Positions 1 through 64,000 of a stretch of DNA of 64,000 nt are shown in pieces. The DNA is from Actinomycetota bacterium (GTDB taxonomy: Bacteria > Actinomycetota > Thermoleophilia > Solirubrobacterales > 70-9). The position numbers and the translations under genes are program-made. How positions within the stretch are numbered: position 1 is the stretch's first letter; each line of letters begins with the position of its first letter. Location of the stretch: contig JAFDWO010000136.1 of the NCBI GenBank assembly GCA_018268415.1, positions 494 to 64,493 of the forward strand. The letters run 5' to 3'. The notes below the pieces were generated by a model. That model was given only the letters and a program-made list of their open reading frames with translations, had not been told where the DNA came from and did no database searches.

Positions 1-1077
1 AATGCCGTCAAGCCGCAGCCGACCGACGTCAAGGTGATGACCCGGAACATCTACCTCGGCGCCGACCTCGGCCCGGCGATCGCGGCCAAAGGCGTCACCG
101 CGTTCACCGAGGCGACCGGCCAGATCCTCCGCGAAGTCACCGCCAACGACTTCCCGGTGCGGGCCAAGGGCCTGGCCAAGGAGATCCTGCAGAAGGAACC
201 CGACCTGGTCGGCCTGCAGGAGGTCGCCGAGTGGCGCACCGGGCCGCCCAGCCTCGAAACCCTGCTCGGCGGCTCGGCACCGCACGCGACCACCGTTCGC
301 TACGACTACCTCGCCGAACTCCTGAAGCAGCTGAACAAGGGCAAGCAGCGCTATCGCGCGGCGGTCGTCAACCCGGAGTTCGACTTCGAAGCGCCGGCCG
401 ATGAAAACGGGGCGCCCGGGGACGGGCCGAACTCGCTGATCGCCAACGCCGAGATCAACGGCCGGCTGACGATGCGCGACGTGATCCTCGCCAAGGTCGG
501 TCCCGAAGTGAAGGTCTCGAATCCCCGCAAGGGCCACTTCAAGAGCCTCCTCACCGAGGAAATCTCCGGCGCCAAGGTGACCGTGACCCGCGGCTGGGCC
601 TCGGTCGACGCGACCGTGAACGGCTCGACCCCGTTCCACCTCGTCGACACCCACCTCGAATCGTTCGACCCGCAGACGGTCGTGCCGAGCATCCGCGCCC
701 AGCAGGCCGCCGAACTAGTCGCCCCGAACGGGCCGCTGACGAGCAAGCTGCCGACGATCCTGGTTGGTGATCTCAACTCCGACACCAGGACGGCCGTCCA
801 GCCCGGCGATGGTCAGGCCTACGAAACGCTGGTCAAGGCCGGGATGCGGGAACGCAGCACCTACGAACCGCTCAGCTGCTGCCTCAAGACCTCGCTGCTG
901 CCGGTCGCCGACGGCGGCGCCGCGAGCCAGTTCGACCACAAGGTCGACCACATCATGACTCGCGACCCGAAGCAGGTGAAGCTGGTCAACTCCTCGGTCA
1001 CCGGCCGCAGCCCCCAGAACGGCTTCTGGGACTCCGACCACGCGGGCCTCTTCAGCACCCTGAAGATCTACCCCTGA
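1..1077 (+). CDS. endonuclease/exonuclease/phosphatase (EEP) family protein, probably truncated at the 5' window edge
   Basis: ORF 34..1077 (347 aa). The frame stays open back to nt 1. NIYLGADL near the N-terminus and GDLNSD, DHIM, SDHAGL near the C-terminus fit the EEP metal-phosphoesterase fold. Confidence 0.75.
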   Translation, partial: NAVKPQPTDVKVMTRNIYLGADLGPAIAAKGVTAFTEATGQILREVTANDFPVRAKGLAKEILQKEPDLVGLQEVAEWRTGPPSLETLLGGSAPHATTVRYDYLAELLKQLNKGKQRYRAAVVNPEFDFEAPADENGAPGDGPNSLIANAEINGRLTMRDVILAKVGPEVKVSNPRKGHFKSLLTEEISGAKVTVTRGWASVDATVNGSTPFHLVDTHLESFDPQTVVPSIRAQQAAELVAPNGPLTSKLPTILVGDLNSDTRTAVQPGDGQAYETLVKAGMRERSTYEPLSCCLKTSLLPVADGGAASQFDHKVDHIMTRDPKQVKLVNSSVTGRSPQNGFWDSDHAGLFSTLKIYP

Positions 1078-1084
1078 CGACGGC

Positions 1085-1133
1085 GTTGACGGGCCGAAAA
1101 CTCCAGACATAGTGGAGTTTTCGGCCCACCAAC
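1085..1133. repeat. REP-like palindromic element, copy 1 (GTTGACGGGCCGAAAACTCC ... GGAGTTTTCGGCCCACCAAC)
   Basis: 20-bp arms with 2 mismatches and a 9-nt loop. Same family as 8635..8683 and 15360..15408. Lies just downstream of the EEP gene stop. Confidence 0.85.
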
Positions 1134-1163
1134 CGGTGTGGCGCGCGGCCGGCTGGGGCCCGA

Positions 1164-1345
1164 GGGAAGGGCCGGCGCTCAGGCAAGCCGGCGCCCGGGA
1201 AGGGACGGGGGCCTGGGTGAGCCGGCGCCCGTGGGGGAAGGGCCCCCGGCCCCTCAAGCTGCCGCCCGTGGGGAAGGGTCCCCGGCCCCCCTCAAGCTGC
1301 CGCCCGCGGGAAAAGGCCCCCGGTCCCCTCGAGCTGCCGCCCATG
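1164..1345. repeat. tandem array, about 5 copies of a 33-38 bp unit (GGGAAGGG..CCGG..CTCAAGCTGCCGCCC)
   Basis: GGGAAGGG or GGGAAAAGG recurs at 1164, 1197, 1235, 1271 and 1308. The last three units are near-identical. There are no unique spacers between units. Confidence 0.8.
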
Positions 1346-1502
1346 GCGCAAAGGGATGCGGCCGTCTCGTCCACGGCCCGGGCAGGCTGTGGCCGTGGCC
1401 GAGACGGCCGGGGGTGCGGGGAGCGGGCGGGGGAAGCACGGAAGGCCCCCGCGGGAGGGTGCGGGAGAGTGAGGCGGATCCCTCACGCGAGGGACACGGG
1501 TC

Positions 1503-1621
1503 TCCCACGGATCCCCCGATCCCGGCGTCCGGGGGCCGGAGGGTGCGACCGATCCGTCACGGGACCGTCACCGAAGGGGGACCCCGTCACGGAGACGTAG
1601 GGAACGTCACCCTTCCCTCCC
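1503..1621. repeat. about 118-bp dispersed repeat unit, copy 1 (TCCCACGGA..CCCGGCGTCCGGGGGCCGG..CCGTCACGGGACCGTCAC..CCCCGTCACGGAGACG..GGGAACGTCAC..CCTCCC)
   Basis: Aligns by eye along its full length with 1691..1806 with few mismatches. Its 3' 40 nt recur at 12541..12580 and, inverted, at 1923..1953. Confidence 0.8.
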
Positions 1622-1654
1622 ACCCTTCGCCATTACTCAAGGATCTCCGTGTTT

Positions 1655-1681
1655 AGTTTCGGTTGCTCAGCAACCAAAACT
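1655..1681. repeat. hairpin AGTTTcGGTTGC-TCA-GCAACCaAAACT
   Basis: Inverted repeat read directly from the sequence. It sits between the two 118-bp units. Confidence 0.6.
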
Positions 1682-1690
1682 CGACGCGCG

Positions 1691-1806
1691 TCCCACGGAC
1701 CCCCGATCCCGGCGTCCGGGGGCCGGAAGTGCGACCCTTCCGTCACGGGACCGTCACGGAAGAGCGACCCCGTCACGAAGACGTCGGGAACTCCACGCCT
1801 CCTCCC
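1691..1806. repeat. about 118-bp dispersed repeat unit, copy 2
   Basis: See 1503..1621. Confidence 0.8.
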
Positions 1807-1830
1807 GTGTTGTCCAACGCTCACGGACGC

Positions 1831-1874
1831 GTTCCGGACTTTGACCCTGCCATGGCAGGGTCAAAGTCCGGAAC
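1831..1874. repeat. 44-bp perfect palindrome GTTCCGGACTTTGACCCTGCCA|TGGCAGGGTCAAAGTCCGGAAC
   Basis: Left half 1831..1852 is the exact reverse complement of 1853..1874, with a central CCATGG. Flanked on both sides by copies of the GTCACGAAGACG..GGGAAC motif in opposite orientation. Confidence 0.9.
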
Positions 1875-1922
1875 GTGTTCCCGGGCCCTCCTTCCGGGCC
1901 CGGGAACGGACCAAAGGGTCCC

Positions 1923-1953
1923 GGGAGGGTGACGTTCCCGGCATCTTTGTGAC
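1923..1953. repeat. inverted partial copy of the repeat-unit 3' end (GGGAGGGTGACGTTCCCGGCATCTTTGTGAC)
   Basis: The reverse complement GTCACAAAGATGCCGGGAACGTCACCCTCCC matches 1586..1621, 1772..1806 and 12545..12580. Confidence 0.7.
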
Positions 1954-2016
1954 CGATCGGGGCGGGGTGTGGCCCCTCCCGCACGGACCCGTCACGGAAG
2001 TCCGACCCCCTCCCGT

Positions 2017-2070
2017 CCCGGGCGCCTCATGGCGCTCACAGCCTGCCAGGAGCGCCATGAGGCGCCCGGG
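2017..2070. repeat. inverted repeat with perfect 21-bp arms (CCCGGGCGCCTCATGGCGCTC / GAGCGCCATGAGGCGCCCGGG) and a 12-nt loop
   Basis: Read directly from the sequence. Confidence 0.85.
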
Positions 2071-2072
2071 AC

Positions 2073-2235
2073 CATCTCGGACGGGTGCGGGGCCCGGGGT
2101 CGCGCCGCATCTCGGACGGGCGCGGGGGCCCGGGGTCGGGACGCAACTCGGACGGGCGCGCGACCCGGGCCGCTCCGCATCGCCGCCCCCGTGCCGCATC
2201 TCGGACGGGTGCCACGCCCACGAGTCGCGCCTGGC
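2073..2235. repeat. tandem array, about 5 copies of a 29-36 bp unit (CATCTCGGACGGGYGCGGGGCCCGGGGTCG)
   Basis: CATCTCGGACGGG or CAACTCGGACGGG occurs at 2073, 2108, 2144 and 2206, with a degenerate copy at 2177. A further CAACTCGG lies near 2358. Confidence 0.75.
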
Positions 2236-2253
2236 CCTTCTCGACGGTCCCGC

Positions 2254-2304
2254 CCCTCCGCTAGTTCCTATGCGCCTCATAGGCGCATAAGGAACAGCGG
2301 AGGG
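2254..2304. repeat. imperfect inverted repeat CCCTCCGCTAGTTCCTATGCGCCT-cat-AGGCGCATAAGGAACAGCGGAGGG
   Basis: About 23-bp arms with two single-nt indels. Confidence 0.7.
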
Positions 2305-2456
2305 ATCTCGGGGACGGCGGGACGGGCGCGGACCGCGCCGCCCCGCGCCCCCCAGGACGCAACTCGGCCGGCCGGCCCGGCCGCGAGCCACGCCCGACCC
2401 CCCCGCCAGCCTCAAACGCCGTGGAAGCCTGCCGGTGCTGGGATCGCCGGCGCTGC

Positions 2457-2864
2457 TCAGCCGGCGCCGGCGACGGTGCCGACGAATTCGGCGACTTCTT
2501 TTTGCTGCTCGGGATTCAGGATCCCGGGGGGCATCCGGCCGGGGGCGGAGGAGTCGACGCCTTCCTTCTCCGCGTTGAGGACGCGTTCGGCGACGCCTTT
2601 GGCCGCTTCCGGCGTTTCGGCCTGGCCGGACGGGGCGAGAAGTTCGTCGAGGTCGGGGCCGTAGTTGCCGTCGGTGCCCGCCGCGTAGAGCGTGTGGCAG
2701 GTGCCGCAGTTGGTCTGGAAGAGCGCCTGGCCCTGTTTCAGGTTCGCGGGCACGGCTTCAACGCCCGTGTTTGCGTCGCCGCTGCCGCGGAACGCCAGCC
2801 ACGGGATGACCACCGCGAGGACGAAGACCAAGAGGCCGAAGGTGATGAAAGTGCTCTTCTTCAT
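2457..2864 (-). CDS. membrane-anchored class I c-type cytochrome
   Basis: 135 aa. N-terminal hydrophobic helix (FITFGLLVFVLAVVIPWLAF) and a single haem-binding CGTCH (CxxCH) motif. Confidence 0.8.
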   Translation of the reverse strand: MKKSTFITFGLLVFVLAVVIPWLAFRGSGDANTGVEAVPANLKQGQALFQTNCGTCHTLYAAGTDGNYGPDLDELLAPSGQAETPEAAKGVAERVLNAEKEGVDSSAPGRMPPGILNPEQQKEVAEFVGTVAGAG

Positions 2865-2935
2865 GGAGAGGCGGCGCGGATACTAACTCGCGGCACCCCC
2901 AGAGGCGGCGTCGCCACCCGCCGGCGCCGGCGGGG

Positions 2936-3658
2936 TCACCCGTCCGCGATCAGCTCGCGGTGGTCCAGCTCCCGGTACCAAGGGCACATCCGGCGCAGGT
3001 CGCAGTCCCCGCATTTCGGCTTGGGACGGCAAAGCGTGCGCCCGTGGCGGATCAGGTTGACGTGCAGCTCGTAGGCGTCCTCGGGCGGCACGACGGCCAG
3101 CATCTCGTCGTGGGCGCGCTCGAGCGAGGCCTTCGCCGGGAACAGCCCGAGTCGCCCGCCGACCCGGTGGATGTGGACGTCGACCGGGATCTCCGGCAGG
3201 CCCCAGCTGAAGATCAGGACGCAGGCGGCGGTTTTGCGGCCGACGCCGGGCAGGCTCAGGAGATAGGCGCGTGACTCCTCGATCGGCGCGTCCTCGGTCC
3301 AGTCGAGGTTCGGCTCCGGCCCCAGCTCGCGCAGGATCGCCTGGATCCGCGGCGCCTTCTGTTGCGCCAGCCCGCCCGGCCGGATCGCGTCCTCGACCTC
3401 CCCGACCGGCGCGTCGCGCACTTCGTCCCAGCTCGGGAAGCGCGCCCGCAGCAGTTCGAAGGCGCGCCCGCTGTTGCGGTCGTTGGTGTGCTGGGACAGG
3501 ATCGTCAGCACCAGCTCGTCGATCGGCCGCCGGTTCGGCTCGTTGACCGGCACCCCGTACATCTCCCGCAGCCGTTCGCGGATCGCGCGCACCCGCCGTC
3601 TGTCCGGGCGTCGCCAGACAGGTTTGTTTTCGCGCTTGTTCGGGGAGGTCGTCGCCAT
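2936..3658 (-). CDS. nth: endonuclease III-type HhH-GPD DNA glycosylase with a 4Fe-4S cluster
   Basis: 240 aa. HhH motif LPGVGRKTAACVL and C-terminal C-x6-C-x2-C-x5-C (CRPKPKCGDCDLRRMC). Confidence 0.8.
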   Translation of the reverse strand: MATTSPNKRENKPVWRRPDRRRVRAIRERLREMYGVPVNEPNRRPIDELVLTILSQHTNDRNSGRAFELLRARFPSWDEVRDAPVGEVEDAIRPGGLAQQKAPRIQAILRELGPEPNLDWTEDAPIEESRAYLLSLPGVGRKTAACVLIFSWGLPEIPVDVHIHRVGGRLGLFPAKASLERAHDEMLAVVPPEDAYELHVNLIRHGRTLCRPKPKCGDCDLRRMCPWYRELDHRELIADG

Positions 3659-3700
3659 CGTCAGGGTCCCTGCTTAACGCAGGATTACAATCGAGGTTTC

Positions 3701-4498
3701 ATGTCGCGTGTCTTCTCTGCTGTCACCGCCAGGCTGCCCAAGGGTTGGGGCGACGCCGGGAGGCAGCTCGGGATCCTCGTCCTCGTCGACCTGATCTACG
3801 AGCTCGGCCGTGGCCTCGCAGATCAAAGCAGGCCTGACGCGATGCGCCACGGCGCCCAGATCATCGACTTCGAGCGCTCTACCCACACGCTCTTCGAGCC
3901 GGCTCTGCAGAAGCTCTTCCTCCCCGCCCAGTGGACGATCGACGCCGCCAACTTCCTCTACATCAACGCCCAGTTCTCGATCGCGCTCGGCTTCCTCGTC
4001 TGGCTCTACCTGTTCCGCAACGAGTCGTACTACTTCGTGCGCAACATGTTCGTGGTCTCGATGTGCCTGGCGCTGATCGGTTACATCGGCTTCCCGACCG
4101 CGCCGCCGCGGATGTTCCCGCAGGATGGGTTCATCGACACGATCGTCAAGTTCTCCTCGATCAACCACGACTCGGCGATCGCCAAGGTCTTCATCAACCC
4201 CTACGCGGCGGTGCCGAGCATGCACTGCGCCTTCGCGCTGATGATCGGCGCCTCCGGGATCGCCGTCTGCCGCCACTGGTGGGCGAAAGCGTGGTGGGCC
4301 TTCTGGCCGATCCTGATCGCCTGGGTGGTGATGGTCACCGCCAACCATTATTGGGTCGACTGGGCGCTCGGCTGGATGGTCGCGGTGGCGGCGTTCGCGA
4401 TCGCCAAAGGCGCGCTGGCGCGCTGGAAACCGGAGGCCTGGGACTGGCAGTCGCCGAACCGAAGGCGCAGCGGGCAGCCGCAGGAGGTCGAGGCTTAG
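3701..4498 (+). CDS. PAP2_3 / lipid-phosphate-phosphotransferase-like integral membrane protein (IPC-synthase-like)
   Basis: Internal ATG at 3701 of ORF 3362..4498; the upstream part is antisense to nth. Several hydrophobic segments. PSMHCAF (SxH) and NHYWVDW (HxxxD) motifs. A TACAAT box lies at 3686..3691. Confidence 0.65.
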   Translation: MSRVFSAVTARLPKGWGDAGRQLGILVLVDLIYELGRGLADQSRPDAMRHGAQIIDFERSTHTLFEPALQKLFLPAQWTIDAANFLYINAQFSIALGFLVWLYLFRNESYYFVRNMFVVSMCLALIGYIGFPTAPPRMFPQDGFIDTIVKFSSINHDSAIAKVFINPYAAVPSMHCAFALMIGASGIAVCRHWWAKAWWAFWPILIAWVVMVTANHYWVDWALGWMVAVAAFAIAKGALARWKPEAWDWQSPNRRRSGQPQEVEA

Positions 4499-4570
4499 GA
4501 GGGAATCGGGCGCGTCGACGAGCCGATTTGTCCGGCGGGCCGCCCCACGACCCTCTAGCCTCATAAGTCG

Positions 4571-5260
4571 ATGGCATCGTCGACGGCGCCCCCGCGGGCA
4601 CCCGGTGGCCGCAACGGCCGCCCCGCCCCGCCCCGCAACAGCCAGGAGCTGCGCGCGTACGCCCGCGACCGCCTGATCGAGTCGCGGCTGACGCCGAACG
4701 CGATCTCGCTGATGGGGCTCTTCGGCAACCTCGTCGCCGCCTTCCTGGTCACCCAACGGCTCTTCTTCCTCGCCGGCGTCGCCTTCATCCTCGGCTCGGT
4801 GATGGACACGCTCGACGGCCGTTACTCGCGGATGTCGGGGAAGGGGACGCTCTTCGGTGCTTTCCTCGACTCGACCCTCGACCGGATCGAGGAGGGGATC
4901 GTGATCGCAGCTGTCGCCGGCTACTTCGCCTCGCGCGGGGAAGACTTCGCCGCGGCGATCTGCGTGGTCGCCGTGCTCGGCTCGCTGATGGTCTCCTACA
5001 CGCGCGCCCGGGCCGAGGCGCTGGGGGTCGAGTGCAAGGTCGGCCTCGCCACTCGCCCGGTTCGCGTGGTGCTACTTTCGATCGGCTTGATCTTCGCCAA
5101 GGGCGCCGGAATCGGGGATTTCGAACTCCTCGCACCGGCGATCTACGTCATCGCCGGTCTGACGATCTTCACCGTCTTCCAGCGCGTCTGGCACGTTCGC
5201 AACGAACTGACCCGGATGGACGCGAGCGCGGCGGACGAGGGCGAGGGCGGGCCGTCGTAG
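4571..5260 (+). CDS. CDP-alcohol phosphatidyltransferase (phosphatidylinositol-phosphate synthase-like)
   Basis: 229 aa membrane protein. DTLDGRYSRMSGKGTLFGAFLDSTLD matches D-x2-DG-x2-(A/S)R-x8-G-x3-D-x3-D. Sits next to ino1. Confidence 0.8.
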   Translation: MASSTAPPRAPGGRNGRPAPPRNSQELRAYARDRLIESRLTPNAISLMGLFGNLVAAFLVTQRLFFLAGVAFILGSVMDTLDGRYSRMSGKGTLFGAFLDSTLDRIEEGIVIAAVAGYFASRGEDFAAAICVVAVLGSLMVSYTRARAEALGVECKVGLATRPVRVVLLSIGLIFAKGAGIGDFELLAPAIYVIAGLTIFTVFQRVWHVRNELTRMDASAADEGEGGPS

Positions 5261-5343
5261 GGCCCTGCAAGTCTGTAACCAGCACGGGCGCCGGGTGTCC
5301 TTACCCACTCAGCGCCATTCCTTGAGGAGGAACCAGAGAACTT

Positions 5344-6489
5344 ATGAGCGAGAGCAACGGAGCACACGGGCGCGACGAGGCCAAGGTCCGCGTCGCGATC
5401 GTCGGGGTCGGCAACTGCGCCAACTCCTTCATCCAGGGCGTCCACTACTACAAGGACGCCGATCCGACCGACGAAGTCCCGGGCCTGATGCACGTCGACC
5501 TCGGCGGGTACCACGTGCGTGACGTCGAGTTCGTCGCCGCCTTCGACATCGACCAGGAGAAGGTCGGCAAGGACCTCTCCGAGGCGATGTGGTCGGGGCA
5601 GAACGACACGATCAAGTTCGCCGACGTGCCGCACATCGGCGTCACCGTCCAGCGCGGCATGACCCACGACGGCCTCGGCAAGTACCTGAAAGAGAAAATC
5701 ACCAAGGCGCCCGGCGAAACCGTCGATGTCGTGAAAGTCCTCCAGGACACGAAGGCCGACGTCGTCGTCTGCTACCTGCCGGTCGGCTCCGAGGACGCCA
5801 CCAAGTGGTACGTCGAACAGGCCCTCAAAGCCGGCGTCGGCGTCGTCAACTGCCTGCCGGTGTTCATCGCCCGCGAGGACTACTGGGACAAGCAGTTCGA
5901 GAAAGCCGGGCTGCCGATCATCGGTGACGACATCAAGAGCCAGGTCGGCGCGACGATCGTCCACCGCCAGCTCGCCCGCCTGTTCCACGACCGCGGCGTG
6001 CGCCTCGAGCGGACCTCGCAGCTGAACGTCGGCGGCAACATGGACTTCTACAACATGCTCGAGCGCGAGCGGCTGGACTCGAAGAAGATCTCGAAGACCA
6101 ACGCCGTCACCTCGATCATGGGGCATGACCTGCCGCCCGAGAACGTCCACGTTGGCCCCTCCGACTACGTGCCGTGGCTGACCGATCGCAAGTGGGCGCA
6201 CATCCGCCTCGAGGGCAAAGCCTTCGGGGACGTGCCGCTGACCGCGGAGCTGAAGCTCGAGGTCTGGGACTCGCCGAACTCGGCCGGCGTCGTGATCGAC
6301 GCGGTGCGGCTGATCAAGCTGGCGTTGAACAACGGCATCTCGGGCCAGCTCGACGGCCCCTCCAGCTACCTGATGAAGAGCCCCCACTCGCAGCGTCCCG
6401 ACGACGAAGCGCGGGAACTGACCGAGGAATTCATCGAGGTCAACGCGCGCGGCGCGCGGACGCCGGTGGCCGAAGTTCCGCAGGACTGA
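5344..6489 (+). CDS. ino1: myo-inositol-1-phosphate (inositol-3-phosphate) synthase
   Basis: 381 aa. N-terminal Rossmann [22 protein letters not shown] and overall actinobacterial Ino1-like sequence. GAGGAGG RBS upstream. Confidence 0.9.
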
Positions 6490-6497
6490 GTCGAGGC

Positions 6498-6564
6498 GGG
6501 GGAGCGGGGTGACCCCTCTCTCACGAACAGCAGGGAGGTTCGTTCGGGGTCACCCCGCTCCCCC
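6498..6564 (+). terminator. long GC hairpin downstream of ino1 (19-bp outer arms GGGGGAGCGGGGTGACCCC / GGGGTCACCCCGCTCCCCC plus inner ACGAAC/GTTCGT stem)
   Basis: Starts 9 nt after the ino1 stop. No U-tract, so it resembles the hairpin-only terminators described in high-GC actinobacteria. Confidence 0.6.
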
Positions 6565-6611
6565 TCGTCTCGCAGGAGCCTGCTTCGGCGGGCTCCTATT
6601 GTTTAGCTGAC

Positions 6612-7916
6612 GTGCCCTTGTCCCAGTCCTTGACGATTGCGCAGGTTTCGCCGCACCGGCGGACGACGCGGAAACCGGTAAACGAATTTGTCGCGCGGCT
6701 GAGTGAGGAGCTGGCGGCGCGGGGGCACAAGGTGGTGCGGATCGGCAGTGGCGAGCCGGTGAAGCGGCCGCTCACCGCGCGGCCCTTCGACGTCGTCCAC
6801 GTTCATGAGCCGTTCGCGCCGAGCGTCTCTGCGGCGGCGCTCCGGCACTCGGTCTCACTGAACGTGGCGACCTTCCACGCGCCGCAGGAGCGGGTGCTCT
6901 CCACGCAGGTGGCGCGGCCCCTGGTGGAGATCTTCTTCGGGCGGATCGACGCCCGCACGGTCACCAGCGGAGCGACCGCGGAGCTTCTCGATGGCTATTT
7001 CCCGGCGAGCTACGAGCTGGTCGGCCCGCCCGCGGACGGGCGCGACTGGGCCGCCGTCGCCGACGACTTCGAAGCTGTCTACGAGCGTGTCCTCGCGCGG
7101 CGTCACGACCCGACCGGGGATCCGCAGCTGCGCGCCCGGCTGGCCCGGCGACCCCTGATCGAGGTCGACCTCCACATGCACACCGACCACTCCGGCGATT
7201 GTGCGACGCCGGTCGAGGTCCTCCTGCAGACGGCGCGGGACCGGGGGCTCGGGGCGATCGCGATCACCGACCACAACGAGGTCTCGGGGGCGCTGGAGGC
7301 GGCGGAGATCGCCGCCGGGATGGACGACCTCAAGGTGATCGTCGCCGAGGAGGTGAAGACCGCCGAGCAGGGCGAGGTGATCGGCCTCTTCCTCAAGGAG
7401 AAGATCCCCAAGGGGCTGACGATGGCGGAGACGATCGCCGCGATCCGCGAGCAGGGCGGCCTCGTCTACGTCCCGCACCCCTTCGACCGCTTCCACTCGG
7501 TGCCCGACTACGAGCACCTGCTCGACATCGTCGAGGACGTCGACCTGCTGGAGGTCTTCAACCCGCGGGTCATGCTCACCTCCTTCAACGAGGAGGCGGT
7601 GCGCTTCGCGAGCAAGTACCGGATCATCCCGGCGGCCGGGTCGGACTCCCACGTCGCCCAGGGGTTGGGGAGCGTGCGGCAGCGGATCCATGACTTCGAC
7701 GGGCCGGCCGAGTTCCTGGAGGCGATGCGGGACGCCGACATCACCCGCAAGCACAAGAACCTGGTCTACGTCCAAACCCTCAAGTTCCTGCAGACGACGG
7801 GGCGGCCGAAGGCGCCGAAACGGCGCGTCAGCAACGCCAAACCGGCGCGTGGGGGGCGGCCGCGGCGGCCCGTCTCGGCCCGCCGGACGGCGGGTGGCGG
7901 GGCCGGCAAGAGCTGA
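6612..7916 (+). CDS. fusion protein: degenerate GT4-like N-terminal region plus PHP-family metal-dependent phosphoesterase domain
   Basis: 434 aa. Residues about 1-180 resemble a glycosyltransferase family 4 N-domain (VVHVHEPFAPS) but lack most of the C-terminal Rossmann half. Residues about 185-400 carry PHP motifs (DLHMHTDHSGD, ITDHNEVSG, YVPHPFD, GSDSH). Confidence 0.65.
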   Translation: MPLSQSLTIAQVSPHRRTTRKPVNEFVARLSEELAARGHKVVRIGSGEPVKRPLTARPFDVVHVHEPFAPSVSAAALRHSVSLNVATFHAPQERVLSTQVARPLVEIFFGRIDARTVTSGATAELLDGYFPASYELVGPPADGRDWAAVADDFEAVYERVLARRHDPTGDPQLRARLARRPLIEVDLHMHTDHSGDCATPVEVLLQTARDRGLGAIAITDHNEVSGALEAAEIAAGMDDLKVIVAEEVKTAEQGEVIGLFLKEKIPKGLTMAETIAAIREQGGLVYVPHPFDRFHSVPDYEHLLDIVEDVDLLEVFNPRVMLTSFNEEAVRFASKYRIIPAAGSDSHVAQGLGSVRQRIHDFDGPAEFLEAMRDADITRKHKNLVYVQTLKFLQTTGRPKAPKRRVSNAKPARGGRPRRPVSARRTAGGGAGKS

Positions 7917-8578
7917 TGCACTCCGCTCGTCGCAAAGGAGGCGCGCCGACCTCGTCAAAGAGGTCCCGGCAGATGCATTCGACCGACGACGAGATCCGCG
8001 AGAAGTACCTCGAGAGGGCGATCCGCGAGCTCAACCAGATGAGCCGCGAAATCCTCGACTGCCCCTATTGCCCGCGCGGGAAGCTGATGCCGGTGCTCGG
8101 CTCCGGGCACCCGCAGGCGGACGTGATGATGATCAAGCACTCGCCGCTCTCCTCCGAGATCGAGGAGGGGGTCGCGTTCTACGGGCGCTCGGGCAACGCG
8201 CTGATGAAATCGTTCAAACGACTGGGGATCGACCCGATCGTCGTCTACGGGACGCTCTGTGTGAAGTGCCCGGTGGCGGAGCCCGACCTCGCCCCGCAGG
8301 AGTGCGTCGCCCGCCTGGTCGAGGAGATCGCGATCGTCCAGCCGAAGATCGTCGTGGTCATGGGCGAACCCAGCCTGCGTGTCCTCAACGGCCTCCAGGT
8401 GCCCCTGTCGCGGCCGATCGAGCAGCGTGAGGGGGAGATCCAGGCCTTCACCCCCACCATCGACGCCCTCTACGTCCCCGACATCGACGAAAGCCTCGAC
8501 GAAGAGGGCGCCAAGCAGCGCTTCTGGCGAGCCTTCCGCATGCTCGGCAAGTGGTACGAGGACCTTCCGCCGTACTAG
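7916..8578 (+). CDS. uracil-DNA glycosylase superfamily protein (family 4/5-like)
   Basis: 220 aa. GSGHPQADVMMIKHSP ... FYGRSGNAL ... CVKCP resembles the GEGP..VM.VGE.PG / PF.G..G pattern. Its ATG overlaps the upstream TGA by 1 nt. An alternative start is Met at 7976. Confidence 0.7.
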   Translation: MHSARRKGGAPTSSKRSRQMHSTDDEIREKYLERAIRELNQMSREILDCPYCPRGKLMPVLGSGHPQADVMMIKHSPLSSEIEEGVAFYGRSGNALMKSFKRLGIDPIVVYGTLCVKCPVAEPDLAPQECVARLVEEIAIVQPKIVVVMGEPSLRVLNGLQVPLSRPIEQREGEIQAFTPTIDALYVPDIDESLDEEGAKQRFWRAFRMLGKWYEDLPPY

Positions 8579-8634
8579 GGCGCCGGACTGGCGGGCGGCG
8601 GGCGTCTTCCGCCACGCTCTCTCAACGCCCCGAT

Positions 8635-8683
8635 GTTGATGGGCCGAAAACTCAAGCATGGCTTGAGTTTTCGGCCCATCAAC
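8635..8683. repeat. REP-like palindromic element, copy 2 (perfect 22-bp arms GTTGATGGGCCGAAAACTCAAG / CTTGAGTTTTCGGCCCATCAAC, 5-nt loop)
   Basis: Lies between convergent genes. The stop codon of the minus-strand methyltransferase ORF falls inside the right arm. Confidence 0.9.
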
Positions 8684-10067
8684 CTGGAGGTGTTGGGGAA
8701 GTGTGGCGTTCCAGCAGGGCCACGCACTCGATGTGGGGGGTCTGGGGGAACATGTCGACGGGGCGGACGCGGCGGAGCTTGTAGCCGGCCTCCTCGAGCT
8801 GGGAGGCGTTCGGGGCCAGGGTGGTCGGGTTGCAGGAGACGTAGACGATCTTCTGCGCCTCGCACTCGATCAGGCGGCGGACGATTTTCTGGGAGAGCCC
8901 GGCGCGGGGCGGGTCGACGACGACCACGTCCGGTTTGCCCGCCTCCTCGATCAGGGGGCGCACGCCGGTGCGGGCGTTGGCGGCGACGAACCTGGCGTTC
9001 TCGATCTTGTTGCGGCGGGCGTTGCGCTCGGCGTCGGCGATCGCCTCGGGGACGATCTCGAGGCCCCAGACCTCGCCCGCCGCCCCGGCCATCGAGAGGC
9101 CGATCGTGCCGATGCCGCAGAAGAGATCGAAGACGCGCTCCCGTCCCGTCAGCCCGGCGAACTCGGTCGCCACCGCGTAGAGGCGCTCGGCCATCTCGGT
9201 GTTGGTCTGGAAGAAGGCGCCGTGGGACATCTCGAAGTCGAGACCGCAGAGCTTCTCGTGCAGGCGCTCTTCGCCGAGCGCGCCGGTCGGGCCGTCGGTG
9301 CCGCCCGAGTCACCCTCGATCGTCGTGTGGAGGTCGACCGGTGGCCGCGGCAGCCGTGACGCGGTGGTGACCAGGCGGGTCTGGATCTGGCCGGTCCGCC
9401 GCCCCTCGCGGACGACGAGGTTGCGCAGCACGCCGCGCCGCGCCCGCGCGTCGTAGGCGGGGACGTCCTCCAGCCGGGCCCATTCGCGCACCCCGTTGCG
9501 CGCCGCGTTCCCCGCTTCGGAGGCGAGCTTGCAGTCGTCGACGTCGACGATCAGATCCCAGCGGCCGCGCGCGTGGAAGCCGAGCGCGACGCCCTCGTCG
9601 GCGGTGCCGACGGCACCCTCGCCGAAGGAGTACTCGAGCTTGTTGCGATACCGCCACTCTTCGACGGCGGGGACGATCGGCTCCATCTCGAAGCCGTCGA
9701 GGCCGCCGATCCGTCGCAGCGAATCCTCCACCTGGGCCTGCTTCTCGGCCAGCTGGCGCTCGTAGGGAAGGCCCTGCCACGGGGCGCCGGGGCAGGGCTC
9801 GCCGCCGTGGATGCAGCGGTCAGGGGTCCGGTCGGCGCCGGGACGAAGGAGGTCGATCGTGCGCGCCTCGGCGAAGCGCTTCTTGCCTTTCGTCACCTCG
9901 GCGAGGACGCGGTCACCCGGCAGCCCGCCCGCGACGAAGAGGACGAAGCCGTCCGCGCGGGCGACCCCGCGGCCGCCGAAGGCGAGCGAGTCGATCTCCA
10001 CCTCGAGCCGCTCGCCTCGGCGCGGCGCCTTCCGCGGCGCCGCCTCGGTTCCGGTCCCGGCCTCCAC
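8679..10067 (-). CDS. TRAM-domain class I SAM-dependent RNA (uracil-5) methyltransferase, RlmD/RumA family
   Basis: 462 aa with a GTG start. N-terminal TRAM-like region (LEVEIDSLAFGGRGVAR), then DLFCGIGTIGL, DPPRAGL and YVSCNPTTLA motifs. Confidence 0.8.
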   Translation of the reverse strand: MEAGTGTEAAPRKAPRRGERLEVEIDSLAFGGRGVARADGFVLFVAGGLPGDRVLAEVTKGKKRFAEARTIDLLRPGADRTPDRCIHGGEPCPGAPWQGLPYERQLAEKQAQVEDSLRRIGGLDGFEMEPIVPAVEEWRYRNKLEYSFGEGAVGTADEGVALGFHARGRWDLIVDVDDCKLASEAGNAARNGVREWARLEDVPAYDARARRGVLRNLVVREGRRTGQIQTRLVTTASRLPRPPVDLHTTIEGDSGGTDGPTGALGEERLHEKLCGLDFEMSHGAFFQTNTEMAERLYAVATEFAGLTGRERVFDLFCGIGTIGLSMAGAAGEVWGLEIVPEAIADAERNARRNKIENARFVAANARTGVRPLIEEAGKPDVVVVDPPRAGLSQKIVRRLIECEAQKIVYVSCNPTTLAPNASQLEEAGYKLRRVRPVDMFPQTPHIECVALLERHTSPTPPG

Positions 10068-10528
10068 TAAGGGAGTTTCCTGCGCGCCTGGCGGACCAGC
10101 TTTTCCAGCTCCGTGAGCAGCGCGTCGGTCTGTTTGCGGCCGCGTTTGAGCAGCTCGCCGATCATCTTCTCGGCGTCCCCGTGGGTCATCCGGCCGCGTT
10201 TGACGGCGTCGTCGACGACCTCCTGGATGCGCTCACGACTCAGCGTGACGCTGTGCTCGAGTGAGTCGCGCAACTGGGCGAAGCTTTTGTCGAGGCTCAC
10301 CGATTTCGATTTCGACGACCCGGCTTTTTTGGCTTTCGCCGCCGTCGTTTTTTTCGCGGCCTGTTTTTTGCCCGCGTTCGGTTTCGCTTTTTTGCCCGCG
10401 GCTTTTTTCGTTTTGCTCGCCGCCGCTTTTTTCGGTTTCGCTTTCGCTTTTTTCGGTTTCGCTTTCGCTTTTTTCGGTTTCGCTTTGCCGGCGTCCGCTT
10501 TGCCGGTGTCTTTGTTGTCGGCCATCAC
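10067..10528 (-). CDS. Lys/Ala-rich histone-H1-like repeat protein with a phasin-like (COG3937-like) C-terminal coiled coil
   Basis: 153 aa. N-terminal half is KKAKAKP repeats. C-terminal 75 aa (RERIQEVVDDAVKRGRMTHGDAEKMIGELLKRG) look like a PHA-regulator/phasin-type helix. Its stop overlaps the GTG start of the downstream methyltransferase by 1 nt. Confidence 0.55.
   Translation of the reverse strand: MMADNKDTGKADAGKAKPKKAKAKPKKAKAKPKKAAASKTKKAAGKKAKPNAGKKQAAKKTTAAKAKKAGSSKSKSVSLDKSFAQLRDSLEHSVTLSRERIQEVVDDAVKRGRMTHGDAEKMIGELLKRGRKQTDALLTELEKLVRQARRKLP
10425..10487. repeat. 3 x 21-bp perfect tandem repeat inside the Lys/Ala-rich gene (encodes KAKAKPK x3)
   Basis: GCTTTTTTCGGTTTCGCTTTC is repeated head to tail. 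Confidence 0.9.
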
Positions 10529-10584
10529 GCGCCCCCTTTGTCACCGATTTCGAGTCTGGGACCTGTACCCACGCCCCGAATATC

Positions 10585-11427
10585 TCAATTCGCGAGCGCG
10601 GGTGGGTCCCCTCTGGTGAAGACCGCCTCGATCGGGGCGTGGTCGGAGAGGCGGAGGGCCTTGCCGTCGAGCGAGAGCTCGCGCCGCTCGGGCGGCCACG
10701 GAACCGGCGCCGTGTCAACCTCGAGGCCGCGCACGAGCACGTGGTCGATCTTCTTTGGCCCGGTCGTCGGCGAGGCGAGGCCGAAGTCCGCGGCCAGGCG
10801 CTCGAAGACCTCCGGGTCCTCGGCCGGGCGCAGGTTGAGGTCTCCGCCGAAGACGAGCGGCGCGTCGCCGGCCCAGTCGCTCGCCGCCCGGGCGCCGCGC
10901 AGCACGTCGGCGCTCGCCAGCTTCGGCCGGTCGTTGGTCGCGTGCAGGTTGGCGACGCAGAGGCCCGAGGCCGTCCGCGTGAAGGCCATCGCCCGTCGCT
11001 CCGGCTCGCCCGCGTGGATCTCCAGCTCGCGCCGCTCGGCGATCCCGCCGAGCTTCCCCGGCACCCGCACCAACGTCGTGTTCGAGCCGCCCTCGCCGCT
11101 CGCCATCAGGTCCGGGTTCTGCCGTGCCAGCAGCGCCCGCCAGAAGCCGAGCTCGTTGCGGGAGGTGAGGACGCGGTGGTACTCGGCAGCGCTCGCCCGC
11201 GCCAGCGGCCCGGCGAAGCGCGGCGGGCACTCCTGCAGCATCGCCACGTCCCAGGCGGCGCTCGAGAGCAGCGTCGCGAACTCCGGGGTGAGATCGCGGT
11301 TGACCTGGATGTGGGTCTCGTTGGACTCGTCCAGGCGCAGGAAACGTGAGCGCCAGGTGCGTAGCTCGGGGTCCGGCGGGAAGTCGCGGCCGTGGAAGAG
11401 GTTCCAGGAGAGGACGGTGATCTTCAT
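10585..11427 (-). CDS. endonuclease/exonuclease/phosphatase (EEP) family protein
   Basis: Internal start MKITVLSWNLFHG at 11427 of the 683-aa ORF 10585..12636; upstream of this the ORF is antisense to argF. 280 aa. C-terminal GGDLN and LSDHAPI motifs. Confidence 0.7.
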   Translation of the reverse strand: MKITVLSWNLFHGRDFPPDPELRTWRSRFLRLDESNETHIQVNRDLTPEFATLLSSAAWDVAMLQECPPRFAGPLARASAAEYHRVLTSRNELGFWRALLARQNPDLMASGEGGSNTTLVRVPGKLGGIAERRELEIHAGEPERRAMAFTRTASGLCVANLHATNDRPKLASADVLRGARAASDWAGDAPLVFGGDLNLRPAEDPEVFERLAADFGLASPTTGPKKIDHVLVRGLEVDTAPVPWPPERRELSLDGKALRLSDHAPIEAVFTRGDPPALAN

Positions 11428-11448
11428 GTCGTCCGTAGTATCGGCGCC

Positions 11449-12342
11449 TTGAAGCGAGACTTCCTCACCGGTGAAGAGCTGAGCGCCTTCGAGCTGGAGC
11501 GCCTGCTCGATCGCGCCGCCGACCTCAAAGCGGGTCGTGATCCGGCGCGGAAGGGCGGTCGCCTCGGTGCCGACTCGCTCGCCGGGCGCAGCGTCGCGCT
11601 CGTCTTCGAGCGCCCCTCGACCCGCACGCGCATCTCCTTCGACGTCGGCGCCTCCGAGCTCGGCGCCCATCCGGTGGTGCTGCGCGGGGACGAAATGCAG
11701 CTCTCCCGCGGCGAGTCGATCGGCGACACCGCGCGCGTCCTTTCCCGCATGGTCGACGGAGTGGTGATCCGCTCCGGGTCCCACGAACGGGTGGTCGAGC
11801 TGGCCAAGGCCGCCGACGTCCCGGTCGTCAACGCCCTGACCCCGTTGCACCACCCCTGCCAGGCGATCGCCGACCTGCTGACGCTGCGGGAGCGCTTCGG
11901 TGATCTCGCCGGACTGCGCCTCGCCTACGTCGGCGATGGCAACAACGTGGCGCGGTCGCTGGCCGTGCTGGGGGAGCTTGCCGGGGTCGAAGTGGTCGTC
12001 GCGGCGCCCGCTGATTACCAGCTCGAGGAGGCCCACGGGGTGAAGCTGACCGGCGATCCGCGCGCCGCCGCGGCCGACGCCGACGCCCTCTACGCCGACG
12101 TCTGGGTGAGCATGGGCGACGAAGACGAGGAGCGGCGGCGGCGTGATCTCGCCCCGTTCCGGCTCGACGCCGACCTGCTCGACGCGGCGAAGGACTCGGC
12201 GGTCGTTCTGCACTGCCTTCCGGCCCACCCGGGCGACGAGATCACCGCCGACGTCCTCTACGGCCCGCAGTCGGCCGTCTTCGACCAGGCCGAGAATCGC
12301 CTGCACGCGCAGAAGGCCCTGCTCGAGCTGCTGCTCGGCTGA
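11449..12342 (+). CDS. argF: ornithine carbamoyltransferase
   Basis: STRTRISFDVG, HPCQAIADLLT and LHCLPAHPGDEI motifs. A TTG at 11449 gives the usual N-terminus (KRDFLTGEEL) and avoids overlap with the EEP gene. The ORF-track start 11392 is the alternative. Confidence 0.85.
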   Translation: MKRDFLTGEELSAFELERLLDRAADLKAGRDPARKGGRLGADSLAGRSVALVFERPSTRTRISFDVGASELGAHPVVLRGDEMQLSRGESIGDTARVLSRMVDGVVIRSGSHERVVELAKAADVPVVNALTPLHHPCQAIADLLTLRERFGDLAGLRLAYVGDGNNVARSLAVLGELAGVEVVVAAPADYQLEEAHGVKLTGDPRAAAADADALYADVWVSMGDEDEERRRRDLAPFRLDADLLDAAKDSAVVLHCLPAHPGDEITADVLYGPQSAVFDQAENRLHAQKALLELLLG

Positions 12343-12540
12343 CCCGCGGGGCGCGCGGGGCCGAGCCGGCGCTCGGGGACCGCGGCCCGGCCGAGCTGTC
12401 GCCCGGGCCCGAGGGGACGCTGCCGCCTCGAGCTGTGCCCGAGGAAGGGGACGTGGCCCTCTCGCCGCGACCCCGGCAGGTTGTGGCCGTGCCGAGAGGG
12501 CCGGGGTATGAACGGCGTGGAGGATTCGTGACCGAACTCG

Positions 12541-12580
12541 CCCCGTCACGAAGACGCCGGGAACGTCACTCCTCCTCCCC
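12541..12580. repeat. copy of the repeat-unit 3' end (CCCCGTCACGAAGACGCCGGGAACGTCACTCCTCCTCCCC)
   Basis: Matches 1582..1621 and 1767..1806. It is embedded in a 600-bp non-coding region that shares further motifs with 1078..2456, such as CCTCGAGCTG and CCCTCCCGTCCCGGG. Confidence 0.75.
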
Positions 12581-12590
12581 GATCCCTCCA

Positions 12591-12659
12591 CGCTCAGGAA
12601 TGTCCGTGGAATATTGCCGTTGCTGGGGAACGGCAATATTCCACGGAGGTTCCTGAGCG
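12591..12659. repeat. long hairpin: perfect 18-bp core CCGTGGAATATTGCCGTT / AACGGCAATATTCCACGG extended by CGCTCAGGAA / TTCCTGAGCG
   Basis: Read directly from the sequence; 7-nt loop. Confidence 0.85.
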
Positions 12660-12941
12660 TTGATCCGGGCCCGGGAAGCGACCGGGCGCCGGTTCCTCCA
12701 GACGATCACGGAGGCACGACTTCGTGATCGTCCCCGTGTCGTCTTCCCCACGCACCCCTCCCGTCCCGGGTACGCACCTCGGGGGCCGCCCCGCCACGCA
12801 TCCGACGTCGATGGCGCGTCAACATCCCCGGCGCGCCTGATCGCTATCGTGTCCGACCCGCTGCCCAAGCGGAATTCTCGCTACCATGGGCGGCATACGC
12901 AAGAGTTTTGGAGCGGTCAACCAAGAGAGGATAGGCGGGGA

Positions 12942-13787
12942 ATGTCGCCTGTAGAAACTGAGAAGCAGGAGGGTCCTTTGGCGCGCACCGTGAGCGCGTT
13001 GGTCGACGATGCGGCGGAGCGTCTTGCCGCGGTGGGGATCGATACCCCGCGCGAGGACGCGGAAGCGATCGTTGCCGACGCCCTGGGCGTCAAACCCTCG
13101 GAGCTCTCGGTCGACAGCGCCGACGACGTCTCCGCGGAGGCTGCCGCCGCGATCGAGGCGATGGTCCGCAAGCGGGTCGAACGCGAACCGCTGGCCTACG
13201 TCCTCGGCCGCGCCCCGTTTCGCGATCTCGAGATCGCCGTCGACTCGCGCGTGCTGTGGCCGCGCAAGGAGACCGAGCTGCTGGTCGAGGTGGGGACGAA
13301 GCTGCCGCAGGGTGCCCGCGTCCACGAGGTCGGCACCGGCTCCGGGGCGATCGCCCTGGCGCTGATGTCGGAGCGTCCCGACCTGAAGATCACCGCCTCG
13401 GACCTCTCGCCGGAGGCGGTCGAAGCGGCGCGCGAGAACGCCGAGCGCCTCGGCCTCGACTTCGACGTGCGGGTCGCCAAGGGCCTGCCGGACGACCTCG
13501 GCGAGGTCGACATGGTGATCGCCAACCTCCCGTACATCAGCGACGAGACGATCGACCAGCGCTCGCCGGAGATCCACGCCGAGCCGCTGATCGCGATCAC
13601 CGCCGATTGTGGGCCCGACGGGCTCGGGGTGATCCGTGGGTTGATCGCGGAAACGCCTTCGGGCACGCTGATGGCAATGGAGCACGACACCCACCACGGC
13701 CCGGCGATGCAGGAACTGCTGAACGAGGCGGAAACCCTGCGCGACTACGAGGGCAACGAGCGCGTCAGCGTCGGCAAGGCGCCGTGA
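12942..13787 (+). CDS. prmC: release-factor glutamine N5-methyltransferase PrmC/HemK
   Basis: ATG at 12942 of ORF 12660..13787; the upstream part is repeat DNA. VHEVGTGSGAIAL (SAM motif I) and NLPYI (NPPY-type) motifs. Confidence 0.8.
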   Translation: MSPVETEKQEGPLARTVSALVDDAAERLAAVGIDTPREDAEAIVADALGVKPSELSVDSADDVSAEAAAAIEAMVRKRVEREPLAYVLGRAPFRDLEIAVDSRVLWPRKETELLVEVGTKLPQGARVHEVGTGSGAIALALMSERPDLKITASDLSPEAVEAARENAERLGLDFDVRVAKGLPDDLGEVDMVIANLPYISDETIDQRSPEIHAEPLIAITADCGPDGLGVIRGLIAETPSGTLMAMEHDTHHGPAMQELLNEAETLRDYEGNERVSVGKAP

Positions 13788-15352
13788 CCGACGAGCCGTC
13801 GGGGCAGGACGCGGCGGCTGAGGTGGGGGCCGCCGCCGAGAGCAAGGCGCCCGCGAAGGGCGATCGCTCGGCCGACACGTCGGGCGCGAGCGAGGCAAAT
13901 CGCCGGGCGAAGGTGGAGCGGCTGCGCGGGGAAGGGATCAATCCCTACCCGCACAGCTTCCTGCCGCGTGATCACGCGGCCGACATCGTCGCCGCGCACG
14001 ATCCGGCGACGCTGGAGGAGGGCGAGCACCCGGAGTTCGGCTACCGGGTGATGGGCCGGGTGACCGGCAAGCGCGGGCACGGCAAAGTCGTCTTCTTCGA
14101 CATCCGTGACGTCAGCGGGACGATCCAGGCCTACGCGCGGCGCGACAAGCTCGGCGAGGAGGCCTTCGAGCGGATCGAAGAGCTCGATCTCGCCGACATC
14201 GTCGGGGTCGAGGGCGTCCTCTACGTGACCAAGCGGGGGGAGCTCGCGGTCAGCGTCGACACCTGCACCCTGTTGGCGCCGGCGCTGAAAGACCCGCCCG
14301 ACCTTTTTCACGGGATCAAAGACCCGGAGGTGCGCTATCGCCAGCGCGAGCTCGACCTGATCGCCAACGAATCGTCACGGGAGATCTTCAAGAAGCGCTC
14401 CGAGCTGACCTTCGCGATCCGCGAGTACATGCACGAGCGGGGCTGGGTCGAGCTGGAAACGCCGATCCTGCAGCGGCTCACCGGTGGTGCGGCGGCGCGG
14501 CCGTTCGTCACCCACCACAACGCGCTCGACCGTGATCTCTTCCTGCGCACGGCGACCGAGCTCTACCTGAAGCGGGCGATCGTCGGCGGCTTCGAGGACG
14601 TCTACGAGTTCGGCAAGTTCTTCCGCAACGAGGGGATGTCCCCGAACCACAATCCCGAGTTCACGATGCTCGAGATGTTCGTCGGCGGTGCCGACTGGAT
14701 CGGCGTCATGGAGTTCCAGGAGAACCTCGTCGCGGCCGTGGTCGAGAAGGTGATGGGGACGACGGTGGTCGAGCACGACGGGGTGGAGATCGACTTCAAG
14801 GCGCCCTGGCCGCGGGTGGTCCTGCGCGACGAGCTGCTGAAGGACACCGGCGTCGACATCTACAAGGCAAGCCGCGACGAGCTGGCGGAGCTGGCCGGGG
14901 ATGATGCCGAGGAGACCGACGACTGGGCCGGCCTCGTCGACACCCTGCAGGGCAAGCTGGTCGAGCCGAAGCTGATCCAGCCGACCTTCATCACCGTGCT
15001 GCCGATCGACATCTGGCCGCTGGTCAAGCACCACCCCGACGACCCGAAGGTCTGCGAGGCGTTCGACGGCATCGTCGCCGGGCTCGAGATCCTCGGCGGC
15101 GGCACCGACATCAACGACCCGATCGAACAGCGCGAGCGCTTCATCGGCCAGCGCGAACGTCAGGAGACCGGGGCCGAGGAGGATCCGCACCCGACCGATC
15201 TCGAGTTTGTGCGGGCGCTGGAATACGGGATGCCGCCGGCGAGCGGCTGTGGCCTCGGCATCGACCGCCTGCTGATGCTGATGACCGGGTCAAAGACCCT
15301 GCGCGACGTGATCATCTACCCGGCGATGAGGGAGCTCCCAGGCGAGCAGTGA
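13784..15352 (+). CDS. lysS: lysine--tRNA ligase, class II
   Basis: GTG at 13784 overlaps the prmC stop (GTGA). OB-fold N-domain, then class II motifs (FRNEGMSPNHNPEFTMLE, GLGIDRLLMLM). Confidence 0.9.
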   Translation: MTDEPSGQDAAAEVGAAAESKAPAKGDRSADTSGASEANRRAKVERLRGEGINPYPHSFLPRDHAADIVAAHDPATLEEGEHPEFGYRVMGRVTGKRGHGKVVFFDIRDVSGTIQAYARRDKLGEEAFERIEELDLADIVGVEGVLYVTKRGELAVSVDTCTLLAPALKDPPDLFHGIKDPEVRYRQRELDLIANESSREIFKKRSELTFAIREYMHERGWVELETPILQRLTGGAAARPFVTHHNALDRDLFLRTATELYLKRAIVGGFEDVYEFGKFFRNEGMSPNHNPEFTMLEMFVGGADWIGVMEFQENLVAAVVEKVMGTTVVEHDGVEIDFKAPWPRVVLRDELLKDTGVDIYKASRDELAELAGDDAEETDDWAGLVDTLQGKLVEPKLIQPTFITVLPIDIWPLVKHHPDDPKVCEAFDGIVAGLEILGGGTDINDPIEQRERFIGQRERQETGAEEDPHPTDLEFVRALEYGMPPASGCGLGIDRLLMLMTGSKTLRDVIIYPAMRELPGEQ

Positions 15353-15359
15353 CCTCGGT

Positions 15360-15408
15360 GTTGACGGGCCGAAAACTCAAGATGGACTTGAGTTTTCGGC
15401 CCGTCAAC
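15360..15408. repeat. REP-like palindromic element, copy 3 (perfect 22-bp arms GTTGACGGGCCGAAAACTCAAG / CTTGAGTTTTCGGCCCGTCAAC, 5-nt loop)
   Basis: Lies between the convergent lysS and SDR genes. Followed by CTGG, as in copy 2 (copy 1 has CGG). Confidence 0.9.
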
Positions 15409-15416
15409 CTGGTGCC

Positions 15417-16169
15417 TCAGACGGATCGCAGGAGGCCGCCGTCGATCGGGATCGCCGTGCCGGTGATGTAGGCGGCGCGGTCGGAGGCGAGGAAGGCGAC
15501 GAGGTCGCCGAACTCGGCGGGGAGGCCGAGGCGCTTGGCCGGAACCGTCGCGCGCGCGCTCCGCTCCGCGTTCTCCATCGAGCCCTCGTTCGCGGCCAGC
15601 CGGTCGGTGGCGAATTTGCCGGTGACGACGGTGTTGACGGTGATCCCGTCGGCGGCGACCTCGCCCGCGAGCGTCTTCAGGAACCCGACCGCCGCCGAGC
15701 GGACCGAGTTGGAGATGGCGAGGGTCGGGATCGGCTCGACGGTCGAGTTGGAGCCGACGTTGACGATCCGCCCCCAGCGGCGCTCCCGCATCCCCGGCAG
15801 GACGCCTGCGGTCAGCACCCGCACCCCGAGGACGAGCGAGCGGTAGGCCTCCTCCCACTCCGCGAGCGAGTTGTCGAACGGGCCGCCCATCGGTGGGCCG
15901 CCGCTGTTGACGACGAGGATGTCGACCGGCCCGAGCGCCGCCTCGACCTCGCCGGGAAGCTCCGCGAGCCGGTCGAGGTCACCGGCGTCGGCGACGAACG
16001 CGGTCACGTCACCGCCGAGCTCCGCGACCGTCGCGTCGAGCCGCTCGCGGCTCCGGGAGGCGACCGCCACCCGCGCCCCCTCGCGGGCCAGTGCCGCGGC
16101 GATCCCGCGCCCGATCCCCTTGCTCGCGCCCATCACCAAGGCGACGCGGTCGTCGATCCCGAGGTCCAT
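15417..16169 (-). CDS. SDR-family oxidoreductase (FabG-like)
   Basis: Start MDLGIDDRVALVMGASKGIGRGIA at 16169 (TGxxxGIG motif). 250 aa. Confidence 0.8.
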   Translation of the reverse strand: MDLGIDDRVALVMGASKGIGRGIAAALAREGARVAVASRSRERLDATVAELGGDVTAFVADAGDLDRLAELPGEVEAALGPVDILVVNSGGPPMGGPFDNSLAEWEEAYRSLVLGVRVLTAGVLPGMRERRWGRIVNVGSNSTVEPIPTLAISNSVRSAAVGFLKTLAGEVAADGITVNTVVTGKFATDRLAANEGSMENAERSARATVPAKRLGLPAEFGDLVAFLASDRAAYITGTAIPIDGGLLRSV

Positions 16170-16179
16170 GCGGTCGAGC

Positions 16180-16908
16180 CTACGGGGCGAGGCGTTCGAG
16201 CACCTCGCCGTCGGCGGAGACGGCGAGGACCGTAGGGACGACCGCGATCCCGTACTTGCGCGCAAGGTCGGGGCGCTCGCGCACGTCGAGCTTGACCAGC
16301 GTGCCGTCGGCCGCGAGCCGCCGCTCCCACTCCTGGCACTCCGAGCAGAGCGGGTGGGTGAACTCGACGAAGAGCCGGTCGGGCGCGTCGGCGGGAAGGT
16401 CGGCGGCGTCGATGCGGTCGTGGTGGCGGGGCGAGATGCCGCGCAGGCGGGCGGAGAGCTTGTAGATCTCGCAGCCGGTGCAGAAGTTGGTGACGGCGGC
16501 GAGCAGCGCGAGCGCCGCGACCAGTCCGCCGAGCACGGTGCCGACGGTCGGCGCCCCGAGCCACCAGGCGAGCGCCGCGGCGCCGAGGAAGGCGGCGCCC
16601 ATCATGTTGGCGAGGCGCGGCGGGCGCGAGTCCTCGAGCTCGCCCTCGCCGAGGCGCGGCTGGATCAGCTCGTAGTAGGCGAGGCAGGTGAGGCAGAAGC
16701 GCCGGCCGAACGTCAGCCCGAGGAACAGCTGGAGCCCCATCAGCGCCCACAGCACGGGCCAGCCGAGCACCGCCCCCGCGAGCGCCACGATCCCGACCAC
16801 CGCCTGATTGAAGCGCGGCGCGCGGGCATCGATGACGTCGGTGTCCCGCCAGGGGTCGGCGGTGCGCGGTCGGTGGGCGCTCGTGGCTGGGGATGCGGTG
16901 GCCATCAC
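16180..16908 (-). CDS. DUF4395-like membrane domain fused to a thioredoxin/glutaredoxin-like domain
   Basis: 242 aa. N-terminal about 150 aa are hydrophobic with FCLTC and FCTGCEIY cysteine pairs. The C-terminal about 80 aa carry FTHPLCSECQ (CxxC) plus a VVPTV beta-strand typical of the Trx fold. Confidence 0.6.
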   Translation of the reverse strand: MMATASPATSAHRPRTADPWRDTDVIDARAPRFNQAVVGIVALAGAVLGWPVLWALMGLQLFLGLTFGRRFCLTCLAYYELIQPRLGEGELEDSRPPRLANMMGAAFLGAAALAWWLGAPTVGTVLGGLVAALALLAAVTNFCTGCEIYKLSARLRGISPRHHDRIDAADLPADAPDRLFVEFTHPLCSECQEWERRLAADGTLVKLDVRERPDLARKYGIAVVPTVLAVSADGEVLERLAP

Positions 16909-16929
16909 TACTGAGCTTAGGGACCCGGT

Positions 16930-18543
16930 TTAGTTGGGAATCGGGAGTGCGACCTCGCGGTCGAGCCGGAGGGCGGCGGCGAAGGCCGTGTCGTGGGTGG
17001 CGACGACGAGCGCGCCCGGCCAGTCGAGGACCGCCGCCTCGAACACCTCGAGCGACTCGATGTCGAGGTGGTTGGTGGGCTCGTCGAGGAGCAGGCAGGT
17101 GGCGCGCCGGTGGGCCGCAAGGGCCAGTTCGGCGCGGGTGCGCTCGCCGGGGGAGAGGGTGGAGGCGGGCCGCTCGACCTGGGCGGCGGTGAGGCCGAAG
17201 GCCGCCAGCGCGGTGCGGGCGTCGGTCTCGTCGAGCCCGGTGGCGGCGCGCAGGACGGCGGTCGCGGTGCGCTCGCCGCCCATCGCTTCGCGGTCCTGGC
17301 CGAGGGTGGCGACCACCGCGCCGGGAGCGGCGCGGCGGCGGCCTGCGGCGAGCGGCAGCCTGCCCTCCAACGCGGCGAGGACGGTCGACTTGCCCGCGCC
17401 GTTCGGTCCGGCGAGCCGCAGCCGGTCCCCGTAGGAGACGGCCAGGTCGAGCGGACCGAGCCGCCAGCCGGCGCGGCGTACCTCGGCGCCCTCGAGGGCG
17501 AGCGCGGCGCCGCCGCGCCGCTCGGCCGCGCTCAGCTCGAGGGCGAGGCGCGCCGGCTCGATCGGCTTGTCGGGGACCTCGACCTGCGCGCGGCGGGTGG
17601 AGAGGCGCGCGGCCCGGTGTCGCATGCCGTCGGCGCGTTGGCGGACGTACTCGCGCGCGTGCTTGTCGCCGTCGGGGGAGCGCCGCGAGTCGACCCGTGC
17701 CGCGCTGGCCGCGGCACGCCGACGGATCTCCCGGTCGACGGCGGCGAGGCGGTCGCGCTCGGCGATCGCCTGCTCGTACTCACGCGAGGCACGCGCCCGA
17801 GCGTCGGCCCGCTCTCGCTGAAATGCCTCCCAGCCGCCCGAGTAGCGGGTCGCCTTGCCTGCGTCGAGATCGACGATGGAGTCGGCGAAGTCGGCCAGTA
17901 ACGCGCGGTCGTGGGAGACGAGGACGATGGCGCCGGTGTGTTCGCCCAGCAGCGCGCGCAGCCGGGCGAGCCCGTCGGCGTCGAGGTGGTTGGTCGGCTC
18001 GTCGAGGAGCAGGACGTCGCAGCGGGCCACCCGGACGGCGGCGAGTCCGCCCCGCGATGCCTGCCCGCCGGAGAGGGTCGACAGGGGTCGGTCCAGCAGC
18101 TCCGGCGCGAGCCCCAGCTCTGCCGCCGCGCCCGCCAGCCGCGCCTCGGCGTCCTCGCCGCCGAGCGCGAGCCAACGGTCGAGGGCGGCGGCGTGCGCCT
18201 CGATGGCCGCGAGGTCGCCGCCCTCCAGGGCCGCGAGGTGCCGATCGACCTCCCGCGCCGCCCCCGCGACCCCGATCCGCGCGAGGATCGCCTCCCGCGC
18301 CGAGGTGGTCGGGGTTGCGACCAGCTGCGGCAGGTACGCGACGCTCCCGTGTCGCGCCACCGTCCCCCCGTCGGCCTCGCCCTCCCCCGCGAGGATCCGG
18401 AGCAGCGTCGACTTGCCGCTCCCGTTGCGGCCGACCAGCCCGATCCGGTCCCCGTCGTGGACCTGCAGATCGACCGACTCGAGCACCGTTCGAGTCCCGA
18501 ATGAACGACTGACGCCCCGGGCGTCAAGAAAAGTAGAAGGCAT
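16930..18543 (-). CDS. ABC-F family ATPase (two ABC domains, no transmembrane domain)
   Basis: Start MPSTFLDARGV at 18543. Walker A GRNGSGKST and GPNGAGKST, signatures LSGGQ and LSPGE, with an inter-domain linker. Confidence 0.85.
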   Translation of the reverse strand: MPSTFLDARGVSRSFGTRTVLESVDLQVHDGDRIGLVGRNGSGKSTLLRILAGEGEADGGTVARHGSVAYLPQLVATPTTSAREAILARIGVAGAAREVDRHLAALEGGDLAAIEAHAAALDRWLALGGEDAEARLAGAAAELGLAPELLDRPLSTLSGGQASRGGLAAVRVARCDVLLLDEPTNHLDADGLARLRALLGEHTGAIVLVSHDRALLADFADSIVDLDAGKATRYSGGWEAFQRERADARARASREYEQAIAERDRLAAVDREIRRRAAASAARVDSRRSPDGDKHAREYVRQRADGMRHRAARLSTRRAQVEVPDKPIEPARLALELSAAERRGGAALALEGAEVRRAGWRLGPLDLAVSYGDRLRLAGPNGAGKSTVLAALEGRLPLAAGRRRAAPGAVVATLGQDREAMGGERTATAVLRAATGLDETDARTALAAFGLTAAQVERPASTLSPGERTRAELALAAHRRATCLLLDEPTNHLDIESLEVFEAAVLDWPGALVVATHDTAFAAALRLDREVALPIPN

Positions 18544-18702
18544 GCGTTTGCTCCCTTCCGGAGCCAAAAGACTGCGAGCACAAGATGCCGCGGATCCCGG
18601 CGATGCCGGATCCCTCAAAGGCGGCTGTCAGTGCGCGTCACGCATGCGATGGCCCGGCTCACGGGCCGCGAACCACCGTAGCAACCCGTCGCTCCGGTCG
18701 CG

Positions 18703-19464
18703 TCAGCCGTTCGACTCGAACATCGCCACCGGCCGCAGGGGTGAGCCGGAGCCGTCGCGGATCCGCAGCGGCAGGGCGATGATCAGGCCGGTGGGCGGGA
18801 GCAGGCCGAGGTTCTCGAAGCCCTCGCCGATCAGGATCCGGTTCGGCAGGAAGTAGGTCCGATGCCCGAACTCGGTCAGCACCTCGCCGTTGACCAGCGA
18901 GATGTCGCAGGCGACGGTGTCCGAGCAGACCGCCTTGACGCCGCGCCCGGCGAGGTAATCGCAGGCGTCCTCGGCGAGCCCCGCGTTGAAGTCGGCCCAG
19001 TAGCGCCGCCGCTCCCAGTCCGGATCGTCGGGACGGAAGTACCTGCTCCAGCCGAAGTCGACCAGCGCGACGTCGCCTGCCTGCAGGCGGAAGTCCGCCC
19101 GCTCCTCCTCGGCCTGCAGCTGGGCGCGCGTGATCAGTTGGCCGGGCTGCGGTGCGAGCCGACCGAGGTCGTACTTCTTGTAAGGGCCGAGCAGCCCGTC
19201 GATCTCGACGTTCTCGATCGTCGCGTCGGTCATCTCCGGGTGGACGTGGATCGGCGCGTCGACGTGGGCGCCGTGGTGCTCGGAGATCACCAGGGTCTGG
19301 GCGTAGTAGCCGTGGCGCTCGTGGCTGCGGGCGTCGTGGATCACCTCGAGGTCGGGGTGGACGGTCATTTTCGGCAGGTCGGACTGCAGGCGCGGCGAGA
19401 GGTCGACCATGCGCGTCCGCGATCGCAGCTCGGCGAAGAGCTCGACGATCGATTTCTCCTCCAT
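18703..19464 (-). CDS. cyclase-family protein (arylformamidase/kynurenine formamidase-like metal hydrolase)
   Basis: Start MEEKSIVELF at 19464 of the artefactually long ORF 18703..20640. HHGAHVDAPIH motif. Confidence 0.75.
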   Translation of the reverse strand: MEEKSIVELFAELRSRTRMVDLSPRLQSDLPKMTVHPDLEVIHDARSHERHGYYAQTLVISEHHGAHVDAPIHVHPEMTDATIENVEIDGLLGPYKKYDLGRLAPQPGQLITRAQLQAEEERADFRLQAGDVALVDFGWSRYFRPDDPDWERRRYWADFNAGLAEDACDYLAGRGVKAVCSDTVACDISLVNGEVLTEFGHRTYFLPNRILIGEGFENLGLLPPTGLIIALPLRIRDGSGSPLRPVAMFESNG

Positions 19465-19499
19465 CGCTCCTCCTACGGTTTGACGGGTGGCGCAATGAT

Positions 19500-19515
19500 G
19501 TATATACGTCTGTAC
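19500..19515. promoter_or_regulatory. candidate GntR-type operator: adjacent GT-N4-AC boxes GTATATAC GTCTGTAC
   Basis: The only AT-rich patch in the 78-bp divergent region between the cyclase and GntR genes. GntR-family sites generally follow GT-Nx-AC. Confidence 0.3.
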
Positions 19516-19542
19516 GACTGAAGTCCACCCGAAGGTGGCGAA

Positions 19543-20247
19543 TTGGCCCTCGCATACGAGCGAATCAGCGACGACATCCGTTCCCAGATCGACGCCGGCA
19601 GCCTCTTGCCGGCCGATCGGCTGCCCGCCGAGACGGCCCTGGCGGAGCGTTACGGAGTAACGCGGATGACGGTGCGTCACGCCCTGACCTCGCTGGTCGA
19701 CGGCGGCTACCTCTACCGTCGCCACGGCGTCGGCACGTTCGTCGCCGACCCGGCTCGCCGTCGGTCCCTGAACCGGCTGCGGAGCTTCGCCGAGGAACTG
19801 CGCGAGGCGGGACGCGAGGTCTCGACCGAGATGCTGGCGAGCGCGGTCGTCCCCGCCGCCGGAGAGCCGGCCGCCGAGCTCGGTCTCGAGCAGGGGGAGG
19901 AGGTGGTCTTCCTGGCGCGGCTGCGGCTGGTCGACGGCGGACCGGCTGCCGTCCAGCAGTCCTGGGTCCCGCGCCGGCTCGCCCCCGGGCTCGAGGACGA
20001 GCCACTGCTCGAGGGCTCCCTCTATCGGACCCTCGAGGCGCGCTTCGGGGTCGTCGCGAGCTACGCCGACCAGCGGATCCTCGCCGTCGCCGCCGACGTC
20101 GCCCTGGCCGAGGCCCTCGCGGTCGAGCCGGGATCGCCGCTGCTGCAGACCGACCGGACCGCCCGCGATCACCGTGACGTCGCGGTCGAGCACGCCCGCA
20201 GCTGGAGCCGGCCCGAGTTCGAACTGGTCACCCATCTCGAGCGCTGA
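19543..20247 (+). CDS. GntR-family (HutC/UTRA subfamily) transcriptional regulator
   Basis: 234 aa with a TTG start. N-terminal wHTH (LPAETALAERYGVTRMTVRHAL) and a UTRA-like C-terminal domain. Confidence 0.8.
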   Translation: MALAYERISDDIRSQIDAGSLLPADRLPAETALAERYGVTRMTVRHALTSLVDGGYLYRRHGVGTFVADPARRRSLNRLRSFAEELREAGREVSTEMLASAVVPAAGEPAAELGLEQGEEVVFLARLRLVDGGPAAVQQSWVPRRLAPGLEDEPLLEGSLYRTLEARFGVVASYADQRILAVAADVALAEALAVEPGSPLLQTDRTARDHRDVAVEHARSWSRPEFELVTHLER

Positions 20248-20271
20248 GGCTCGGGCGGAAAAGGAGGAGCG

Positions 20272-21993
20272 ATGAAAGCGGACCTGGAGCGGAAGGTGAG
20301 CGGCGGCGAGGTGGTCGTCGATGCCCTCCGTGCCCTCGGGATCGACGTCATGTTCGGCGTGCCAGGGGGGCAGACCCTGGCGATCGTCGACGCGGTGCTC
20401 GACACCGAGGAGATCCGCTTCGTCACCGCCCGCCACGAGGGCTCGGCCGCCTGCATGGCCGATGCCTACGCGCGGATCACCGGGCGCCCGGCGGCCTGTA
20501 TCGCCACCACCGGCCCCGGCGCCACCAACATGCTGACCGGCATCGGCGGCGCGTTCCGCGACTCCAGCCCGGTGATCGCGATCACCTGCAACAACCGGCT
20601 CGCCGACCTCGGCCGCGACGACGCCCAGGCGGCCGACCACGTGGCGATCTACCAGCCGTTGGTCAAGTGGGCGAAGCTGGTCTCCACCGCGGGCTCGATC
20701 CGCCAGGTGTTGGAGGAGGCCTACATCCGCGCCACCGGCGGCTGCCCCGGGCCGGTGCTCGTCGACTTCGCCCGTGATGTGCTCGAGGACCCGGTCGACT
20801 TCGACTTCGAGCCGCGCCCCGGTCCGGCGTCGATGGCGACCCTCGCGCGCCAGCGGATCGCCGGCGACCCGGCGCGGATCGACGCCGCGGCGGAGGTGCT
20901 GGCGGGCGCCCGGGCGCCGGTGCTCTGGGTCGGCAACGGGGTGAAGATCGCCGACGCGGGAGCGGCGGCGCTCGCCCTCGGGCGGCGGTTCTCGATGCCG
21001 GTGATCACGACCTTCAACGGGATGGGCGCGGTGCCGACCACCGATCCGCTCGTCTACGGGGCGCTCACCCGGATGGGGACCGACCTCTCCTCGCGCGTCC
21101 TCGCCGATGCCGACGTGCTGGTCGCGGTCGGCAACAGCCTGAACGCCGTCTCGACCGGGCGCTGGTCGATGGCGCTGCCGGAGACGATCATCCAGGTCGA
21201 CGTCGAGCCCGCCAACGTCGGCCGCTACTACGCCGAGCGCACCGCGGGGATCATCGGTGATGCGGCCGCCGTGATGACGGCGTTGGCCGAGGCCTCGGCG
21301 ACCGGTGGGCGTGACGAGGCCGCCGCCGCTGCCCGAGCCGAGCGGCTCGCCGACCTGGCCGCGGCCCGCGAGCGCTGGTGGGCCGACACCGACGTGATCG
21401 CCGCGGCGCCGGGGACGATCTCGCCGGCCGCGGTGATGCGCGAGGCGCGGGCCGGTGCGCCGGAGGAGACGATCGCCCTGGTCGACGCCGGCAATCCGGG
21501 CATCTGGTCCTACCTGTGGCCGATCCTCCGGTCCGGCACCTACTTCAAGCCGGTCGGCTTCGGCAACATGGGCTTCGCCCTCCCCGCGGCGATCGCCGCC
21601 AAGATCGCCCGCCCGGCGGCGCCGGTGCTGGCGCTGATCGGCGACGGCTCGCTGGGGATGACCCTCGCCGAGCTGGAGACCGTGGCTCGTGAGGAGCTCG
21701 CGGTATGCCTACTGGTGATGAACGACAGCGGCTACGGAAACATCCGTCAGGAGCAGCTCCTCCACTACGGCGAGCGCCGCCTCGGAGTCGACTTCGTCGA
21801 CGTCGATTACGCGGCGATCGCGCGCGCCTGCGGGTTGCAGGCGGTGCGGGTCACGGAGGCCGGGGAGCTGGCCGACGTCGTCGCCGACGCGTTCGCCTCC
21901 GGCCGGCCGTGGCTGATCGACGCGGTCATCGACCCCGACATCAGCGCCTGGACCTACCCGCCCTTCCGTCCGTACCGGACCGGGGACGAGTAG
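20272..21993 (+). CDS. thiamine-diphosphate-dependent enzyme, acetolactate-synthase-like family
   Basis: 573 aa. N-terminal TPP-pyrimidine domain (GVPGGQTLAIVDA, TGPGATN). C-terminal GDGSLGMT ... NDSGYGNI TPP-binding motif. Confidence 0.85.
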   Translation: MKADLERKVSGGEVVVDALRALGIDVMFGVPGGQTLAIVDAVLDTEEIRFVTARHEGSAACMADAYARITGRPAACIATTGPGATNMLTGIGGAFRDSSPVIAITCNNRLADLGRDDAQAADHVAIYQPLVKWAKLVSTAGSIRQVLEEAYIRATGGCPGPVLVDFARDVLEDPVDFDFEPRPGPASMATLARQRIAGDPARIDAAAEVLAGARAPVLWVGNGVKIADAGAAALALGRRFSMPVITTFNGMGAVPTTDPLVYGALTRMGTDLSSRVLADADVLVAVGNSLNAVSTGRWSMALPETIIQVDVEPANVGRYYAERTAGIIGDAAAVMTALAEASATGGRDEAAAAARAERLADLAAARERWWADTDVIAAAPGTISPAAVMREARAGAPEETIALVDAGNPGIWSYLWPILRSGTYFKPVGFGNMGFALPAAIAAKIARPAAPVLALIGDGSLGMTLAELETVAREELAVCLLVMNDSGYGNIRQEQLLHYGERRLGVDFVDVDYAAIARACGLQAVRVTEAGELADVVADAFASGRPWLIDAVIDPDISAWTYPPFRPYRTGDE

Positions 21994-21996
21994 ATC

Positions 21997-23463
21997 GTGG
22001 CGACTCCGCCCGGAGTCGTCCTGGCGATCGACGTCGGCAGCTCCCGCACCCGCGTCACCCTGCTCGACCGTGAGGGGCGGGCGCTCCGCCACGAGGCGGC
22101 GCCGACCCCGGTCGAATGCCCCGCCCCGGGGCGCTCGGAGCTACGGCTGGACCGGCTGTGGGGGGTGCTGAGGGCGGCGGTACGGGCCCTCGAGCCGGGC
22201 GAGTCCGCGGTCGCCGCGATCGGCGTCACGGGCTTGATGAGCACCGCCTTCCTCGACTCCGAGGGCAGCGCGGTGGGGTCCGCGATGCTCTGGAACGACG
22301 ACCGTGCCGCCCCGTTCGCGGCGGCGGGAGAGGACCTCGCACGGCTCACCGCGCGGACGGCGAGGCGCCCACCGAACGGCGAGATGTGGGGCCCGCGGCT
22401 GGCCTGGCTGGGCCTGAACGAACCGCGCCGACGTGCCGCCGTGGCGCGCCTCGGCACGGTCAAGGACGCCGTGGTGGCGCAGCTCACCGGGCGCGTGGTC
22501 ACCGACCCGACCTCGGCCTCCTACAGCGGCCTCTTCGAGGTCGCCGCCGGCTCCTGGTCCGCGGCGGCGGCGGCCGCCTGGGAGGTGGGTGAGGAGCTCC
22601 TGCCGCCGGTCCTCGCCGCCGCGGGGCTCGCCGGGGAGCTCGCTCCCGCCGCGGCGACCGAGCTGGGGCTGGCACCGGGGATCCCGGTCTGTGCGGGCGC
22701 TCCCGACGGCAGCGTCGGTGCGCTCGCGGCGGGTGGCGTGGGCGCCGGTCGCACCGTCGACATCGCCGGCACCTCGGACGTGATCAACCACCTCCTCGAC
22801 CGTCCCTCGTCGGCCGAGGCCGGTCCGACGGTGCTCAATGCCTTCGTCGCGCCGGGCCTGTGGGGGCTCGGCGGGCCGACCGGGATGACCGGCGGCGCCC
22901 TCGACTGGACCGCGCGCCTGCTGGGCTACCGGTCGGTGGCGGCGGCGCTCGCGGTGCTCGGCCCGGAGATCGACCGGATCGGCCCCGGTGCCGGCGGCGT
23001 CAGCTTCCGGCCGCACCTCTCGGGCAGCCGGTTCCCGGAATGGCGGAGCGCCGCCGCCGGCTCGATCGCCGGGCTGCGGCCCGAGCACGGGGCCGCCCAC
23101 CTGCTCGCGGCGGCGCTCGAGGGAGCCGCCTTCACGGTCGCTGCCGGCCTCGAGGCGATCCGTGATCGCGGGGAGACGGTGCGCGAGTTGCGGGTCGGTG
23201 GCGGTCTGGCGGGCGAGGGCCGCTCGCTGCGGCTGCGCGCCACGGCCGCCGGCGTCCCGGTCCGCGCGTCGCTCGAGCCGGAGATGTCGACGCTAGGCGC
23301 CGGCCTCCTCGCCGCGGTCGGTGCGGGGCTCTTCGACGACCTTCCCGCGGCAGTCGCCGCCTTCGCCCCGGAGGCCGTCGTCGTCGAGCCCGACGAGGCC
23401 GCGGCCCCCGCCCTCGCTGCCGCCTTCGACCGCTGGCGGGAGCTCGGTCCCGGGGCGCCGTGA
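21997..23463 (+). CDS. FGGY-family carbohydrate kinase
   Basis: 488 aa with a GTG start. LAIDVGSSRTRV phosphate-1 motif and GGLAG near the C-terminus. Confidence 0.75.
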   Translation: MATPPGVVLAIDVGSSRTRVTLLDREGRALRHEAAPTPVECPAPGRSELRLDRLWGVLRAAVRALEPGESAVAAIGVTGLMSTAFLDSEGSAVGSAMLWNDDRAAPFAAAGEDLARLTARTARRPPNGEMWGPRLAWLGLNEPRRRAAVARLGTVKDAVVAQLTGRVVTDPTSASYSGLFEVAAGSWSAAAAAAWEVGEELLPPVLAAAGLAGELAPAAATELGLAPGIPVCAGAPDGSVGALAAGGVGAGRTVDIAGTSDVINHLLDRPSSAEAGPTVLNAFVAPGLWGLGGPTGMTGGALDWTARLLGYRSVAAALAVLGPEIDRIGPGAGGVSFRPHLSGSRFPEWRSAAAGSIAGLRPEHGAAHLLAAALEGAAFTVAAGLEAIRDRGETVRELRVGGGLAGEGRSLRLRATAAGVPVRASLEPEMSTLGAGLLAAVGAGLFDDLPAAVAAFAPEAVVVEPDEAAAPALAAAFDRWRELGPGAP

Positions 23464-23479
23464 GGGCGGCACGCCGATC

Positions 23480-24193
23480 TCAGCCGCGGGCCGCCGCGAC
23501 CGCGGCCGTCCCCGCTTGCTGCAGGAGGCCGAGGTCGGAGGAGATGGCGCGGAAGCGGACCCGCGGATCGTCCAGCGCGATCCCGCCGAGCACCGCGCCG
23601 CCCGCCTCGACCGCGTCGCAGATCTCGGCCACGCGGGCGTCGAACGCCTCGTCGTCGAGCCCGACGTCGGCGCGCAGGTCGGCGGTGCCGACGAAGACGA
23701 CGTCGGGGCCCGCGGCGAGGATCTCGGCGAGGCTGTCGTCGGTGGTCGCGGTCTCGATCTGGGCGACGACGAGCGGCGGCTCGGCCGCCGCGGAGGCGAG
23801 ATAATCGCCCATGCCGACCGCGCCGTACCCGGCCCGTCGGTGGGCGAGGCTGATCGACCGGGTGCCGGTCGGGGCGTAGCGGGTGGCGGCGCGCAGCTCG
23901 TGGACCTGCGCTGCCGTCCGCACGGTGGAGAGCTGGATGCCGACGCAGCCCGCCTCCAACAGCCGGTTGACCAGGCCGCGGTCGTTGGCGGCGATCCGCG
24001 CGAGCGCCGGGAAGCCGATCGCCGCCGCGTGGGCGGCCAGCCCGATCGCGTCGCCCTCGTCGAGCTGGGAGTGCTCGAGGTCGATCAGGCAGAAGTCGAA
24101 CCCCGCCCCGGCGGCGATCTCCAGTGCCTGGGTCGAGGGGAGCTTGACGAAGAGTCCGAGGTTCTGGGAGCGGAGTTTCACGATATATGCCAC
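23480..24193 (-). CDS. HpcH/HpaI-family aldolase (2-keto-3-deoxy-acid aldolase / citrate-lyase beta-like)
   Basis: 237 aa. DFCLIDLEHS, RV and AQIET motifs typical of the family. Confidence 0.75.
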   Translation of the reverse strand: MAYIVKLRSQNLGLFVKLPSTQALEIAAGAGFDFCLIDLEHSQLDEGDAIGLAAHAAAIGFPALARIAANDRGLVNRLLEAGCVGIQLSTVRTAAQVHELRAATRYAPTGTRSISLAHRRAGYGAVGMGDYLASAAAEPPLVVAQIETATTDDSLAEILAAGPDVVFVGTADLRADVGLDDEAFDARVAEICDAVEAGGAVLGGIALDDPRVRFRAISSDLGLLQQAGTAAVAAARG

Positions 24194-24951
24194 CCTTTCA
24201 CATTGTGAGTTCTTCTGGGAGAGGGAAGAAGGCGGAGCGCAGCGATCCCGACGAGTCGAACACCGGCTTCCAGGCGGTCGCCCGGGCGACCGAACTGCTC
24301 GGCATGTTCAGCACCGACGAGCCGGCCCTCAGCCTCGCGCAGATGTCCGCGCGGCTCGAGGTCAGCAAACCGACCGCCCACCGTTATGCGACCGCGCTGC
24401 GCCGGGCGGGTTTCCTCAACCACGCCGACGGCGTCTACACGCTGGGCCCGCGGGTGGTCGAGCTCGCGGCGGCGGCGCTGGCGGGACTCGACGTGATCGA
24501 GGTCGCCGGCCCCCACCTCGACCGACTCGGCGCCGCCACCCGCCAGACCTCGGTGCTCGCGGTCTGGGACGGCGAGGCGCCCGTCGCGGTCCGCGTCCAC
24601 GATGCCGCCGCCGGACAGATCGTCCGCGTCGTCGTCAGCGTCGGCTCGCGCCTGACCACCGACGGTGCCCACGGACGGGTCTTCCGCGCGTACCTCGACC
24701 CCGGCGACGAGAGTCCCGAGCTGATCCGCGCGCGCCGCGACGGCGTCGTCTACTCGGCGAGCGTCGTGGAGGGCATCCGGGCCCTCGCCGCGCCGGTCTT
24801 CCAGGGCGACCAGATCGTCGCGACGATGGCGCTGGTCGGCACCGCAGCTGCGATCCCGGGGGGCACGCGCAGCCAGATGGCACGCAGCCTGCGCGAGGCG
24901 GCGGCGGCGCTTTCGCTCGATCTTGGTCATGTGGCTGACGTCGGTGGCTGA
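24187..24951 (+). CDS. IclR-family transcriptional regulator
   Basis: 254 aa. HTH SLAQMSARLEVSKPTAHRYATAL and a C-terminal effector domain. Its start overlaps the divergent aldolase start by 7 nt, so the exact start is uncertain. Confidence 0.75.
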   Translation: MPPFHIVSSSGRGKKAERSDPDESNTGFQAVARATELLGMFSTDEPALSLAQMSARLEVSKPTAHRYATALRRAGFLNHADGVYTLGPRVVELAAAALAGLDVIEVAGPHLDRLGAATRQTSVLAVWDGEAPVAVRVHDAAAGQIVRVVVSVGSRLTTDGAHGRVFRAYLDPGDESPELIRARRDGVVYSASVVEGIRALAAPVFQGDQIVATMALVGTAAAIPGGTRSQMARSLREAAAALSLDLGHVADVGG

Positions 24952-24967
24952 ATGACGAGGCTATTCT

Positions 24968-24979
24968 GCATACGTATGC
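24968..24979. promoter_or_regulatory. LacI-type palindromic operator candidate GCATACGTATGC (site 1)
   Basis: Perfect 12-bp palindrome with a central CG, about 50 bp upstream of the PrpD-like operon. The same motif occurs at 47312..47327 and 51032..51043. Confidence 0.45.
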
Positions 24980-25028
24980 TGGTCGATGCGGCGCCGTCCG
25001 CCACGACCACGTCAGGAGGAGGGATCAC

Positions 25029-26420
25029 TTGAGTTCGACCGCTTCTAAAACGACCCTGTCGACCGCGCTGGCGGAGTGGATCGTCGACTTCGACCTCGAC
25101 GCCCACGGCGACGAGCTGCGCGAGGCGGGCCGCCGGGCGCTGATCAACTCGGTCGGCACCGGCGTCGCCGCCTACGGCCTGCCCGATGTTCAGCGCCTGG
25201 TCGAGATCGTCGCCGAGGAAGGCGCGACCGGGCCGGCGACGGTGCTCGTCAACGGGGCCAAGACGGCGGCCCAGGTCGCCCTCTGGCCGAACGCGGCGCT
25301 CTTCAACGTGCTCACCCAGGAGGAGACGCACACCGTCAGCGGCACCCACCCGGCGGAGACGACGGCGCCGATCTGCCTGACCCTCGGCGAGCGCCTCGGC
25401 AGCCGCGGCGCCGACCTGCTCGAGGCCTTCGTCGTCGGCATCGAGGCGACGGTCGCCTGCGCGAGCATGGAGCTGACCCCGGAAGTCAAAGTCGACAACT
25501 GCCAGGGTCCGGCCGTGTACGGCTCGATCGGCGCGGCCGCGGCGGCGGCAAAGTTGCTCGGGTTCGACGCGGCGACCACCGCCAACGCGCTCGGCCTCGC
25601 CGTCAACACCACCGCCGGGCTCTCCGAGTGCGTCCACGTCGGCACCAGCGAGTACCACTTCAACGTCCCGCACGCCTCGGTCAACGGCTGGATGGCGGCG
25701 GCGCTGGCACGCAAGGGAGCGGTCGCCGCGCCGACCGCCTTCGAGGGCTATGCGGGCTTCTACCAGCTGTTCGGCGCCTCCCCGCGCGAGCAGCTCGCCG
25801 CCCATGACGTGGTCGGCGACGTGCTCGGCCATCTCGAGGGTCCGGAGTGGGGCGTGGCCGAGGTCATCTACAAGCCCTACCCGGTCTACTTCTTCAACCA
25901 GGCGCTGGTCGACGGCGCCAGGAAGATCCGCGAATCCGCCGACTTCGACCCCGCGGCGATCGAGTCGGTCCGGCTCGAGATGGGCACTTTCGCGATGGCC
26001 TCGGGCGGTCCCAACCGGCCGCCGTATGCCGACCGCGACAACGTTCTCGGGGCCGGCGCCTTCTGTGTCGCCGCGATGCTCCTGCGCGGTGCCCTCGGCC
26101 TCGCCGAGACCCAGGACGTCGCCGCCCCGGACATCCTCGGGCTGCTGGAGCGGACCGAGGTGGTCGGCGTCGACGGGCTGATGACGGCGAGGATCGAGGT
26201 CGCTACCGGGTCCGGCTCCTTCGCCTTCGACGCCGACCGGGAAGGGCGGGACTACCGCCTGTCGACCCCCGAGGTCGAAGGCATCTACCGCGAGGCGGCC
26301 GCCAACGTCTACGACGAGGAGCAGGCGGAGCGACTGCTGGCGATGTTGCGCGAGATCGAGGACGTCGGCGACGTCGGCGACCTGGTCGCGGCGATGACCC
26401 TGGCGGAGGGAAGCGGATGA
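25029..26420 (+). CDS. MmgE/PrpD-family protein (2-methylcitrate dehydratase-like)
   Basis: 463 aa with a TTG start. Family-typical N-terminal region (LAEWIVDFDLD ... GRRALINSVG). Confidence 0.75.
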   Translation: MSSTASKTTLSTALAEWIVDFDLDAHGDELREAGRRALINSVGTGVAAYGLPDVQRLVEIVAEEGATGPATVLVNGAKTAAQVALWPNAALFNVLTQEETHTVSGTHPAETTAPICLTLGERLGSRGADLLEAFVVGIEATVACASMELTPEVKVDNCQGPAVYGSIGAAAAAAKLLGFDAATTANALGLAVNTTAGLSECVHVGTSEYHFNVPHASVNGWMAAALARKGAVAAPTAFEGYAGFYQLFGASPREQLAAHDVVGDVLGHLEGPEWGVAEVIYKPYPVYFFNQALVDGARKIRESADFDPAAIESVRLEMGTFAMASGGPNRPPYADRDNVLGAGAFCVAAMLLRGALGLAETQDVAAPDILGLLERTEVVGVDGLMTARIEVATGSGSFAFDADREGRDYRLSTPEVEGIYREAAANVYDEEQAERLLAMLREIEDVGDVGDLVAAMTLAEGSG

Positions 26421-27883
26421 GCGCGCCCGACCGACAGGGCGTCTTCGTCGGCGGCGCCTGGAGCACCGGTGCGGGCGAGGCGCGACCGGTCCTCGACCCC
26501 TCGAACGAGCAGCCGCTCGCGACCGTCGCCGACGCGAGCGCCGAGCAGGTCGCCGCCGCCGTGGCCGCTGCCCGCGAGGCGCAGCGCGACTGGAGCCTGC
26601 GCCCGGCGATCGAGCGCGGCGAGGTGCTGCGCAAGCTCGGGGACCTGCTCGAGGCCAATGCCGGGAGCCTGGCCGAGACGGTCACCGCCGAGGTCGGCAA
26701 GCCCGCCGCGCAGGCGGCGGGCGAGGTCGGCTTCGCCGCCGCGATCTTTCGTTACACGGCGGAGTGGGCGCGCCGGCTGACCGGCGACGTCCTGCCCAGC
26801 GACGAACGCGACGAAACGATCAACGTGCTGCGCGTGCCGATCGGGACCGTGGCGGCGATCTGCGCCTGGAACTTCCCCCTGGCGCTGTTCTCGCGCAAGG
26901 TCGCGCCGGCCCTGCTGGTGGGCAATACGGTGGTCGCCAAGCCGAGCGAGCTGACCCCGCTCGCGGCTCTGGCGGCGACCGAGCTGGCGGTCGAGGCGGG
27001 CGTCCCGGCGGGCGTCCTCAACCTCGTCTGCGGTGGCCCGGAGACCGGGCGGGCGCTGGTCCGTGACCCGCGGATCGGGATGGTGACGATGACCGGCAGC
27101 ACCCGCGCCGGCCGCCAGATCCTCGCCGACGTCGCCGAGAACATGACCCGGGTCTCGCTCGAGCTCGGCGGCAAGGCGCCGGCCATCGTCCTGCGCGACA
27201 CCGACCTCGACGCCGCGGTCGCGAACGTGGTCGGCGCGCGGCACCTGAACAGCGGCCAGGTCTGCACCTGCGCCGAGGTCGTCTACGTCGAGCACGCCGT
27301 CGCCGACGAGTTCGCCGCCCGTTACGCGGCGGCCGTCGCGGGCCTGCGGGTCGGCGACCCGCGCGAGGACCCCGACCTCGGGCCGCTGGCGAGTGCCGCG
27401 CAGCTGGAGAAGGTCGGCGGTGCGGTCGGCGGCGCGCTGGCGGCAGGCGCCACGGCGCTGGTCGAGGGGGGACGGCTCGAGGACCGCGGCCCCGGCTACT
27501 GGTTCGCGCCGGTCGTCCTGCGCGACGTCGACGCGTCGATGCCGGTGGTCGCCGACGAGGTCTTCGGCCCGGTCACGCCGCTGGTCGAGGTCGGTTCGCT
27601 GGGGGAGGCGATCGAGCACGCCAACGCCTCGCCGTACGGCCTCTCGGCCTACCTCTACACCAACGACTACGGCAAGGCGATGCGCGCCGCGCGCGACCTC
27701 GACTGCGGCGAGCTCTACATCAACCGCAGCATCGGCGAGGCGCTCCAGGCGCACCATTCCGGCCACCGCCAGTCGGGGATGGGCGGCGAGGACGGCCTCT
27801 ACGGACTCCAGCGCTACACGCAGCTGCGCAGCGTCTACCACCACTTCGGAGCAGCAGAGAAGGAGAGCCCTGATGGCATTTGA
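26417..27883 (+). CDS. NAD(P)-dependent aldehyde dehydrogenase
   Basis: ATG 26417 overlaps the upstream stop (ATGA). ELGGKAP and GQVCTCAE (catalytic Cys) motifs. 488 aa. Confidence 0.85.
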   Translation: MSAPDRQGVFVGGAWSTGAGEARPVLDPSNEQPLATVADASAEQVAAAVAAAREAQRDWSLRPAIERGEVLRKLGDLLEANAGSLAETVTAEVGKPAAQAAGEVGFAAAIFRYTAEWARRLTGDVLPSDERDETINVLRVPIGTVAAICAWNFPLALFSRKVAPALLVGNTVVAKPSELTPLAALAATELAVEAGVPAGVLNLVCGGPETGRALVRDPRIGMVTMTGSTRAGRQILADVAENMTRVSLELGGKAPAIVLRDTDLDAAVANVVGARHLNSGQVCTCAEVVYVEHAVADEFAARYAAAVAGLRVGDPREDPDLGPLASAAQLEKVGGAVGGALAAGATALVEGGRLEDRGPGYWFAPVVLRDVDASMPVVADEVFGPVTPLVEVGSLGEAIEHANASPYGLSAYLYTNDYGKAMRAARDLDCGELYINRSIGEALQAHHSGHRQSGMGGEDGLYGLQRYTQLRSVYHHFGAAEKESPDGI

Positions 27884-28460
27884 CCGCACCAAGCCACCGG
27901 GCGAGGCGACCCTCGCCCAGACTCCCGAGGCGGCCTACGGCCTCGAGTTCGGCAAGACCTACGTGGCCCCCGAGGATGAGCGGCCGGCAGTGTCGCTGAA
28001 CCCCGACCAGGGTCGCGTCCTGGCCGCCTGGGCCGACCGCCTGATCCCCGCCGGGGATGGTTGGCCGGGGGCCGCGGAGGTCGGCGCGGTCACCTACGCC
28101 GACAACGTCGCCTCGCGCTCGCCGCTCCTGCGGGCGATGCTCCTGCGGGCGGTGGACCTGGTCGAGCGCGAGGCGCTCGGGCGGCACGGGGAGGGCTTCG
28201 CCGGCTGTACCGACGAGCAACGCGCCGCGCTCCTGGGCGAGCTCGAGGGGGACGAGGACGACGGCCCCCTCTTCGACCTGATCCTGGAGCTGATCTTCGA
28301 GGGCTACTACCGCGCCGCGCCGGTGCTCGAGATGGTCGAGAAGAGGACCGGCTTCCGGGTGATGGCGCCGGTCGAGGGAGTCGAGATCGAGCCCTTCGAC
28401 GAGAGCCTGCTGGGGCGGGTCAAGCAGCTGCCCCGACGGTGGCGGGAGGTGGCCGCATGA
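27873..28460 (+). CDS. gluconate 2-dehydrogenase subunit 3-like small subunit
   Basis: 195 aa starting MAFDRTKPPG. ADRLIPAGDGWPGA region. Overlaps both neighbouring genes. Confidence 0.55.
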   Translation: MAFDRTKPPGEATLAQTPEAAYGLEFGKTYVAPEDERPAVSLNPDQGRVLAAWADRLIPAGDGWPGAAEVGAVTYADNVASRSPLLRAMLLRAVDLVEREALGRHGEGFAGCTDEQRAALLGELEGDEDDGPLFDLILELIFEGYYRAAPVLEMVEKRTGFRVMAPVEGVEIEPFDESLLGRVKQLPRRWREVAA

Positions 28461-30043
28461 ACGCGACCGAGCCCGACGTGCTGGTGATCGGGGCGGGCGC
28501 CGCCGGCGCCGCGCTGACCTGGCGACTCGCCTCGAAAGGCGCCTCTGTCGTCTGCCTCGAGGAGGGCGACTGGGTCGACCGCGACACGATCCCGAAGGGT
28601 CACGTCGACTGGGAGGTGCGTGGCCGCCACTACTGGAACCCCGCCCCGTCGATCCGTGATCGCGAAGTCGATTACGCGGTGACCAACGGGGGCGAGAACC
28701 CCGTCGACCCGTTCATGTACTCGGCCGTCGGCGGGAGCACGATCGGCTTCGGCGCCCAGTACTGGCGCCTCCAACCATCAGACTTTCGCGCCCGCACGCT
28801 GGATGACTTCGGCGTCGACTGGCCGATCGCCTACGAGGACCTCGCCCCCTACTACGACATCAACGAGCGCGAGACCGGCGTCTCCGGCCTGGCCGGAGAC
28901 CCGACCGGACCGCAGCGCCCGGCCCCGCCGCTGCCGCCCAACGCGATGGGCTCGGTGGGCCGTCGCTGGGCGGCGGGCTTCGAGAAGCTCGGCTGGTACT
29001 GGTGGCCGCAGGACAGCGCGATCATCAGCCGCGACTATCGCGGCCGCGCCGCCTGCACGAACCGCAGCCAGTGCGCCTTCGGCTGTCCGCAGAAGGCGCT
29101 CTCGACCGCCGACGTCACCTACTGGCCGGTCGCCCTCGAGCTGGGGGCGGAGCTACGCGTCCGGGCGCGGGTCCGGCGCGTCATCCTCGACACCGCGGGT
29201 CGGGCCGTCGGGGTCGAGTACTACGACGCCGACGGTCGGCTGCAGGAGCAGCGGGCGAAGCGGGTGGTGATCTGCGCCGGGGGCATCGGCACGCCGCGGC
29301 TGCTGCTGATGTCGGCGAGCGCGACCCATCCGGACGGCCTCGCCAACTCGAGCGGGCAGGTCGGGCGCAACTTCATGGTCCACTGCCAGACCCTCGTCGC
29401 CGGGCGTTTCGAGGAGCCGACCGAGTCCTACGCCGGGACGGTCGGCTCGATGTCCTCGCGGCAGTTCTACGAGACCGATCCCGATAACGACTTCGTCCGC
29501 GGCTTCATCGTCGCCGGCAACCGCGGCTACTCGCCGCTGTTGACCGCGCTGCAGTTCCGGCTCTGGGGCGGCGAGCATCACGAGAAGCTCGAGCACCACC
29601 TCAACCACGACGCCACCGTGTACGTCTGCGGCGACGACGAGCCCGAGGAACACAACCGGGTCGAGCTCGACCACGGCCGGCTCGACGACTTCGGCCTGCC
29701 CGGCGTGACGACCAGCTACACGATGTCGGAGAACAGCCGGCGGATGACCGAGGCGGCGATCGGCCGCGCGACCGAGCTGTGCATGGCCGCCGGGGCCGAC
29801 TCGGTGCGTGACTTCGGCGTCGCGCCCGGCTTCGGCTGGCACCTGCTCGGCACCGCGCGGATGGGCGCCGATGCGGGCGCCTCGGTGGTCGACGCGGACC
29901 ACCGGGCGCACGACGTGCCGGGCCTCTACATCGCCGACGGCAGCTCGATGCCGACCGGCGGCGCGGTCAATCCGGCGCACACCATCCAGGCGCTTGCCCT
30001 GCGTGCCGCCGACCGGATCTGGGAGGGCCGCAACGATGGCTGA
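28457..30043 (+). CDS. GMC-family FAD oxidoreductase
   Basis: ATG 28457 (ATGA overlap). DVLVIGAGAAGAAL FAD motif. C-terminal HDVPGLYIADGSSMPTGGAVNPAHTI. 528 aa. Confidence 0.85.
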   Translation: MNATEPDVLVIGAGAAGAALTWRLASKGASVVCLEEGDWVDRDTIPKGHVDWEVRGRHYWNPAPSIRDREVDYAVTNGGENPVDPFMYSAVGGSTIGFGAQYWRLQPSDFRARTLDDFGVDWPIAYEDLAPYYDINERETGVSGLAGDPTGPQRPAPPLPPNAMGSVGRRWAAGFEKLGWYWWPQDSAIISRDYRGRAACTNRSQCAFGCPQKALSTADVTYWPVALELGAELRVRARVRRVILDTAGRAVGVEYYDADGRLQEQRAKRVVICAGGIGTPRLLLMSASATHPDGLANSSGQVGRNFMVHCQTLVAGRFEEPTESYAGTVGSMSSRQFYETDPDNDFVRGFIVAGNRGYSPLLTALQFRLWGGEHHEKLEHHLNHDATVYVCGDDEPEEHNRVELDHGRLDDFGLPGVTTSYTMSENSRRMTEAAIGRATELCMAAGADSVRDFGVAPGFGWHLLGTARMGADAGASVVDADHRAHDVPGLYIADGSSMPTGGAVNPAHTIQALALRAADRIWEGRNDG

Positions 30044-31145
30044 GGCGACGCAGATCGAGTTCCCCGCGGTCGAGGAGGTGCGGCTGCGCCGCCTGGCGAT
30101 GCCGCTGGAGGAGCCGATCCGGAGTGGCATCCACGCGATCGACTCGATCCACCTGTTCACCGCCGAGGTGAGCGCCGGCGGCTCTACCGGCCTCGGCTAT
30201 GCGTTCTCGTTCCGGCCCAACGAGATCGCCGCGGTGGCGGCCCTGGGCGCCGACCTGGCGAAGGTCGTGATGGAAGGGCGGCGGGGCGTGCGCGCTCACT
30301 GGCAGGCGATGTGGGACCACCTCAACTTCATCGGCCACGAGGGGGCGGGCGTGATGGCGATGGCGGCGATCGACACGGCGCTCTGGGACCTGCTCGCCCG
30401 CGAGGCGGGCCTGCCGCTCTACCGGCTGCTCGGCGCGGCCGAGCCGGGCGTCGACGTCTACGGCGCGGGCGGCTGGATCTCCTGGCCGGTCGAGCGGGTG
30501 GTCGAGGAGGCCCGCAGCTTCGCCGCCGCCGGCTACCGCGCCTACAAGATGCGGGTCGGCTCGCGCGACTGGCGCGGCGACGCCGAGCGGGTGCGCACGG
30601 TGCGCGAGGCGCTCGACCCCGGCTTCGGCCTGATGGTCGACGTCAACCAGGCCTGGAGCGTCGACGTCGCGATGCGGTTCGGACAGGCACTCGAGGAGGT
30701 CGGGCTGATCTGGATCGAGGAGCCGACCGATGCCCAGGACCACGCCGGTCAGGCCCGCCTGGCGCGCCGCCTGCACACCCCCATCGCGGCGGGGGAGACG
30801 CTCTGGGGACGGCGGGGCTTCACCGAGCTGCTCGCCGCCGGTGGGGTCGACGTGGTCCAGCTCGACCTGATGCGGTGTGGCGGGATCACCCCGTTCATGG
30901 CGATCGTGCCGCTGGTCGAAGCGACGCGCGCGCCGGTCACCTCGCATCTCTTCACCCCGATCAGCGCCCACCTCCTGGCGGCCTGCGCGCGGCCCTACAT
31001 GGCCGAGCACCTGCCGAGCTGGTTCGACCCGTTCTTCGCCCAGCCGCCGCGGATCGTCGACGGCACCCTGCTGCCGACCGAGGAGCCGGGGATCGGCCTC
31101 GAGCTGGCCGCAAGCGCGCGCGAGCGCTGGGAGGTGCGCTCGTGA
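30036..31145 (+). CDS. enolase-superfamily enzyme (mandelate racemase/muconate lactonizing, acid-sugar dehydratase-like)
   Basis: 369 aa. YKMRVG, MVDVNQAW, IEEP and DLMRCGG metal/base motifs. 8-nt overlap with the GMC gene. Confidence 0.8.
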   Translation: MAEATQIEFPAVEEVRLRRLAMPLEEPIRSGIHAIDSIHLFTAEVSAGGSTGLGYAFSFRPNEIAAVAALGADLAKVVMEGRRGVRAHWQAMWDHLNFIGHEGAGVMAMAAIDTALWDLLAREAGLPLYRLLGAAEPGVDVYGAGGWISWPVERVVEEARSFAAAGYRAYKMRVGSRDWRGDAERVRTVREALDPGFGLMVDVNQAWSVDVAMRFGQALEEVGLIWIEEPTDAQDHAGQARLARRLHTPIAAGETLWGRRGFTELLAAGGVDVVQLDLMRCGGITPFMAIVPLVEATRAPVTSHLFTPISAHLLAACARPYMAEHLPSWFDPFFAQPPRIVDGTLLPTEEPGIGLELAASARERWEVRS

Positions 31146-32041
31146 ACGCCACCGAGCTGCTGCGCGGGGCGGTCGATCTGCACATCCACCCGAGCCCCTC
31201 GCCCTATCCACGGCGGGTCGATGCGATCGGTGCGGCGGAGGCGGCGGCGCGCCACGGGATGCGGGCGATCGTCCTCAAGTCCCACCACAGCGACACGGCG
31301 ATGCTGATCGACGCGTTCGCCGACCGTGGTCTCGCCGAGATCCCGGTGACGGTAAAGGGCGGCGTCGTCCTCAACAGCCAGGTCGGCGGCATCAACCCGC
31401 ACGCCGTGGCGCTCTCGCTGGCGATGGGCGGGCGCATCGTCTGGCTGCCGACGATCTCGGCCCCGCCGCACATCGCCTCGACCGGGCACGCCTTCCCGAC
31501 CGCGACCGTCGACCTGCCCGAGGAGCCGCCGGTCGACGTCTGGGCCGACGCGGAGGGCGGCGAGCTGAAGCCGGAGCTGCACGAGATCCTGGCGATGCTC
31601 GCCAAGGCCGACGCGATCCTCGCGTCCGGCCACGTCGGCGCGGCCTCGATCGTCGCCACCTTCGAAGCCGCCCACGCCGCGGGCGTCAGGCGCCTCCTGG
31701 TCAACCACCCGAACTTCATCGTCGACGTCGGGTCGGCCGAGGCGAGGCGACTGGTCGAGCTCGGCGCCTACATCGAGCACGAGGCATCGATGTACGACGA
31801 GCGCTCGAAGTTCCACGCCTACGGCATCGAGACGCTGGAAGGGTGGATCGAGCTGGCGGGCCCCGAGCACACCGTGCTCGCGTCCGATCTTGGCCAGGCG
31901 AACAACCCCCTGCCACCGGAATCGCTCGCGCTGATCGCCGAGCGGTTGTCGGCCAACGGCACCGCGGCCGAGGACCTCCGGGCGCTGCTCGCCCGCAACC
32001 CGGCGCGGCTGCTCGGACTTGACGAGGACGCCGCGGCGTGA
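31142..32041 (+). CDS. putative metal-dependent hydrolase of unknown function (amidohydrolase/PHP-like, DUF6282-like)
   Basis: GTG 31142 overlaps the upstream stop (GTGA). DLHIHPSPS, LKSHH, ASGH and VNHPN His-rich motifs. 299 aa. Confidence 0.55.
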   Translation: MNATELLRGAVDLHIHPSPSPYPRRVDAIGAAEAAARHGMRAIVLKSHHSDTAMLIDAFADRGLAEIPVTVKGGVVLNSQVGGINPHAVALSLAMGGRIVWLPTISAPPHIASTGHAFPTATVDLPEEPPVDVWADAEGGELKPELHEILAMLAKADAILASGHVGAASIVATFEAAHAAGVRRLLVNHPNFIVDVGSAEARRLVELGAYIEHEASMYDERSKFHAYGIETLEGWIELAGPEHTVLASDLGQANNPLPPESLALIAERLSANGTAAEDLRALLARNPARLLGLDEDAAA

Positions 32042-32069
32042 AATGGTGTGGGCCACCAAGCGGTTCAGT

Positions 32070-32086
32070 GTTCCACTATATGGAAC
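32070..32086. promoter_or_regulatory. palindrome GTTCCA-CTATA-TGGAAC, candidate operator upstream of the second IclR gene
   Basis: Perfect 6-bp arms in the only AT-rich patch, 33 bp upstream of the ATG at 32119. Confidence 0.3.
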
Positions 32087-32118
32087 TCCACAGCTGGACC
32101 GCTTGCACCACCGGGAAG

Positions 32119-32937
32119 ATGGAAGAGAACGGCAGTCAGATTCAGGTGATCGACCGCGCGGTCGCGTTGATGCGGGCGCTTTCCGATGCCGACGGCCCGG
32201 TGGGCCTGCGTGATCTCGCCCGTCGCGTCGGACTGTCGCCCAGCACCACCCGCCGGATCCTCGCCTCGCTCGCCCACCACGGGCTCTGCGAGCAGACGCC
32301 GGAGGGGTCCTACCGACTCGGGCTGGTCCTCTTCGAGCTCGGCAGCAAGGTCGAAGCCAACCTCGACGTCCGCACGCGCAGCCTGCCCGCCCTGCAGCGA
32401 CTGTCCGAGCAGTCGCACCTGACGGCGTTCGTCTGCATCCAGCGCGACGACCGGGCGATCGCGATCGAGCGGGTCGACGGACGCTATGCGTTCTCGCTGG
32501 CGCTGACCGTGGGCGGCTCGCTGCCGCTGCACGCCGGCGGCGCCTCGCGGGCGCTGCTCGCCTTCCTGCCCGAGGAGGAGATCCGGCGCCTGCTCGGCTC
32601 GAGCCCGCGCGAGGCCTTCACCGGACGCACCATCACCGACCCCGAGGAGATCGTCGCCGACCTGCGCGAGGTGCGCGAGCGCGGCTACGCGATCTCCGAC
32701 GAGGACGTCACGCCTGGCGTCGCCGCGCTCGGCATGCCGGTTTTCGGCCACCTCTACGCCGATCGCCCGGTCGCCTCGGTCTCGATCGCCGGCCTCGTGC
32801 CGCAGGTGCTGGGGGACGATCGCGAGCGGCTGCTCGGCCTGCTCCGCGAGGCCGCCGAGGAGATCTCCCGCGAACTTGGCCATGGCCTCACCGAGGGCCA
32901 GGAACCCGGCAAACCGAGCGAAGGAGCGGCCGCATGA
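32119..32937 (+). CDS. IclR-family transcriptional regulator
   Basis: Met at 32119 (MEENGSQIQVIDRAVALMRAL) within ORF 32038..32937. HTH LRDLARRVGLSPSTTRRILASL. Confidence 0.8.
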   Translation: MEENGSQIQVIDRAVALMRALSDADGPVGLRDLARRVGLSPSTTRRILASLAHHGLCEQTPEGSYRLGLVLFELGSKVEANLDVRTRSLPALQRLSEQSHLTAFVCIQRDDRAIAIERVDGRYAFSLALTVGGSLPLHAGGASRALLAFLPEEEIRRLLGSSPREAFTGRTITDPEEIVADLREVRERGYAISDEDVTPGVAALGMPVFGHLYADRPVASVSIAGLVPQVLGDDRERLLGLLREAAEEISRELGHGLTEGQEPGKPSEGAAA

Positions 32938-33314
32938 GCGAGCAGAACGAGTTGGTGATCGACATCGGTGAGGGCCGTGACTTCTACGGGCTCGGCGCCC
33001 GCGTGCACCGGCTGGTCCACCCGAAGACCACCGGCTCCGACCAGGTCGGGGTCTCGGTCGCCATGCACGGTCCCGGCGAGATCGTCAAACGCCACCGCCA
33101 TCCCTACGAGGAGGCCTACTACGTGATCAAAGGGGAGGGCGTGATGTACATGGAGGGCCGCGAGGAGATCGAGCTCCATCCCGGCCGCGCCGTCTACATC
33201 CCGCCGGAAACCATCCATGGGCAGCGCAACACGTCGGACGTCGACGACCTCTGGATTCTCTGCTCGCTGTCGCCACCGCCCCCCGAGGGCGAGACCCCGG
33301 AGCTGTTCGAATGA
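32934..33314 (+). CDS. cupin-domain protein
   Basis: 126 aa. HRHPYEEAYYVIKGEG and YIPPETIHG motifs. ATGA overlap with IclR. Confidence 0.7.
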   Translation: MSEQNELVIDIGEGRDFYGLGARVHRLVHPKTTGSDQVGVSVAMHGPGEIVKRHRHPYEEAYYVIKGEGVMYMEGREEIELHPGRAVYIPPETIHGQRNTSDVDDLWILCSLSPPPPEGETPELFE

Positions 33315-34177
33315 GCCCCGCCGCCACCAACGCGGTCGACCGCGAGACGATCGAGCGGCTCGAAGAGCGCGCCCTCTTCATCCGCAAGGAAACGATCCGG
33401 CTGATCTCGATCGCCAAGGTCGGCCACTACGCCTCGGCCTTCTCCTGCGCGGAGATCCTCTCGACCCTGTTCTACGGGGTGATGGACCTGAAGCAGGGGG
33501 AGCCCGACTGGCCCGACCGTGATCGCTTCATGTTCGGCAAGGGCCATGCCGCCGTCGCCCTCTACCCGATCCTCGCCGACCACGGCTTCCTCGACCGCGA
33601 GGTGCTCGACGAGTACACCAAGCTCGGCAACCCGCTCGGCGATCACCCGGACCGCACCCGGGTCCCTGGGGTCGACTTCTCCAGCGGCTCGATCGGCCAT
33701 GCCCTCTCGGCGGGCCTCGGGATGGTCCTCGCGGGCCGGCTCGACGGTCGCGACTTCAACTCGTTCGTGCTGTTGGGCGACGGCGAGCAGAACGAGGGCC
33801 AGGTCTGGGAAGCGGCGATGTCGGCAGCCCACCACCGGGCCGGCCGGGTGATCGTGATCATCGATCGCAACCGGTACTGCCTCGACGGCGAGGTCGACGA
33901 GGTGATGGGGATCGAGCCGCTCGACGAGAAGTGGCGGGCCTTCGGCTGGGACGTCCACGAGGTCGACGGTCACGATGTCTCGGCGCTCTGCCCGCTCCTG
34001 CGCTCGCTCGCCGACCGCGAGGCGCCCGAGCAGCCGGCGGTGGTCATCGCCCACACGGTCAAGGGCAAGGGCGTCCCCTTCATGGAGAGCGAAATCGGCT
34101 GGCACCTCGGCTACCTCAGCCCCGAGGACGAGGCGAAGGCCCTGGAGTACATCGAGTCCGCGGCGCAAAGGAGCTGA
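33311..34177 (+). CDS. transketolase, N-terminal (TPP-binding) subunit
   Basis: 288 aa. GHYASAFSCAEIL, GSIGHALSAGLG and GDGEQNEGQVWEA motifs. Confidence 0.85.
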   Translation: MSPAATNAVDRETIERLEERALFIRKETIRLISIAKVGHYASAFSCAEILSTLFYGVMDLKQGEPDWPDRDRFMFGKGHAAVALYPILADHGFLDREVLDEYTKLGNPLGDHPDRTRVPGVDFSSGSIGHALSAGLGMVLAGRLDGRDFNSFVLLGDGEQNEGQVWEAAMSAAHHRAGRVIVIIDRNRYCLDGEVDEVMGIEPLDEKWRAFGWDVHEVDGHDVSALCPLLRSLADREAPEQPAVVIAHTVKGKGVPFMESEIGWHLGYLSPEDEAKALEYIESAAQRS

Positions 34178-34179
34178 CG

Positions 34180-35184
34180 ATGGCGGCACAGCAGACGATC
34201 CAACGAACCACCGCCGAGAGCTGGACCCTGCTCGACCTGCTCGACCAGGCACCCGGGCTGCACGCGCTCGCCGATGCCCTGATCGAGATCACCGAAGAGG
34301 GTGCGCCGGTGGTGGCGCTGACCGGCGACCTGAAGTACTCCAACGGCCTCGTGCGGTACGCCGAGCGCTTCCCCGAGCGCTTCTTCAACATGGGGATCTC
34401 CGAGCAGAACATGGTCAGCGTCGCGGCCGGTATGGCGACCACCGGCCTCACCCCGTTCGTGGCCGATTTCGCCTCCTTCCTGCCGCTGCTCTGCTGCGAG
34501 CAGATCCGCACCGACGTCGCCTACTCGCAACTGCCGGTGCGCCTGATCGGCCACCACGCCGGGATCACGCTGGGCTTCTACGGGACCTCCCACCACGCCA
34601 CCGAGGATCTCTCGATCACCCGCGCGATCGCCAACCTGACCGTCGTCGCCCCGACCGACGCGGCGATGCTCGCGGCGTCGATCCGCGCCTCGGTCGGCTG
34701 GGAGCAGCCGATCTATTACCGGATCGGCCGTGGTCGCGAGCCCGACGTCTACACGCCCGCGGAACTGCGCGACTTCGAGTTCGGTCGCGCGATCTGGCAC
34801 CACTGGGGCGGCGACGCCGTCGTGATCGCGACCGGCTCGATGGTGGCGCCCGCCGCCGAAGCGGTCGAGCGCCTGCGCGGCGAGGGCCACGAGGTCGGCC
34901 TGCTCGACATGCACACGATCAAGCCGATCGACCGGCAGGCGATCCTGATGGCATCCGCGGGCGGGGCGCCGCTGATCACCGTCGAGGAGCACAACACCGT
35001 CGGCGGGCTCGGCGCGGCGGTCTCCGAAGTGCTGGCCGACAAGGGCTCGCGCTCGCGCCTGCGACGTCACGGGATCCCCGACGTCTACAGCCTGATCGGC
35101 CCGCCCACCCACCTGTACCGACACTACGGCCTCGAGGGCGCCGGGATCGAGGCGGTCATCCGCGAGGAGCTGGAGCGGGGCTGA
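34180..35184 (+). CDS. transketolase, C-terminal (pyrimidine-binding) subunit
   Basis: ATG 34180 within ORF 33931..35184. FFNMGISEQNMVSVAAGMA motif. 334 aa. Confidence 0.85.
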   Translation: MAAQQTIQRTTAESWTLLDLLDQAPGLHALADALIEITEEGAPVVALTGDLKYSNGLVRYAERFPERFFNMGISEQNMVSVAAGMATTGLTPFVADFASFLPLLCCEQIRTDVAYSQLPVRLIGHHAGITLGFYGTSHHATEDLSITRAIANLTVVAPTDAAMLAASIRASVGWEQPIYYRIGRGREPDVYTPAELRDFEFGRAIWHHWGGDAVVIATGSMVAPAAEAVERLRGEGHEVGLLDMHTIKPIDRQAILMASAGGAPLITVEEHNTVGGLGAAVSEVLADKGSRSRLRRHGIPDVYSLIGPPTHLYRHYGLEGAGIEAVIREELERG

Positions 35185-36038
35185 TGCGCCCGAAGTTGAC
35201 GTCGGTCGAGGAGGCGATCGGCCTCTGCTCGTCCGGGGACGCCATCGCGCTCGGCGGGGCGACGATGCGCCGCAAGCCGATGGGCCTGGTCCGCGCCCTC
35301 GCCGGCGCCGACGTCGGTGACCTGGAGCTGTGGACCTGGATCGGCAGCGCCGACGTCGACCTGCTGATCGGGGCGGGCAAGGTGCGTGCGGTCAACTCGG
35401 CCTACGTCGGCTTCGGCGCCTTCGGCCTCGCCCAGACCAGCCGTCGCGCCTTCGCCGACGGCAGCGTCGACTTCCGCGATTGGAGCGAGAGCTCACTGGC
35501 CGAAGCCCTGCGGGCGGGGTCCGCCGGCCTTCCCGTCGCCCTCACCAAGGCGCTGCTCGGTACCTCGCTGGCGGCGGGGCTGGCGACCGAGGTCGACCTG
35601 CCGTTCACCGAGGAGCGCCTGATGGCGGTCCCGGCGGCGCGCCCCGACGTCGCGCTGATCCACGCCCAGAGCGCCGACGAGCTCGGCAACATCCGCCGCC
35701 GCCGCCCCAACCGCACCGACGACATCGATCACCTGATCGCGACCTCGGCGCGCCGTCTGATCGTCAGCGTCGAGGAGATCGTGCCCCGCGCGGAGGTGCT
35801 CGACGACCGCGACGCGACGATCATCCCGGGCACCTACGTCGACGCCGTGGTCCACCTTCCGGGCGGCGCCCACCCGACCGGCTGTGATGGCTACTACGAC
35901 CCCGACCTGGCCCACCTCGCCGCCTACGCCGAGGCGAGTCGCAGCGCCGCCGGCATCGCCGACTACATCGCCACCTACGTCGACGGCGTCGATCCGGCGC
36001 GCTACCGCGAGTTGACCGCCGGGGAGGTCACGGCGTGA
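35184..36038 (+). CDS. family I CoA-transferase, subunit A-like
   Basis: ATG 35184 overlaps the upstream TGA by 1 nt. 284 aa. Glutaconate/3-oxoacid CoA-transferase A-like N-terminus (SVEEAIGLCSSGDAIALGG). Confidence 0.7.
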   Translation: MRPKLTSVEEAIGLCSSGDAIALGGATMRRKPMGLVRALAGADVGDLELWTWIGSADVDLLIGAGKVRAVNSAYVGFGAFGLAQTSRRAFADGSVDFRDWSESSLAEALRAGSAGLPVALTKALLGTSLAAGLATEVDLPFTEERLMAVPAARPDVALIHAQSADELGNIRRRRPNRTDDIDHLIATSARRLIVSVEEIVPRAEVLDDRDATIIPGTYVDAVVHLPGGAHPTGCDGYYDPDLAHLAAYAEASRSAAGIADYIATYVDGVDPARYRELTAGEVTA

Positions 36039-36817
36039 CCGCCGCCTTCGACACCGACCAGATGATGAGCGTGGCGCTCTCGCGCCTCCTCCACGACGGC
36101 GAGATCGGCTTCATCGGGGTCGGCTCGAGCGGCCGCGCCCACACCCTGGTCACCGGGCTGCCGATGATGGCCGGCCACCTGGCGCGCGGTCGCGGCGTCG
36201 ACTTCGACCTTCAGATCGGCCCTCTGATCGCGCCCGATCTCGAGCAGCCGCCGGGCAGCTGGTTCGACAACGAGATCTACGGCTGGCGCGCCCCGGCGCT
36301 GATCGGCTCCGACGTGAACATGGACGGCTTCAAGCGCGGCGCCGTCTCGGTCGGCTTCATCTCGGGCGCCCAGATCGACCGCCACGGCAACGTCAACGTC
36401 AACCGCGTGCGCGCCGCCGACGGCGGCTGGAAGCGCCTCGGTGGGGCGCTGGCCCTGCCCGAGCACTGCGCCTTCGCGGGCCGGGTGCTGCTGCTCTGTG
36501 ATCTCGCCGAGCGCACCCTGGTCGAGGAAGTCGACTTCGTCACCGGTTTCGGCCATCGTCACCGCGGCGTCACCCGCGCCGAGCTCGGCCTGCCCGGCGG
36601 CGGCCCGGCGGCGCTGGTCAGCGACCTTGCCGTCTTCGACTTCGCGGGCGGCGAGATGCGGCTGACGGGCCTCTACCCGGGCGTGAGCGCCGACCAGGTC
36701 GAGGACCGGATGGGCTTCGTCCCGGCCCGCGCTCCGGACCTCGCCGAGCTCGAGCCGCCGACCGCGGCGGAGCTCGAGCGCCTCGCCGGGCTGAACCTTC
36801 CCGAGCTTCCGTACTAG
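36035..36817 (+). CDS. family I CoA-transferase, subunit B-like
   Basis: 260 aa; 4-nt overlap with subunit A. GSDVNMDGF and GAQIDRHGNVN region. Confidence 0.65.
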   Translation: MTAAFDTDQMMSVALSRLLHDGEIGFIGVGSSGRAHTLVTGLPMMAGHLARGRGVDFDLQIGPLIAPDLEQPPGSWFDNEIYGWRAPALIGSDVNMDGFKRGAVSVGFISGAQIDRHGNVNVNRVRAADGGWKRLGGALALPEHCAFAGRVLLLCDLAERTLVEEVDFVTGFGHRHRGVTRAELGLPGGGPAALVSDLAVFDFAGGEMRLTGLYPGVSADQVEDRMGFVPARAPDLAELEPPTAAELERLAGLNLPELPY

Positions 36818-36837
36818 AGACCAAGGAGCGAGCGCAG

Positions 36838-38220
36838 ATGACGACCAGCACCACGGCACGGATCTGGAAACCGGAGATCGAGACGATGTCTCGCGAGGAG
36901 CTGCGCGAGTTGCAGGGCCGGCGGCTGCGCGAGCAGGTCGCCTACGTCCACGAGCGCTCCCCCTTCTACCGGCGCAAGTTCGCCGCGATCGGGCTCGAGC
37001 CAGGCGACGTGCAGGGCGTCGACGACCTCCGCAAGCTGCCGTTCATCAGCAAGGACGAGCTGCGCCGCTCGCAGGACGAGACGCCGCCGTTCGGCGACCA
37101 CGTCTGCGCGACCCGGGAGGAGATCGCCTGGCTGCCAAGCACCAGCGGTACCACCGGGACGCCGCTGTTGTTGCCGCGCACCGCGGCGGACATCGAGACC
37201 TGGACCGAGCTGAACGCGCGCGCCTTCACCGCGGTCGGGATCGGCCCCGACGACATCTACCAGAACATCCTCACCTACAACTGGATCTACGGCGGCATGG
37301 CCCTCCACCTGGGCGCCCAGCGCACCGGCGCGGTCGTCGTCAACGCGGGGATGGGCAACACCGAGAAGCAGATCTGGGCGCTCAAGTACATGGGCACCAC
37401 CGCCTTCCACGCCACCCCGAGCTACCTGATCCACCTCGGCAATCGCTTCGCCGAAGCGGGCGAGACCGACCAGCTGAAGGTGCGGTCGATCGTCGCCGGC
37501 GGCGAGGTCGGGATGGCCGGCGCCGAGGCGAAGGCGCGGCTGCGGCGGCTGTTCCCGCGGGTCGAGACGCTGGCCGACGTCGGCGGCGTCACCGACGTCG
37601 GCACGATGATCTGGGCCGAGTGCCGGGAGATGTGCGGCGGCCACCTCGCCGAGGACTCGGTGATCTGCGAGATCCTCGACACCGAGACCGGCGAGCCGGT
37701 CGCCCCGGGCGAGGTCGGCGAGCTGGTCTTCACCGACGTCGTGACCAAGGGCGCGCCGCTCCTGCGCTACAAGGTCAACGACCTGACCCGCGTCGACGAG
37801 GCGCACTGTGACTGCGGCCGGACCCTGGCGCGCATCCCCGACGGCATCCTCGGCCGCGCCGACGACATGATCACGGTGCGGGCCGCCAACGTCTACCCGT
37901 CGGCGATCGACGAGATCGTCAAGAGCTTCGCCGAGATTCGCGGCGAGTACCAGGTGATCATCGACAAGCCCGGTGACCTCGACGTGATGACGCTGCGGCT
38001 GGAGCGCGCCGGCGACCTCTCCGCCGAGGCCGAACGCGACCTGCTGCGGCGGATCGACGATCGGGTGAAAATGAACTTCGGGTCGCGCGCCGAGATCGAG
38101 CTGCTCGACCCGGGGACCCTGCCGACCTTCGTCTACAAGGCGAAGCGGATCATCGACAAGCGCAAGGGCGAGAGCGAGCAGGACGCGGTCGACAAAGCTG
38201 CGGAGCAGCAACGGGGCTGA
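36838..38220 (+). CDS. phenylacetate-CoA ligase (PaaK)/coenzyme F390 synthetase-family adenylate-forming enzyme
   Basis: 460 aa. SREELRELQGRRL N-terminus and TSGTTGTPLL P-loop-like motif. Confidence 0.8.
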   Translation: MTTSTTARIWKPEIETMSREELRELQGRRLREQVAYVHERSPFYRRKFAAIGLEPGDVQGVDDLRKLPFISKDELRRSQDETPPFGDHVCATREEIAWLPSTSGTTGTPLLLPRTAADIETWTELNARAFTAVGIGPDDIYQNILTYNWIYGGMALHLGAQRTGAVVVNAGMGNTEKQIWALKYMGTTAFHATPSYLIHLGNRFAEAGETDQLKVRSIVAGGEVGMAGAEAKARLRRLFPRVETLADVGGVTDVGTMIWAECREMCGGHLAEDSVICEILDTETGEPVAPGEVGELVFTDVVTKGAPLLRYKVNDLTRVDEAHCDCGRTLARIPDGILGRADDMITVRAANVYPSAIDEIVKSFAEIRGEYQVIIDKPGDLDVMTLRLERAGDLSAEAERDLLRRIDDRVKMNFGSRAEIELLDPGTLPTFVYKAKRIIDKRKGESEQDAVDKAAEQQRG

Positions 38221-38243
38221 GCGCCCACGAGGGAAGGAGAGGC

Positions 38244-39139
38244 ATGGCAGACAGGAGCGATCGCCAGGTCCGCGGGACGCTGGCGGGGGTCACCGAGGAG
38301 TCGGTAGCGGCGGCCCTGGCGCGGGTCGGGCAGGGCAGGGTCTACAGCCTGCAGTCGCACTGGTGGCGGGGCATGCCCGGGCACCCGGTGCACCCGCAGT
38401 TCGACGTCATCACCTACCGCTCACCGCACGGCGAGCGGGTGCAGAAGGACCAGGAGTACCTGAACCCGCCCCAGAACACGATCGGTTACGGGTTCGTCTC
38501 GGAGATGATCATGGGGACGGCACACACCGGCACCCACATCGACGCGCTCTGCCACGTCACCTGTGGCGAGGACCACGCCTGGCACGGCGGCTTCTCCTCG
38601 GACGAGTACCTGGGGGACTTCGGGGCGCTCAACTCCGACGCCTCCGAGCTGGCGCCGATCATCGCCCGCGGGATCATGCTCGATGTCCCCAGGGCCCTCG
38701 GGATCGATCACTGCGAGGCCGGCTACGCGATCACCGGTGCCGACCTGCAGGCCGCCGTCGACGGGCAGGGGATCGGGGTGCAGCCGGGTGACGTGATCCT
38801 GGTCCGCACCGGGCAGATGCAGTTCTGGCCCGACATGGAGGCCAACGCGGTCGCCGCCGACAGCGGCGTCGGGATGGACGGCTCGCATTGGTTGGCCGAC
38901 CACGAGCCACTCGCCGTCGGTGCCGACAACGTCGCCTTCGAGTGCGCCCCCTCGGGTGTCGAGGGCAGCTCGCAGCCGGTCCACGTCCACCTGATCTACG
39001 AGCTCGGCATCCCGATCCTCGAGTGGGTCGACTGCGAGAAGCTGGCCGCCGACGGGGTCTACGAGTTCACCTTCATCTGCCTGCCGCTCGGGGTGATGGG
39101 GGCGACCGGCTCGATGGTGAACCCGATCGCGATCGTCTG

Positions 39140-39140
<1 letters not shown>
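38244..39140 (+). CDS. cyclase-family protein (second paralogue)
   Basis: 298 aa. GTAHTGTHIDALCH motif. Confidence 0.75.
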
Positions 39141-39883
<743 letters not shown>

Positions 39884-39884
39884 G

Positions 39885-40310
39885 GTGGCGGTCGAGGGGT
39901 TCCGCTTCAGCGTCCGCCAGGAGGTCTCGCCGCGTGATCTCGACGGCTTCGGCCACGTCAACAACGCCGTCTACCTCACCTACATGGAGAACGCCCGGGT
40001 CGCCTACCTGCGCGAGGTGCTCGGCGTCCGCCGGCTCGAGGACGTGCGCAACGTGATGGCGTCGGTGACGGTCGAGTTCAAGGCGCCGGCCTCCTTCGGC
40101 GACGTCCTCGAGGTGGCCGTGCGCTGCGAGCAGATCGGCGGCAAGAGCTTCGGCCTGCGTTACGCGATCGTCGGCGCGGACGGCACCACGGTCGCCACCG
40201 CGACGAGCGCCCAGGTGATGTTCGACTTCGCCACGCAGCAATCGATTCCGGTGCCGCCCGCCTGGCGCTGCTCGATCGAGACCTACGACCGTCAGGTCGA
40301 GGCGCAGTGA
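39885..40310 (+). CDS. 4HBT/YbgC-type acyl-CoA thioesterase (hotdog fold)
   Basis: 141 aa with a GTG start. DLDGFGHVNNAVYLTYME motif. Confidence 0.8.
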   Translation: MAVEGFRFSVRQEVSPRDLDGFGHVNNAVYLTYMENARVAYLREVLGVRRLEDVRNVMASVTVEFKAPASFGDVLEVAVRCEQIGGKSFGLRYAIVGADGTTVATATSAQVMFDFATQQSIPVPPAWRCSIETYDRQVEAQ

Positions 40311-42022
40311 TCGCGCGGCGCTATCAGGAGCCGGTGTCGGTGCCGGACGCGGTCATCGGCGTGCTCGCCGAAGCGGGGGTGGACGCGGTCTTCGGGATGC
40401 CCGGCGGCTACACCCTGAAGCTGTTCGACGCGCTGATCGACCACCCCGAGGTGCGCACCGTCCTCACCCGCGACGAGACCCTGGCCGGGGTGATGGCGGA
40501 GGTCTACGGGCGGCTGACCGGCAAGCCCGGCGTGGTGATCGGACAGGGCGCCTTCCTGGTCGCCAACGCGTTGCTCGGAGCGCTCGAGGCGCACCTCGGC
40601 AGCGCGCCGATGCTGCTGCTCGGCGATGCCACCGATTTTGCCCCGTTCACCCATCACGCGCCCTACCAGGCGGGGATGGCGCTGCCCGGCAACTGGGACG
40701 CGCGGGGAGCGCTCGGCGCGGTCACCAAGTGGGCGGCGGTGGTTCGCGATGGCGCCGAGGCGGTCCAGGTGACCCAGCAGGCGGTGCGGGCCGCGCTCAG
40801 CGACGACCCCGGACCGGTGGCGATGATCTACCACGGCGAGGCGCTCGACGACGAGGTCTCGGCCGCCTCGGTGCCGCGGGTGTACCCGACGTCGGCGTAC
40901 CTGCCGCCCGCCCCGCCGCCGGTCGACCCGGCGGCGCTCGCGGCCGCGGTGCGGGCGTTGGCCACGGCGGAGCGGCCGGTGATCGTGGCCGGCAACGGGG
41001 TGCGGTTGGCGCGCGCCCACGAGGAGCTCGCCGAGCTGGCGCGGGCGCTCGGGGCGCCGGTGGTGACGACGGCGGGCGGCAAGGGGGTGCTCGCGGAGGT
41101 CGACCCCTACGCGCTCGGCGTCTTCGGCAACTTCGGCAGGCCGGCGGCGAACGAGGCGGTCGGGGCCGCCGACGCGGTGCTCGCGATCGGCACCCGGCTC
41201 GCGCCGACCGACACGGCCAACGAGAGCCCCGAGCTGATCGATCCCGAGCGCCAGGTCATCGTCCAGGTCGACGTCTCCGCCACCAACCTCGGCCTCGCGT
41301 TCCCGGTCGACCATGCGCTCCTCGGCGACGCCGGCGAGGCGATGCGCCGGCTGGTCGTCGAGCTCGGCGCGGCCGGCGGCCGGCCGGCGTCCCCGCCCTG
41401 GGCGGCCGGCGGCGAGGAGGTGTGGTCGGCAGGCCCGGAGGCATTCTCCGACGAGGTGCCCGTCTTGCCGCAACGGGCGATCGCCGAGCTGCAGCGCGCC
41501 GCTCCCGCCGACGCCTTCCTCACCTGCGATGCGGGCGAGAACCGCCTCTTCATGCTCCACCACTTCCAGACCCGACAGGCGGGGACGTTTCTCCAGCCCG
41601 CCGCCAGCGGCGGTATGGGCTACGCGATCCCGGCGGCGCTGGCCGCCAAGGTCGTCCATCCCGGGCGGGCGGCGGTCGCGGTCTGTGGCGACGGCGGCTT
41701 CGCGATGACGATGAACGGCCTGATGACGGCGATCGAGATGGAGCTGCCGATCGTCGTCATGGTGCTGAACAACGGCGTCCTCGGCTGGGTCCTGCACGGT
41801 CAGCCGCGCCCGATCGCCTCGCGGTTCGCCCCCTTCGACCACGCGGCCATGGCGCGCTCGATGGGCTGCGGGGGCATCCGCGTGGAGCGGCCGGAGAACC
41901 TCGCCGACGCGCTCGGGCGGGCGTTTGCGGAAAGCGACCGGCCGACCGTGGTCGAGGTCCTCTCGAGCCCCGAGCAGACCTACCGCACGGTCGCCTCGCC
42001 GCTCGCCGAGACCGCGGAGTAG
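40307..42022 (+). CDS. thiamine-diphosphate-dependent enzyme, acetolactate-synthase-like family (second paralogue)
   Basis: 571 aa. GMPGGYTLKLFDA N-terminus and GDGGFAMT ... NNGVLG TPP motif. 4-nt overlap with the thioesterase. Confidence 0.85.
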   Translation: MIARRYQEPVSVPDAVIGVLAEAGVDAVFGMPGGYTLKLFDALIDHPEVRTVLTRDETLAGVMAEVYGRLTGKPGVVIGQGAFLVANALLGALEAHLGSAPMLLLGDATDFAPFTHHAPYQAGMALPGNWDARGALGAVTKWAAVVRDGAEAVQVTQQAVRAALSDDPGPVAMIYHGEALDDEVSAASVPRVYPTSAYLPPAPPPVDPAALAAAVRALATAERPVIVAGNGVRLARAHEELAELARALGAPVVTTAGGKGVLAEVDPYALGVFGNFGRPAANEAVGAADAVLAIGTRLAPTDTANESPELIDPERQVIVQVDVSATNLGLAFPVDHALLGDAGEAMRRLVVELGAAGGRPASPPWAAGGEEVWSAGPEAFSDEVPVLPQRAIAELQRAAPADAFLTCDAGENRLFMLHHFQTRQAGTFLQPAASGGMGYAIPAALAAKVVHPGRAAVAVCGDGGFAMTMNGLMTAIEMELPIVVMVLNNGVLGWVLHGQPRPIASRFAPFDHAAMARSMGCGGIRVERPENLADALGRAFAESDRPTVVEVLSSPEQTYRTVASPLAETAE

Positions 42023-42082
42023 GGATCGCCGGGCGCCGGGCCTCCGCCGGGTTTGACAACTTCTTTCAGACATACAGCCTTC

Positions 42083-42111
42083 TTGAAAACAACTTCCTGA
42101 TGATCTAGGCT
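42083..42111 (+). promoter_or_regulatory. candidate promoter of the RpiR gene: TTGAAA - 17 nt - TAGGCT
   Basis: Lies in an AT-rich patch of a 209-bp intergenic region. A direct repeat ACAACTTC occurs twice (about 42055 and 42089). Confidence 0.3.
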
Positions 42112-42231
42112 CACCGCCAGCATCAGTGGAGCGAGGCGTCGCCGGCGGCGTAACGCGATTCGCCCTGAACAGAGGAGACTGACTGTGCAAAATCCGGATA
42201 CGCTGCTTTCTGGCTTGATTGCGGGCAGACT

Positions 42232-43179
42232 GTGAGCGGAAGCACGGCGAAGGTGAACGGGGACGCGGCGCGGGCGGCGACCGGCGACGGGCCCGGCTGC
42301 ATCGCGCGGATCCAGAGCAGCTTCCAGGACTTCACCCCGGCCGAGCGGCGGATCGCCGAAACCGTCCTCGCCGACCCCGACGGGCTGGTCCTCGCCAGCG
42401 TCACCGACTTCGCCGGGCGCAGCGGCGGCAGCGAGGCGGCGGTCAGTCGCTTCGCCCGCAAGCTCGGGTACGGCAGCTTCGCCGAGTTCAAGCTCGCGCT
42501 CTCCCGCGACATCGCTCCGACCGGCCGGCCGGTCCACGGTGACGTCGAGCTGGGCGACGATACGGAGACCGTCGTGGCCAAGGTCGCGGCCGGCAACATC
42601 AGGGCGATCGACGATGCCGTGAGGCGCGTCGACCAGGCGGCGCTGGCCGAGGCCGCACGGCGCATTTCCGCTGCAAATCGCGTTGCTTTCTGCGGATTTG
42701 CCGGCTCGGCGATCGCCGCCCAGGACGCGATGAACCACTTCGTCCGGGCGATCCCCAACGCCTTCCACTTCGTCGATCCGCACGAGCAGACGATCTGGGC
42801 CTCCCTTTGTGGCTCGGGCGACGTGCTCGTCCTCTGCTCCCACTCCGGATCCTCGCGGGACCTGCTCGAGCTCGCGCAGCTGGCGGTCGACCGCGGCGCC
42901 TTCGTCATCGCGATCACGAACCAGGGCGGCAACGCCCTGGCCGAGATCGCGCAGCTGAACCTCCATACCTCCACCCGCGAGGGCCGCTTCCGCGAGGAGG
43001 CGCTCACCTCGCGGATCGCGACGCTGACGCTGATCGACATCCTCTACGTCCTCGTCGCCCTGCAGCGGCCCGAGGAGATGGCGGAGCGCGGCGAGGCGAT
43101 CCGCGACGCGATCGACTCCAAGCGCGTCTCCGGCCCGCGTACCGGCAGCCTCTCGGCGCCGGTTCGCGTTCGCCCCTAG
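42232..43179 (+). CDS. MurR/RpiR-family transcriptional regulator (HTH_6 + SIS domain)
   Basis: 315 aa with a GTG start. FTPAERRIAETVL HTH region and a SIS motif CSHSGSSRD. Confidence 0.8.
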   Translation: MSGSTAKVNGDAARAATGDGPGCIARIQSSFQDFTPAERRIAETVLADPDGLVLASVTDFAGRSGGSEAAVSRFARKLGYGSFAEFKLALSRDIAPTGRPVHGDVELGDDTETVVAKVAAGNIRAIDDAVRRVDQAALAEAARRISAANRVAFCGFAGSAIAAQDAMNHFVRAIPNAFHFVDPHEQTIWASLCGSGDVLVLCSHSGSSRDLLELAQLAVDRGAFVIAITNQGGNALAEIAQLNLHTSTREGRFREEALTSRIATLTLIDILYVLVALQRPEEMAERGEAIRDAIDSKRVSGPRTGSLSAPVRVRP

Positions 43180-43287
43180 TCGACTCCGCCGACGACCCGC
43201 GCAGTCCGGTCGCCAGGTGTGGGCAGGTTCCCGCGCGGCGTCTCGGTCTACCCCTGCTCTGTAGAAATTTTCGTCATTCATCTAGAT

Positions 43288-43316
43288 ATTGAAAATCTCT
43301 TGCAAATCGATTACGG
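43288..43316 (+). promoter_or_regulatory. candidate promoter of the ABC transporter operon: TTGAAA - 17 nt - TACGGT, overlapped by inverted repeat AGAAATTTTC (43262) / GAAAATCTCT (43290)
   Basis: AT-rich island in the 218-bp intergenic region. The inverted repeat matches 9 of 10 positions. Confidence 0.3.
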
Positions 43317-43397
43317 TTGCGAGGCAGGCCGAGGAGAGGGCAAGCGCGTGGCGTGTTGCGGCATCTCCCGGTCTTTCGAGATCAAAGGAGGAGATTG

Positions 43398-44630
43398 GTG
43401 AAAGTGCCAAGTAGGAACGGCGGCCCCGAGGCCACGAAACAGCGTTGGCTGTCGCTCGTCGTCGGTGTCTTCCTGATCGCCGCGCTCACGGTCGGGCTCA
43501 CGGCCTGCGGCGGTGGCGGCAGCACTACCTCGGGCGGCTCCAACGAAGAAGCCGCGGCGGGGGAAGAAGCCGGCGGCGCCGAAGAAGGTGGGGGCAGCTC
43601 CGAACTCGCCTCCTTCGAAAAAAAACTGGAAGAAGCGAAAGAAACGGAGCCGAACCACTGGGAAGGTCCGACCGTTCCGGTGACTCCGCCCAAACACTTC
43701 AAGGTGGCGGGCGTCAGCTGCTCCAGTCAGCTTGAAGGCTGCCTGACCCCGCTCCAGGGCGCCGAAGACGCGGCCAAGGAACTCGGCTGGGAATTCGAAA
43801 TCTACGACGGCGAAGGCGACCCGACGGTCCAGGCCAAACGGATCCAGCAGGCGATCCAGAAAGGCGCCAACGCGCTGATCCTCGCCGCGGTCGAAGGCAA
43901 CTCGGTGAAAAGCGAGCTGGAAGAAGCCGAAAAGGCCGGGATCATCGTCATCTCGACGACCAACGGCACCGCGCCCGGCGAACAGGGCTACAAGATCGAC
44001 ACCTCGCCGAACGTGACCGCGATCGGCAACGCGGTGGCCGACTGGATGATCGTCGACAGCGGCGGCAAGGCGGTCGTCACCCCGTTCGTCGACCGCGAGT
44101 TCCAGACCAACCTCGACTTCTCCGAAGGCATCGAAGAAGAGCTCAAGCAGTGCTCGGGTTGCAAGATCGAATCGCCGGTCAACTTCGTCGCGACCGACGT
44201 CGGCAGCAAGCTCGGCGCCAACACCACCGCGTACCTCCAGCAGCACCCCGAAGTCGGGTACTTCTACTCGACCTACGATCCGGCGATGGCCGAACAGGTC
44301 GCCGCCGTGCAGCAGGCCGGGATCGAAGTGAAGTCCTGCAGTCAGCTCGGTGACGCTCAGAACCTGAGCTTCATCAAAAACGGACAGGTGCAGGCCTGCG
44401 ACGGTGCCTGGGACAACGAGTATGAGGGCTACGCGACGATCGATCAGATCATCCGCCTGGCCACGCACAAACCGCTCTGGGTCAGCAAGAACGTTCCGCC
44501 GCGGTTCAAATACGGCGAGAACATCCCCTGGGTTCTGCTCGAAAAGAACAACCTGCCCGAAAGCGAAGAAACGTACCGGGCCCCGTTCGACTACATCAGC
44601 GAATACCAGAAGCTATGGGGTCTGAAGTAA
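43398..44630 (+). CDS. sugar ABC transporter substrate-binding lipoprotein
   Basis: GTG 43398 (or 43404) follows an AAAGGAGGAG RBS. Signal peptide with lipobox LTAC followed by a Gly/Ser/Glu linker. Periplasmic-binding-protein type I fold. Confidence 0.8.
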   Translation: MKVPSRNGGPEATKQRWLSLVVGVFLIAALTVGLTACGGGGSTTSGGSNEEAAAGEEAGGAEEGGGSSELASFEKKLEEAKETEPNHWEGPTVPVTPPKHFKVAGVSCSSQLEGCLTPLQGAEDAAKELGWEFEIYDGEGDPTVQAKRIQQAIQKGANALILAAVEGNSVKSELEEAEKAGIIVISTTNGTAPGEQGYKIDTSPNVTAIGNAVADWMIVDSGGKAVVTPFVDREFQTNLDFSEGIEEELKQCSGCKIESPVNFVATDVGSKLGANTTAYLQQHPEVGYFYSTYDPAMAEQVAAVQQAGIEVKSCSQLGDAQNLSFIKNGQVQACDGAWDNEYEGYATIDQIIRLATHKPLWVSKNVPPRFKYGENIPWVLLEKNNLPESEETYRAPFDYISEYQKLWGLK

Positions 44631-46162
44631 AGGACTCCTCCTCCACGCGCCTGCGAGCCGAGGGTCTCTCGAAGACCTTCGGCTCCGCGCGCGTGCTCCG
44701 GGACGTCGATCTCGAGATCGAGGCGGGGGAAATCCACGCCCTGCTCGGAGCGAACGGGTCGGGGAAGTCGACGCTGATCAAGTGCATCACCGGCGTCGAG
44801 CGTCCCGACCCGGGGGCGCGCCTGGAGATCGATGGGCACGACGTGCTCGGGGACTACTCGACCACGGTCGCCCACGATCTCGGGGTGCGCGTCGTCCACC
44901 AGGAGGCGCCGTTGATCGACAGCCTCACGATCGCCGAAACCGTCGGCCACCACCGCGGCTTCCCGACCGTCGGCGGGCTGATCAACAAGCGCCGCCTGGC
45001 CCGCGAGACGCGGGAAACCTTCGAGCGACTCGGCCTCGAGGTCGAGCCGAACGCGCTCGCCTCGACCCTCTCGGCACCGGAGCGGGCGATGCTGATGCTG
45101 GCGCTCGCGCTCGGCAACGGTGACGCCCGTCTGATCGTCCTCGACGAGCCGACCGCCTCGCTCACCTCCGGCGATGCGGAGCGCTTCCTGAAGGCGGTCG
45201 AGGTCGCCGCCCGGCAGGGCGCCGGCGTCCTCTTCGTCACCCACCGGCTCGGCGAGGTCTTCGGGATCTGCACCGGGGTCACCATCTTGCGCGACGGCGA
45301 GGTCGTCCGCCGCACGACGACCGCGGAGATCAACCTCGAGGGGATCGTCGACGAGATCGTCGGCCCCTCGGTCGACCGCAGCTCGGTCGGCTCGAAAGCG
45401 GTGCCGGCCCGCTTCCTCGCCAAGCGGAGCGATGGCGGGCCCGTCGCCGGCGCGCCGGCGACGACGGCGCTGCGGGCCGAGAACCTTCACGCCGCGACCG
45501 TCGACGACATCACCATGCAGGTCGAGGCGGGCGAGATCCTCGGGATCAGCGGCCTGCTCGGCAGCGGTGCCTCGGAGCTCTGTGGCCTCCTCTCCGGCGC
45601 CGCCCCGCTGCGGTCGGGGCGGGTCACGATCGGCGGGCGTGATCTGCCGCACGGCTTCAACAGTCGCGATGCGATGGCGGCGGGTCTCTCCTTCGTCCCC
45701 GGTGACCGACTGCGGGAGGGCGGCATCGGCTCGCTCTCCCTCCTCGACAACATCACCTTGCCCAACCTCGAGTACTACGGGGTCAGCCGCCGCCGGCCGC
45801 TCGACGACTTCGGCACGATCGTCGACTCGCTCGACGTGCGGCCGCCGGAGCCGCGGCGTCCGTTCGGCACCCTGAGCGGCGGCAACCAGCAGAAGGTGAT
45901 CGTCGGCAAGTGGGCGCTGATGCGGCCCTCGGTCTTCCTCCTCGACAACCCGACGGCGGGGGTCGACCCGGGCGCGCGCGAGGACATCCTCGCGTTGCTG
46001 CGGGGCCTCGCCGACGCGGGGACGGCGGTGGTCGTGCACTCCTCCGAGCCGGAGGAGCTGTCCCGCCTGGCGACCCGGGTCCTCGTCATCAAAGAGGGCC
46101 GGATCGTGGCCGAGCTGAAGGAACGGGAAGTGACCGAACGCGGGATCACCGCGGCGAGCTAG
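44615..46162 (+). CDS. sugar ABC transporter ATP-binding protein (duplicated ABC domains)
   Basis: 515 aa. Walker A GANGSGKST, a degenerate second site GLLGSGASE, and an LSGGNQQK signature. Confidence 0.85.
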   Translation: MGSEVKDSSSTRLRAEGLSKTFGSARVLRDVDLEIEAGEIHALLGANGSGKSTLIKCITGVERPDPGARLEIDGHDVLGDYSTTVAHDLGVRVVHQEAPLIDSLTIAETVGHHRGFPTVGGLINKRRLARETRETFERLGLEVEPNALASTLSAPERAMLMLALALGNGDARLIVLDEPTASLTSGDAERFLKAVEVAARQGAGVLFVTHRLGEVFGICTGVTILRDGEVVRRTTTAEINLEGIVDEIVGPSVDRSSVGSKAVPARFLAKRSDGGPVAGAPATTALRAENLHAATVDDITMQVEAGEILGISGLLGSGASELCGLLSGAAPLRSGRVTIGGRDLPHGFNSRDAMAAGLSFVPGDRLREGGIGSLSLLDNITLPNLEYYGVSRRRPLDDFGTIVDSLDVRPPEPRRPFGTLSGGNQQKVIVGKWALMRPSVFLLDNPTAGVDPGAREDILALLRGLADAGTAVVVHSSEPEELSRLATRVLVIKEGRIVAELKEREVTERGITAAS

Positions 46163-46193
46163 ATCTGCAAACGAGCAAAGGACTGGAGCACGA

Positions 46194-47231
46194 GTGACCG
46201 AGACGACGAGCACCGAGAAAAAGGCTGGGACCGGCGGCGCCGGCAACGCCCGCCCGCGGGCGATCGGCTCGAAATCCGAGGGGTCGAGGCCGCGAGACTT
46301 TCTGCAGCGCTACGGCTCGGTCCTGTTGCTGATCCTGGTCTGCGTCATCTTCTCGATCCTCTCGCCGGAAACCTTCGCGACCAAGCAGAACGCGGTCACG
46401 ATCCTCCAGCAGCAGGCGGTGCTCGCCTGCCTCGCGCTCGGGCTGCTGCTGCCGATCGCGGTCGGTGAGTTCGACCTCTCGGTCGGTTACGTGCTCGGTT
46501 TCGCCGCCGTCGAGGCCGCGGCCCTGGGCGGGAAAACCGACCTGCCGGGCGGCGTGATCGTCCCCGCGGTGATCCTCACCGGCATCCTGATCGGGACCCT
46601 GAACGGCGTCCTCACCGCGGGCTTCAGGATCCACTCGTTGATCGCGACCCTCGGCGTCGGGTTCGCGGTCAGCGGCGGCACGGTCGGGATCAGCGGCGGC
46701 ACCACGCTCTTCCAGGGCGTCTCGCCGATCATCCCGAAGCTCGCCAACACCAACATCCTCGGGCTCAAATCGGCCGTCTGGATCGTCTTCGCCCTGGCGA
46801 TCGCCCTTTACCTGGTGCTCGAGTACACGCCCTTCGGTCGGCGCGTCTACGCGGTCGGCGGCAGTGAGCGGGTCGCCCGCCTGGCCGGCGTCCGCACCGA
46901 GATGATCAAAATCGCCGCCTTCGCGATCGCCGGGGGCATGGCCGCCTGCGCCGGGATCCTGCAGCTGGGCCAGGCGGGTGGCGCGACGCCGGCGTTCGGC
47001 GTCAACCTGCTGCTGCCGGCCTTCGCGGCGATCTTCCTCGGCGCCACGGCGATCAAACCCGGCGTCTTCAACGTCTGGGGGACGATCATCGCGATCCTCC
47101 TGCTCGCCGCCGGCTTCACCGGCCTCGGGCTCCAGGGAGTGCCGCTGTGGGTCCAGCCGATCTTCGACGGCGTGGTCCTGCTCGCGGCGGTGCTGGTCAC
47201 CCGCCGCGAGGCGCGCAGCCTCGGTGGCTGA
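46194..47231 (+). CDS. sugar ABC transporter permease (ribose/xylose type)
   Basis: 345 aa with a GTG start and about 8-10 hydrophobic segments. Confidence 0.8.
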   Translation: MTETTSTEKKAGTGGAGNARPRAIGSKSEGSRPRDFLQRYGSVLLLILVCVIFSILSPETFATKQNAVTILQQQAVLACLALGLLLPIAVGEFDLSVGYVLGFAAVEAAALGGKTDLPGGVIVPAVILTGILIGTLNGVLTAGFRIHSLIATLGVGFAVSGGTVGISGGTTLFQGVSPIIPKLANTNILGLKSAVWIVFALAIALYLVLEYTPFGRRVYAVGGSERVARLAGVRTEMIKIAAFAIAGGMAACAGILQLGQAGGATPAFGVNLLLPAFAAIFLGATAIKPGVFNVWGTIIAILLLAAGFTGLGLQGVPLWVQPIFDGVVLLAAVLVTRREARSLGG

Positions 47232-47253
47232 GCCGGGGACCAGGGTCCCGACC

Positions 47254-47282
47254 TTCCGGGCGCCGGCGGACGGCGCCCGGAA
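47254..47282 (+). terminator. hairpin TTCCGGGCGCC-ggcggac-GGCGCCCGGAA after the permease gene
   Basis: 11-bp perfect stem, 23 nt after the stop. Preceded by a smaller GGGACC/GGTCCC hairpin. Confidence 0.5.
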
Positions 47283-47311
47283 AGGGCCGGGAGGCGCTAC
47301 GGCGCTTCTAC

Positions 47312-47327
47312 CTGTATACGTATGCAG
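47312..47327. promoter_or_regulatory. LacI-type palindromic operator candidate CTGTATACGTATGCAG (site 2)
   Basis: 15 of 16 positions are palindromic, with core ATACGTAT. It overlaps the first ATG (47322) of the HisD-like ORF. Confidence 0.45.
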
Positions 47328-48647
47328 GTCAACGCGAAGCTGGACGGAGGAACGATCTTGGCCACGTATCTGAAGACCCCGAAAGACGCCGAAAGCGTGC
47401 ATCGCGAGGTGGTCGAGACCGTCGGTACGATGCTGGCCGAGATCCGCCGCGGCGGCGAGGAGGCGGTGCGGCGCTACTCGCGCGAGCTCGACGATTGGGA
47501 CCCCGAGACCTTCGTCCTCGGCCGGGCCGAGATCGAGGCGGCCGCGGCGGCGGTCCCGGACGCGACGCGGGCCGCGATCGAGGCGGCGCTCGCCAACGTC
47601 CAGGGCTTCGCCCGGGCCCAGCGCGAGACGCTCGTCGACCTGGAGGTCGAACCGCAGCCCGGGGTCACGCTCGGCCACCGCCACGTGCCGATCGACCGGG
47701 TCGGGGCCTACGTGCCCGGTGGCCGCTACAAGATGCTCGCCTCGGCGTTCATGACCATCGGCGTCGCCAAGGTGGCCGGGGTCGACCAGGTGGTGGGTTG
47801 CACGCCGCCCGAACGCGGCGTCGGCATGACCCCGCTGATGGTCTACTCGATCGACCTCTCCGGTGCCGACACGATCCTCGCCCTCGGCGGCGTCCAGGCC
47901 CTCGCCACGCTCGCCTTCGGGCTCTTCGGGATCGAGCCGGTCAGCATGCTGGTCGGCGCCGGGAATGCCTACGTCGCCGAGGCGAAGCGCCAGCTCTACG
48001 GCGAGGTCGGGATCGACCTGCTCGCCGGCCCGACCGAGGTCCTGGTGATCGCCGACGAGACGGCCGACCCGGAGCTGATCGCGATCGACCTGCTGAGCCA
48101 GGCCGAGCACGGGCCGACCTCGCCGGCCGTCCTGCTGAGCATCAGCGAGGAGGTGGCGCGCGAGACCATCGCCGCCGTCGAGCGCCTGTTGGCGGGCGAC
48201 TGGCCGACCGCCGACGTCGCCGGCGTCGCCTGGCGCGACCATGGCGCCGTGATCGTCGCCGGCGACCACGAGGAGGCGATCGCCGTCGCCGACGAGATCG
48301 CCTCCGAGCACGTCGAGGTGCAGGTCGCCGACGACCGCCTCGACTTCTACGAAGATGGACTGGTGAACTACGGCTCGCTTTTCGTCGGCAGGCAGGCGAC
48401 GGTGAGCTATGGCGACAAGGGGATCGGCACCAACCACGTGCTGCCGACGCGGCGTGCCGCCCGCTATACCGGCGGCCTCTGGGTCGGGCGCTTCCTGAAG
48501 ACGCTCACGCAGCAGCGCCTGACGCCCGCGGGGGCGGCGCTGATCGGCCCCGACGTCGTCGCCGTCGCCGAGGCCGAGGCGATGCTCGGCCACGCGCGCG
48601 CCGTCGCCGAGCGGTTGCGGCGCAACGAGGTCGCGGCGACGCGATGA
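47322..48647 (+). CDS. histidinol-dehydrogenase-family NAD-dependent dehydrogenase (paralogue in a sugar/polyol context)
   Basis: 441 aa. QAEHGP and GIGTNHVLPT motifs. The true start may be TTG 47359, because ATG 47322 lies inside the operator-like palindrome. Confidence 0.8.
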   Translation: MQVNAKLDGGTILATYLKTPKDAESVHREVVETVGTMLAEIRRGGEEAVRRYSRELDDWDPETFVLGRAEIEAAAAAVPDATRAAIEAALANVQGFARAQRETLVDLEVEPQPGVTLGHRHVPIDRVGAYVPGGRYKMLASAFMTIGVAKVAGVDQVVGCTPPERGVGMTPLMVYSIDLSGADTILALGGVQALATLAFGLFGIEPVSMLVGAGNAYVAEAKRQLYGEVGIDLLAGPTEVLVIADETADPELIAIDLLSQAEHGPTSPAVLLSISEEVARETIAAVERLLAGDWPTADVAGVAWRDHGAVIVAGDHEEAIAVADEIASEHVEVQVADDRLDFYEDGLVNYGSLFVGRQATVSYGDKGIGTNHVLPTRRAARYTGGLWVGRFLKTLTQQRLTPAGAALIGPDVVAVAEAEAMLGHARAVAERLRRNEVAATR

Positions 48648-49411
48648 CCGCCGCCTCCGGTCCCGATCTCTCCGGGCGCCACATCCTCGTCACCGGGGCC
48701 GGCCAGGGCCTCGGGCGCGCGGCGGCCGAACGGTTCGCGGCGCTCGGCGCGGTGGTGACGCTGGTCGCCCGGGGCGGGGCGGCGCTCGCCGCGGTGGAGG
48801 CGGCGATCGTCGACGCCGGCGGCACGGCCACCGCGCATCCTGCCGACGCGACCGATCCGGCCGCCGTCGCCGCCGTCGTTGCCGCGGCCGAGGAGCGGGC
48901 GCCGCTCTGGGGCGCCCTGCACGCGGTGGGCGGCAACCGCCCGGGTGCGGCGCTCGACTATGACGTCGCCGACCTCGACTACCTGCTCGAGCTGAACGTG
49001 CGCTCGACCTTCCTCGTCCTGCGCGAGGTCGCCGCCCGCCTGCTCGAGCGCGACGAGGGCGGCCGGCTCTGCGCCCTCGGCTCGCAGATGGGTTCGGTCG
49101 GCTATCCGGGCCGCTTCGCCTACTGCGCCGCCAAGCACGCCGTCAACGGGCTGGTCCGGTCGCTGGCGGTCGAATGGGCGCCGCGGGGCGTGACCGTGAA
49201 CGTGCTCGCGCCGACCTTCGTCGAGACGCCGATGACCCGACCGATGCTGGCCGATCCGGAGTTCGAGGCCGAGGTGCGGGGCCGGATCCCGGCCGGGCGT
49301 CTGGCCACGGTCGAGGAGGTCGCCGCCGCTGCCGCCTTCCTGCTCAGCCCCGAGGCGGGGATGGTGCAGGGGGCGGTGGTGCCGGTCGACGGGGGCTGGA
49401 CCGCCTGGTGA
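48644..49411 (+). CDS. SDR-family oxidoreductase
   Basis: ATG 48644 (ATGA overlap). TGAGQGLGRA and YCAAKHA motifs. 255 aa. Confidence 0.8.
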   Translation: MTAASGPDLSGRHILVTGAGQGLGRAAAERFAALGAVVTLVARGGAALAAVEAAIVDAGGTATAHPADATDPAAVAAVVAAAEERAPLWGALHAVGGNRPGAALDYDVADLDYLLELNVRSTFLVLREVAARLLERDEGGRLCALGSQMGSVGYPGRFAYCAAKHAVNGLVRSLAVEWAPRGVTVNVLAPTFVETPMTRPMLADPEFEAEVRGRIPAGRLATVEEVAAAAAFLLSPEAGMVQGAVVPVDGGWTAW

Positions 49412-49451
49412 GCCCCGGCTCGCCGCCGAACCAATAGGAGAGAGGAGCAGC

Positions 49452-49847
49452 GTGAGGAACGAGAAGCTCTACCGCCGCGTCGTCACCTGGGACGAGATCC
49501 CGCGCGAAGACGTTCGCCCGGGCGTGCGCCGCAGCGGCTACGCGACCGACGAGGTGATGCTGATGTGGAACGTGGTCGACGCGGAGATGGAAACCAGGCC
49601 GCACTCGCACGAGGACTTCGACCAGCTCGTCTGCATCTTCGAGGGGTCGTGCCGCTACTTCGTCGAAGGCGTGCCCCACGAGATGGGGCCGGGGTCGATG
49701 ATGCTGGTGCCCGCGGGCGCGGAGCACTACATCGAACCGATCGAGGGCCCGGTCGCCAACCTCGACATCTTCGTGCCGCCGCGTGCGGACTACGCGACGT
49801 CGCTTGCCTGGATCGCCGAGCTCGCGCCGATCGGTCCCGTCCGCTGA
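49452..49847 (+). CDS. cupin-domain protein
   Basis: 131 aa with a GTG start. RPHSHEDFDQLVCIFEGS and LVPAGAEH motifs. Confidence 0.65.
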   Translation: MRNEKLYRRVVTWDEIPREDVRPGVRRSGYATDEVMLMWNVVDAEMETRPHSHEDFDQLVCIFEGSCRYFVEGVPHEMGPGSMMLVPAGAEHYIEPIEGPVANLDIFVPPRADYATSLAWIAELAPIGPVR

Positions 49848-49854
49848 GAATCGA

Positions 49855-50895
49855 TCATCGCGGTGGGGGGCCGGCGGTGCGGCGCCTCACCATCTCGACC
49901 GGGAACTCGAGCACCCGGCCCGGCCCGTCGTAGTCGCCGTTCAGCCGGCCGACCAGGAGCTCGGCGCTCCCGCGGGCCATCTGGTCGAGCGGCTGGCGGA
50001 TCGTGGTCAGGCCGATCGCGCTCCAGGAGCCGACCTCCATGTCGTCGAAGCCGACCACGGTGAGGTCGCCGGGGATCTCCAGCCCGGCGCTGACCGCCGC
50101 GTCCCAGGCGCCGAGCGCGATCACGTCGTTGCCGCAGAAGATCGCGGTCGGCGGCGGGTCCTCGGCGAGCAGCGAGCGGCAGCCCTCGAAGCCGGTCTCG
50201 TGCGTGTAGGGGCCGTGGCGGTAGTGGGCGGGGTCGAGCGTGGCACCGAGCTCCTCGAGCGCGGCCTGGAATCCGGCATCGCGGTCGCGCGCGGTCGAGG
50301 TCTGCGGGGGGCCGGAGATCTGCGCGATCCGCCGGTGGCCGAGCTCGACCAACAGCTCGCCCGCCAGGCGGCCGCCGGCGACGTTCTCGGAGACGACCCG
50401 GTCGAAGCGGTCGTCGTCGATGTGGCGGTTGAGGAAGACGGTCGGCGCCCGCGCCGCGGCCAGCCGGTCGCCGAGCGGGAAGTCGAGCTTGGCGGAGGTG
50501 AAGACGAGGCCGTCGATCGTGCTGCCGAGGAAGTGGTCGATGTGGTCCTGGTCGCCCCGCGCCGAGCCCTCGCTGAAGAGGATGAGGTCGTAGCCGAGCG
50601 CGCCGAACTCCCGCTCGAGGCACTCGACCAGCCGCGGGTAGAAGGGGTTGGTGATGTCGGAGAGGAAGACGCCGATCCGGTTGGCGCGCCGCGTGATCAG
50701 GCTGCGGGCCATCACGTTCGGCGAGTAATTCAGCCGCTGCGCCGCGTCGACGACCCGCGCGCGCGTCTTCTCGGAGATGTTGGGGTCCCCGTTGAGCGCC
50801 CTCGACACCGTCGATTGGGCCACCCCGGCGAGCTCCGCCACGTCGTGGCTGGTCGGCGGGCGCTGCGCACCTGAGGAGCGTTTCGTGGTCGCCAT
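49855..50895 (-). CDS. LacI-family transcriptional regulator
   Basis: Met at 50895 (MATTKRSSGAQRPPTSHDVAELAGVAQSTVSRALNG) within ORF 49855..51111. Periplasmic-binding-like effector domain. 346 aa. Confidence 0.85.
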   Translation of the reverse strand: MATTKRSSGAQRPPTSHDVAELAGVAQSTVSRALNGDPNISEKTRARVVDAAQRLNYSPNVMARSLITRRANRIGVFLSDITNPFYPRLVECLEREFGALGYDLILFSEGSARGDQDHIDHFLGSTIDGLVFTSAKLDFPLGDRLAAARAPTVFLNRHIDDDRFDRVVSENVAGGRLAGELLVELGHRRIAQISGPPQTSTARDRDAGFQAALEELGATLDPAHYRHGPYTHETGFEGCRSLLAEDPPPTAIFCGNDVIALGAWDAAVSAGLEIPGDLTVVGFDDMEVGSWSAIGLTTIRQPLDQMARGSAELLVGRLNGDYDGPGRVLEFPVEMVRRRTAGPPPR

Positions 50896-51031
50896 CGGTC
50901 GCCTCAATCTACGCAGGCGCCGGGACGATCCGGTGCCCCCGACCTGCCTCCGCCCCCGCCAAGCCCCCAACACCGAATCCGGCGCCCACCCGCCCATCGC
51001 CGCCGCATCCCACCCCCACTCCATTCCCTTC

Positions 51032-51043
51032 GCATACGTATCC
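51032..51043. promoter_or_regulatory. LacI-type operator candidate GCATACGTATCC (site 3, one half degenerate)
   Basis: About 140 bp upstream of the LacI gene start, on its promoter side. Confidence 0.35.
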
Positions 51044-51063
51044 CGGTCTACCACACCCTGCCT

Positions 51064-51096
51064 CCCCACGCCCGTCGCCCCCCGCCCCCAAGCCCC
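51064..51096 (-). other. canonical G-quadruplex motif on the minus strand (GGGG-N3-GGGGG-N1-GGGGGG-N4-GGG-N3-GGGG) within a 180-bp strand-asymmetric C-rich tract
   Basis: The plus strand of 50933..51108 is almost G-free, with at least 15 runs of C3-6. Confidence 0.5.
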
Positions 51097-51149
51097 ACCT
51101 ACCACCCGCACCGCTCAGACTTCGCCGCGTGGGTAAAGTTCCCACCCGA

Positions 51150-51245
51150 GCGCCCGTAGCTCAGTGGTCAACGGGTCCCTCCGGGGGCCCAAAGAGCGTC
51201 GGTCTTTCAAGCCGAAGGTCGCCAGTTCGAATCTGGTCGGGCGCA
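51150..51245 (+). tRNA. tRNA-like gene, anticodon UUC by position, with an 18-nt hairpin insertion in the D-loop (96 nt, no encoded CCA)
   Basis: Manual cloverleaf. Acceptor GCGCCCG/CGGGCGC (7 Watson-Crick pairs), TA, D-stem GCTC/GAGC. Anticodon stem TCGGT/GCCGA, loop CTTTCAA, variable loop AGGTC. T-arm GCCAG-TTCGAAT-CTGGT, discriminator A. The D-loop is 31 nt and contains hairpin GGGTCCC-TCCG-GGGGCCC (51173..51190). Confidence 0.65.
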
Positions 51246-51606
51246 TTCCTAGCAGTTCCGGGCAGTGCCGGTGAGGGCCGGTGCAAAGCCAAGTTGTCGG
51301 TTGCGGGTCGGAGATGCGTTCCGGAGGCTTCCTCTCGATTCCGGGGCATTCCGGGAGGTCTGTGTCGCATCCGTGTCTCATTTCGAGGTGCGAGCGATCA
51401 GCTACTCGTGCTTCTCGGCGAGCTTCGCTAGCTCACTCACCGCGCCATCGTCCTGGGCCTGCTGCTCCCGCCATCACCGAATTCATTTCATCTCGCTGCA
51501 TCGACCATCGGCTCCACCCAGGACCGCGTCTATCCGAGCCGAAGGGGCCGAAGTGGGCTCCCCCAGAGGCGCCTCCATCGAAATCGGTCGGCGATACCAT
51601 TGCCAT

Positions 51607-51852
51607 GTGACCACGAAGGAGCGCCTACACAAGCTGGTCGATGATCTGTCGGACCAGGAGGCCGAGGCCGCGTTGGTGATCGTCGAGCGTCGGCGGGACG
51701 ATCCGATGCTGCACGCGCTTGCGGCTGCTCCGCTCGATGACGAACCTTCCGACCCCGACGAGGACGCTAGTGCCGCTGAGGCGCTTGCTGCGTATCGCCG
51801 AGGCGAAGGCGTGTCTTCCGGCGACTTGCGGTCTGAGCTCGATCTCAATTGA
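51607..51852 (+). CDS. putative antitoxin (acidic C-terminus, family not recognised)
   Basis: GTG 51607 within ORF 51265..51852. 81 aa (TTKERLHKLVDDLSDQEAEAALVIVERRRDDP...). Its stop overlaps the toxin start (TTGA). Confidence 0.55.
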   Translation: MTTKERLHKLVDDLSDQEAEAALVIVERRRDDPMLHALAAAPLDDEPSDPDEDASAAEALAAYRRGEGVSSGDLRSELDLN

Positions 51853-52109
51853 CGCCAGGCTGGTCCCTTCGGTTCATGCCCCCGGCGCGGCGTGATTTGA
51901 AGCGACTCGACCGACCGGTTCAGCGGCGCATTCTCGATGCGCTCGATCGGTTCGTCGCCGCTCCACGCAGTGGCGACATTCGGAAGCTCGATTCGGTCCA
52001 GTGGCGGCTGCGGGTAGGCGACTGGCGTGTGCGCTTCAGCTTTGACGACGAGAATCAGGTCATCATCGTGCTGCGCGTCTTGCCTCGCGGGCGCGCATAC
52101 GATCGCTGA
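51849..52109 (+). CDS. RelE/ParE-family type II toxin
   Basis: 86 aa. WRLRVGDWRVRFSFDDENQVIIVLRVLPRGRAY matches the RelE/StbE core pattern (yR.RvGdyRv.y......v.vl.v.hR...Y). Confidence 0.8.
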   Translation: MTPGWSLRFMPPARRDLKRLDRPVQRRILDALDRFVAAPRSGDIRKLDSVQWRLRVGDWRVRFSFDDENQVIIVLRVLPRGRAYDR

Positions 52110-52218
52110 AGCATCATTGGCCGGTGCCTCATGACGGCTGGACCGCCGCCGCGAATCCGCCCGGCAGTCAACGCCTCGGCTTTCAAGCGTCCGGAAGACG
52201 TGAGCTGAGCTGCGCGGC

Positions 52219-53127
52219 TCAGCCGTAGTAGTAGGACAGCGAAGGAGGGCGCTTAAGCGGATTCCGACTCAACGGAGGCGGTATGCGATTCCAGCCGTCT
52301 TCGGCTGAATATCCCACTCGTGCAGCATCGGCGCTTGCGCTCGTTTGGAAAGGAGCGCCGTTCTTGTCGGACACGGTTAAGGAATGTCGTTGCCCATCCA
52401 GAAGATAGGAGAACTTCAAGCGCCACCGCACGTAATGCCGAGTCGTGTGCGCGATCACCAGGAAATGCTCTACTTCTTCGTCCTTGAGCGAGAACTGAAA
52501 CGGTGCCCGTTCAGAGTGATAGCGCCTTCGCGGTTCGAGGAATTCAATGTATGGCCTGGGCGCATCGAGGTCGATCGACAGCAATCGGGTAGGGAGCCTC
52601 GCGGCTTGGAATGGGCAATACGCTCGGACACCTCTAATAGGCGGCTCCCGCGTTACCACCTCAACTTGGGCGCGATTCAGGATCAGTGGGCCGGGCGCGG
52701 TAGACCCCACGTACAGCGAGACATACGTCGATTCCGCGTCGATGCCCCCTTCGCTCTTTGCCCAGGCTCGCCAGCTCTCGCAGCCCGGATCTTCCAGATT
52801 GACGGACGGCGGGATCCGCGCCATTTCTTCTACTGATCTGGCAAAGATGTAGCTATCTGCCGAACTGACCGAGGGTATGCCGGTTGACGAGCTAGCTTGG
52901 ACTTCTAGCGCCGTCGGGCCTCCGCTACGAACTTGACCGATCGTCACGCTCAGGGGATCCGGTTGGACACGCGTGAGCTGATCGAAGGTATCGCTACTCT
53001 TGCTGCCAATTACGCCCCCGACGCTCGCGGTGACAGCAAACAAGACGAGAGCGCCCAAAATCGTGCGGAGACCCCTGCGTCGCGCGGGCGTCCGTTGTGC
53101 CGAGCTCCATTCCCCCCGCTGAGGCAC
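52219..53127 (-). CDS. hypothetical membrane-anchored protein
   Basis: 302 aa. Arg-rich N-terminus, then one TM helix (ILGALVLFAVTASVGGVIG). No recognisable motif in the remainder. Lower GC. Confidence 0.5.
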   Translation of the reverse strand: MPQRGEWSSAQRTPARRRGLRTILGALVLFAVTASVGGVIGSKSSDTFDQLTRVQPDPLSVTIGQVRSGGPTALEVQASSSTGIPSVSSADSYIFARSVEEMARIPPSVNLEDPGCESWRAWAKSEGGIDAESTYVSLYVGSTAPGPLILNRAQVEVVTREPPIRGVRAYCPFQAARLPTRLLSIDLDAPRPYIEFLEPRRRYHSERAPFQFSLKDEEVEHFLVIAHTTRHYVRWRLKFSYLLDGQRHSLTVSDKNGAPFQTSASADAARVGYSAEDGWNRIPPPLSRNPLKRPPSLSYYYG

Positions 53128-53240
53128 AGCGCGCAGGGTACCGCGTCCATAAGGTCTCGGTACGTCTTAGGTTGTTCGATCCGGCACGCCAGCCGTCGCT
53201 AAGGCCCCACCGCTCTGAGGCTGAGGGATCCCGGGGTCCA

Positions 53241-53311
53241 GGCCTCACCTCGGTCACATCGCCGCCGCGATCCCACCCCTCAAGCCAGCGCCCTTCGTCC
53301 TTTCAATCCGA
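53241..53311. repeat. about 70-nt segment paralogous to 57071..57142, ending in a partial tRNA anticodon-arm copy (CCTTCGTCCTTTCAATCCGA)
   Basis: GGCCTCACCTCGGTCACATCGCCGCCGCGATCC aligns with TGGTCTCATTTCGGTCACATCGGCGCCGTGACC. 53292..53311 matches 57123..57142 with 1 mismatch. Confidence 0.6.
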
Positions 53312-53345
53312 TGGAGATTGGCTTTGATGCCTGCGGGCGTCCCGG

Positions 53346-54590
53346 TTATGTCCAGAGAGCGCTGATCGGAACCGCCCAGAGTCGATCGCCGAGCGGGACG
53401 GTCTGGGCGCCGGCATGAATCAGGAACCCGGCGCGGAAGTCCTCGCTGCGAGCATCCCGGATCTTCGCCATCGGCCTCCAGTCTCGTTCCCGGACCGTCG
53501 CCGCCGCCTTGACCTCAAGACAGGCGATCGCTCCTGAGCGATCCTCGAGGACGAGGTCGATCTCGTCGTTGCCGGTTCGGTAGTGGAAGAGACTTGCGTC
53601 GGTGCTCGCCCATTCGAGGTGCTTCATCACCTCCATCGCGACGAAGTTCTCGAGCGCCATTCCGGTGACTCGCTCGTCCTCGCCGAGGCGTTTCGGGTCG
53701 GCTCCGAGCAAATGGGCAAGGAGGCCGCTGTCGACGATGTAGACCTTGCGCGTCGTCGACTCACGAGCTCCGATCGACGGCCTCCAGGCGGGGAGGGTCT
53801 TGACCAGGAAGACGGTCTCCAAGAGGGTCGTGTAGCTGCGGACGGTCTTGTGCTCCAGCTGCAGTCGCTTACCCACCTCCGAGGAGTTCAGGAGGCTCGC
53901 GGCGCGACCCGCCAGCAGCTTCAGCAGCCGCGGCATCTCGCGCAATTTCTGCGCATCGCTGATGTCGCGCAGGTCGCGGTCGAGCGTCGTCTTCAGATAG
54001 TTCTCGAACCAGTTGGCCCGGCGTGAGCCGTTGCGCTTCAGCGCCTCGGGGTATCCACCGGCCGCGATTCGATCGACGAAGGCCCCGCGGCCGACCGGGG
54101 CATCGCGGATCTGAGGCGGAGCCGCGGAGAAGAGGGAGTCGACGATATTGCCGGCCGATCCCTCGATCTCGCTCTGGGACAGCGGCCACAGGGTGATGAT
54201 CTCGATCCGTCCGGTGAGCGCGTCCTGGACTTTGCGGTTGGTGAGGACGTTGGCCGAGCCCGTCAGCAGAAACTGGCCCGGCGTCTGGTCGGCGTCGACG
54301 GCCCCCTTGATCGCGAGCAGCAGATCGGGGCCGGCTCGCTGGACCTCGTCGAGCAGGACCGGGCGCGAGACGCCGGCCACGAATCCCTCGGGGTCGCTGC
54401 TCGCCGCATCTCTCGCTGCTCGGTTGTCAAGGCTGAGCACGTCAGCGAGATGCTCGGTCGCCGCGATCTCTTCCGTCAAGGTGCTCTTGCCCACCTGCCT
54501 GGCGCCCATCACGTAGACGACGCGGGTATCGGCCAGTGCTTCCAGGATCGGCTTGCGACTGTGGCGGGCGAAGTTGGCCGACATCGCCAT
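53346..54590 (-). CDS. AAA-type ATPase with a DUF4143-like C-terminal domain
   Basis: 414 aa. Walker A GARQVGKST, Walker B VLLDEVQ, C-terminal domain typical of the AAA_14/DUF4143 architecture. Confidence 0.75.
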   Translation of the reverse strand: MAMSANFARHSRKPILEALADTRVVYVMGARQVGKSTLTEEIAATEHLADVLSLDNRAARDAASSDPEGFVAGVSRPVLLDEVQRAGPDLLLAIKGAVDADQTPGQFLLTGSANVLTNRKVQDALTGRIEIITLWPLSQSEIEGSAGNIVDSLFSAAPPQIRDAPVGRGAFVDRIAAGGYPEALKRNGSRRANWFENYLKTTLDRDLRDISDAQKLREMPRLLKLLAGRAASLLNSSEVGKRLQLEHKTVRSYTTLLETVFLVKTLPAWRPSIGARESTTRKVYIVDSGLLAHLLGADPKRLGEDERVTGMALENFVAMEVMKHLEWASTDASLFHYRTGNDEIDLVLEDRSGAIACLEVKAAATVRERDWRPMAKIRDARSEDFRAGFLIHAGAQTVPLGDRLWAVPISALWT

Positions 54591-54601
54591 GAGCGTAGTG
54601 C

Positions 54602-54681
54602 AAATTGGGAAAGTCAGCTATGCAATTTGGGAGGTCACTCTAGGGAATATGGGAAGTCGGCAGGAGATAAATGGGAAGGAA
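54602..54681. repeat. four direct iterons (wAAwTGGGArGTC) with exact 22-bp phasing
   Basis: TGGGA starts at 54606, 54628, 54650 and 54672. The units are AAATTGGGAAAGTC, CAATTTGGGAGGTC, GAATATGGGAAGTC and TAAATGGGAAGGAA. They begin 16 nt upstream of the AAA ATPase start codon. Confidence 0.85.
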
Positions 54682-55045
54682 GAGGATGGCAAGCTCGCGC
54701 TCGGAAGGCGAAAGTCGCCGAGACGCCTCCGTAGGGATAGATATGGATCTAGGGACGGGCGTGGATTGCAGCGCGGCGGCTCAGCGCTTCGGCCTCCTCG
54801 CACGTCGGCCTCACCCTAATGCGCCTTCGCGGCTCGACCGAGCATGCGAGGTGCCCCCGGCTCCTGATGCCTAGGAGTCGATGGCGCCCTCCACCGCCAT
54901 CCGCGAGTTGTGTTCCAAGCTCCGCGGGGAAGGTGGGTGTTGGAGTGGGTCTCCGAGCGAATAGTCCAGGAGGAGACCGGCCGGGCGGCTAGGGCGGGCG
55001 CCACCTCGAGGTCGCCGCCATCTTCGATCCCTTTCCCCCGCAAGT

Positions 55046-56815
55046 TTGAGCGAAACCGAGACCACCTCTAACAAGCCCGCGATCTTCGAGCGCCGGGTCA
55101 AAAAGAGCTCCCGCCAACTTGGCGACGCATACCGGAAGCCGTCCGGTCAAACGGATACCAATAAAAAGATGCAGCCGACCATCGCTGGGCTAATCGACGC
55201 GGTGCGCGAAGGGGACTTGGCTCTTCCCGAGTTTCAACGGGACTATCGGTGGCCAGCTCAGTACATTGAGGAACTTCTTCGCTCTGTGGCACGGGGGTGG
55301 CCGATCGGCACTCTTCTACTGCTCGATCAGTCTGCAAGCGCCAAAGGTCTGAAGCTCGAGGCGCGCTCGATCGAAAAGGCGCCGAACTGCAAGAAGCGTC
55401 CGGAAAACCTGATCCTCGACGGCCAGCAGCGGGTGACCGCGCTCTATCACGCGATGAATGGCCTCGGCGACTCCGTCTACTACCTCAACCTCGCCAATGT
55501 CCTGAATGCCGGGGAATTCCTAGACGACGCACTTGGCTCGGCGACCGGCAAGCAGCTTACGCGGACGCTGGGTTCGGAGGACGAACGTCGCAGAAACAAG
55601 ATCATCCTCCTGAAGGAGCTCTACTCGACGGAGCTCTTTGCGCACTGGCTGGGATTCATTCCGAAAAAAGAACGCAACGCGTATGCGGCGCTGCGCGACG
55701 AGCACTTGTCCCTCTTCCGAGAGCACACGGTTGCGATTGAGCGCCTGCCCAACAGTCTGCCCGTAGAGGCGATCGCAAAGATTTTCGAGAGGACCAACAG
55801 AGGCTTTCTCCGCCTCGACGCTTTTGACCTCATGGTCGCGATCATGTATCCCCACGGCTTCAAACTTAGGGACAAATGGAGCGGGGCCGTAACTGCGAAC
55901 CCGATCCTCAAACGCTTCGAGGTCGCGCCTATCGAGATTCTTCGGCTGATCGCGCTTCGTGAGCATCTCCGACAGAAAGAGCGTCGAGTATCGCCGCAAA
56001 CTGTCAAAGGAGTACGACAGAGTGACGTATTAGAAGTCAAACCCGCCACCGTAAAAAAGGAGTGGACCTCGGCCGTTGCGGCGTATGTGCGAGCCCTCAC
56101 GTTGGCTGAGTCACACTGGGGTGTGATCCGGAAGAGGATCGTCCCCGCCGAGGCTCAGTTGCTGCCGTTAGCTGACGCGCTGTACGGCGGCAACGTCCGC
56201 AACGGATCTTCGAAGCACAAAAAGCTCGGCCGGTGGTTCTGGGCCGCAATCTTCTCCAGGCAATATGCGCGCGCGGCGAATACGCGTGCGGTTTCGGACG
56301 CAGAGGCCCTGAGGGCGTGGCTCAAACCGAGCGGACCCGAACCTCGCTACGTCGAGAATTTCAAGGTGTCAACCGAGGACTTTGTCCTCGTCGAGGAGGG
56401 AAACGAGATCCTGGTCAAGGGGCTCTGCTGCTTGCTGGTCAGCGATGGTGCTCGTAGCTGGACCAAGGCAGCGGGTGGAGGGCTGCCGTCGCTCCTAACC
56501 GAAACTGAAGCCGAGTTGGCGGTCCACCACATCTTCCCGAAGAAATTCATGGCACGCAAATCCAAAGGCACCCTGCGTCTGTTGCCTGATGTCGATGCGC
56601 CTGCAAATCAGGTCCTCATCACCGCAAGTCTGAACGGGAAACTGCTGAACGAGGCTCCGGAGTACTCCGCCAAAAATCCCGAGGTCGACATAGGCGGTCT
56701 CAAAAGCCATCGTGTCGACCCAGCCCGGATGAAGGGAAGTCAGTACAAGGCATTCGTGAACGCCCGGGCCGCAGAACTTGTCCCTCTCGTGGACCGGGCC
56801 GTCAAGGGTTATTAA
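55046..56815 (+). CDS. DUF262-domain protein with a C-terminal His-Me-finger (DUF1524-like) nuclease motif, GmrSD-like
   Basis: 589 aa from TTG 55046; a more conventional start is ATG 55169. LPEFQRDYRW and LILDGQQRVTAL (DGQQR) motifs. C-terminal HHIFPKKF ... NQVLITASLNGKLLN. Confidence 0.8.
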   Translation: MSETETTSNKPAIFERRVKKSSRQLGDAYRKPSGQTDTNKKMQPTIAGLIDAVREGDLALPEFQRDYRWPAQYIEELLRSVARGWPIGTLLLLDQSASAKGLKLEARSIEKAPNCKKRPENLILDGQQRVTALYHAMNGLGDSVYYLNLANVLNAGEFLDDALGSATGKQLTRTLGSEDERRRNKIILLKELYSTELFAHWLGFIPKKERNAYAALRDEHLSLFREHTVAIERLPNSLPVEAIAKIFERTNRGFLRLDAFDLMVAIMYPHGFKLRDKWSGAVTANPILKRFEVAPIEILRLIALREHLRQKERRVSPQTVKGVRQSDVLEVKPATVKKEWTSAVAAYVRALTLAESHWGVIRKRIVPAEAQLLPLADALYGGNVRNGSSKHKKLGRWFWAAIFSRQYARAANTRAVSDAEALRAWLKPSGPEPRYVENFKVSTEDFVLVEEGNEILVKGLCCLLVSDGARSWTKAAGGGLPSLLTETEAELAVHHIFPKKFMARKSKGTLRLLPDVDAPANQVLITASLNGKLLNEAPEYSAKNPEVDIGGLKSHRVDPARMKGSQYKAFVNARAAELVPLVDRAVKGY

Positions 56816-57070
56816 CCCACTCGCGGACTGCGTGCCAGGGCCGACGGCTCATACGGTCGAATCCGGCGGCCTCAAGATCACTCGCCTCCGGCCAGGCGCT
56901 TGGAAGGCGCCCGGGACCTCGCTCAAGGAACGACTCGCCTCAACTCCGACCTGAACGCAATCGGCACGCTCGTCGACCTTGGCATCCTCGCGCCCGCCGG
57001 ACGAACGCGACCCTCCAGCAATGCCTGCGTTTACATGGCGCCCGAGGTTGTTGAGATTGCCTCGTCCTAG

Positions 57071-57170
57071 TGGTCTCATTTCGGTCACATCGGCGCCGTG
57101 ACCTCGCTTGCCATGCGGGCCACCTTCGTCCTTTCAAGCCGAAAATCGCCAGTTCGAATCTGTAGGGCAT
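57071..57170. repeat. degenerate copy of the tRNA-like gene 3' portion (att-like direct repeat) preceded by the 53241-type segment
   Basis: 57131..57162 CTTTCAAGCCGAAAATCGCCAGTTCGAATCTG versus tRNA 51204..51235 CTTTCAAGCCGAAGGTCGCCAGTTCGAATCTG. The T-stem and acceptor 3' strands are broken (CTGTAGGGCAT). Confidence 0.8.
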
Positions 57171-57329
57171 CCTCCTTGTTCCGCTCGCCGTTCGCGACCC
57201 TCGGCGCCCGCCGGGAGGCCTATCCGCGCCCACTGTCCCAACAGATTCCGGCGGGCGACGGTGGGGAGCAGGCCGAGTGCGGCCAATTGTTCACCGAGGC
57301 CGGCAGGAGCCGGCCTTCTCCTCTTCACC

Positions 57330-57366
57330 CGATGTCTGTCATCTCGAAGCGAGATGACAGACATCG
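57330..57366. repeat. perfect inverted repeat CGATGTCTGTCATCTCG-aag-CGAGATGACAGACATCG
   Basis: 17-bp arms with a 3-nt loop. About 50 nt downstream of the minus-strand small ORF, so it may act as a terminator or a protein-binding site. Confidence 0.8.
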
Positions 57367-57417
57367 CGAGGACAACCGCAAAACAGTCCGCACGGGGCCG
57401 GCTCGATGCTCGGCGGC

Positions 57418-57609
57418 TCAGGGCTCGGTTCGCGACCGGTGACGCCGTCGCCTGATGTAGAGGACCAGACCGGCGATGAGCGCCGCTCCCCAGAGGACGG
57501 AAGCCCAGATCCCGACCCGTTGGGCGATGAACCCCGCGATGCCGGTCGCCAAGAGGAAGGCGATATAGGCAGCAAGGAGGAGGAGGGCTCGACCGGCCAG
57601 CCTGCGCAC
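57418..57609 (-). CDS. possible small two-helix membrane protein
   Basis: 63 aa with two hydrophobic stretches and an Arg-rich tail. No homology was recognised, so coding status is uncertain. Confidence 0.3.
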   Translation of the reverse strand: MRRLAGRALLLLAAYIAFLLATGIAGFIAQRVGIWASVLWGAALIAGLVLYIRRRRHRSRTEP

Positions 57610-57822
57610 GGGGGAAAGTCTATTTGGCGACCGGCGCTGTTCTAAACCATGTGATGGGAAGTTTTGGATCCAAGATCAGGACAAATAGATCCGAAATTAG
57701 GATTTTGAATGCACCTGATCTATGGTTGGCGCCAGGGTTAGACGGACTGGTGACCGCCAGGAGCTTGGGTAGCTCCTCTGGTTCGCCGGACCTACGCGGC
57801 TACGAGAAGAGGAGAGTTGGTC

Positions 57823-59445
57823 ATGGATCGCTACCGGGCAGCGTCGTATGGAAAATCCCTTGCCGTCCTTGTGGCGGTGTTGGCCGTCATTGCTCTTCCC
57901 GTCGGTAGCGCGTCGGCCGCCACCACCACCACGATGACTCTCGACGAAGCGCATGAAGCTCTGGCTTCGGGCCGCGTGACCTCGGTCCAACTGACCCGCG
58001 CGTTTCTGGCGCGCATCGACAAGTACGAGCCCTTCTACAACGCGTTCACGGCGATGAACCGGAAGGCACTCGCCGAAGCTCGGGCGTCCGATGCGCGGCG
58101 TGCGATGGGCCAGGCGCGGAGCTACGTGGACGGTGTGCCGATCGTGATCAAGGACTCCATCGACGTTGCCGGGCTACCCACCACGGGCGGCTGGCTCTCC
58201 GCCCAGGCGGGGGGTATCAACCTGGTCCCCGACCACGACGCGCCTGCGGTCGCCCGTCTGCACCGCGGCGGGGCGATCATCCTCGGGAAGACCAACCTGC
58301 CCGCCTTCTCGTTCGCCTACAACGCGAACGACAGCTGGGCGGGGCCGACCTTCAACGTCCTGAATCGGCACTGGCTCCCCGGCGGGTCCTCGACCGGCAC
58401 CGCGACCGCGGTCGCGGCCGATTTCGCCACGGCGGGGCTCGGTGAGGAAACCGCCGGCTCGATCCAGGTGCCCGCCGGAGCGCAGAGCCTGGTGGGCATC
58501 AAGCCCACCTTCGGCCTCGTGCCCAACACCGGTGCCCAGCCGCTTGGTGGACCGACGCGTGACGTGCTGGGGCCGATCACGAAGACGGTCTCTGATGCGG
58601 CCGAGATCTTGAACGTGATCTCCGGTTACACGCTGAAGGATCCGAAGACGGTTGCCTCGGTCGGGAACATTCCGGCGGGCGGTTACAAAAGCGACCTCTC
58701 CACGACTGCGCTCGCGGGGACGAGAATCGGCCTCTACGGCCCGGGCTGGAAAAAGCACGGTCGCCTCAATCCCGCCACGACGGCCCTCTACGACAAGGCG
58801 ATCAAGGTCTTGGAAGGACAAGGGGCCACGCCGGTCGCCGATCCATTTGCGGGCAGCGGTTTCGCGTCCCTGGCGACGGCAGGTCTCATCGGTCTGAAGT
58901 CGATGCCGTACGACTTCAACAACTACCTCAAGAACCTTGGTCCGGGCGCCCGGGTCCACTCGCTGAAGGAACTCGACAAGGCTCTCGGTGTCAACATCTT
59001 CGACCCCGGGGGGCCTGCCCACCTGTTCGAGGAACTGTACCCCGAAATGATCCCTTCGGTGAAGCATCCGGCCGTCCCACCGGACATCTCCAGCTTCGTC
59101 AATGCGCGTGAAAAGTACCTACGCATCTTCGATCGGGTCATGGACAAAAATCACCTCGACGCCCTGATGTTTCCGCAAACCACCCAGGCGCTGGGAAAGC
59201 TGTGGGGAGAATCGATCGATCTGACGACGGTCTCCGCGGTGAACGTCGCCGGGCTACCGTTGGTGGTCATCCCGGCCGGGCGCTATCCGAGCGGAAAGCC
59301 GTTTGCCCTCGTCTTCGTCGGCAGGCTCTGGAGCGAGGCCCAACTGATCGGTTATGCCTACGACTACGAACAGGCGGCCCCAGGCCGCATCGTCCGCAAG
59401 CACCTCGCGACCACCCCGGGTCCGAGGCACCCCAAGAAGAAGTAG
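57823..59445 (+). CDS. secreted amidase (amidase-signature family)
   Basis: ATG 57823 follows a GAGGAGAG RBS. Signal peptide ...[20 protein letters not shown] and [12 protein letters not shown] (GGSS) signature. Confidence 0.85.
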
Positions 59446-59481
59446 CGGTCAGGCTACCCACCATCGGCGGGATCCTGAATA

Positions 59482-59506
59482 ATCGGCCCCTGTGGAGGGG
59501 GCCGAT
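59482..59506 (+). terminator. hairpin ATCGGCCCC-tgtggag-GGGGCCGAT after the amidase gene
   Basis: 9-bp stem, 37 nt after the stop. Confidence 0.5.
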
Positions 59507-60455
59507 CCGAGTCGAGCATGGTCGTTCTTGGTCGTCAACGAGGGCGACCGCCAGCACCAGGGAAATCAGGGTTACGACGATGAGCCCAGCCGGTACTACA
59601 GCTGGGACTCGACCGTGCCCAACCGAGACGGACCGCAGGAGGGAGATCTTTGCGCGGTTCGGGACTCGCGAGGCCTGCTGGGTATCTCGCAGATAGACGA
59701 GATTACGCGTAGCGAGGGGGAAGAAAAGACCCGATTGCGTTGTCGGGAGTGCGAAAGCACTGCACTCAAGAGTCGGGCGACGGTGCGGCCGACCTATAGG
59801 TGCAGTAGTTGCAAAGCCGCGTTCGACGAGCCGATCGAACAGCCGATCGAGGTGACCGTCTACCGGGCGGACTACGGACGGAGCTGGGTCTCGGTAGGGG
59901 GAGCGGTGACGGCCGGGGAGCTGGAGGCCGATTGTTATCTATCGGGGGCGAAACAGCACGCAATCCGCCCTGTGGACCCGCAGGCGCTCAGGCAACTGGC
60001 CGCTACCCGGCAGATCCTGATTGCCGGCGAGTGGTGGAGGACCGGCGGTGCCGTCGAAGCCTTGGAGATCCCGGGCGGCCATCGTCGACTCACGGCCCTT
60101 GCGCGAGTCGGGCAGGGAGAGTTCCGTCGGCGCCTGCTCGAGCGGTTCGGTCCCGTTTGCGCGTTCACCGGGCCCCAGCCGGGAAAAGAGCCTGCATGCG
60201 GCCCACGTGATCGATTACGCAAGAGATCCACGACACGAACTCGCCGGGGGGCTTCTGCTCAGGGCAGATCTTCACGCACTGTTTGATGCCCGGCTGATAG
60301 CCGTTGATCGAGACTTGAAGATCCGGGTCGATCCGTCCCTGCGATCCTTTCGTGAACTTTCTCGGCTTGATGGTTCGCCATTACGGATCAACTCTGCCGA
60401 CCCTCTGCTGTCGACGCTTCGGGCGCTGCTCGAGAAGCGGGACAACGGGGCCTGA
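59492..60455 (+). pseudogene. frameshifted HNH (HNH_2-type) endonuclease with an N-terminal reader-like domain and a zinc ribbon
   Basis: ORF 59492..60286 ends in out-of-frame sequence after ...FRRRLLERFGPVCAFTGPQP. The +1 frame (ORF 60021..60455) continues with SLHAAHVIDYA...GLLLRADLHALFD, the HNH_2 core. The shift must lie in 60170..60192 (runs CCCC, GGG, AAAA). CRECES...CSSCK zinc ribbon. Confidence 0.7.
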
Positions 60456-60633
60456 GTCGTTCCACGCCCTAAGAAGCTGTCTCAAAACCCCCGCGCACGC
60501 CTGGACGGCGCCGGACACACTTCGCGGGGCGGCGTCCTCAGTCGGCCAAATGGCCTGCCATTCGACCTCCTTGCGTCCTACCCCCGCTCGGTCCGGCACT
60601 CGCCGGTCGCACACGCGGGTTTTGGGACAGCTC

Positions 60634-61707
60634 CTAAGGCCGCGCCTCCAAGATCAGATTGAACGGGGTCTCCGTTGCTCGGTGGACGTCGGTGAAGCCG
60701 CCGCTTTTGATCACTTCGGCGAGGCGTTTTTCGCCGGCTTGGGCGCCTAGGGCGAGGCCTACCTCCTGGTCGAGGGAGGCGGGGGTGCAGATCATGGTGG
60801 AGGCGCCGTAGAAGACGCGGCCGACGGGGTTGAGGTTGTCCTCGACGTGGTCGCCGGCGAAGGGCTCGACGATGAGCCAGGTGCCGTCGGGGGCGAGGGT
60901 GTCGTGGATGTGGGTCGAGGCGCCGACCGGGTCGCCCATGTCGTGGAGGCAGTCGAAGACGGCGACGAGATCGTAGTTGTGGCCGGGATAGTCCTTGGCG
61001 GTGGCGACCGCGAAGTGGGCATTGTCGACGCCGGCTTTGGCGGCGAGCTCGCGGGCGCGGTCGATCGAGGCCTGGTGATAGTCGAAGCCGTGGAACTCCG
61101 AGTCGGGGAAGGCTTCGGCCATGAGGATGGTGGAGACGCCGTGGCCGCAGCCGATGTCGGCGACCTTCGCGCCTTCTTTGAGCTTGGTCTCGACACCATC
61201 GAGGGCCGGGATCCACTCGGCGACGAGGTGGCCTTTGTAGCCGGGGCGGAAGAAGCGCTCGGTGCCCTCGAAGAGGCGGTGGTCATGCTCGTGCCAGCCC
61301 ATGCCGCCGCCGGATTTGAAGGCGGTCGCGATCTTGTCCTCGTCGGCGTAGAGGGAGGCGATCAGCTCGTAGGCGCCGAGGAGGTAGAACGGGCTCTCCT
61401 CGTCGGCGAGCGCCATTGCCTGCTCGGGGGGCAGTTCGTAGGTTTCGCCCGCCGCGTCGTAGGTGACGTAACCGCCGGCCGCCTGGTTGCGAAGCCACTC
61501 GCGCACCGAGCGCTCGGCGACGCCGGTGCGCTCCGCCAGCTCCGCCGAGCTCAGCGGCCCGGCCCCCGCCATCGCCTTGTAGAGGCCCATGCGCTCGCCG
61601 ATCACGAAGAGGGGCGCGCTGATCACCGCCCCCATGTCGGTTACCGCCTGGCCCATGAACGCTTCGAGCTTCTCGGGATCGATCTCAGTCGCGGCCATCG
61701 TCATCAT
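60634..61707 (-). CDS. class I SAM-dependent methyltransferase with an N-terminal winged-helix domain (Rv2258c-like)
   Basis: 357 aa. VADIGCGHG motif I and DLVAVFDCLHDM motifs. Confidence 0.8.
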   Translation of the reverse strand: MMTMAATEIDPEKLEAFMGQAVTDMGAVISAPLFVIGERMGLYKAMAGAGPLSSAELAERTGVAERSVREWLRNQAAGGYVTYDAAGETYELPPEQAMALADEESPFYLLGAYELIASLYADEDKIATAFKSGGGMGWHEHDHRLFEGTERFFRPGYKGHLVAEWIPALDGVETKLKEGAKVADIGCGHGVSTILMAEAFPDSEFHGFDYHQASIDRARELAAKAGVDNAHFAVATAKDYPGHNYDLVAVFDCLHDMGDPVGASTHIHDTLAPDGTWLIVEPFAGDHVEDNLNPVGRVFYGASTMICTPASLDQEVGLALGAQAGEKRLAEVIKSGGFTDVHRATETPFNLILEARP

Positions 61708-61846
61708 CTCCAGGAGATCTATGAAGTTTTTAGTTGCGATCCCTGCTCAACCCGAGTAGAACCCACGCGCCGAGCCGCTGTCAAGGTGTCGGGCGGTCTC
61801 TCTAACCAGATTCATCCCGACGCAGGCACGAAGTGATTGTGCCCTC

Positions 61847-62995
61847 TCATTCCACCTCGAAGCGACCGTGTGAGGTGAGGGGCGTCCGTTGCGCCACCTC
61901 GGGGAGGTACTCGTCGAGGAAGACGCGGGCGACGAGCTCCTGGCGGGTCGAGACGCCGAGCTTCTCGAAGAGGCTCTTGACGTGGTCGCCGACGGTGTGG
62001 GGGGAGAGGACGAGGGTCTCGGCGATCTCCGGGTTGGCGAGGCCGCGGGCGATCAGGGTCGCCACCTCGCGCTCGCGCGGGGTCGCGCCGTGGGCCTCGA
62101 GGCGGACGGTAGCGGCCCGCGGTCCGGCGGCCGCTTCGATCACGATCGCGACCCGGTCGCCGGTGGGGTCGGGCTTCGAGGCGTGCAGCGTCACCCAGCC
62201 ATCACGGCCGGGAACGGTGACGACGTCGCCTTCCTCCGCCGTCGTGCCGCCGGCGCGGACGTGCGAGTCGAGCGCGACCACCGCCGCGGGGAGCTCGCCC
62301 CGGTCGAGGTCGAGCACCTCGTTGGCGAGCGACTCGAGCAGCGGGCGCGCCGGCGGCGTGATCAGCTCCACCTCACCCGCCGCGTCGAGCACGACGAGCC
62401 CTGGCGCTTCGGCGCCGGAGGCGCGGCGGGCGGCGTCGAAGCGCAGCGAGCCGCGGATCCCCGCGGTGATCGCCGGGACGACCTGCGCGAGGACGTCGGC
62501 GTCGCGCGCGGTGAAGGCGCCGCTCTCCGCCCGCCGCGCGATGTGGACGGCGCCCCAGACCCGGCCGCGCGCGACGAACGCGGCGCGCAGCTCGTGCGGG
62601 ATGCCCGACGGCTCGAGCAGGTCCCGATAGCGAGCGCTGCGCTCCGGCCTGCCACGCGTCGCCTGGGCGAGGATGCCGACCGGCACGCGGCGGGCGGCGA
62701 GCTCGGCGAAGCTGTTGCGGTCCTCGGCCAGGTACTCGCTGCGGACGATCAGCTCTCCGGCGGCGGTCACGTCGTCGGCGCCGTAGATGCCGCGGTCGAT
62801 CATCTCGCGCGGTTCGTCGCTGGTCAGCAGGCGCGTCTGCGGGTCGAGCGTGTGCCAGCAGCTCGCGTCGTTGTCGATCGCGCGGCGCAGCCGCGGCGAT
62901 AGCTCGGCGAAGTACTCCTCGCGCGGGAGGCCCCGGGTCCCGAGGACCTCGATCTCGCTCTTCAGCCGGTCGACCGACCACTCCGGCTCGCGCAT
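61847..62995 (-). CDS. LuxR-family transcriptional regulator with an N-terminal GAF-like sensor region
   Basis: Met at 62995 (MREPEWSVDRL) within ORF 61847..63304. C-terminal HTH REREVATLIARGLANPEIAETLVLSPHTVGDHVKSLFEKLGV. Confidence 0.75.
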   Translation of the reverse strand: MREPEWSVDRLKSEIEVLGTRGLPREEYFAELSPRLRRAIDNDASCWHTLDPQTRLLTSDEPREMIDRGIYGADDVTAAGELIVRSEYLAEDRNSFAELAARRVPVGILAQATRGRPERSARYRDLLEPSGIPHELRAAFVARGRVWGAVHIARRAESGAFTARDADVLAQVVPAITAGIRGSLRFDAARRASGAEAPGLVVLDAAGEVELITPPARPLLESLANEVLDLDRGELPAAVVALDSHVRAGGTTAEEGDVVTVPGRDGWVTLHASKPDPTGDRVAIVIEAAAGPRAATVRLEAHGATPREREVATLIARGLANPEIAETLVLSPHTVGDHVKSLFEKLGVSTRQELVARVFLDEYLPEVAQRTPLTSHGRFEVE

Positions 62996-63116
62996 GGCCC
63001 GATTATCGCCCCGATCCGCCCCGCATGCGCAAAAGATCCCCGCTGCCGCGGGATGGGAAGGCGGCGTCGGCGGCGCCAGGCTTGGCCGACCGTCAGCAAG
63101 TTCAAAGGAGAGAGCG

Positions 63117-63617
63117 ATGAACACGAGTACCGATACGGTCGCGCCGATCTTCGCCGGCCCCGGCGAGGGCGAGGCCCTGTGGTTCCTCGGCGGCCTCGTC
63201 ACGATCAAGGCCTCGAGTGAGTCAACCGCCGGATCCGTCGCCGTGATCGAGCACCTGGCCCGGCAGGGCAACGGCTCGCCGTTGCACGTCCATACCCGCG
63301 ACAACGAGTGGTTCTACGTGCTCGAGGGCGAGGTGACCCTCTGGGTCGGCGGCGAGACGATCGTCGCCCCGGCCGGGGGCTTCGTCTTCGGCCCGAAGGG
63401 CGTCCCGCACACCTACACCGTCAGCTCCGAGCAGGCCCGCTTCGTCGTCGTCGCCGAACCCGCCGGCTTCGACCGGTTCGTCCGTGCGGTCGGCGAGCCG
63501 GCGCCGCGGCTGGAGATCCCGCCGGCGGCGACCGAGCCCCCCGACATCGCCGCCCTCACCGCGATCGCCGCCGAGCACGGCATCGAGATCACCGGCCCTC
63601 CCGGGATCCCCGCCTGA
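63117..63617 (+). CDS. cupin-domain protein
   Basis: ATG 63117 follows an AAAGGAGAGAG RBS. GSPLHVHTRDNEWFYVLEG motif. 166 aa. Confidence 0.7.
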   Translation: MNTSTDTVAPIFAGPGEGEALWFLGGLVTIKASSESTAGSVAVIEHLARQGNGSPLHVHTRDNEWFYVLEGEVTLWVGGETIVAPAGGFVFGPKGVPHTYTVSSEQARFVVVAEPAGFDRFVRAVGEPAPRLEIPPAATEPPDIAALTAIAAEHGIEITGPPGIPA

Positions 63618-63635
63618 GGACGCCAGAACTGCCTG

Positions 63636-63674
63636 CTGGAGCCTTTTGGTGGTGATGGCACCAAAAGGCTCCAG
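63636..63674 (+). terminator. hairpin CTGGAGCCTTTTGGTG-gtgatgg-CACCAAAAGGCTCCAG
   Basis: Perfect 16-bp stem, 19 nt after the cupin stop. Same style as the other A/T4-containing long hairpins in this window. Confidence 0.6.
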
Positions 63675-63757
63675 CGGGCAGCGGGAGGTGGGGAAGGCGC
63701 GGGGGAGCGCGGGGAGCAACCAGGCAGGTTTCCCTTTGTGCTGTGCGCGGTTCGTTC

Positions 63758-63801
63758 GGTCACGCGGTGTTCACAAGTCGGTCACTGACTCGTCACAAAT
63801 C
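63758..63801 (+). promoter_or_regulatory. four 11-bp-phased direct repeats GGTCACgcggt GTTCACaagtc GGTCACtgact CGTCACaaatc (PHO-box-like, OmpR/PhoB-family type site)
   Basis: Hexamers start at 63758, 63769, 63780 and 63791, spaced exactly 11 bp. They lie about 75 bp upstream of the next ATG, and a TAGCTT -10-like box follows at about 63817. Confidence 0.5.
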
Positions 63802-63876
63802 CCGTAGGGCGCCGCTTTAGCTTGCCGCTCGTTCTCGTCTCGTCCCTGTCTTGTCCACTCTCAGTAGGGAGAACCG

Positions 63877-64000
63877 ATGCGTAAGTTGATCGGCGCCTGC
63901 GTGGCGCTTGCAGCTCTTGTCTTGGCCGGAGTCGCGGTCGCTCAGATCGTCTCCGGGGTTCCGTCGGCACAGCCGGCGGAAGGCTCAAAAGCGAACCTGC
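63877..64000 (+). CDS. secreted protein, 5' fragment (continues beyond the window)
   Basis: ATG 63877 follows a GGGAGAA RBS. MRKLIGACVALAALVLAGVAVAQ looks like a signal peptide. The frame is open to the window end. Confidence 0.5.
   Translation, partial: MRKLIGACVALAALVLAGVAVAQIVSGVPSAQPAEGSKANL

Follow-up and report, generated by a model that had tools for sequence, protein, structure and literature searches.

A non-coding, hairpin-rich composite repeat in the genome of an uncultured soil Solirubrobacterales actinobacterium

The spacer at positions 1078–2456 of the window (the whole 64,000-nucleotide stretch of DNA analyzed here) carries a previously undescribed non-coding, hairpin-rich repeat of an uncultured soil Solirubrobacterales actinobacterium. 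The segment at about 1136–2448, between the terminator hairpin of an EEP gene and the stop codon of a cytochrome c gene, is one full-length copy, about 1.2–1.3 kb long, of a single colinear composite of ~1.2 kb, and not a chance pile of nested repeats. We think it probable, though by no means assured, that the family is a lineage-specific, non-autonomous, DNA-level mobile element resembling REP/BIME/REPIN and foldback elements.

The gap is flanked by the EEP (Exo_endo_phos) gene, which ends at 1077, and by a minus-strand cytochrome c gene at 2457–2864. Pfam gave zero matches for the five longest ORFs that overlap the gap and for one ORF that enters it from the EEP gene, and a self-trained codon-usage gene finder made zero calls inside it; Pro/Arg/Gly-rich ORFs do exist there. 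Copies of the central module, K, have no 3-base periodicity, and the lengths of their indels are not multiples of 3. Against Rfam, the region gave only weak matches to miRNA and sRNA models, far below threshold, and across the entire window only a tRNA reached the gathering score. Plasmid sequences held no similar DNA, and a search of viral contigs with two hairpin patterns gave a single chance match, which is not a hairpin.

There are six strong hairpins in the gap, and the DNA folds of T, H, the K palindrome, P, and Q have z-scores of −6 to −11. Directly 3′ of the EEP stop codon lies the terminator-like T hairpin (1085–1133, no strand assigned; −20.4 kcal/mol, z −7.9), which belongs to a separate family of about 100 copies, 86 of them solitary, and is outside the composite element. 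The element itself, read on the plus strand, begins with a left tandem array of a and A units of 34–38 bp (1164–1346), whose outer units are degenerate and in which TRF finds 3.2 copies of period 38 at 1226–1346. The H hairpin follows (1347–1412; arms 1359–1378 and 1391–1410, with one conserved mismatch, around the 12-nt loop CGGGCAGGCTGT; −27 kcal/mol, z −6.3), and then the S spacer module (1413–1502), the first U unit (1503–1621), which has GTCAC(G/C) motifs and a copy of the K left arm, the h module (1622–1688), and the second U unit (1689–1772), which continues into the K core. The two U copies are part of a duplicated unit of ~118 bp (1503–1621 and 1689–1808, ~87% identity over the unit), which contains an 85-nt ungapped core, D3, with 81% identity between copies (second copy 1718–1802) and a 28-nt tract, D12, identical in both (second copy 1700–1727). 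In the K core (1773–2006), imperfect inverted arms of 31 nt (1772–1802 and 1923–1953) close a multi-branch fold, the RNA fold of 1760–2010 reaching −160 kcal/mol (z −8.7); the interior holds a perfect palindrome with 26-bp arms and no loop (1827–1878) and a second hairpin (1877–1909, DNA fold z −4.2). The P hairpin (2012–2075) has perfect 23-bp arms (2015–2037 and 2050–2072) and the 12-nt loop ACAGCCTGCCAG (−34.8 kcal/mol, z −9.7). It leads into the right tandem array of ~36-bp C units (2066–2230, with an extra degenerate unit at 2355–2374; TRF 2073–2181, period 36, 3.1 copies) and the Q hairpin (2254–2304, no strand assigned; −26.2 kcal/mol, z −7.8), a local variant of its family. Finally, a degenerate or unique tail of the insertion runs from 2305 to 2448; BLAST coverage drops to 0 past ~2395. 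The window copy is internal to a 72-kb contig.

This map bears out much of a sequence-only reading, which had seen no credible gene, two tandem arrays of ~35 bp (here ~36-bp units), a duplicated ~118-bp unit, and at least four long palindromes. Those at 1827–1878, 2015–2072, and 2254–2304 are strong, and those at 1359–1410 and 1085–1133 can be added, but the proposed hairpin at 1655–1681, within the h module, is only weak (z −2.2).

The repeat is abundant in its own 4.74-Mb genome, which is ~70% GC. BLAST of the region against that genome returns 1785 HSPs at E ≤ 1e-5 (2184 at E ≤ 1e-3), and each hairpin family of the composite has about 50–190 copies. There are about 190 H hairpins, about 163–193 P hairpins (133 exact matches of a 52-mer), about 100 K palindromes, about 80 U units, about 52 h modules, 70–92 S modules, every one of them after H, and about 82–91 Q hairpins, always distal to the C array. 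Full K cores number 69, with a median pairwise identity of 91.8% and 94% identity to their consensus. Profile searches with nhmmer found 388 A units, 0–7 per H hairpin, and 587 C units, 0–8 per P hairpin; the arm motif GACGYNGGGAAC has 748 copies when one mismatch is allowed, and the motif CCGTCACGG has 562. Repeat islands of at least 100 bp, defined with a k = 20 repeat mask, number 420 and make up 3.9% of the assembly. Three quarters of the contig ends (240 of 320) lie inside repeats, which are the main reason that these MAGs assemble poorly.

The copies obey a common grammar. With n for a variable number of units, the composite order is (a)n(A)n–H–S–(U h)n–K–(B)n–P–(C)n–Q, and order and orientation are kept in 214 of the 222 loci with at least three modules. 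The 90 H..P pairs lying within 1 kb all agree in relative orientation and span a median of 645 bp, and sub-families differ by their central palindrome or hairpin. This colinear order corrects the earlier picture of nested repeat families. The suggestion of a dispersed family holds, as does that of conserved scaffolds with variable hairpin cassettes. The hairpin cores, oppositely, are not unique as had been thought: the only single-copy one is at 12603–12647, in a second locus (12343–12800, plus strand) that had been noted as containing related pieces. From its sequence and its module matches, that locus is a decayed relative of the same superfamily. It contains half an H hairpin (12475–12505), the arm motif GTCACGAAGACG..GGGAAC (12541–12579), CCCTCCCGTCCCGGG, the single-copy central hairpin, with a 19-bp stem, and a B/P-start motif near 12757–12771.

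H and P are two divergent versions of the same hairpin, set in opposite orientation, and share a 12-nt loop on covarying stems of 20–24 bp. When reverse-complemented, the P loop ACAGCCTGCCAG gives CTGGCAGGCTGT, the commonest variant of the H loop; the window copy of H has G at the variable second loop position. The loop 10-mer ACAGCCTGCC occurs 331 times in the genome, where roughly 10–30 occurrences are expected by chance, and 354 hairpins have a loop made of it plus two more bases. A G.A / T.C mismatch in the H stem is conserved, being seen in 154 copies. Among 26 distinct hairpins from several MAGs, double compensating changes occur in 18 of 25 pairs, and 91.5% of cells are paired, versus 75.9% in shuffles, none of 500 of which reached as high a value. 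Invariance of the loop across species is partly built in, most foreign hairpins having been gathered by an exact loop match. At the scale of the whole element, foldback symmetry is partial (inverted chain score 165, versus 72 for direct and 31 ± 23 for shuffles), so that the element as one giant palindrome finds only partial support.

The elements are extragenic; they are strongly enriched in convergent spacers, and divergent ones have almost none. Islands of at least 300 bp overlap predicted genes, as placed by the codon-usage gene model, by 0.1%, and elements occupy 50 convergent, 34 tandem, and 4 divergent spacers, against a genome background of 565, 2899, and 608. Their median distance beyond stop codons is about 100 bp, and their orientation relative to neighboring genes has no bias (10 versus 8). 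The T hairpin was considered as an insertion target and rejected; only about 8 elements abut one.

Species differ in the presence and absence of the element. At the window site the spacer is 1379 bp in the genome of the window (G000), 58 bp in G050, and 522 bp in G012. In G050 the T hairpin is the sole content, with ~8 bp from hairpin to cytochrome c stop codon, and the tail of the insertion is missing from this empty site; G012 has a smaller element in the opposite orientation, and also the T hairpin, with compensating stem changes. Other orthologous spacers measure, in the same order of genomes, 1257, 81, and 21 bp; 1595, 134, and −7 bp; 1344, 89, and −7 bp; 1444, 247, and 219 bp; and 1493, 255, and 298 bp. 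Spacers that are filled in G000 are often empty at the corresponding sites of its two nearest species. Many orthologous spacers of relatives carry other small hairpin elements, and turnover by recombination at permissive sites is therefore possible. Concerted evolution of orthologous elements was rejected as an explanation, since what fills the spacers of the relatives is unrelated small elements or genes, and not diverged copies. H is high-copy in both G012 and G050, at 94–98% identity between species, whereas flanking coding DNA is 73–92% identical. Among 41 genomes searched (own genome included), the K core is found only in the window's species. Most congeners lack the family, as do all of the other 300 genomes sampled from the order. 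A species-specific K core, with copies nearer to their consensus (94%) than to each other (91.8%), points to a recent burst. The family occurs in independent MAGs, and the same architecture occurs in a long-read Solirubrobacterales assembly, so the repeats are real and not an assembly artifact.

Several known systems resemble this family in part. First, as in REPs and BIMEs, extragenic GC-rich palindromic units are joined with conserved linker motifs in mosaics, lie at gene 3′ ends and between convergent or co-oriented genes, avoid promoter regions, and form sub-families that differ through compensating stem changes. A survey of eight phyla (PMC3733652) defines REP units as 20–40 bp long, with 6–13-bp stems, 4–5-nt loops, and an unpaired GTAG or CGTC tag; among the species that its text names there is no actinobacterium, and a term search of it turned up no Actinobacteria. 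H and P, at 52–58 nt with 20–24-bp stems and a 12-nt loop, do not fit that short palindrome and tag. The sequence-only view that the region is unlike plain terminators or classical REPs has held up. Moreover, the element has stems of 20–26 bp and a conserved 12-mer as its loop, and it builds composites of up to 1.3 kb in which about 11 modules keep a fixed order and the two tandem arrays vary. Its mosaic construction, kept in those 214 loci, resembles BIMEs in architecture only, as the units are not homologous to E. coli palindromic units.

Second, as in REPINs, two related inverted hairpins form the amplification unit, copies number in the hundreds in a star-like population around a master sequence, and a single trans-acting enzyme is presumed. 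But H and P have different stems and lie 200–800 bp apart, and therefore cannot pair with each other as REPIN arms do. The REPIN enzyme, RAYT (TnpA_REP, a Y1 HUH transposase), whose gene usually has the repeats at its sides, was not found either: the search for RAYT/IS200 genes that had been suggested found no Y1_Tnp match (PF01797) in the three repeat-rich genomes, G000, G012, and G050 (90–94% complete), although control genomes did match.

Third, the NTS/dRS3 and SRM repeats and Neisseria NIMEs likewise consist of hairpin repeats clustered in mosaic intergenic arrays, and the small GIY-YIG single-strand nuclease Ssn recognizes NTS/dRS3 and SRM hairpins as single-stranded DNA (PMC11893778). 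By inspection, however, H and P do not fit the SRM motif (HGTCWY.., 7-bp stem, 0–5-nt loop), and loop identity is dispensable there, whereas the loop is the conserved part here (PMC11893778). Each repeat-rich genome has a single GIY-YIG match, in a UvrC-like frame of 630–930 aa, and no single-domain Ssn-type gene of ~90–100 aa. The repeat-free congener G046 has a second, partial GIY-YIG match, in a 168-aa frame.

Fourth, the family shares with MITEs (e.g., Correia) and foldback elements a probably non-autonomous, non-coding nature, candidate inverted ends, and insertion polymorphism between relatives; the A/H and P/C ends recall the long inverted termini of tandem sub-repeats in eukaryotic FB transposons. 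As candidate terminal inverted repeats there are the inverted homologues H and P and the K arms (81% complementary). In contrast to MITEs, the family yielded no parent IS that shares its ends, and lengths of 0.3–1.3 kb are above those of typical bacterial MITEs. Finally, a CRISPR array was rejected, because successive units follow each other head to tail at periods of 36–38 bp, with no spacers between them.

None of the H..P or arm pairs has a transposase-like gene between its members, no copy contains genes inside its ends, and the genome has almost no multi-copy protein genes; among the families listed, the only transposase-like one is a two-copy IS3-like ORF. Genes with an element on either side were rejected as partner enzymes, being ordinary regulators, a transporter, an alanine dehydrogenase, and a cupin. 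At four loci with empty sites from G012 and G050, the junctions are too diverged to show a target-site duplication; at the window site at most a 4-bp CCGG is seen. Nor could sharp ends be defined, the outer array units fading into unique sequence; terminal segments of 50–60 bp were rejected as shared ends, since they are single-copy. Outer array units are not detectably older than inner ones, as nhmmer scores of A units do not decay by rank and, among C units, only the first scores higher.

If the family is indeed a non-autonomous mobile element, it would multiply at the DNA level through a trans-acting, structure-specific protein that recognizes extruded or single-stranded H and P hairpins by their common loop, much as RAYT recognizes REP/REPIN ends. 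Tandem arm units would expand and shrink via slippage, and copies would survive only in 3′ spacers, because no promoter is broken there. What the data show is the copy number, the grammar, the bias to extragenic and convergent sites, the covariation, and the differences in presence between species; the identity of the enzyme and the chemistry of transposition are inferred from these. More speculatively, and as a suggestion that we would rather doubt than assert, the family might represent a novel class of foldback-type mobile DNA with hairpin ends in Actinomycetota, copied by an enzyme family not yet tied to repeats, neither RAYT nor Ssn, that reads the 12-nt loop on extruded or single-stranded H and P, with the ~36-bp arm arrays as footprints of its repeated action.

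An alternative that we regard as unlikely is that the elements are 3′-end RNA elements selected by the host and transcribed by read-through, serving as terminators, 3′–5′ exonuclease barriers, or insulators of convergent transcripts, with spread being secondary. Their position about 100 bp past stop codons, convergent enrichment, and extremely stable folds would suit such roles, which are known for classical REPs (PMC3733652), and stem covariation suits RNA as well as single-stranded DNA. But the loopless palindrome with 26-bp arms and the perfect 23-bp stems are DNA-type features, and, because H and P show their common loop on opposite strands, any single transcript displays two different loops. 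A length of 1.2 kb is also far beyond what termination needs: relatives have spacers of only −7 to 90 bp there; there is no orientation bias; and a consensus scan found 2 terminator-like sites versus 0.7 expected, which is not an enrichment, and none at the big hairpins.

BIMEs are bound by IHF, DNA gyrase, or Pol I. By analogy, the elements could be landing pads on DNA for chromosome-organizing proteins, retained by the host to relieve positive supercoiling between convergent genes. Enrichment in convergent spacers, mosaic architecture with conserved motifs (the 748 and 562 copies above), and better conservation of H between species than of coding flanks all agree with this idea. Nevertheless, we consider it improbable: absence from most congeners and the other 300 genomes marks the family as dispensable, sites are empty in sister species, and freely covarying stems speak against sequence-specific reading of double-stranded DNA.

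It is very improbable that the copies are individual genes, each encoding a large structured non-coding RNA with kissing H and P loops. Those loops are complementary over 10–12 nt in one strand, and the K core takes up a closed, multi-branch fold (z −8.7), but about 100 or more copies with optional modules, arrays of variable number, a central hairpin swapped among sub-families, and a species-specific core, with no Rfam match, promoter signal, or orientation preference, argue otherwise. A reading of the region as debris (gene decay, a degenerate CRISPR array, or misassembly) is already refuted by copy number and cross-genome recurrence: although repeats break the assembly and Pro/Arg/Gly-rich ORFs exist, there are hundreds of ordered copies, array units abut without spacers, the window copy is internal to its contig, and independent MAGs, one assembly being long-read, contain the same family.

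About 4% of the genome of an abundant, uncultured soil lineage consists of this family, and with it a typical convergent spacer grows from about 50 bp to about 1.2 kb. Its sequence families are useful as markers for binning and strain typing and for masking in Solirubrobacterales annotation, and the invariant loop on covarying stems offers a concrete bait for a protein search. Combining features of REP/BIME, REPIN, and foldback elements while lacking both known partner enzymes of hairpin repeats, the family is therefore a tractable case for how RAYT-less hairpin repeats spread and act.

The gap between the Exo_endo_phos (EEP) gene, which ends at 1077, and the minus-strand cytochrome c gene (2457-2864) had been read from sequence alone as lacking a credible gene. 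This holds: its long Pro/Arg/Gly-rich ORFs have no Pfam match, a codon-usage gene model trained on the window's own genome (G000) calls no gene there, and Rfam has no family for any part of the region. Tandem Repeats Finder reports both of the tandem arrays noticed before, at 1226-1346 (period 38) and 2073-2181 (period 36), and a repeat search places the two copies of a unit of about 118 bp at 1503-1621 and 1689-1808. The search also returns palindromes T (1085-1133), H (1359-1410), K (1827-1878, 26-bp arms with no loop), P (2015-2072, 23-bp perfect arms and a 12-nt loop) and Q (2254-2304). The last three correspond to palindromes already described; a fourth, at 1655-1681, proves to be a weak hairpin, with z of -2.2 in single-stranded DNA folds as against -6 to -11 for the five main hairpins and -4.2 for a second K hairpin (1877-1909). 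At a second locus, 12343-12800, where related pieces had been claimed, the named motifs are present. Of the long minus-strand ORF at 10585-12636, the part up to about 11390 is a genuine EEP-like gene, and the remainder is a shadow of argF on the opposite strand. A histone-like protein of 153 aa (10067-10528, minus strand) has an N-terminal tail, rich in Lys and Ala, that is encoded by T-rich tandem repeats at 10334-10510.

The sequence-only reading took these repeats for a dispersed family rather than a local oddity, and the genome-wide count bears this out. A BLAST search of the G000 assembly (4.74 Mb, 160 contigs) with 1078-2456 gives 1785 further HSPs, each part of 1082 to about 2390 recurring tens to hundreds of times. 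Exact 20-mers occurring at least 3 times cover 4.1% of the assembly, and 420 repeat islands of at least 100 bp, 88 of them longer than 700 bp, make up 3.9%. Because 240 of the 320 contig ends lie inside repeat islands, the repeats evidently fragment the assembly, and true copy numbers must therefore exceed those counted. Exact hairpins with stems of at least 13 bp number 800, of which 725 lie outside predicted genes. Their main families are P (163), K palindrome (97), Q (91) and T (89), so the hairpin cores, which had seemed unique, are unique only inside the window.

The long islands align colinearly with the copy in the window. Its modules run from left units of about 36 bp (a/A) through hairpin H (1347-1412), optional modules S, U and h, the K core (1773-2006), B units of about 33 bp that are nearly absent from the window's copy, hairpin P (2012-2075) and right units of about 36 bp (C) to hairpin Q. 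Of the 222 loci with at least three modules, 214 keep the same arrangement, a*A* H S (U h)* K B* P C* Q, in both order and orientation. All 90 H..P pairs no more than 1 kb apart share one relative orientation (median span 645 bp); 57 enclose the K core, and the others enclose other middles with other central palindromes, which matches the earlier notion of a conserved scaffold around a variable cassette. A hairpin family, GAGTTCGCAnnT...AnnTGCGAAC(G/T)C, is common to several species (L026, G050:C94; L027, G012:C175; L067, MAG 5N322) and is at times the central palindrome of an A-H..P-C element. In the U units (window 1555-1610), GTCAC motifs are spaced 11, 19 and 20 bp, and CCGTCACGG occurs 562 times genome-wide; it is conceivable that the recurring GTCAC motifs have a common candidate binding protein.

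T hairpins (GTTGAYGGGCCGAAAACTC..GAGTTTTCGGCCCRTCAAC) make up a family of their own, and 86 of the roughly 100 copies are solitary. In the window they are found at 1085-1133, 8635-8683 and 15360-15408, each time between convergent genes. The two nearest species, G012 and G050, retain the one that follows the EEP gene at the orthologous site, with compensating changes in its stem; this suggests that it is a REP-like unit or a conserved terminator acting in both directions.

H and P are diverged copies of one hairpin, inverted at the two sides of the element, because a 12-nt loop is common to both classes. The loop 10-mer ACAGCCTGCC occurs 331 times in G000. With up to one mismatch allowed, it lies in the 12-nt loop of 354 hairpins, whose stems measure 20 bp in the H class (opposite-strand reading) and 23-24 bp in the P class. 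A fixed mismatch in 154 H copies is G.A on the strand with loop ACAGCC... and T.C on the other. In an alignment of 26 distinct hairpins from G000 and several other MAGs, 18 of 25 pairs show double compensating changes, and 91.5% of cells are paired versus 75.9% in shuffles, with no shuffle or slid register coming near. Loop invariance is partly built into this alignment, because most foreign hairpins were gathered by exact loop match; the loop is also present, without such selection, in H copies of G012 and G050, in G012 hairpins at two orthologous sites and in the opposite-end hairpin of the long-read MAG 5N322. That the stems covary while the loop is conserved points to a folded single strand or a cruciform, rather than plain duplex DNA, as the form recognised. 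The loop's presence on opposite strands at the two ends, together with the loopless palindromes, points to DNA rather than one RNA.

The element is non-coding and extragenic. Among 69 full copies, the K core lacks three-base periodicity of substitutions and its indel lengths are not multiples of three; islands of at least 300 bp overlap predicted genes by 0.1%. Islands with both neighbouring genes known lie in 50 convergent, 34 co-oriented and 4 divergent contexts, against a genome background of 565, 2899 and 608, and orientation is random in co-oriented contexts (10 versus 8). The median spacer with an element is 1163 bp, versus 51 bp for all convergent spacers.

For 14 long elements, the coding flanks were joined and used as queries against G012 and G050. 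The spacers measure, in bp and in the order G000, G050 and G012, 1379, 58 and 522 at the window site; 1288, 580 and 1134 at site 2 (in G012 this spacer has genes but lacks an element); 1493, ~255 and 298 at site 4; 1219, ~663 and ~681 at site 8; 1444, 247 and 219 at site 9; 1257, 81 and 21 at site 10; 1595, 134 and -7 at site 11; and 1344, 89 and -7 at site 14. At the window site, G050 has the T hairpin alone between the stop codons of the two genes, whereas the slot in G012 is taken by an oppositely oriented, smaller element whose middle differs. Non-empty spacers of the relatives hold mostly other small hairpin/MITE-like repeats, not a diverged G000 element. Between species, H copies are 94-98% identical versus 73-92% for coding flanks. 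K copies are 94% identical to their consensus versus 91.8% to one another, the pattern that a burst from a master copy would be expected to leave. Together, these spacer differences and identities demonstrate that the elements were gained in a lineage-specific way. Target-site duplication could not be demonstrated at the orthologous sites in G012 and G050, where junctions are too diverged, and the arrays grade at their outermost units into sequence that is single-copy.

Several G050 and G012 spacers where G000 has the big element are filled by a MITE-like element of about 115 bp (L147, G050:C149:6100-6550; L144, G050:C94:15120-15480; L148, G012:C221:2510-2930); G050 copies have inverted ends GGCGGCGTGGGGGC...GCCCACGCCGCC, and G012 has an inverted, diverged copy with differing ends. 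A segment of about 60 nt, AAAAAGCCCGCCGGGACAGTGTCTGGGGAGAATCCCGGCGGGCTAGTGTCTCGTCCAC, at C98 ~43,625-43,714 of G000 and in its orthologues in L147 and L148, is conserved in three species. It directly precedes the stop codon of the convergent gene downstream and could be a terminator or small RNA.

Across 41 genomes, G000 included, the K core is confined to this species. Only three congeners (G000, G012 and G050) have the H hairpin in high copy number, and G001 has one diverged copy. These three are the largest and the most fragmented, or among the more fragmented, of the genus (3.5-4.7 Mb versus 1.9-3.3 Mb for the other congeners listed). A search pattern built on the P variant of G012 detects the family in about 10 MAGs named Solirubrobacterales or uncultured actinobacterium, one a long-read assembly with Mb-scale contigs; its other matches, all single, are probably chance. 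The 5N322 element keeps the plan A-H-middle-P-C over about 560 bp between convergent genes. When 300 genomes sampled evenly across the order were scanned with a covariance model of the hairpin, no further genome proved to have it, one weak match (E = 2e-4) aside, and our literature search found no description of such repeats for Solirubrobacterales or Thermoleophilia.

Y1 transposases (RAYT or IS200-type), for which the sequence-only reading advised a search, are absent from the three repeat-rich genomes. So is an Ssn-type nuclease (Ssn and SRM as defined in PMC11893778), because the only GIY-YIG domain there belongs to a frame the size of UvrC; a congener free of the repeats has a second, partial GIY-YIG match in a 168-aa frame. 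Among the multi-copy protein families listed, one 2-copy IS3-like ORF alone is transposase-like. Neither the H..P interval nor the stretch between K arms encloses genes in any copy in a manner suggestive of an autonomous element, and genes with elements on both sides are ordinary. None of nine genomes of the genus, namely G000 and eight congeners, has an SbcD (TIGR00619) match above the family cut-off. This could explain why long perfect palindromes are tolerated, but the observation is weak and genus-wide.

RNA-level roles, such as termination and 3' protection, or roles in DNA topology may coexist with mobility, but either would leave unexplained the element's size, its dispensability in sister species and the fact that opposite strands carry identical loops. 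The evidence best supports a non-autonomous mobile element of the REP/BIME/REPIN type, differing in its enlargement to 0.3-1.3 kb; it also resembles foldback elements, with ends here formed by a hairpin plus tandem sub-repeats. For such a mobile element, copying would depend on a candidate protein that reads the H/P loop on folded DNA, and selection against promoter damage would confine the copies to 3' spacers.

Follow-up and report, generated by a model that had tools for sequence, protein, structure and literature searches.

An eleven-gene operon of an uncultured actinobacterium with a Glu-less Gct-like heterodimer and a divergent split transketolase, tentatively assigned to CoA-dependent catabolism of a carbohydrate-derived acid

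What might be the task of an operon in which a split transketolase lies beside a Gct-like heterodimer, a PaaK-family ligase, a cyclase-family hydrolase, a hotdog thioesterase and a further ThDP enzyme? The question arises from the window, by which we mean the whole 64,000-nucleotide stretch of DNA analysed here, in which ORF listing and Pfam matches place eleven open reading frames head-to-tail on the plus strand between 32119 and 42022, behind a palindrome.

32070..32086, no strand assigned: IclR-type operator palindrome GTTCCACTATATGGAAC, 33 bp 5' of the iclR ATG
32119..32937, plus strand: IclR-family regulator (HTH_IclR and IclR_C)
32934..33314, plus strand: small metal-binding monocupin of 126 aa, HxH...E...H (Cupin_2, 1e-16)
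33311..34177, plus strand: split transketolase, N-terminal (ThDP/PP) subunit (Transketolase_N)
34180..35184, plus strand: split transketolase, Pyr and C subunit, of a divergent subfamily (GFYGTSHH; Transket_pyr and Transketolase_C)
35184..36038, plus strand: alpha subunit (A) of a Gct/IpdAB/AibAB-family heterodimer (CoA_trans; nearest structures 1poi_A, 6con_A, 5mzw_A)
36035..36817, plus strand: beta subunit (B), Glu-less 'type ii' (weak CoA_trans; neither catalytic Glu nor GxGG)
36838..38220, plus strand: PaaK-family adenylating acyl-CoA ligase (AMP-binding and AMP-binding_C_2)
38244..39140, plus strand: Cyclase-family (PF04199) metal hydrolase with the HTGTHIDALCH motif intact
39140..39883, plus strand: classical SDR, FabG / glucose 1-dehydrogenase / KduD-like (SDR domain)
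39885..40310, plus strand: YbgC/FadM-type hotdog acyl-CoA thioesterase (4HBT_2)
40307..42022, plus strand: ALS-like ThDP enzyme, the variable last gene of the operon (TPP_enzyme_N/M/C)

Six of the junctions are overlaps, four of them of 4 nt (IclR/cupin, cupin/Transketolase_N, A/B and thioesterase/ThDP) and two of 1 nt (Transketolase_C subunit/A and cyclase/SDR), and the other four are gaps of 2, 20, 23 and 1 nt, in exact agreement with the overlaps of 1-4 nt and gaps of 1-23 nt given for the eleven genes in the preliminary description. For the ThDP gene the start is uncertain: the publicly called product has 560 aa and, if begun at GTG 40340, would turn the 4-nt overlap into a 29-nt gap. At least ten metagenomic relatives (47-94% identity) keep the gene order, which is identical in seven loci (L001, L002, L033, L037, L103, L104 and L035) and rearranged in three (L036, L026 and L023). 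L023 and L104 retain the rest of the operon but have no SDR gene, and the ALS-like ThDP gene occurs in two close relatives, L103 and L104, and is lacking in four, L001, L002, L033 and L037. This recurrence of the arrangement far exceeds chance. The TTCCA-N5-TGGAA core of the palindrome occurs once in the window against 0.02 copies expected, and the palindrome is kept at the same place in L001, L002, L023 and L037, with variants of one or two mismatches in L033, L035, L103 and L104; the top NCBIfam matches of the regulator are BhcR, PcaR and IclR, all far under their cut-offs. The earlier proposal of a single operon is thus borne out by the tight junctions, the synteny in about ten relatives and the conserved IclR-type operator upstream, and the eleven-gene operon is real and conserved, its host being an uncultured soil actinobacterium. 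That the set could not be mapped to a known pathway, as had also been stated, holds as well: no operon enzyme reaches an NCBIfam equivalog cut-off, the solved structures searched include no close relative of the A/B pair, and neither the literature searches nor the search for a characterised syntenic cluster returned a counterpart. The gene set matches no described pathway.

The A/B pair had been taken for a family I CoA-transferase but is not one: its beta subunit has neither the catalytic Glu nor the GxGG motif. Glu54 of GctB ('IIVESG') gives way to 'DLQIGPLI' and the GSGGA motif to 'GALAL', and the subunit carries an 11-residue insertion, GVGSSGRAHTLVTG, together with an invariant His144. 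The catalytic Glu is deleted and GxGG replaced in all 41 aligned members of the subfamily, which is widespread, uncharacterised and Glu-less. We compared 34 non-redundant loci that hold a Glu-less pair with 8 that hold canonical pairs only. A CoA-activating enzyme, counted as a PaaK-like ligase, a family III transferase or a canonical Glu-bearing pair, is found in 30 of the 34 and in none of the 8 (Fisher p = 4e-6), and a ThDP enzyme in 26 of the 34 and in one of the 8 (Fisher p = 0.0015). In many related clusters the Glu-less pair is accompanied by a second pair, canonical and Glu-bearing, or by a family III transferase, which suggests that the Glu-less pair has another role. With the Glu lost as well as the GxGG oxyanion motif, even the binding of a CoA thioester by the pair is a prediction from its gene neighbours.

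The two ThDP enzymes also differ from what had been expected of them. For the last gene product an acyl-CoA-acting role like that of the Oxc/HACL members of its family had been thought conceivable, but it scores about 200 bits with its nearest structures, BbmA and CsmA, and about 120 bits with Oxc/HACL, and similarity instead favours ALS, BbmA and glyoxylate carboligase. Its gene, at the end of the operon, is variable, which excludes the enzyme as the pathway's core. The general idea of a CoA-dependent C-C cleavage stands, with the Glu-less A/B pair a likelier catalyst than the ThDP enzyme first named for it. As for the split transketolase, the N subunit retains, as read in the sequence, the GDG...N motif and the donor-binding His residues, and the Pyr and C subunit scores 219 bits against the C. 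hydrogenoformans split transketolase 6yaj. In the latter subunit GEDG has become GFYG (Asp to Tyr) and ATRxAYG has become GLHALAD (Arg to Leu, with the loss of one phosphate-binding Arg), changes that are kept in the orthologues. A canonical transketolase is also retained in the same genome, and the operon enzyme is a divergent paralogue. Given the loss of the GEDG Asp and of the ATR Arg, and the lack of a kinase among the eleven genes, classical sugar-phosphate chemistry, to which the transketolase had been thought to point, is unlikely. In another actinobacterium the same transketolase subfamily adjoins an aminotransferase and an amino-acid permease in a setting free of a Gct pair, so transketolase and A/B pair need not occur together. 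The cupin, which the title of the preliminary description leaves out though it is one of the eleven genes, would be an isomerase or a dioxygenase; among solved structures it comes closest to the quercetinase C-domain and to TM1459, and KdgF is absent from its matches.

The ligase scores 298 bits against a PaaK cut-off of 700 bits and is equally close to PaaK (4r1l) and to 2-hydroxyisobutyryl-CoA ligase (6hdw), the thioesterase reaches 66.6 for TIGR00051 (cut-off 68.7), and the cyclase-family enzyme has the uncharacterised 5ibz as its nearest structure, in a family, PF04199, that includes the C-C hydrolase DPGC (PMC10470551). Two groups of linked genes flank the operon:

24939..32041, plus strand: PrpD-like gene, AldA-like ALDH, two-subunit GMC dehydrogenase, talarate/galactarate-dehydratase-like enolase and DUF6282, linked, upstream
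42232..47231, plus strand: RpiR regulator and CUT2-type sugar ABC transporter (SBP, double ATPase, permease), linked, outside the operon

In L023 and L026 the operon is interrupted by relatives of the transporter (47-65% identity), which in L036 adjoin it and are partly seen; the SBP has weak matches only to solved sugar-binding proteins. PrpD, HpcH aldolase and luciferase-like genes share one operon with the A/B-ligase-cyclase-thioesterase block in L036 and, together with GMC and MR_MLE genes, in L026.

The reading we favour, though tentatively and with slightly less than even confidence, is that the operon serves the IclR-controlled catabolism of a non-phosphorylated, carbohydrate-derived carboxylic acid, taken up by a CUT2-type system and processed via a transient CoA thioester. 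We infer six steps. After import by the CUT2-type ABC transporter, the cyclase-family hydrolase, with the SDR where present, would oxidise the substrate and/or open a lactone or cyclic beta-dicarbonyl to a free acid, from which the PaaK-family ligase would make the acyl-CoA. The A/B heterodimer would then act on a C-C bond of the thioester, with no transfer of CoA, by decarboxylation or by a retro-Claisen or retro-aldol reaction, a role with parallels in two relatives that are Glu-less too, the decarboxylase AibAB and the ring hydrolase IpdAB. The hotdog thioesterase may free the shortened acid or act as a CoA safety valve, like PaaI beside PaaK; the cupin metalloenzyme and the divergent split transketolase would take an alpha-hydroxyketone, rather than a normal sugar phosphate, and hand on a C2 unit; and the ALS-like ThDP enzyme would be an optional addition. 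This reading is favoured by the sugar-type transporter within the operon in L023 and L026, by the dehydratase-like enolase, AldA-like ALDH, GMC dehydrogenase and HpcH aldolase genes that are adjacent or in the same operon, and by a ligase as near to a small-hydroxy-acid ligase as to PaaK, and deoxyribonyl-CoA provides a precedent for CoA thioesters of sugar acids (PMC6365646). Against it, the dioxygenase relatives of the cupin and the phenylacetate-ligase matches of the ligase would also fit an aromatic substrate, and, should the thioesterase be a genuine step of the pathway, ATP would be wasted on a thioester that is later hydrolysed.

Another candidate is the catabolism of an aromatic or aryl acid. 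The ligase would then act on an acid of the arylacetate type and the cupin would cleave a ring as a dioxygenase; the cyclase-family enzyme would be an amidase or formamidase comparable to isatin hydrolase or kynurenine formamidase, and the thioesterase would serve as a safety valve in the manner of PaaI. Such a route would explain why the top family and structure matches of the ligase are phenylacetate-CoA ligases, why quercetin and gentisate dioxygenases are nearest to the cupin, and why isatin hydrolase falls within the cyclase family; BbmA and CsmA as nearest structures of the ThDP enzyme fit too. We nevertheless hold it to be doubtful, given that the PaaK equivalog cut-off is missed so widely, that oxygenase reductase, ring-hydroxylating and beta-oxidation genes are absent, that the embedded transporter is of the CUT2 monosaccharide type amid neighbouring modules that are all sugar-acid-like, and that the transketolase has no obvious place in such a route. 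A carbocyclic substrate, whether polyol or acid (like inositol, quinate or dihydrophloroglucinol), or a cyclic beta-dicarbonyl is still unlikely, if a little less so. Here the SDR and the cyclase-family enzyme would correspond to phloroglucinol reductase and DPGC, with redox followed by retro-Claisen ring opening; the DPGC gene lies beside that of an SDR (PMC10470551), and in the window the cyclase and SDR genes are translationally coupled. Alternatively, the A/B pair would open the ring of a CoA ester like IpdAB, which is among its nearest solved relatives, and the transketolase and cupin would trim the linear keto-acid. Distant clusters with the same A/B subfamily (L024, L028) carry IolE-like, IolB/KduI-like and ALS/IolD-like genes, a Shinella cluster has a shikimate dehydrogenase gene, and one of the few SBP matches is 4irx, which we take to be a myo-inositol-binding protein. 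That match is very weak, however (E 1.7e-6, over a partial stretch), the SDR is dispensed with in L023 and L104, and the window operon holds neither an inositol dehydrogenase or dehydratase nor a quinate enzyme.

Two further readings are far less probable. That the A/B pair functions as a family I transferase and shuttles CoA from one acid of the pathway to another, in a set of three CoA-handling activities and an acyl-CoA ThDP lyase, would accord with PF01144 matches in both subunits and with GctAB as the top solved match, but we give it very little credence in view of the motif losses throughout the aligned subfamily, the separate transferases beside so many Glu-less pairs, and a ThDP enzyme that lies by similarity outside the Oxc/HACL clade and is dispensable in four close relatives. 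In some natural-product pathways glycolyl units are provided by split transketolase-like enzymes, and a cluster making a small signalling molecule or secondary metabolite could be imagined in which the transketolase gives the C2 (glycolyl) unit, the ligase activates a precursor and the cyclase acts like DpsY, a proposed polyketide cyclase of its family. This is the least probable reading of all: carrier-protein, PKS/NRPS, tailoring and export genes are all absent, the operon encloses an uptake ABC transporter in relatives, and IclR/RpiR/LacI regulators with sugar-acid neighbours typify catabolism.

Returning to the favoured reading, CoA-dependent catabolism of a carbohydrate-derived acid, we compared its parts with known systems. 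GctAB of Acidaminococcus fermentans (PDB 1poi) is the top-scoring solved relative of the A/B pair, the profile covering the whole beta subunit at 137 bits, but it has the Glu54 and GSGGA that the window subunit lacks. IpdAB, the steroid ring-cleaving hydrolase of Mycobacterium/Rhodococcus (PDB 6co6, 6con), is also a significant sequence match, although IpdB aligns well in the C-terminal half only, has neither the insertion nor the His motif, and belongs to steroid catabolism. Crowe et al. 2018 reportedly describe it as a non-transferase A/B heterodimer of the Gct fold that cleaves a C-C bond of a CoA thioester. AibA/AibB, the 3-methylglutaconyl-CoA decarboxylase of Myxococcus xanthus (PDB 5mzw-5n03), matches both window subunits significantly and shares with them the two-subunit glutaconate-CoA-transferase fold; the catalytic Glu of its beta subunit is replaced and it decarboxylates an acyl-CoA with no transfer of CoA (PMC7756340). 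It differs in that AibB has Cys at the Glu position, lacks the 11-residue GxGxxGR insertion and the 'P(E/D)H' motif, and works in isovaleryl-CoA biosynthesis, unaccompanied by a sugar transporter, transketolase or ligase. In the deoxyribonyl-CoA route of Klebsiella michiganensis (Price et al. 2019; PMC6365646) a sugar acid is likewise converted to a CoA thioester and cleaved at that level, but by a hydroxyacyl-CoA dehydrogenase and a thiolase, with no Gct-like pair, transketolase, cupin or cyclase-family enzyme. The PaaK and PaaI module of the phenylacetate catabolon resembles the operon in joining a PaaK-family ligase and a hotdog thioesterase in one CoA-dependent catabolic operon, but PaaABCDE oxygenase, PaaG, PaaZ and PaaJ are missing here and the ligase falls far under the PaaK equivalog cut-off. 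Catabolic split transketolases for non-standard sugars, SqwGH of the sulfo-transketolase pathway and AptAB for apulose-4-phosphate, are likewise encoded by two genes beside that of an isomerase, within an operon devoted to the breakdown of one sugar, and act on a ketose with an unusual distal group. They use sulfonated or phosphorylated donors and no CoA chemistry, and in the window enzyme the GEDG Asp and the ATR Arg have given way to Tyr and Leu.

Eleven genes on the + strand make up the operon considered here. Its layout and surroundings are listed below in window coordinates, with gene products named by Pfam family where one applies.

Upstream of the operon: a PrpD-like protein, an AldA-like ALDH, a two-subunit GMC dehydrogenase, a talarate/galactarate-dehydratase-like enolase and DUF6282
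32070-32086: candidate IclR-type operator, GTTCCACTATATGGAAC, a perfect 6-5-6 palindrome 33 bp upstream of the iclR ATG
32119-42022, + strand: the operon, in the order IclR, Cupin_2, Transketolase_N, Transket_pyr + Transketolase_C, CoA_trans (A), CoA_trans (B, borderline), AMP-binding + AMP-binding_C_2, Cyclase (PF04199), SDR, 4HBT_2 hotdog thioesterase, three-domain ThDP enzyme
35184-36038, + strand: A subunit of the Gct-like A/B pair
36035-36817, + strand: B (beta) subunit of the same pair
40307-42022, + strand: ALS-like ThDP enzyme, the last gene
Downstream of the operon: an RpiR regulator and the genes of a CUT2-type ABC transporter, its solute-binding protein at 43317-44630

The preliminary description had these genes joined throughout by overlaps or short gaps, and this holds: there are four overlaps of 4 nt (ATGA/GTGA) and two of 1 nt (TGATG), and the gaps are 1, 2, 20 and 23 nt. 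The sole soft junction is the start of the ThDP enzyme, which has 560 aa in the public gene call; we infer that this call would start at a later GTG, at 40340, leaving a 29-nt gap. The same description had judged the pathway not recognisable, and we agree, since no characterised syntenic cluster was found in solved structures, NCBIfam, annotated plasmids or full-text literature searches. A literature search likewise returned no paper on this gene set, and none of the eleven proteins reaches an NCBIfam equivalog cut-off.

The closest genome records to the window are Solirubrobacterales MAGs. Among the related loci that we fetched, which carry L-numbers here, the operon order is kept in L001, L002, L033, L037, L103, L104 and L035 and rearranged in L036, L026 and L023, with protein identities of 47-94% across both sets. 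The cupin, the split transketolase (TK), the A/B pair, the ligase, the cyclase-family enzyme and the thioesterase form an invariant core, and the SDR gene is missing from L023 and L104. In the window, L103 and L104 the ThDP gene comes right after the thioesterase, which rules out a one-off in the window; L001, L002, L033 and L037 lack it and go straight on to the RpiR gene, which rules it out as part of the pathway core; it is thus a recurrent but dispensable last gene. Since beta-subunit homologues in genomes of the same order are only 30-40% identical, and the seven same-genus genomes listed contain no match, we found no cultured orthologous cluster. Two relatives contain irregular genes, which are either assembly errors or decaying copies. 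In L103 (3847-5664) the TK C-subunit and A-subunit genes are called as a single 605-aa protein; this apparent fusion, which would have been Rosetta-stone-like evidence, is a frameshift artefact with residues 230-334 read out of frame. In L026 (11261-12622) the ligase gene is broken into three pieces.

The central question is what the A/B pair does. Both subunits have the PF01144 fold, the A subunit with 92.5 bits and the B subunit with 23.1 bits, barely at the 23-bit cut-off, and both match the glutaconate CoA-transferase structure 1poi significantly; the nearest solved relatives are GctAB (1poi), AibAB (5mzw) and IpdAB (6co6, 6con), the last of which is a CoA-ester ring hydrolase. The pair had been described as a family I CoA-transferase, and the fold does match, but neither signature motif of that family is left. 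In a profile alignment, the catalytic Glu54 of GctB ('IIVESG', 1poi_B) falls on 'DLQIGPLI' of the beta subunit, which has no acidic residue there, and this Glu, which in the (S)ENG/ESG motif of family I enzymes forms the enzyme-CoA thioester, is missing in 41/41 aligned subfamily members. Likewise, 'TGSGGAN' of GctB aligns to 'GGALALP', so that GSGGA is replaced by 'GALAL' at the oxyanion motif, GxGG(A/F). Because both features are gone, the pair is, as judged from its sequence, not a CoA-transferase, and the reading in which it is a true one is very improbable. The beta subunit carries instead an 11-residue insertion, GVGSSGRAHTLVTG. In an alignment of 24 sequences, the most distant at 35% identity, four residues of this insertion (Gly28, Gly30, Gly33 and Arg34) never vary, nor does His144 in 'LGGALALPEH'.

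Classifying the beta subunits of 104 fetched loci gave 24 canonical Glu-bearing proteins, 41 Glu-less proteins of the window's kind (type ii) and 5 of a second Glu-less type, with 3 unclassified (one locus protein and the AibB and IpdB references). Seen in L027, L038, L056, L066 and L068, a third kind of beta subunit has no Glu and carries 'LLAGWS' and 'VGPILQPEH'; a type-ii pair is present beside it every time, which suggests that two distinct pairs, neither of them a transferase, act together.

The company that the Glu-less pair keeps differs strongly from that of canonical pairs. Comparing 34 non-redundant loci with a Glu-less pair, each at least 8 kb long, with 8 loci holding canonical pairs only, we found a CoA-activating enzyme (PaaK-like ligase, family III CoA-transferase or a further pair of the canonical Glu-bearing kind) in 30/34 against 0/8 (Fisher p = 4e-6), and a ThDP enzyme (split TK, E1 alpha/beta or ALS-like) in 26/34 against 1/8 (Fisher p = 0.0015). 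This pattern of co-occurrence argues for a CoA thioester, supplied by a neighbouring enzyme, as the substrate of the Glu-less pair, and for a ThDP-dependent step as part of the same chemistry. The module is seen in soil Actinomycetota, on alphaproteobacterial plasmids (Shinella, Azospirillum, Microvirga) and in anaerobes of the human gut; in these anaerobes it is tied to a putative 4-hydroxybutyrate-to-butyrate module.

Two of the plasmid clusters, on Shinella sumterensis CP132317.1 (L101) and Azospirillum argentinense p5 (L102), combine LacI, a sugar ABC transporter and two A/B pairs with a family III CoA-transferase, an ALS-like enzyme of the PRK06112 type and the dihydroxyacetone kinase DhaK/DhaL; these cultured Alphaproteobacteria are tractable hosts in which to probe the function of the pair. 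A human-gut metagenome contig, OFFS01000136.1 (L072, 1464-16464), has a Glu-less A/B pair in the company of a DeoR regulator, a TRAP transporter, E1 alpha/beta and a family III CoA-transferase. Further genes there encode an HpaB-family protein, which we read as 4-hydroxybutyryl-CoA dehydratase-like, an acetyl-CoA hydrolase/transferase, PfkB and an Fe-ADH; taken together, the cluster seems to encode an uncharacterised conversion of an imported carboxylate to butyrate.

The two ThDP-dependent enzymes of the operon itself had initially been linked to sugar-phosphate chemistry (the split TK) and to acyl-CoA-acting members of its family such as Oxc/HACL (the ALS-like enzyme); the first proposal now looks unlikely, and the second is rejected on similarity. 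The TK C subunit scores 219 bits against the split TK of Carboxydothermus hydrogenoformans (6yaj), the ThDP/metal motif is kept ('GDGEQNEG...DRN' in the N subunit), the cofactor-activating Glu of the Pyr domain lies in 'GISEQNM' of the C subunit, and the donor-side His residues are retained. The acceptor side is altered: the operon TK reads GFYGTSHH where 6yaj has GEDGASHQ and the canonical TK of the same genome (contig C34) has GEDGPSQM, and has thus lost the Asp (yeast Asp477, E. coli Asp469) that binds the acceptor's C2-OH. Also, ATRxAYGEAL aligns to GLHALADAL, an apparent exchange to Leu of the Arg (yeast Arg359, E. coli Arg358) that binds the substrate phosphate, in an N-terminal stretch outside the confident HMMER alignment; of the other phosphate ligands, Ser385, His461 and Arg520, the Ser, the His and this second Arg are apparently kept. 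The motif changes are conserved in orthologues. Given these changes and an operon without a kinase gene, classical sugar-phosphate chemistry is unlikely. A different TK type in L023, L024, L038 and L039 is also without the GEDG Asp (G(L/K/S)(T/S)G). In another actinobacterium (L113, G409:C6, 7208-15407), the operon of a GFYGTSHH TK also encodes a class III aminotransferase and a Zn-ADH, and genes for AsnC, an ALDH and an amino-acid permease adjoin it, so that this TK may serve the metabolism of amines or amino alcohols; since the A/B pair is absent there, the link between TK subfamily and pair is not obligate. For biocatalysis, this natural GFYG subfamily is of interest; engineering of the GEDG Asp opens TK to non-hydroxylated aldehydes. 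As for the ALS-like enzyme, it scores about 200 bits against BbmA and CsmA and 160-190 against ALS, compared with about 118-120 against HACS/Oxc, which rules out an Oxc/HACL identity on similarity; no Oxc model is among its 25 best NCBIfam hits.

The remaining enzymes can be placed at the level of family. The ligase has both AMP-binding and AMP-binding_C_2, scores 297.8 against a cut-off of 700 (NF041878) and 267.6 against 646 (TIGR02155) for the PaaK equivalogs, and is only slightly closer to PaaK than to 2-hydroxyisobutyryl-CoA ligase (6hdw); by sequence it is a PaaK-family enzyme, with PaaK itself not supported. The cyclase-family protein (PF04199, 76.3 bits) has its metal motif HxGTHxDxxxH intact as 'HTGTHIDALCH', and its sole close structure, 5ibz, is uncharacterised; the family ranges from C-N hydrolases to DPGC, a C-C hydrolase of the retro-Claisen kind (PMC10470551), and the bond attacked by the window's enzyme may be C-N, C-O or C-C. 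The cupin retains the HxH...E...H metal site and is nearest to dioxygenase-type cupins; the uronate-linearising KdgF was considered and rejected, since the 46 PDB chains matched at E <= 0.01 include none of KdgF. The upstream ALDH scores 477 against 500 bits for AldA. Some flanking genes are incorporated elsewhere: relatives of the downstream transporter sit between operon genes in L023 and L026, and the A/B-ligase-cyclase-thioesterase block of L036 is in one operon with genes for PrpD, an HpcH aldolase and a luciferase-like protein, which in L026 are joined by GMC and MR_MLE as well. The island as a whole is oriented to carbohydrates and sugar acids.

The palindrome GTTCCACTATATGGAAC, with a core for which 0.02 occurrences in the window are expected and one is observed, is kept at the same position in all IclR-bearing relatives, including the 59%-identity cluster L023, and is not found in L026, which is headed by TetR. 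Since it resembles IclR-type operators, it looks like a candidate operator, and the operon would thus have its own regulated promoter. The 210-bp spacer between the ThDP stop and the RpiR gene is richer in AT, and one TTGACA and two CAACTTC(T/C)T copies at 42050-42110 are possible promoter/operator elements of the transporter operon. A + strand scan of 24500-44000 for sigma-70 promoters and intrinsic terminators gave none, which is uninformative in a 70% G+C actinobacterium.

How these parts might fit together can be sketched as follows. An imported carbohydrate-derived compound would be oxidised and/or opened to a free acid by the SDR, the cyclase-family hydrolase and upstream enzymes, and activated by the ligase; the Glu-less pair would then transform the thioester by decarboxylation, retro-Claisen or retro-aldol reaction, the thioesterase would release the product or else guard the CoA pool, like PaaI, and the cupin and the divergent TK would process a non-phosphorylated alpha-hydroxyketone fragment. 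In its generic form, a CoA-dependent scheme in which a carbohydrate-derived acid passes through ligase and A/B pair, we consider this quite possible, at somewhat less than even chances. Its specific versions are weakly supported, namely that an aldonyl-CoA is split by a retro-aldol reaction to give glycolyl-CoA, that TK cleaves a 4-deoxy ketose (2,5-diketo-3-deoxygluconate, for instance), or that the ring of a cyclitol or beta-diketone is opened. A route dedicated to a cyclitol or cyclic dione appears improbable; one for aryl acids, which the similarities of ligase and cupin suggest, is a shade less probable again, and a biosynthetic cluster is the least probable reading of all.

The building blocks of the operon are known superfamilies, and new enzymology is most likely to hide in the Glu-less Gct-like subfamily, which has neither transferase motif and recurs in many metagenomes beside CoA-activating and ThDP enzymes, and in its ThDP partnership. 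One could speculate, doubtful as it must be, that the insertion-bearing heterodimer is a new enzyme class acting at a C-C bond in the CoA thioesters of sugar-derived acids, perhaps as an aldonyl- or deoxyaldonyl-CoA retro-aldol lyase or decarboxylase, and that with its ThDP partner it constitutes a widespread non-phosphorylative, CoA-dependent catabolism of carbohydrate acids. If so, many genes annotated 'glutaconate CoA-transferase subunit A/B' carry the wrong name, and the subfamily marks an unexplored degradation of carbohydrate acids via CoA esters rather than phosphate esters that bears on soil carbon turnover; the related gut cluster with 4-hydroxybutyryl-CoA dehydratase-like genes may also bear on butyrate formation. 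A change of function within the transferase fold has a precedent in AibAB, a Gct-fold protein with the Glu replaced that acts as an acyl-CoA decarboxylase (PMC7756340). The window's pair may work in an AibAB-like manner while falling outside AibAB proper: in AibAB the former Glu site is occupied by Cys56B (with Glu72B) and the carboxylate pocket is hydrophobic, whereas the Cys56B position aligns to Gly or a gap in the window's beta subunit.

What the first reader, a model, noticed from the sequence alone, without database searches (positions are those of the whole stretch)
51150..51245. Structurally intact tRNA gene carrying an 18-nt GC hairpin inside its D-loop, with a UUC anticodon on a non-Glu-like body
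All four helices of the cloverleaf are intact. These are a 7/7 Watson-Crick acceptor stem, a 4-bp D-stem, a 5-bp anticodon stem, and a 5-bp T-stem with a TTCGAAT loop. U8 and a GG in the D-loop are present. The D-loop, however, is 31 nt instead of the usual 7-11. Nt 51173-51190 (GGGTCCC-TCCG-GGGGCCC) form a self-contained 7-bp hairpin placed just after the GG. Bacteria are not known to splice such short non-anticodon-loop insertions, so either the mature tRNA carries an extra arm or the gene is inactivated without any other decay. Identity is also odd. The loop CTTTCAA gives anticodon UUC (Glu). But the body (TAGCTCAGTGG D-arm, 5-nt AGGTC variable loop, discriminator A) is the type I associate with Lys/Val/Ile/Thr-class tRNAs. 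It is not the canonical bacterial tRNA-Glu type (GTCTAGnGG D-arm). The loop is one transition away from the Lys loop CTTTTAA. The gene also served as an integration site for the adjacent island.
Basis: partly seen in the sequence, partly recalled or inferred. Interest (0 to 1): 0.8.

Follow-up and report, generated by a model that had tools for sequence, protein, structure and literature searches.

The report
tRNA with an extra D-loop arm
This is an intact, conserved tRNA gene that carries a fifth helical arm inside its D-loop; the same design occurs across a whole order of soil bacteria and in many uncultured phages, most likely reads the glutamate codon GAA, and I found no paper describing it.

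Summary
Window 51150-51245 (+) is a full-length tRNA (Rfam RF00005, 64.5 bits) with a 7-bp, UNCG-capped hairpin (51173-51190) inserted between U20 and A21.

It is not a decaying gene. The same 96-nt gene occurs once in each of 27 species-level Solirubrobacterales or unclassified Actinomycetota genomes. Related copies lie on 12 distinct uncultured viral or metagenome contigs (GC 0.39-0.69).

Across 20 distinct sequences, all 7 pairs of the extra helix show compensatory changes, and 95% of cells are paired.

The body is Arg-type (42/48 identity to E. coli argX, against 33/48 for Lys and 23/48 for Glu).

The anticodon is mostly UUC. Rare relatives carry CCU, GCG, UUU, UCU or UGC.

In one phage tRNA array (28 ARAGORN-called tRNAs in 9 kb) the hairpin tRNA is the only UUC tRNA, next to a canonical tRNA-Glu(CUC). 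In Solirubrobacterales genes, GAA interchanges with GAG.

Best reading: a functional five-arm GAA decoder, derived from an Arg-type body by anticodon shift. The role of the arm is unknown.

The tRNA is also a real integration hotspot.

Main gap: I could not list the complete tRNA set of any Solirubrobacterales genome.

The parts
51112..51139 (+). Promoter-like element: CGCTCA, 16 nt, TAAAGT. The second hexamer ends 10 nt before the mature 5' end of the tRNA.
   Evidence: The motif (T/C)GCTCA-N16-TA(T/A)(C/A)(G/C)T is conserved at the same distance upstream of the tRNA in 28 loci whose further upstream sequence differs. The E. coli sigma-70 consensus scan finds nothing, as expected for a 70% GC actinobacterium. 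Calling this a promoter is an inference.
51150..51245 (+). 96-nt tRNA gene with an Arg-type body, anticodon UUC, discriminator A73 and no encoded CCA.
   Evidence: RF00005 scores 64.5 bits over the full length. The family model R1 scores 116.3 bits. Identical or near-identical copies occur in 27 genome loci.
51163..51193 (+). 31-nt D-loop: AGUGGU, linker CAAC, hairpin, linker AA, then A21.
   Evidence: The linkers NAAC and (A/G)A are kept in all family members, although the hairpin sequence changes.
51173..51190 (+). Extra arm: 7-bp helix GGGUCCC/GGGGCCC capped by the UNCG tetraloop UCCG, inserted between U20 and A21.
   Evidence: The insert folds alone at -16 kcal/mol. On alignment A4 all 7 pairs show changes on both sides and 95.0% of cells are paired; slid controls give 33-46%.
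51206..51208 (+). Anticodon TTC (UUC) in the loop CTTTCAA (C32 U33 ... A37 A38). It reads GAA and, by wobble, GAG.
   Evidence: Placement follows the Infernal alignment. The anticodon stem covaries across the family.
53241..53311 (+). Degenerate att-like remnant 1: a conserved element arm followed by 17 nt of the tRNA anticodon arm (53295-53311).
   Evidence: Direct-repeat family D1 and the sequence itself. The same arm motif GTCTCATTTC.GTCACATCG precedes orphan 3' halves of the tRNA in L039, L063 and L128.
57072..57162 (+). Degenerate att-like remnant 2: the same arm followed by a copy of the tRNA from the anticodon stem to the T-arm (57126-57162, 89% identical).
   Evidence: Direct-repeat families D1 and D2 and the sequence.
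51246..57125 (.). Integrase-less island in two tandem segments. It holds a ParE toxin gene (51849-52109 +), an AAA_14/DUF4143 ATPase (53346-54590 -) and a GmrSD-type (DUF262) restriction enzyme (55046-56815 +).
   Evidence: Pfam hits. GC falls to 0.62-0.66 from 52 to 62 kb, against 0.68-0.78 in the core. No integrase homologue is left in the window.
12885..16181 (.). Ancestral neighbours of the tRNA: prmC (12885-13784 +), class II lysS (13823-15352 +) and an SDR gene (15420-16181 -). They now lie about 35 kb upstream.
   Evidence: tblastn results. In about 24 orthologous loci these genes lie 0.1-3 kb upstream of the tRNA.

Best explanation
The gene encodes a functional tRNA whose mature form keeps a fifth helical arm: a short, very stable UNCG-capped hairpin that emerges from the D-loop between positions 20 and 21, at the outer corner of the L-shape. 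The normal tertiary core is left intact.

It belongs to a family with one near-constant Arg-type body (acceptor stem GCGC[C/A/T][C/T]G, D-stem GCUC/GAGC, A73). In this family the anticodon has been shifted, mostly to UUC.

In Solirubrobacterales it is a single-copy chromosomal gene with its own promoter-like element. It most likely serves as the GAA(/GAG)-decoding glutamate isoacceptor, charged by GluRS chiefly through the anticodon loop (U34, U35, C36, A37).

Phages carry the same design, sometimes inside large tRNA arrays where it takes the Glu(UUC) slot.

Shown: the structure, its conservation, covariation, the Arg-type body, the family, the standard reading of GAA in the clade, the array complement, and the role as an integration site.

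Inferred: expression, retention of the arm in the mature RNA, charging with Glu, and any function of the arm. Candidate functions are a substitute for the Glu-specific 'augmented D-helix', masking of the ArgRS A20 pocket, or protection from tRNA-targeting nucleases.
For: 1. It is a full-length tRNA with every tertiary-interaction nucleotide present.

2. 27 species-level genomes carry it once each. Their LysRS neighbours diverge to 79% amino-acid identity. The tRNA changes only in the hairpin tip, one hairpin pair, D-loop position 16 and one compensated T-stem pair.

3. On 20 distinct sequences, 98.2% of cells pair and 20 of 28 pairs show double-sided changes. In the extra helix this is 7 of 7 pairs, with 95% of cells paired. 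None of 500 shuffles reaches the observed values, and slid controls give 33-46%.

4. All 7 hairpin variants tested fold at the same place. The loops in most members are UNCG tetraloops (UCCG, UUCG, UACG), which is typical of retained structural RNA.

5. A promoter-like motif is conserved 10 nt upstream.

6. The phage array in L156 holds a canonical Glu-type tRNA-Glu(CUC), four ordinary tRNA-Arg, and paired Lys(UUU/CUU) and Gln(UUG/CUG). Its only UUC tRNA is the hairpin tRNA. In the L152 array the hairpin tRNA is the only tRNA with a Glu anticodon.

7. In 23 LysRS orthologues GAA makes up 14% of Glu codons. Columns that contain GAA otherwise hold GAG (187) and GAC (45), with no Lys or Arg codon among the 15 most frequent. 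So GAA is read as Glu.

8. Integrative elements that target the gene carry a copy of its 3' half, which would rebuild an intact tRNA.

9. For bacterial GluRS the anticodon-loop nucleotides U34, U35, C36 and A37 are strong determinants (PMC9976931), and all four are present.
Against: The body lacks the other major E. coli Glu determinants: U11-A24, the U13-G22:A46 triple, absence of residue 47, and U2-A71. Charging by GluRS therefore cannot be assumed.

I could not list all tRNAs of any Solirubrobacterales genome, so a canonical tRNA-Glu(UUC) may coexist with this gene. The L156 array is cut at one end of the stored stretch, so a second UUC tRNA there is not excluded.

Contig L001 holds a Glu-type tRNA(UUC) 370 nt from a hairpin tRNA(UUC).

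One family member (L153) has anticodon UGC without the G3:U70 pair that AlaRS needs. That does not fit a simple rule that the anticodon sets the identity.

There are no expression or aminoacylation data.

The covariation alignment was fitted to the model, which biases the counts towards pairing.
Confidence: 0.6

Rival explanations
1. The hairpin is an intervening sequence. It is cut out, and the halves are either rejoined or left as a two-piece tRNA, so the working molecule is an ordinary-sized tRNA.
For: The insert is a self-contained hairpin that Infernal treats as a simple insertion. Archaeal tRNAs do carry short introns in the D-loop (PMC3241643, listed). Hairpin length and sequence vary between members (17-24 nt), as spacer sequence would.
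Against: There is no bulge-helix-bulge motif. The helix is flanked by an unpaired 4-nt linker and a 2-nt linker, not by two 3-nt bulges 4 bp apart. From general knowledge, bacteria lack the splicing endonuclease, and 7 bp is too short for RNase III. The insert is far too small for a group I or II intron. Removing only the hairpin would still leave a 13-nt D-loop. UNCG tetraloops and strict maintenance of pairing, together with the conserved linkers, point to a retained structural element.
Confidence: 0.1
2. It is not a general translation tRNA. It could be a tRNA-like decoy or a nuclease-resistant spare, kept because of conflict between phages and tRNA-cleaving defence systems, or a tRNA used by a tRNA-dependent enzyme. 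A canonical tRNA-Glu(UUC) would then do the routine decoding.
For: The family is common on phage contigs of very different GC content. It lies next to other aberrant tRNAs (L130, L149). L001 has a Glu-type tRNA(UUC) beside it. The island next to the window gene carries defence genes (GmrSD, AAA ATPase). The anticodons in the family (UUC, UUU, CCU) are those of tRNAs known, from memory, to be targets of anticodon nucleases.
Against: The anticodon loop is fully canonical (C32, U33, A37, A38), and so is the tertiary core. In the stretches of the L156 and L152 arrays that I hold, no other UUC tRNA is present. The gene is single-copy and order-wide with its own promoter-like motif. No toxin or nuclease partner is conserved next to it.
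Confidence: 0.15
3. It is charged with a different amino acid (Lys by the syntenic class II LysRS, or Arg because of its Arg-type body) and mistranslates or recodes GAA.
For: The body is Arg-type. A73, U34 and U35 make three of the four bacterial Lys determinants. lysS lies 1-3 kb upstream in about 24 genomes. A sister tRNA with anticodon UUU exists (L133). Mistranslating tRNAs are known in Actinomycetota (from memory: tRNAProX in Streptomyces).
Against: GAA interchanges with GAG and GAC among orthologues, never with Lys or Arg codons. U36, needed for Lys, is absent. C35 and a canonical A20, needed for Arg, are absent. The lysS-tRNA synteny is confined to one order, so it may simply be inherited.
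Confidence: 0.07
4. It is a dead gene: a tRNA disrupted by a palindromic insertion and kept only as an attachment site.
For: The D-loop is three times the normal length. ARAGORN cannot assign the gene. The locus is an integration hotspot.
Against: All helices and tertiary nucleotides are intact. There are compensatory changes in four helices, including the insert. The gene is conserved in 27 species, in phage arrays and in lytic-type phage modules. The hairpin is not a repeated element in the window.
Confidence: 0.02

Closest known systems
Canonical bacterial tRNA-Glu(UUC)
   Same: The anticodon loop matches: U34 U35 C36 A37 with C32 and U33. G1-C72 is present. The gene occupies the Glu(UUC) place in a phage tRNA array next to a canonical tRNA-Glu(CUC). 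GAA is read as Glu in the clade.
   Different: The body is only 23/48 identical to E. coli gltT. It lacks U11-A24, U13-G22:A46, the absence of residue 47, and U2-A71. It has a 31-nt D-loop with an extra helix.
Bacterial tRNA-Arg (for example E. coli argX, CCG)
   Same: The acceptor stem matches at 7 of 7 pairs. The D-stem, position 26, the variable loop AGGUC and the T-loop are identical. Overall identity outside the anticodon arm and D-loop is 42/48, the best of 22 reference tRNAs from 17 isotypes. Family members with Arg anticodons CCU, GCG and UCU exist.
   Different: The anticodon is UUC, so the major determinant C35 is missing. The base after G19 is U, not A20, and the hairpin sits exactly in the 'variable pocket' that ArgRS reads.
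Class II tRNAs (Leu, Ser, Tyr, Sec) with a long variable arm
   Same: These are tRNAs with five helical arms that work on the ribosome. The extra arm is a short hairpin that projects from the core and can act as an identity element.
   Different: Here the extra arm is in the D-loop (between positions 20 and 21), not between the anticodon arm and the T-arm. The variable loop is the ordinary 5 nt.
Archaeal tRNA genes with non-canonical (D-loop) introns
   Same: A short insertion inside the D-loop of an otherwise normal tRNA gene.
   Different: There is no bulge-helix-bulge motif and the host is bacterial or phage. The insert shows UNCG loops and covariation, which fit a retained helix.
Anticodon-shifted ('remoulded') tRNAs and anomalous actinobacterial or allo-tRNAs
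   Same: One tRNA body is re-used with different anticodons (UUC, UUU, CCU, GCG, UCU, UGC), as in alloacceptor anticodon shifts (PMC3923123 and PMC4783518, listed). There is a mismatch between body type and anticodon, as in tRNAProX and the allo-tRNAs (from memory; allo-tRNAs are reviewed in PMC7609411).
   Different: Those tRNAs have a normal D-loop or altered 8/4 or 9/3 acceptor/T stacking. None has a helix inside the D-loop, and the 2020 review of non-canonical tRNAs lists no such case.

Membership tests
tRNA (Rfam RF00005) | Score above the gathering threshold over the full model, with four helices, U33, a purine at 37 and a GTTCRANYC T-loop. | tested here: met
   64.5 bits against a gathering score of 29, model positions 1-71. 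All family members score 63-67 bits.
tRNA (Rfam RF00005) | D-loop of the usual size (about 7-11 nt). | tested here: not met
   The D-loop is 31 nt and holds a 7-bp hairpin.
Bacterial tRNA-Glu | Anticodon-loop determinants U34, U35, C36 and A37. | tested here: met
   The loop is CUUUCAA. The determinant list comes from PMC9976931.
Bacterial tRNA-Glu | Core determinants U11-A24, U13-G22:A46 and absence of residue 47 (the 'augmented D-helix'), plus U2-A71. | tested here: not met
   The window tRNA has C11-G24, C13-G22, a 5-nt variable loop AGGUC and C2-G71 (compared).
Bacterial tRNA-Glu | Charged with glutamate by GluRS. | not testable with these tools
   Support is indirect only: GAA behaves as Glu in the clade, and the hairpin tRNA is the sole UUC tRNA beside Glu(CUC) in a phage array.
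Bacterial tRNA-Lys | A73 plus U34, U35 and U36. | tested here: not met
   A73, U34 and U35 are present, but position 36 is C. Body identity to E. coli lysT is 33/48.
Bacterial tRNA-Arg | A20 in the D-loop, C35, U/G36 and A/G73. | tested here: not met
   A73 is present. Position 35 is U and position 36 is C. The base after G19 is U, and adenines occur only in the CAAC linker. The body is nevertheless closest to Arg, at 42/48.
Archaeal-type spliced tRNA intron | A bulge-helix-bulge motif at the exon-intron boundaries, and a splicing endonuclease in the host. | tested here: not met
   The 7-bp helix is flanked by single-stranded linkers of 4 and 2 nt, and there is no 3-4-3 motif. The endonuclease was not searched for.
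Class II tRNA, tRNA-Sec or allo-tRNA | A long variable arm, or 8/4 or 9/4 acceptor/T stacking. | tested here: not met
   The variable loop is 5 nt and the stacking is 7/5.
tRNA-gene attachment site of an integrative element | A direct repeat of the 3' part of the tRNA at the far end of the inserted DNA. | tested here: met
   Remnants at 53295-53311 and 57126-57162 (89% identical), each preceded by the same element arm.
tRNA-gene attachment site of an integrative element | A tyrosine integrase next to the site. | tested here: inconclusive
   None is left in the window. A conserved Phage_integrase gene with a Xis-like HTH gene lies 1-3 kb downstream of the same tRNA in at least 12 orthologous loci.

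The most novel reading that the evidence does not exclude
D-loop-arm tRNAs are an undescribed structural class of working tRNAs. They are five-armed molecules that an entire bacterial order uses as its GAA decoder and that many phages carry. The extra arm at the tRNA elbow would have a selected function: a new identity element that lets GluRS accept an Arg-type body, or a shield that makes this U-rich-anticodon tRNA resistant to tRNA-cleaving immune nucleases.
Probability: 0.4. Interest if true: 0.85.

Novelty: new variant of a known kind. Interest (0 to 1): 0.75.

Why it matters
The size and shape of elongator tRNAs are among the most constant features of biology. The only accepted extra arm is the long variable arm of class II tRNAs.

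A stable helix growing out of the D-loop, at the elbow that RNase P, the ribosomal L1 stalk and L5, T-boxes and several modification enzymes touch, would show that the translation machinery tolerates or exploits a fifth arm at a new position.

It would also give a natural example of an Arg-type body re-assigned to a Glu anticodon. That bears on how tRNA identity evolves and on the design of orthogonal tRNAs.

Its spread in phages of very different GC content raises a link to the arms race over tRNA cleavage.

On the practical side, ARAGORN mis-calls the gene (tRNA-??? or tRNA-Pro), so tRNA inventories, codon-capacity estimates and att-site calls for this abundant soil order may be wrong.

Tried and rejected
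1. A position-by-position comparison with 22 annotated E. coli K-12 tRNAs ranks Arg first. The plain global alignments were distorted by the hairpin and were discarded.

2. The alternative cloverleaf, in which the hairpin is the anticodon arm and the real anticodon arm is a long variable arm (ARAGORN's 'tRNA-Pro GGG'), is rejected. No D-stem could then form, and the hairpin loop has 4 nt, not 7.

3. A REP- or MITE-like repeated palindrome is rejected: there is no other copy in the window.

4. BLAST of the tRNA against E. coli genomes and GenBank phages gave nothing, or only generic matches to the 3' half. No cultured phage covers 80% or more of the query.

5. I tried to identify the source genome by exact-protein look-up for three window proteins. 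None is on record. The closest LysRS is 95% identical, and every named hit is from Solirubrobacterales.

6. I tried to extend the L156 array by re-seeding at its end. The same stored stretch was returned.

7. The E. coli-type promoter and terminator scan found nothing. I used conservation of the upstream sequence instead.

8. Seven literature searches and the 2020 review of non-canonical tRNAs turned up no D-loop-hairpin tRNA. The '10-nt long D-loop' in a 2026 preprint on ACA reassignment is unrelated.

9. L148, L151, L154 and L159 from the last viral scan are false positives: a partial tRNA 5' half lying upstream of a normal tRNA.

10. I could not determine whether a canonical tRNA-Glu(UUC) coexists in Solirubrobacterales.
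Full report
OBSERVATION

Window 51150-51245 (+) is the only tRNA in the 64 kb. Rfam RF00005 aligns it end to end (64.5 bits, E = 9.9e-12) and places a 25-nt insertion in the D-loop. ARAGORN finds the same coordinates but cannot name it.

The sequence splits as follows:
- acceptor stem GCGCCCG/CGGGCGC;
- U8 A9;
- D-stem GCUC/GAGC;
- a 31-nt D-loop, AGUGGU-CAAC-[GGGUCCC UCCG GGGGCCC]-AA-A;
- G26;
- anticodon arm UCGGU-CUUUCAA-GCCGA;
- variable loop AGGUC;
- T-arm GCCAG-UUCGAAU-CUGGU;
- discriminator A73.

The insert folds by itself into a 7-bp hairpin (-16 kcal/mol, z = -2.9) and is unique in the window.

IT IS CONSERVED, NOT DECAYING

- 27 of them carry the same 96-nt gene, in 9 sequence variants. 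Those whose titles were shown come from Solirubrobacterales or unclassified Actinomycetota MAGs.
- Chloroflexota and other hits to the same pattern are ordinary Glu-type tRNAs without an insert. They serve as a control.

Within Solirubrobacterales the neighbouring LysRS diverges to 79% amino-acid identity. The tRNA changes at only four places:
- the tetraloop (UCCG, UUCG or UACG, all UNCG);
- one hairpin pair (G-C to U-G, with both sides changed);
- D-loop position 16 (U or C);
- one T-stem pair (A-U to G-C).

A motif, (T/C)GCTCA-N16-TA(T/A)(C/A)(G/C)T, is conserved about 10 nt upstream of the mature 5' end, although the sequence further upstream differs. I read it as the promoter. That is an inference.

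A WIDER FAMILY

Further pattern scans of viral and metagenome contigs found the same architecture on contigs with GC from 0.39 to 0.69.

- Anticodon UUC: L001, L149, L150, L152, L156, L157 (= L161) and L160.
- Anticodon CCU: L129 to L132.
- Anticodon UUU: L133.
- Anticodon GCG: L134.
- Anticodon UCU, with a different acceptor stem: L155.
- Anticodon UGC, without G3:U70: L153.
- A Gly-type tRNA(UCC) with an independent D-loop hairpin: L158.

These sequences are shown. All score 63-67 bits on RF00005.

The hairpin sequences differ widely, for example CCGCAACC-UUCG-GGGUGUGG and GUACACU-UUCG-GGUGUAC. They always fold at the same place, right after the linker NAAC and before (A/G)A-A21.

I built a covariance model from nine members and aligned 20 distinct sequences to it. 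On this alignment:
- 98.2% of cells form standard pairs;
- 20 of 28 pairs have changes on both sides;
- in the extra helix all 7 pairs do, with 95.0% of cells paired;
- none of 500 shuffles reaches the observed values;
- sliding the 3' partners by 1-3 columns gives 33-46% pairing.

One caveat applies: the alignment was fitted to the model.

The extra arm is therefore a selected structure, as strongly supported as the anticodon and T stems.

WHAT KIND OF BODY

I fetched 22 annotated E. coli K-12 tRNA genes covering 17 isotypes. I compared them position by position, leaving out the anticodon arm and the D-loop.

- The window tRNA is 42/48 identical to argX, tRNA-Arg(CCG). The acceptor stem, D-stem, position 26, variable loop and T-loop are all identical.
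- It is 37/48 identical to argU, 33/48 to lysT and 23/48 to gltT.
- All five family types tested rank argX first.

The body is Arg-type, not Glu-type, and not specifically Lys-type.

Against the published bacterial identity sets (PMC9976931):
- it has all the anticodon-loop determinants of Glu (U34, U35, C36, A37) and G1-C72, but none of the Glu core determinants;
- it has three of the four Lys determinants (U36 is missing);
- it lacks the two main Arg determinants, C35 and a canonical A20.

The hairpin sits exactly in the D-loop pocket where ArgRS reads A20.

WHICH CODON AND WHICH AMINO ACID

GAA is in ordinary use. It accounts for 14% of Glu codons in 23 orthologous LysRS genes. Columns that contain GAA otherwise hold GAG (187 cells) and GAC (45), and no Lys or Arg codon is among the 15 most frequent. 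Columns with AAA exchange with AAG and CGC or CGG. The clade therefore reads GAA as Glu and needs a U34 tRNA that inserts Glu.

The most direct clue comes from phage tRNA arrays.

- A 9-kb stretch of L156 holds 28 ARAGORN-called tRNAs and a tmRNA.
- These include a canonical Glu-type tRNA-Glu(CUC), four ordinary tRNA-Arg, Lys(UUU) with Lys(CUU), and Gln(UUG) with Gln(CUG).
- The only UUC anticodon in that stretch belongs to the hairpin tRNA, which ARAGORN missed.
- In L152 (14 tRNAs and a tmRNA) the hairpin tRNA is the only tRNA with a Glu anticodon.

The hairpin tRNA thus fills the tRNA-Glu(UUC) slot.

L150, L152 and L158 place these genes next to helicase, ribonucleotide reductase and terminase genes. 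They are inside phage genomes, not at prophage ends.

INTEGRATION SITE

Downstream of the window tRNA, GC falls to 0.62-0.66. There are two degenerate copies of the 3' part of the tRNA (53295-53311, and 57126-57162 at 89% identity). Each is preceded by the same roughly 55-nt element arm.

The enclosed DNA carries a ParE toxin gene, an AAA_14/DUF4143 ATPase and a GmrSD-type restriction enzyme, but no integrase.

In at least 12 orthologous loci a conserved tyrosine integrase and a Xis-like HTH gene lie 1-3 kb downstream of the tRNA. Orphan 3' halves with the same arm occur in other genomes (L039, L063, L128).

That the elements carry a faithful copy of the 3' half also argues that the host needs the tRNA intact.

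CONTEXT

In about 24 genomes the tRNA follows prmC, lysS (class II LysRS), a methyltransferase gene and an SDR gene. In the window the prmC-lysS-SDR block is at 12.9-16.2 kb. About 35 kb, including a sugar ABC-transporter operon, now separates it from the tRNA.

I treat the lysS synteny as inherited gene order, not as evidence for lysine charging, because GAA never exchanges with Lys codons.

MECHANISM AND RIVALS

The best-supported reading (confidence about 0.6) is a working five-arm tRNA that decodes GAA as glutamate.

From general knowledge of tRNA structure, positions 20 to 20b loop out at the outer corner of the L. A helix inserted there need not disturb the G18-psi55 and G19-C56 elbow pairs. 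I did not model this.

The function of the arm is open. Three possibilities are:
- it replaces the Glu-specific augmented D-helix;
- it masks the ArgRS pocket;
- it protects against tRNA-targeting nucleases.

The rivals are as follows.
- Removal of the hairpin (about 0.1). There is no BHB motif, the helix is too short for RNase III, and it carries UNCG loops.
- A non-translational decoy or spare (about 0.15).
- Mischarging with Lys or Arg (about 0.07).
- A pseudogene (about 0.02).

The main gap is that I could not list the full tRNA set of any Solirubrobacterales genome. L153 (anticodon UGC without G3:U70) and the Glu-type tRNA(UUC) beside the hairpin tRNA in L001 remain unexplained.

NOVELTY

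Seven full-text searches and the 2020 review of non-canonical tRNAs gave no description of a helix inside the D-loop. No cultured phage in GenBank carries one.

I rate it a new variant of a known kind, with high interest. It is a conserved structural departure in one of the most constrained molecules known. It is present in an abundant soil order, some of whose members are cultured, so it can be tested directly.

Noticed in passing
L156 1-8977 (IMGVR_UViG_3300039286_000350) and L152 5843-9491: Uncultured phage contigs carry dense tRNA arrays (28 and 14 ARAGORN-called tRNAs). Each array also encodes a tmRNA with a tag peptide (L156 6701-7089, L152 9130-9491).
   Followed up: partly
L130 1723-1813 (+): A 91-nt tRNA-Sec-like gene (RF01852, 39 bits against a gathering score of 47). 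It has a 9-bp acceptor stem, a 4-bp T-stem, a 6-bp anticodon stem, a long variable arm and the loop CCUUCAU (C33; UUC by position). It lies 1.7 kb from the hairpin tRNA(CCU) on a tailed-phage-like contig and resembles allo-tRNAs.
   Followed up: partly
L149 1003-1125 (+): A 123-nt, very aberrant tRNA-like sequence with the family acceptor stem (GCGCCCA/TGGGCGC-A), an expanded D-loop and an insertion in the anticodon region. It lies 48 nt upstream of a hairpin tRNA(UUC).
   Followed up: no
L153 2235-2329 (+): A family member with anticodon UGC (Ala codon GCA) but G3-C70 instead of the G3:U70 pair that AlaRS requires. It differs from the UUC loop by U35 to G. It could be a recoding tRNA or a dead copy.
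   Followed up: no
L158 8720-8809 (+): A Gly-type tRNA (UCC; U73, G1-C72, C2-G71, G3-C70) in a 42% GC phage contig carries its own 25-nt D-loop with a hairpin (CCUG-UUAAAAU-CAGG). This suggests that D-loop arms arose more than once.
   Followed up: no
L001 587-2495: A Glu-type tRNA(UUC) with an odd loop (CUUUCCA, C37) sits between a tyrosine integrase gene and a hairpin tRNA(UUC). The element that targets the hairpin tRNA may carry its own spare GAA decoder.
   Followed up: partly
window 51246-57172: A tandem, integrase-less island remnant with defence-type cargo: a ParE toxin gene (51849-52109), an AAA_14/DUF4143 ATPase (53346-54590, -) and a GmrSD-family DUF262 enzyme (55046-56815). GC stays low out to about 62 kb, so the foreign DNA may extend beyond the last att remnant.
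   Followed up: partly
window 16200-51100: About 35 kb separate the tRNA from its ancestral neighbours prmC, lysS and SDR (12885-16181). In about 24 related genomes those genes lie within 3 kb of the tRNA. The intervening DNA includes a sugar ABC-transporter operon, a histidinol-dehydrogenase-like gene and a LacI regulator gene.
   Followed up: partly
window 50900-51110: A strongly C-rich stretch (ccgcccccgccaagcccccaacacc...) lies just upstream of the tRNA promoter-like motif. The LacI-family ORF 49855-51111 (-) probably starts further in, because its LacI domain begins at residue 89, so this stretch is likely intergenic.
   Followed up: no
window 51150-51245 and orthologous loci: ARAGORN calls the gene 'tRNA-???', 'tRNA-Pro(GGG)' or a truncated 73-nt 'tRNA-Glu', depending on the hairpin variant. 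It misses several phage copies entirely. Automatic tRNA inventories for these genomes may therefore be wrong.
   Followed up: yes
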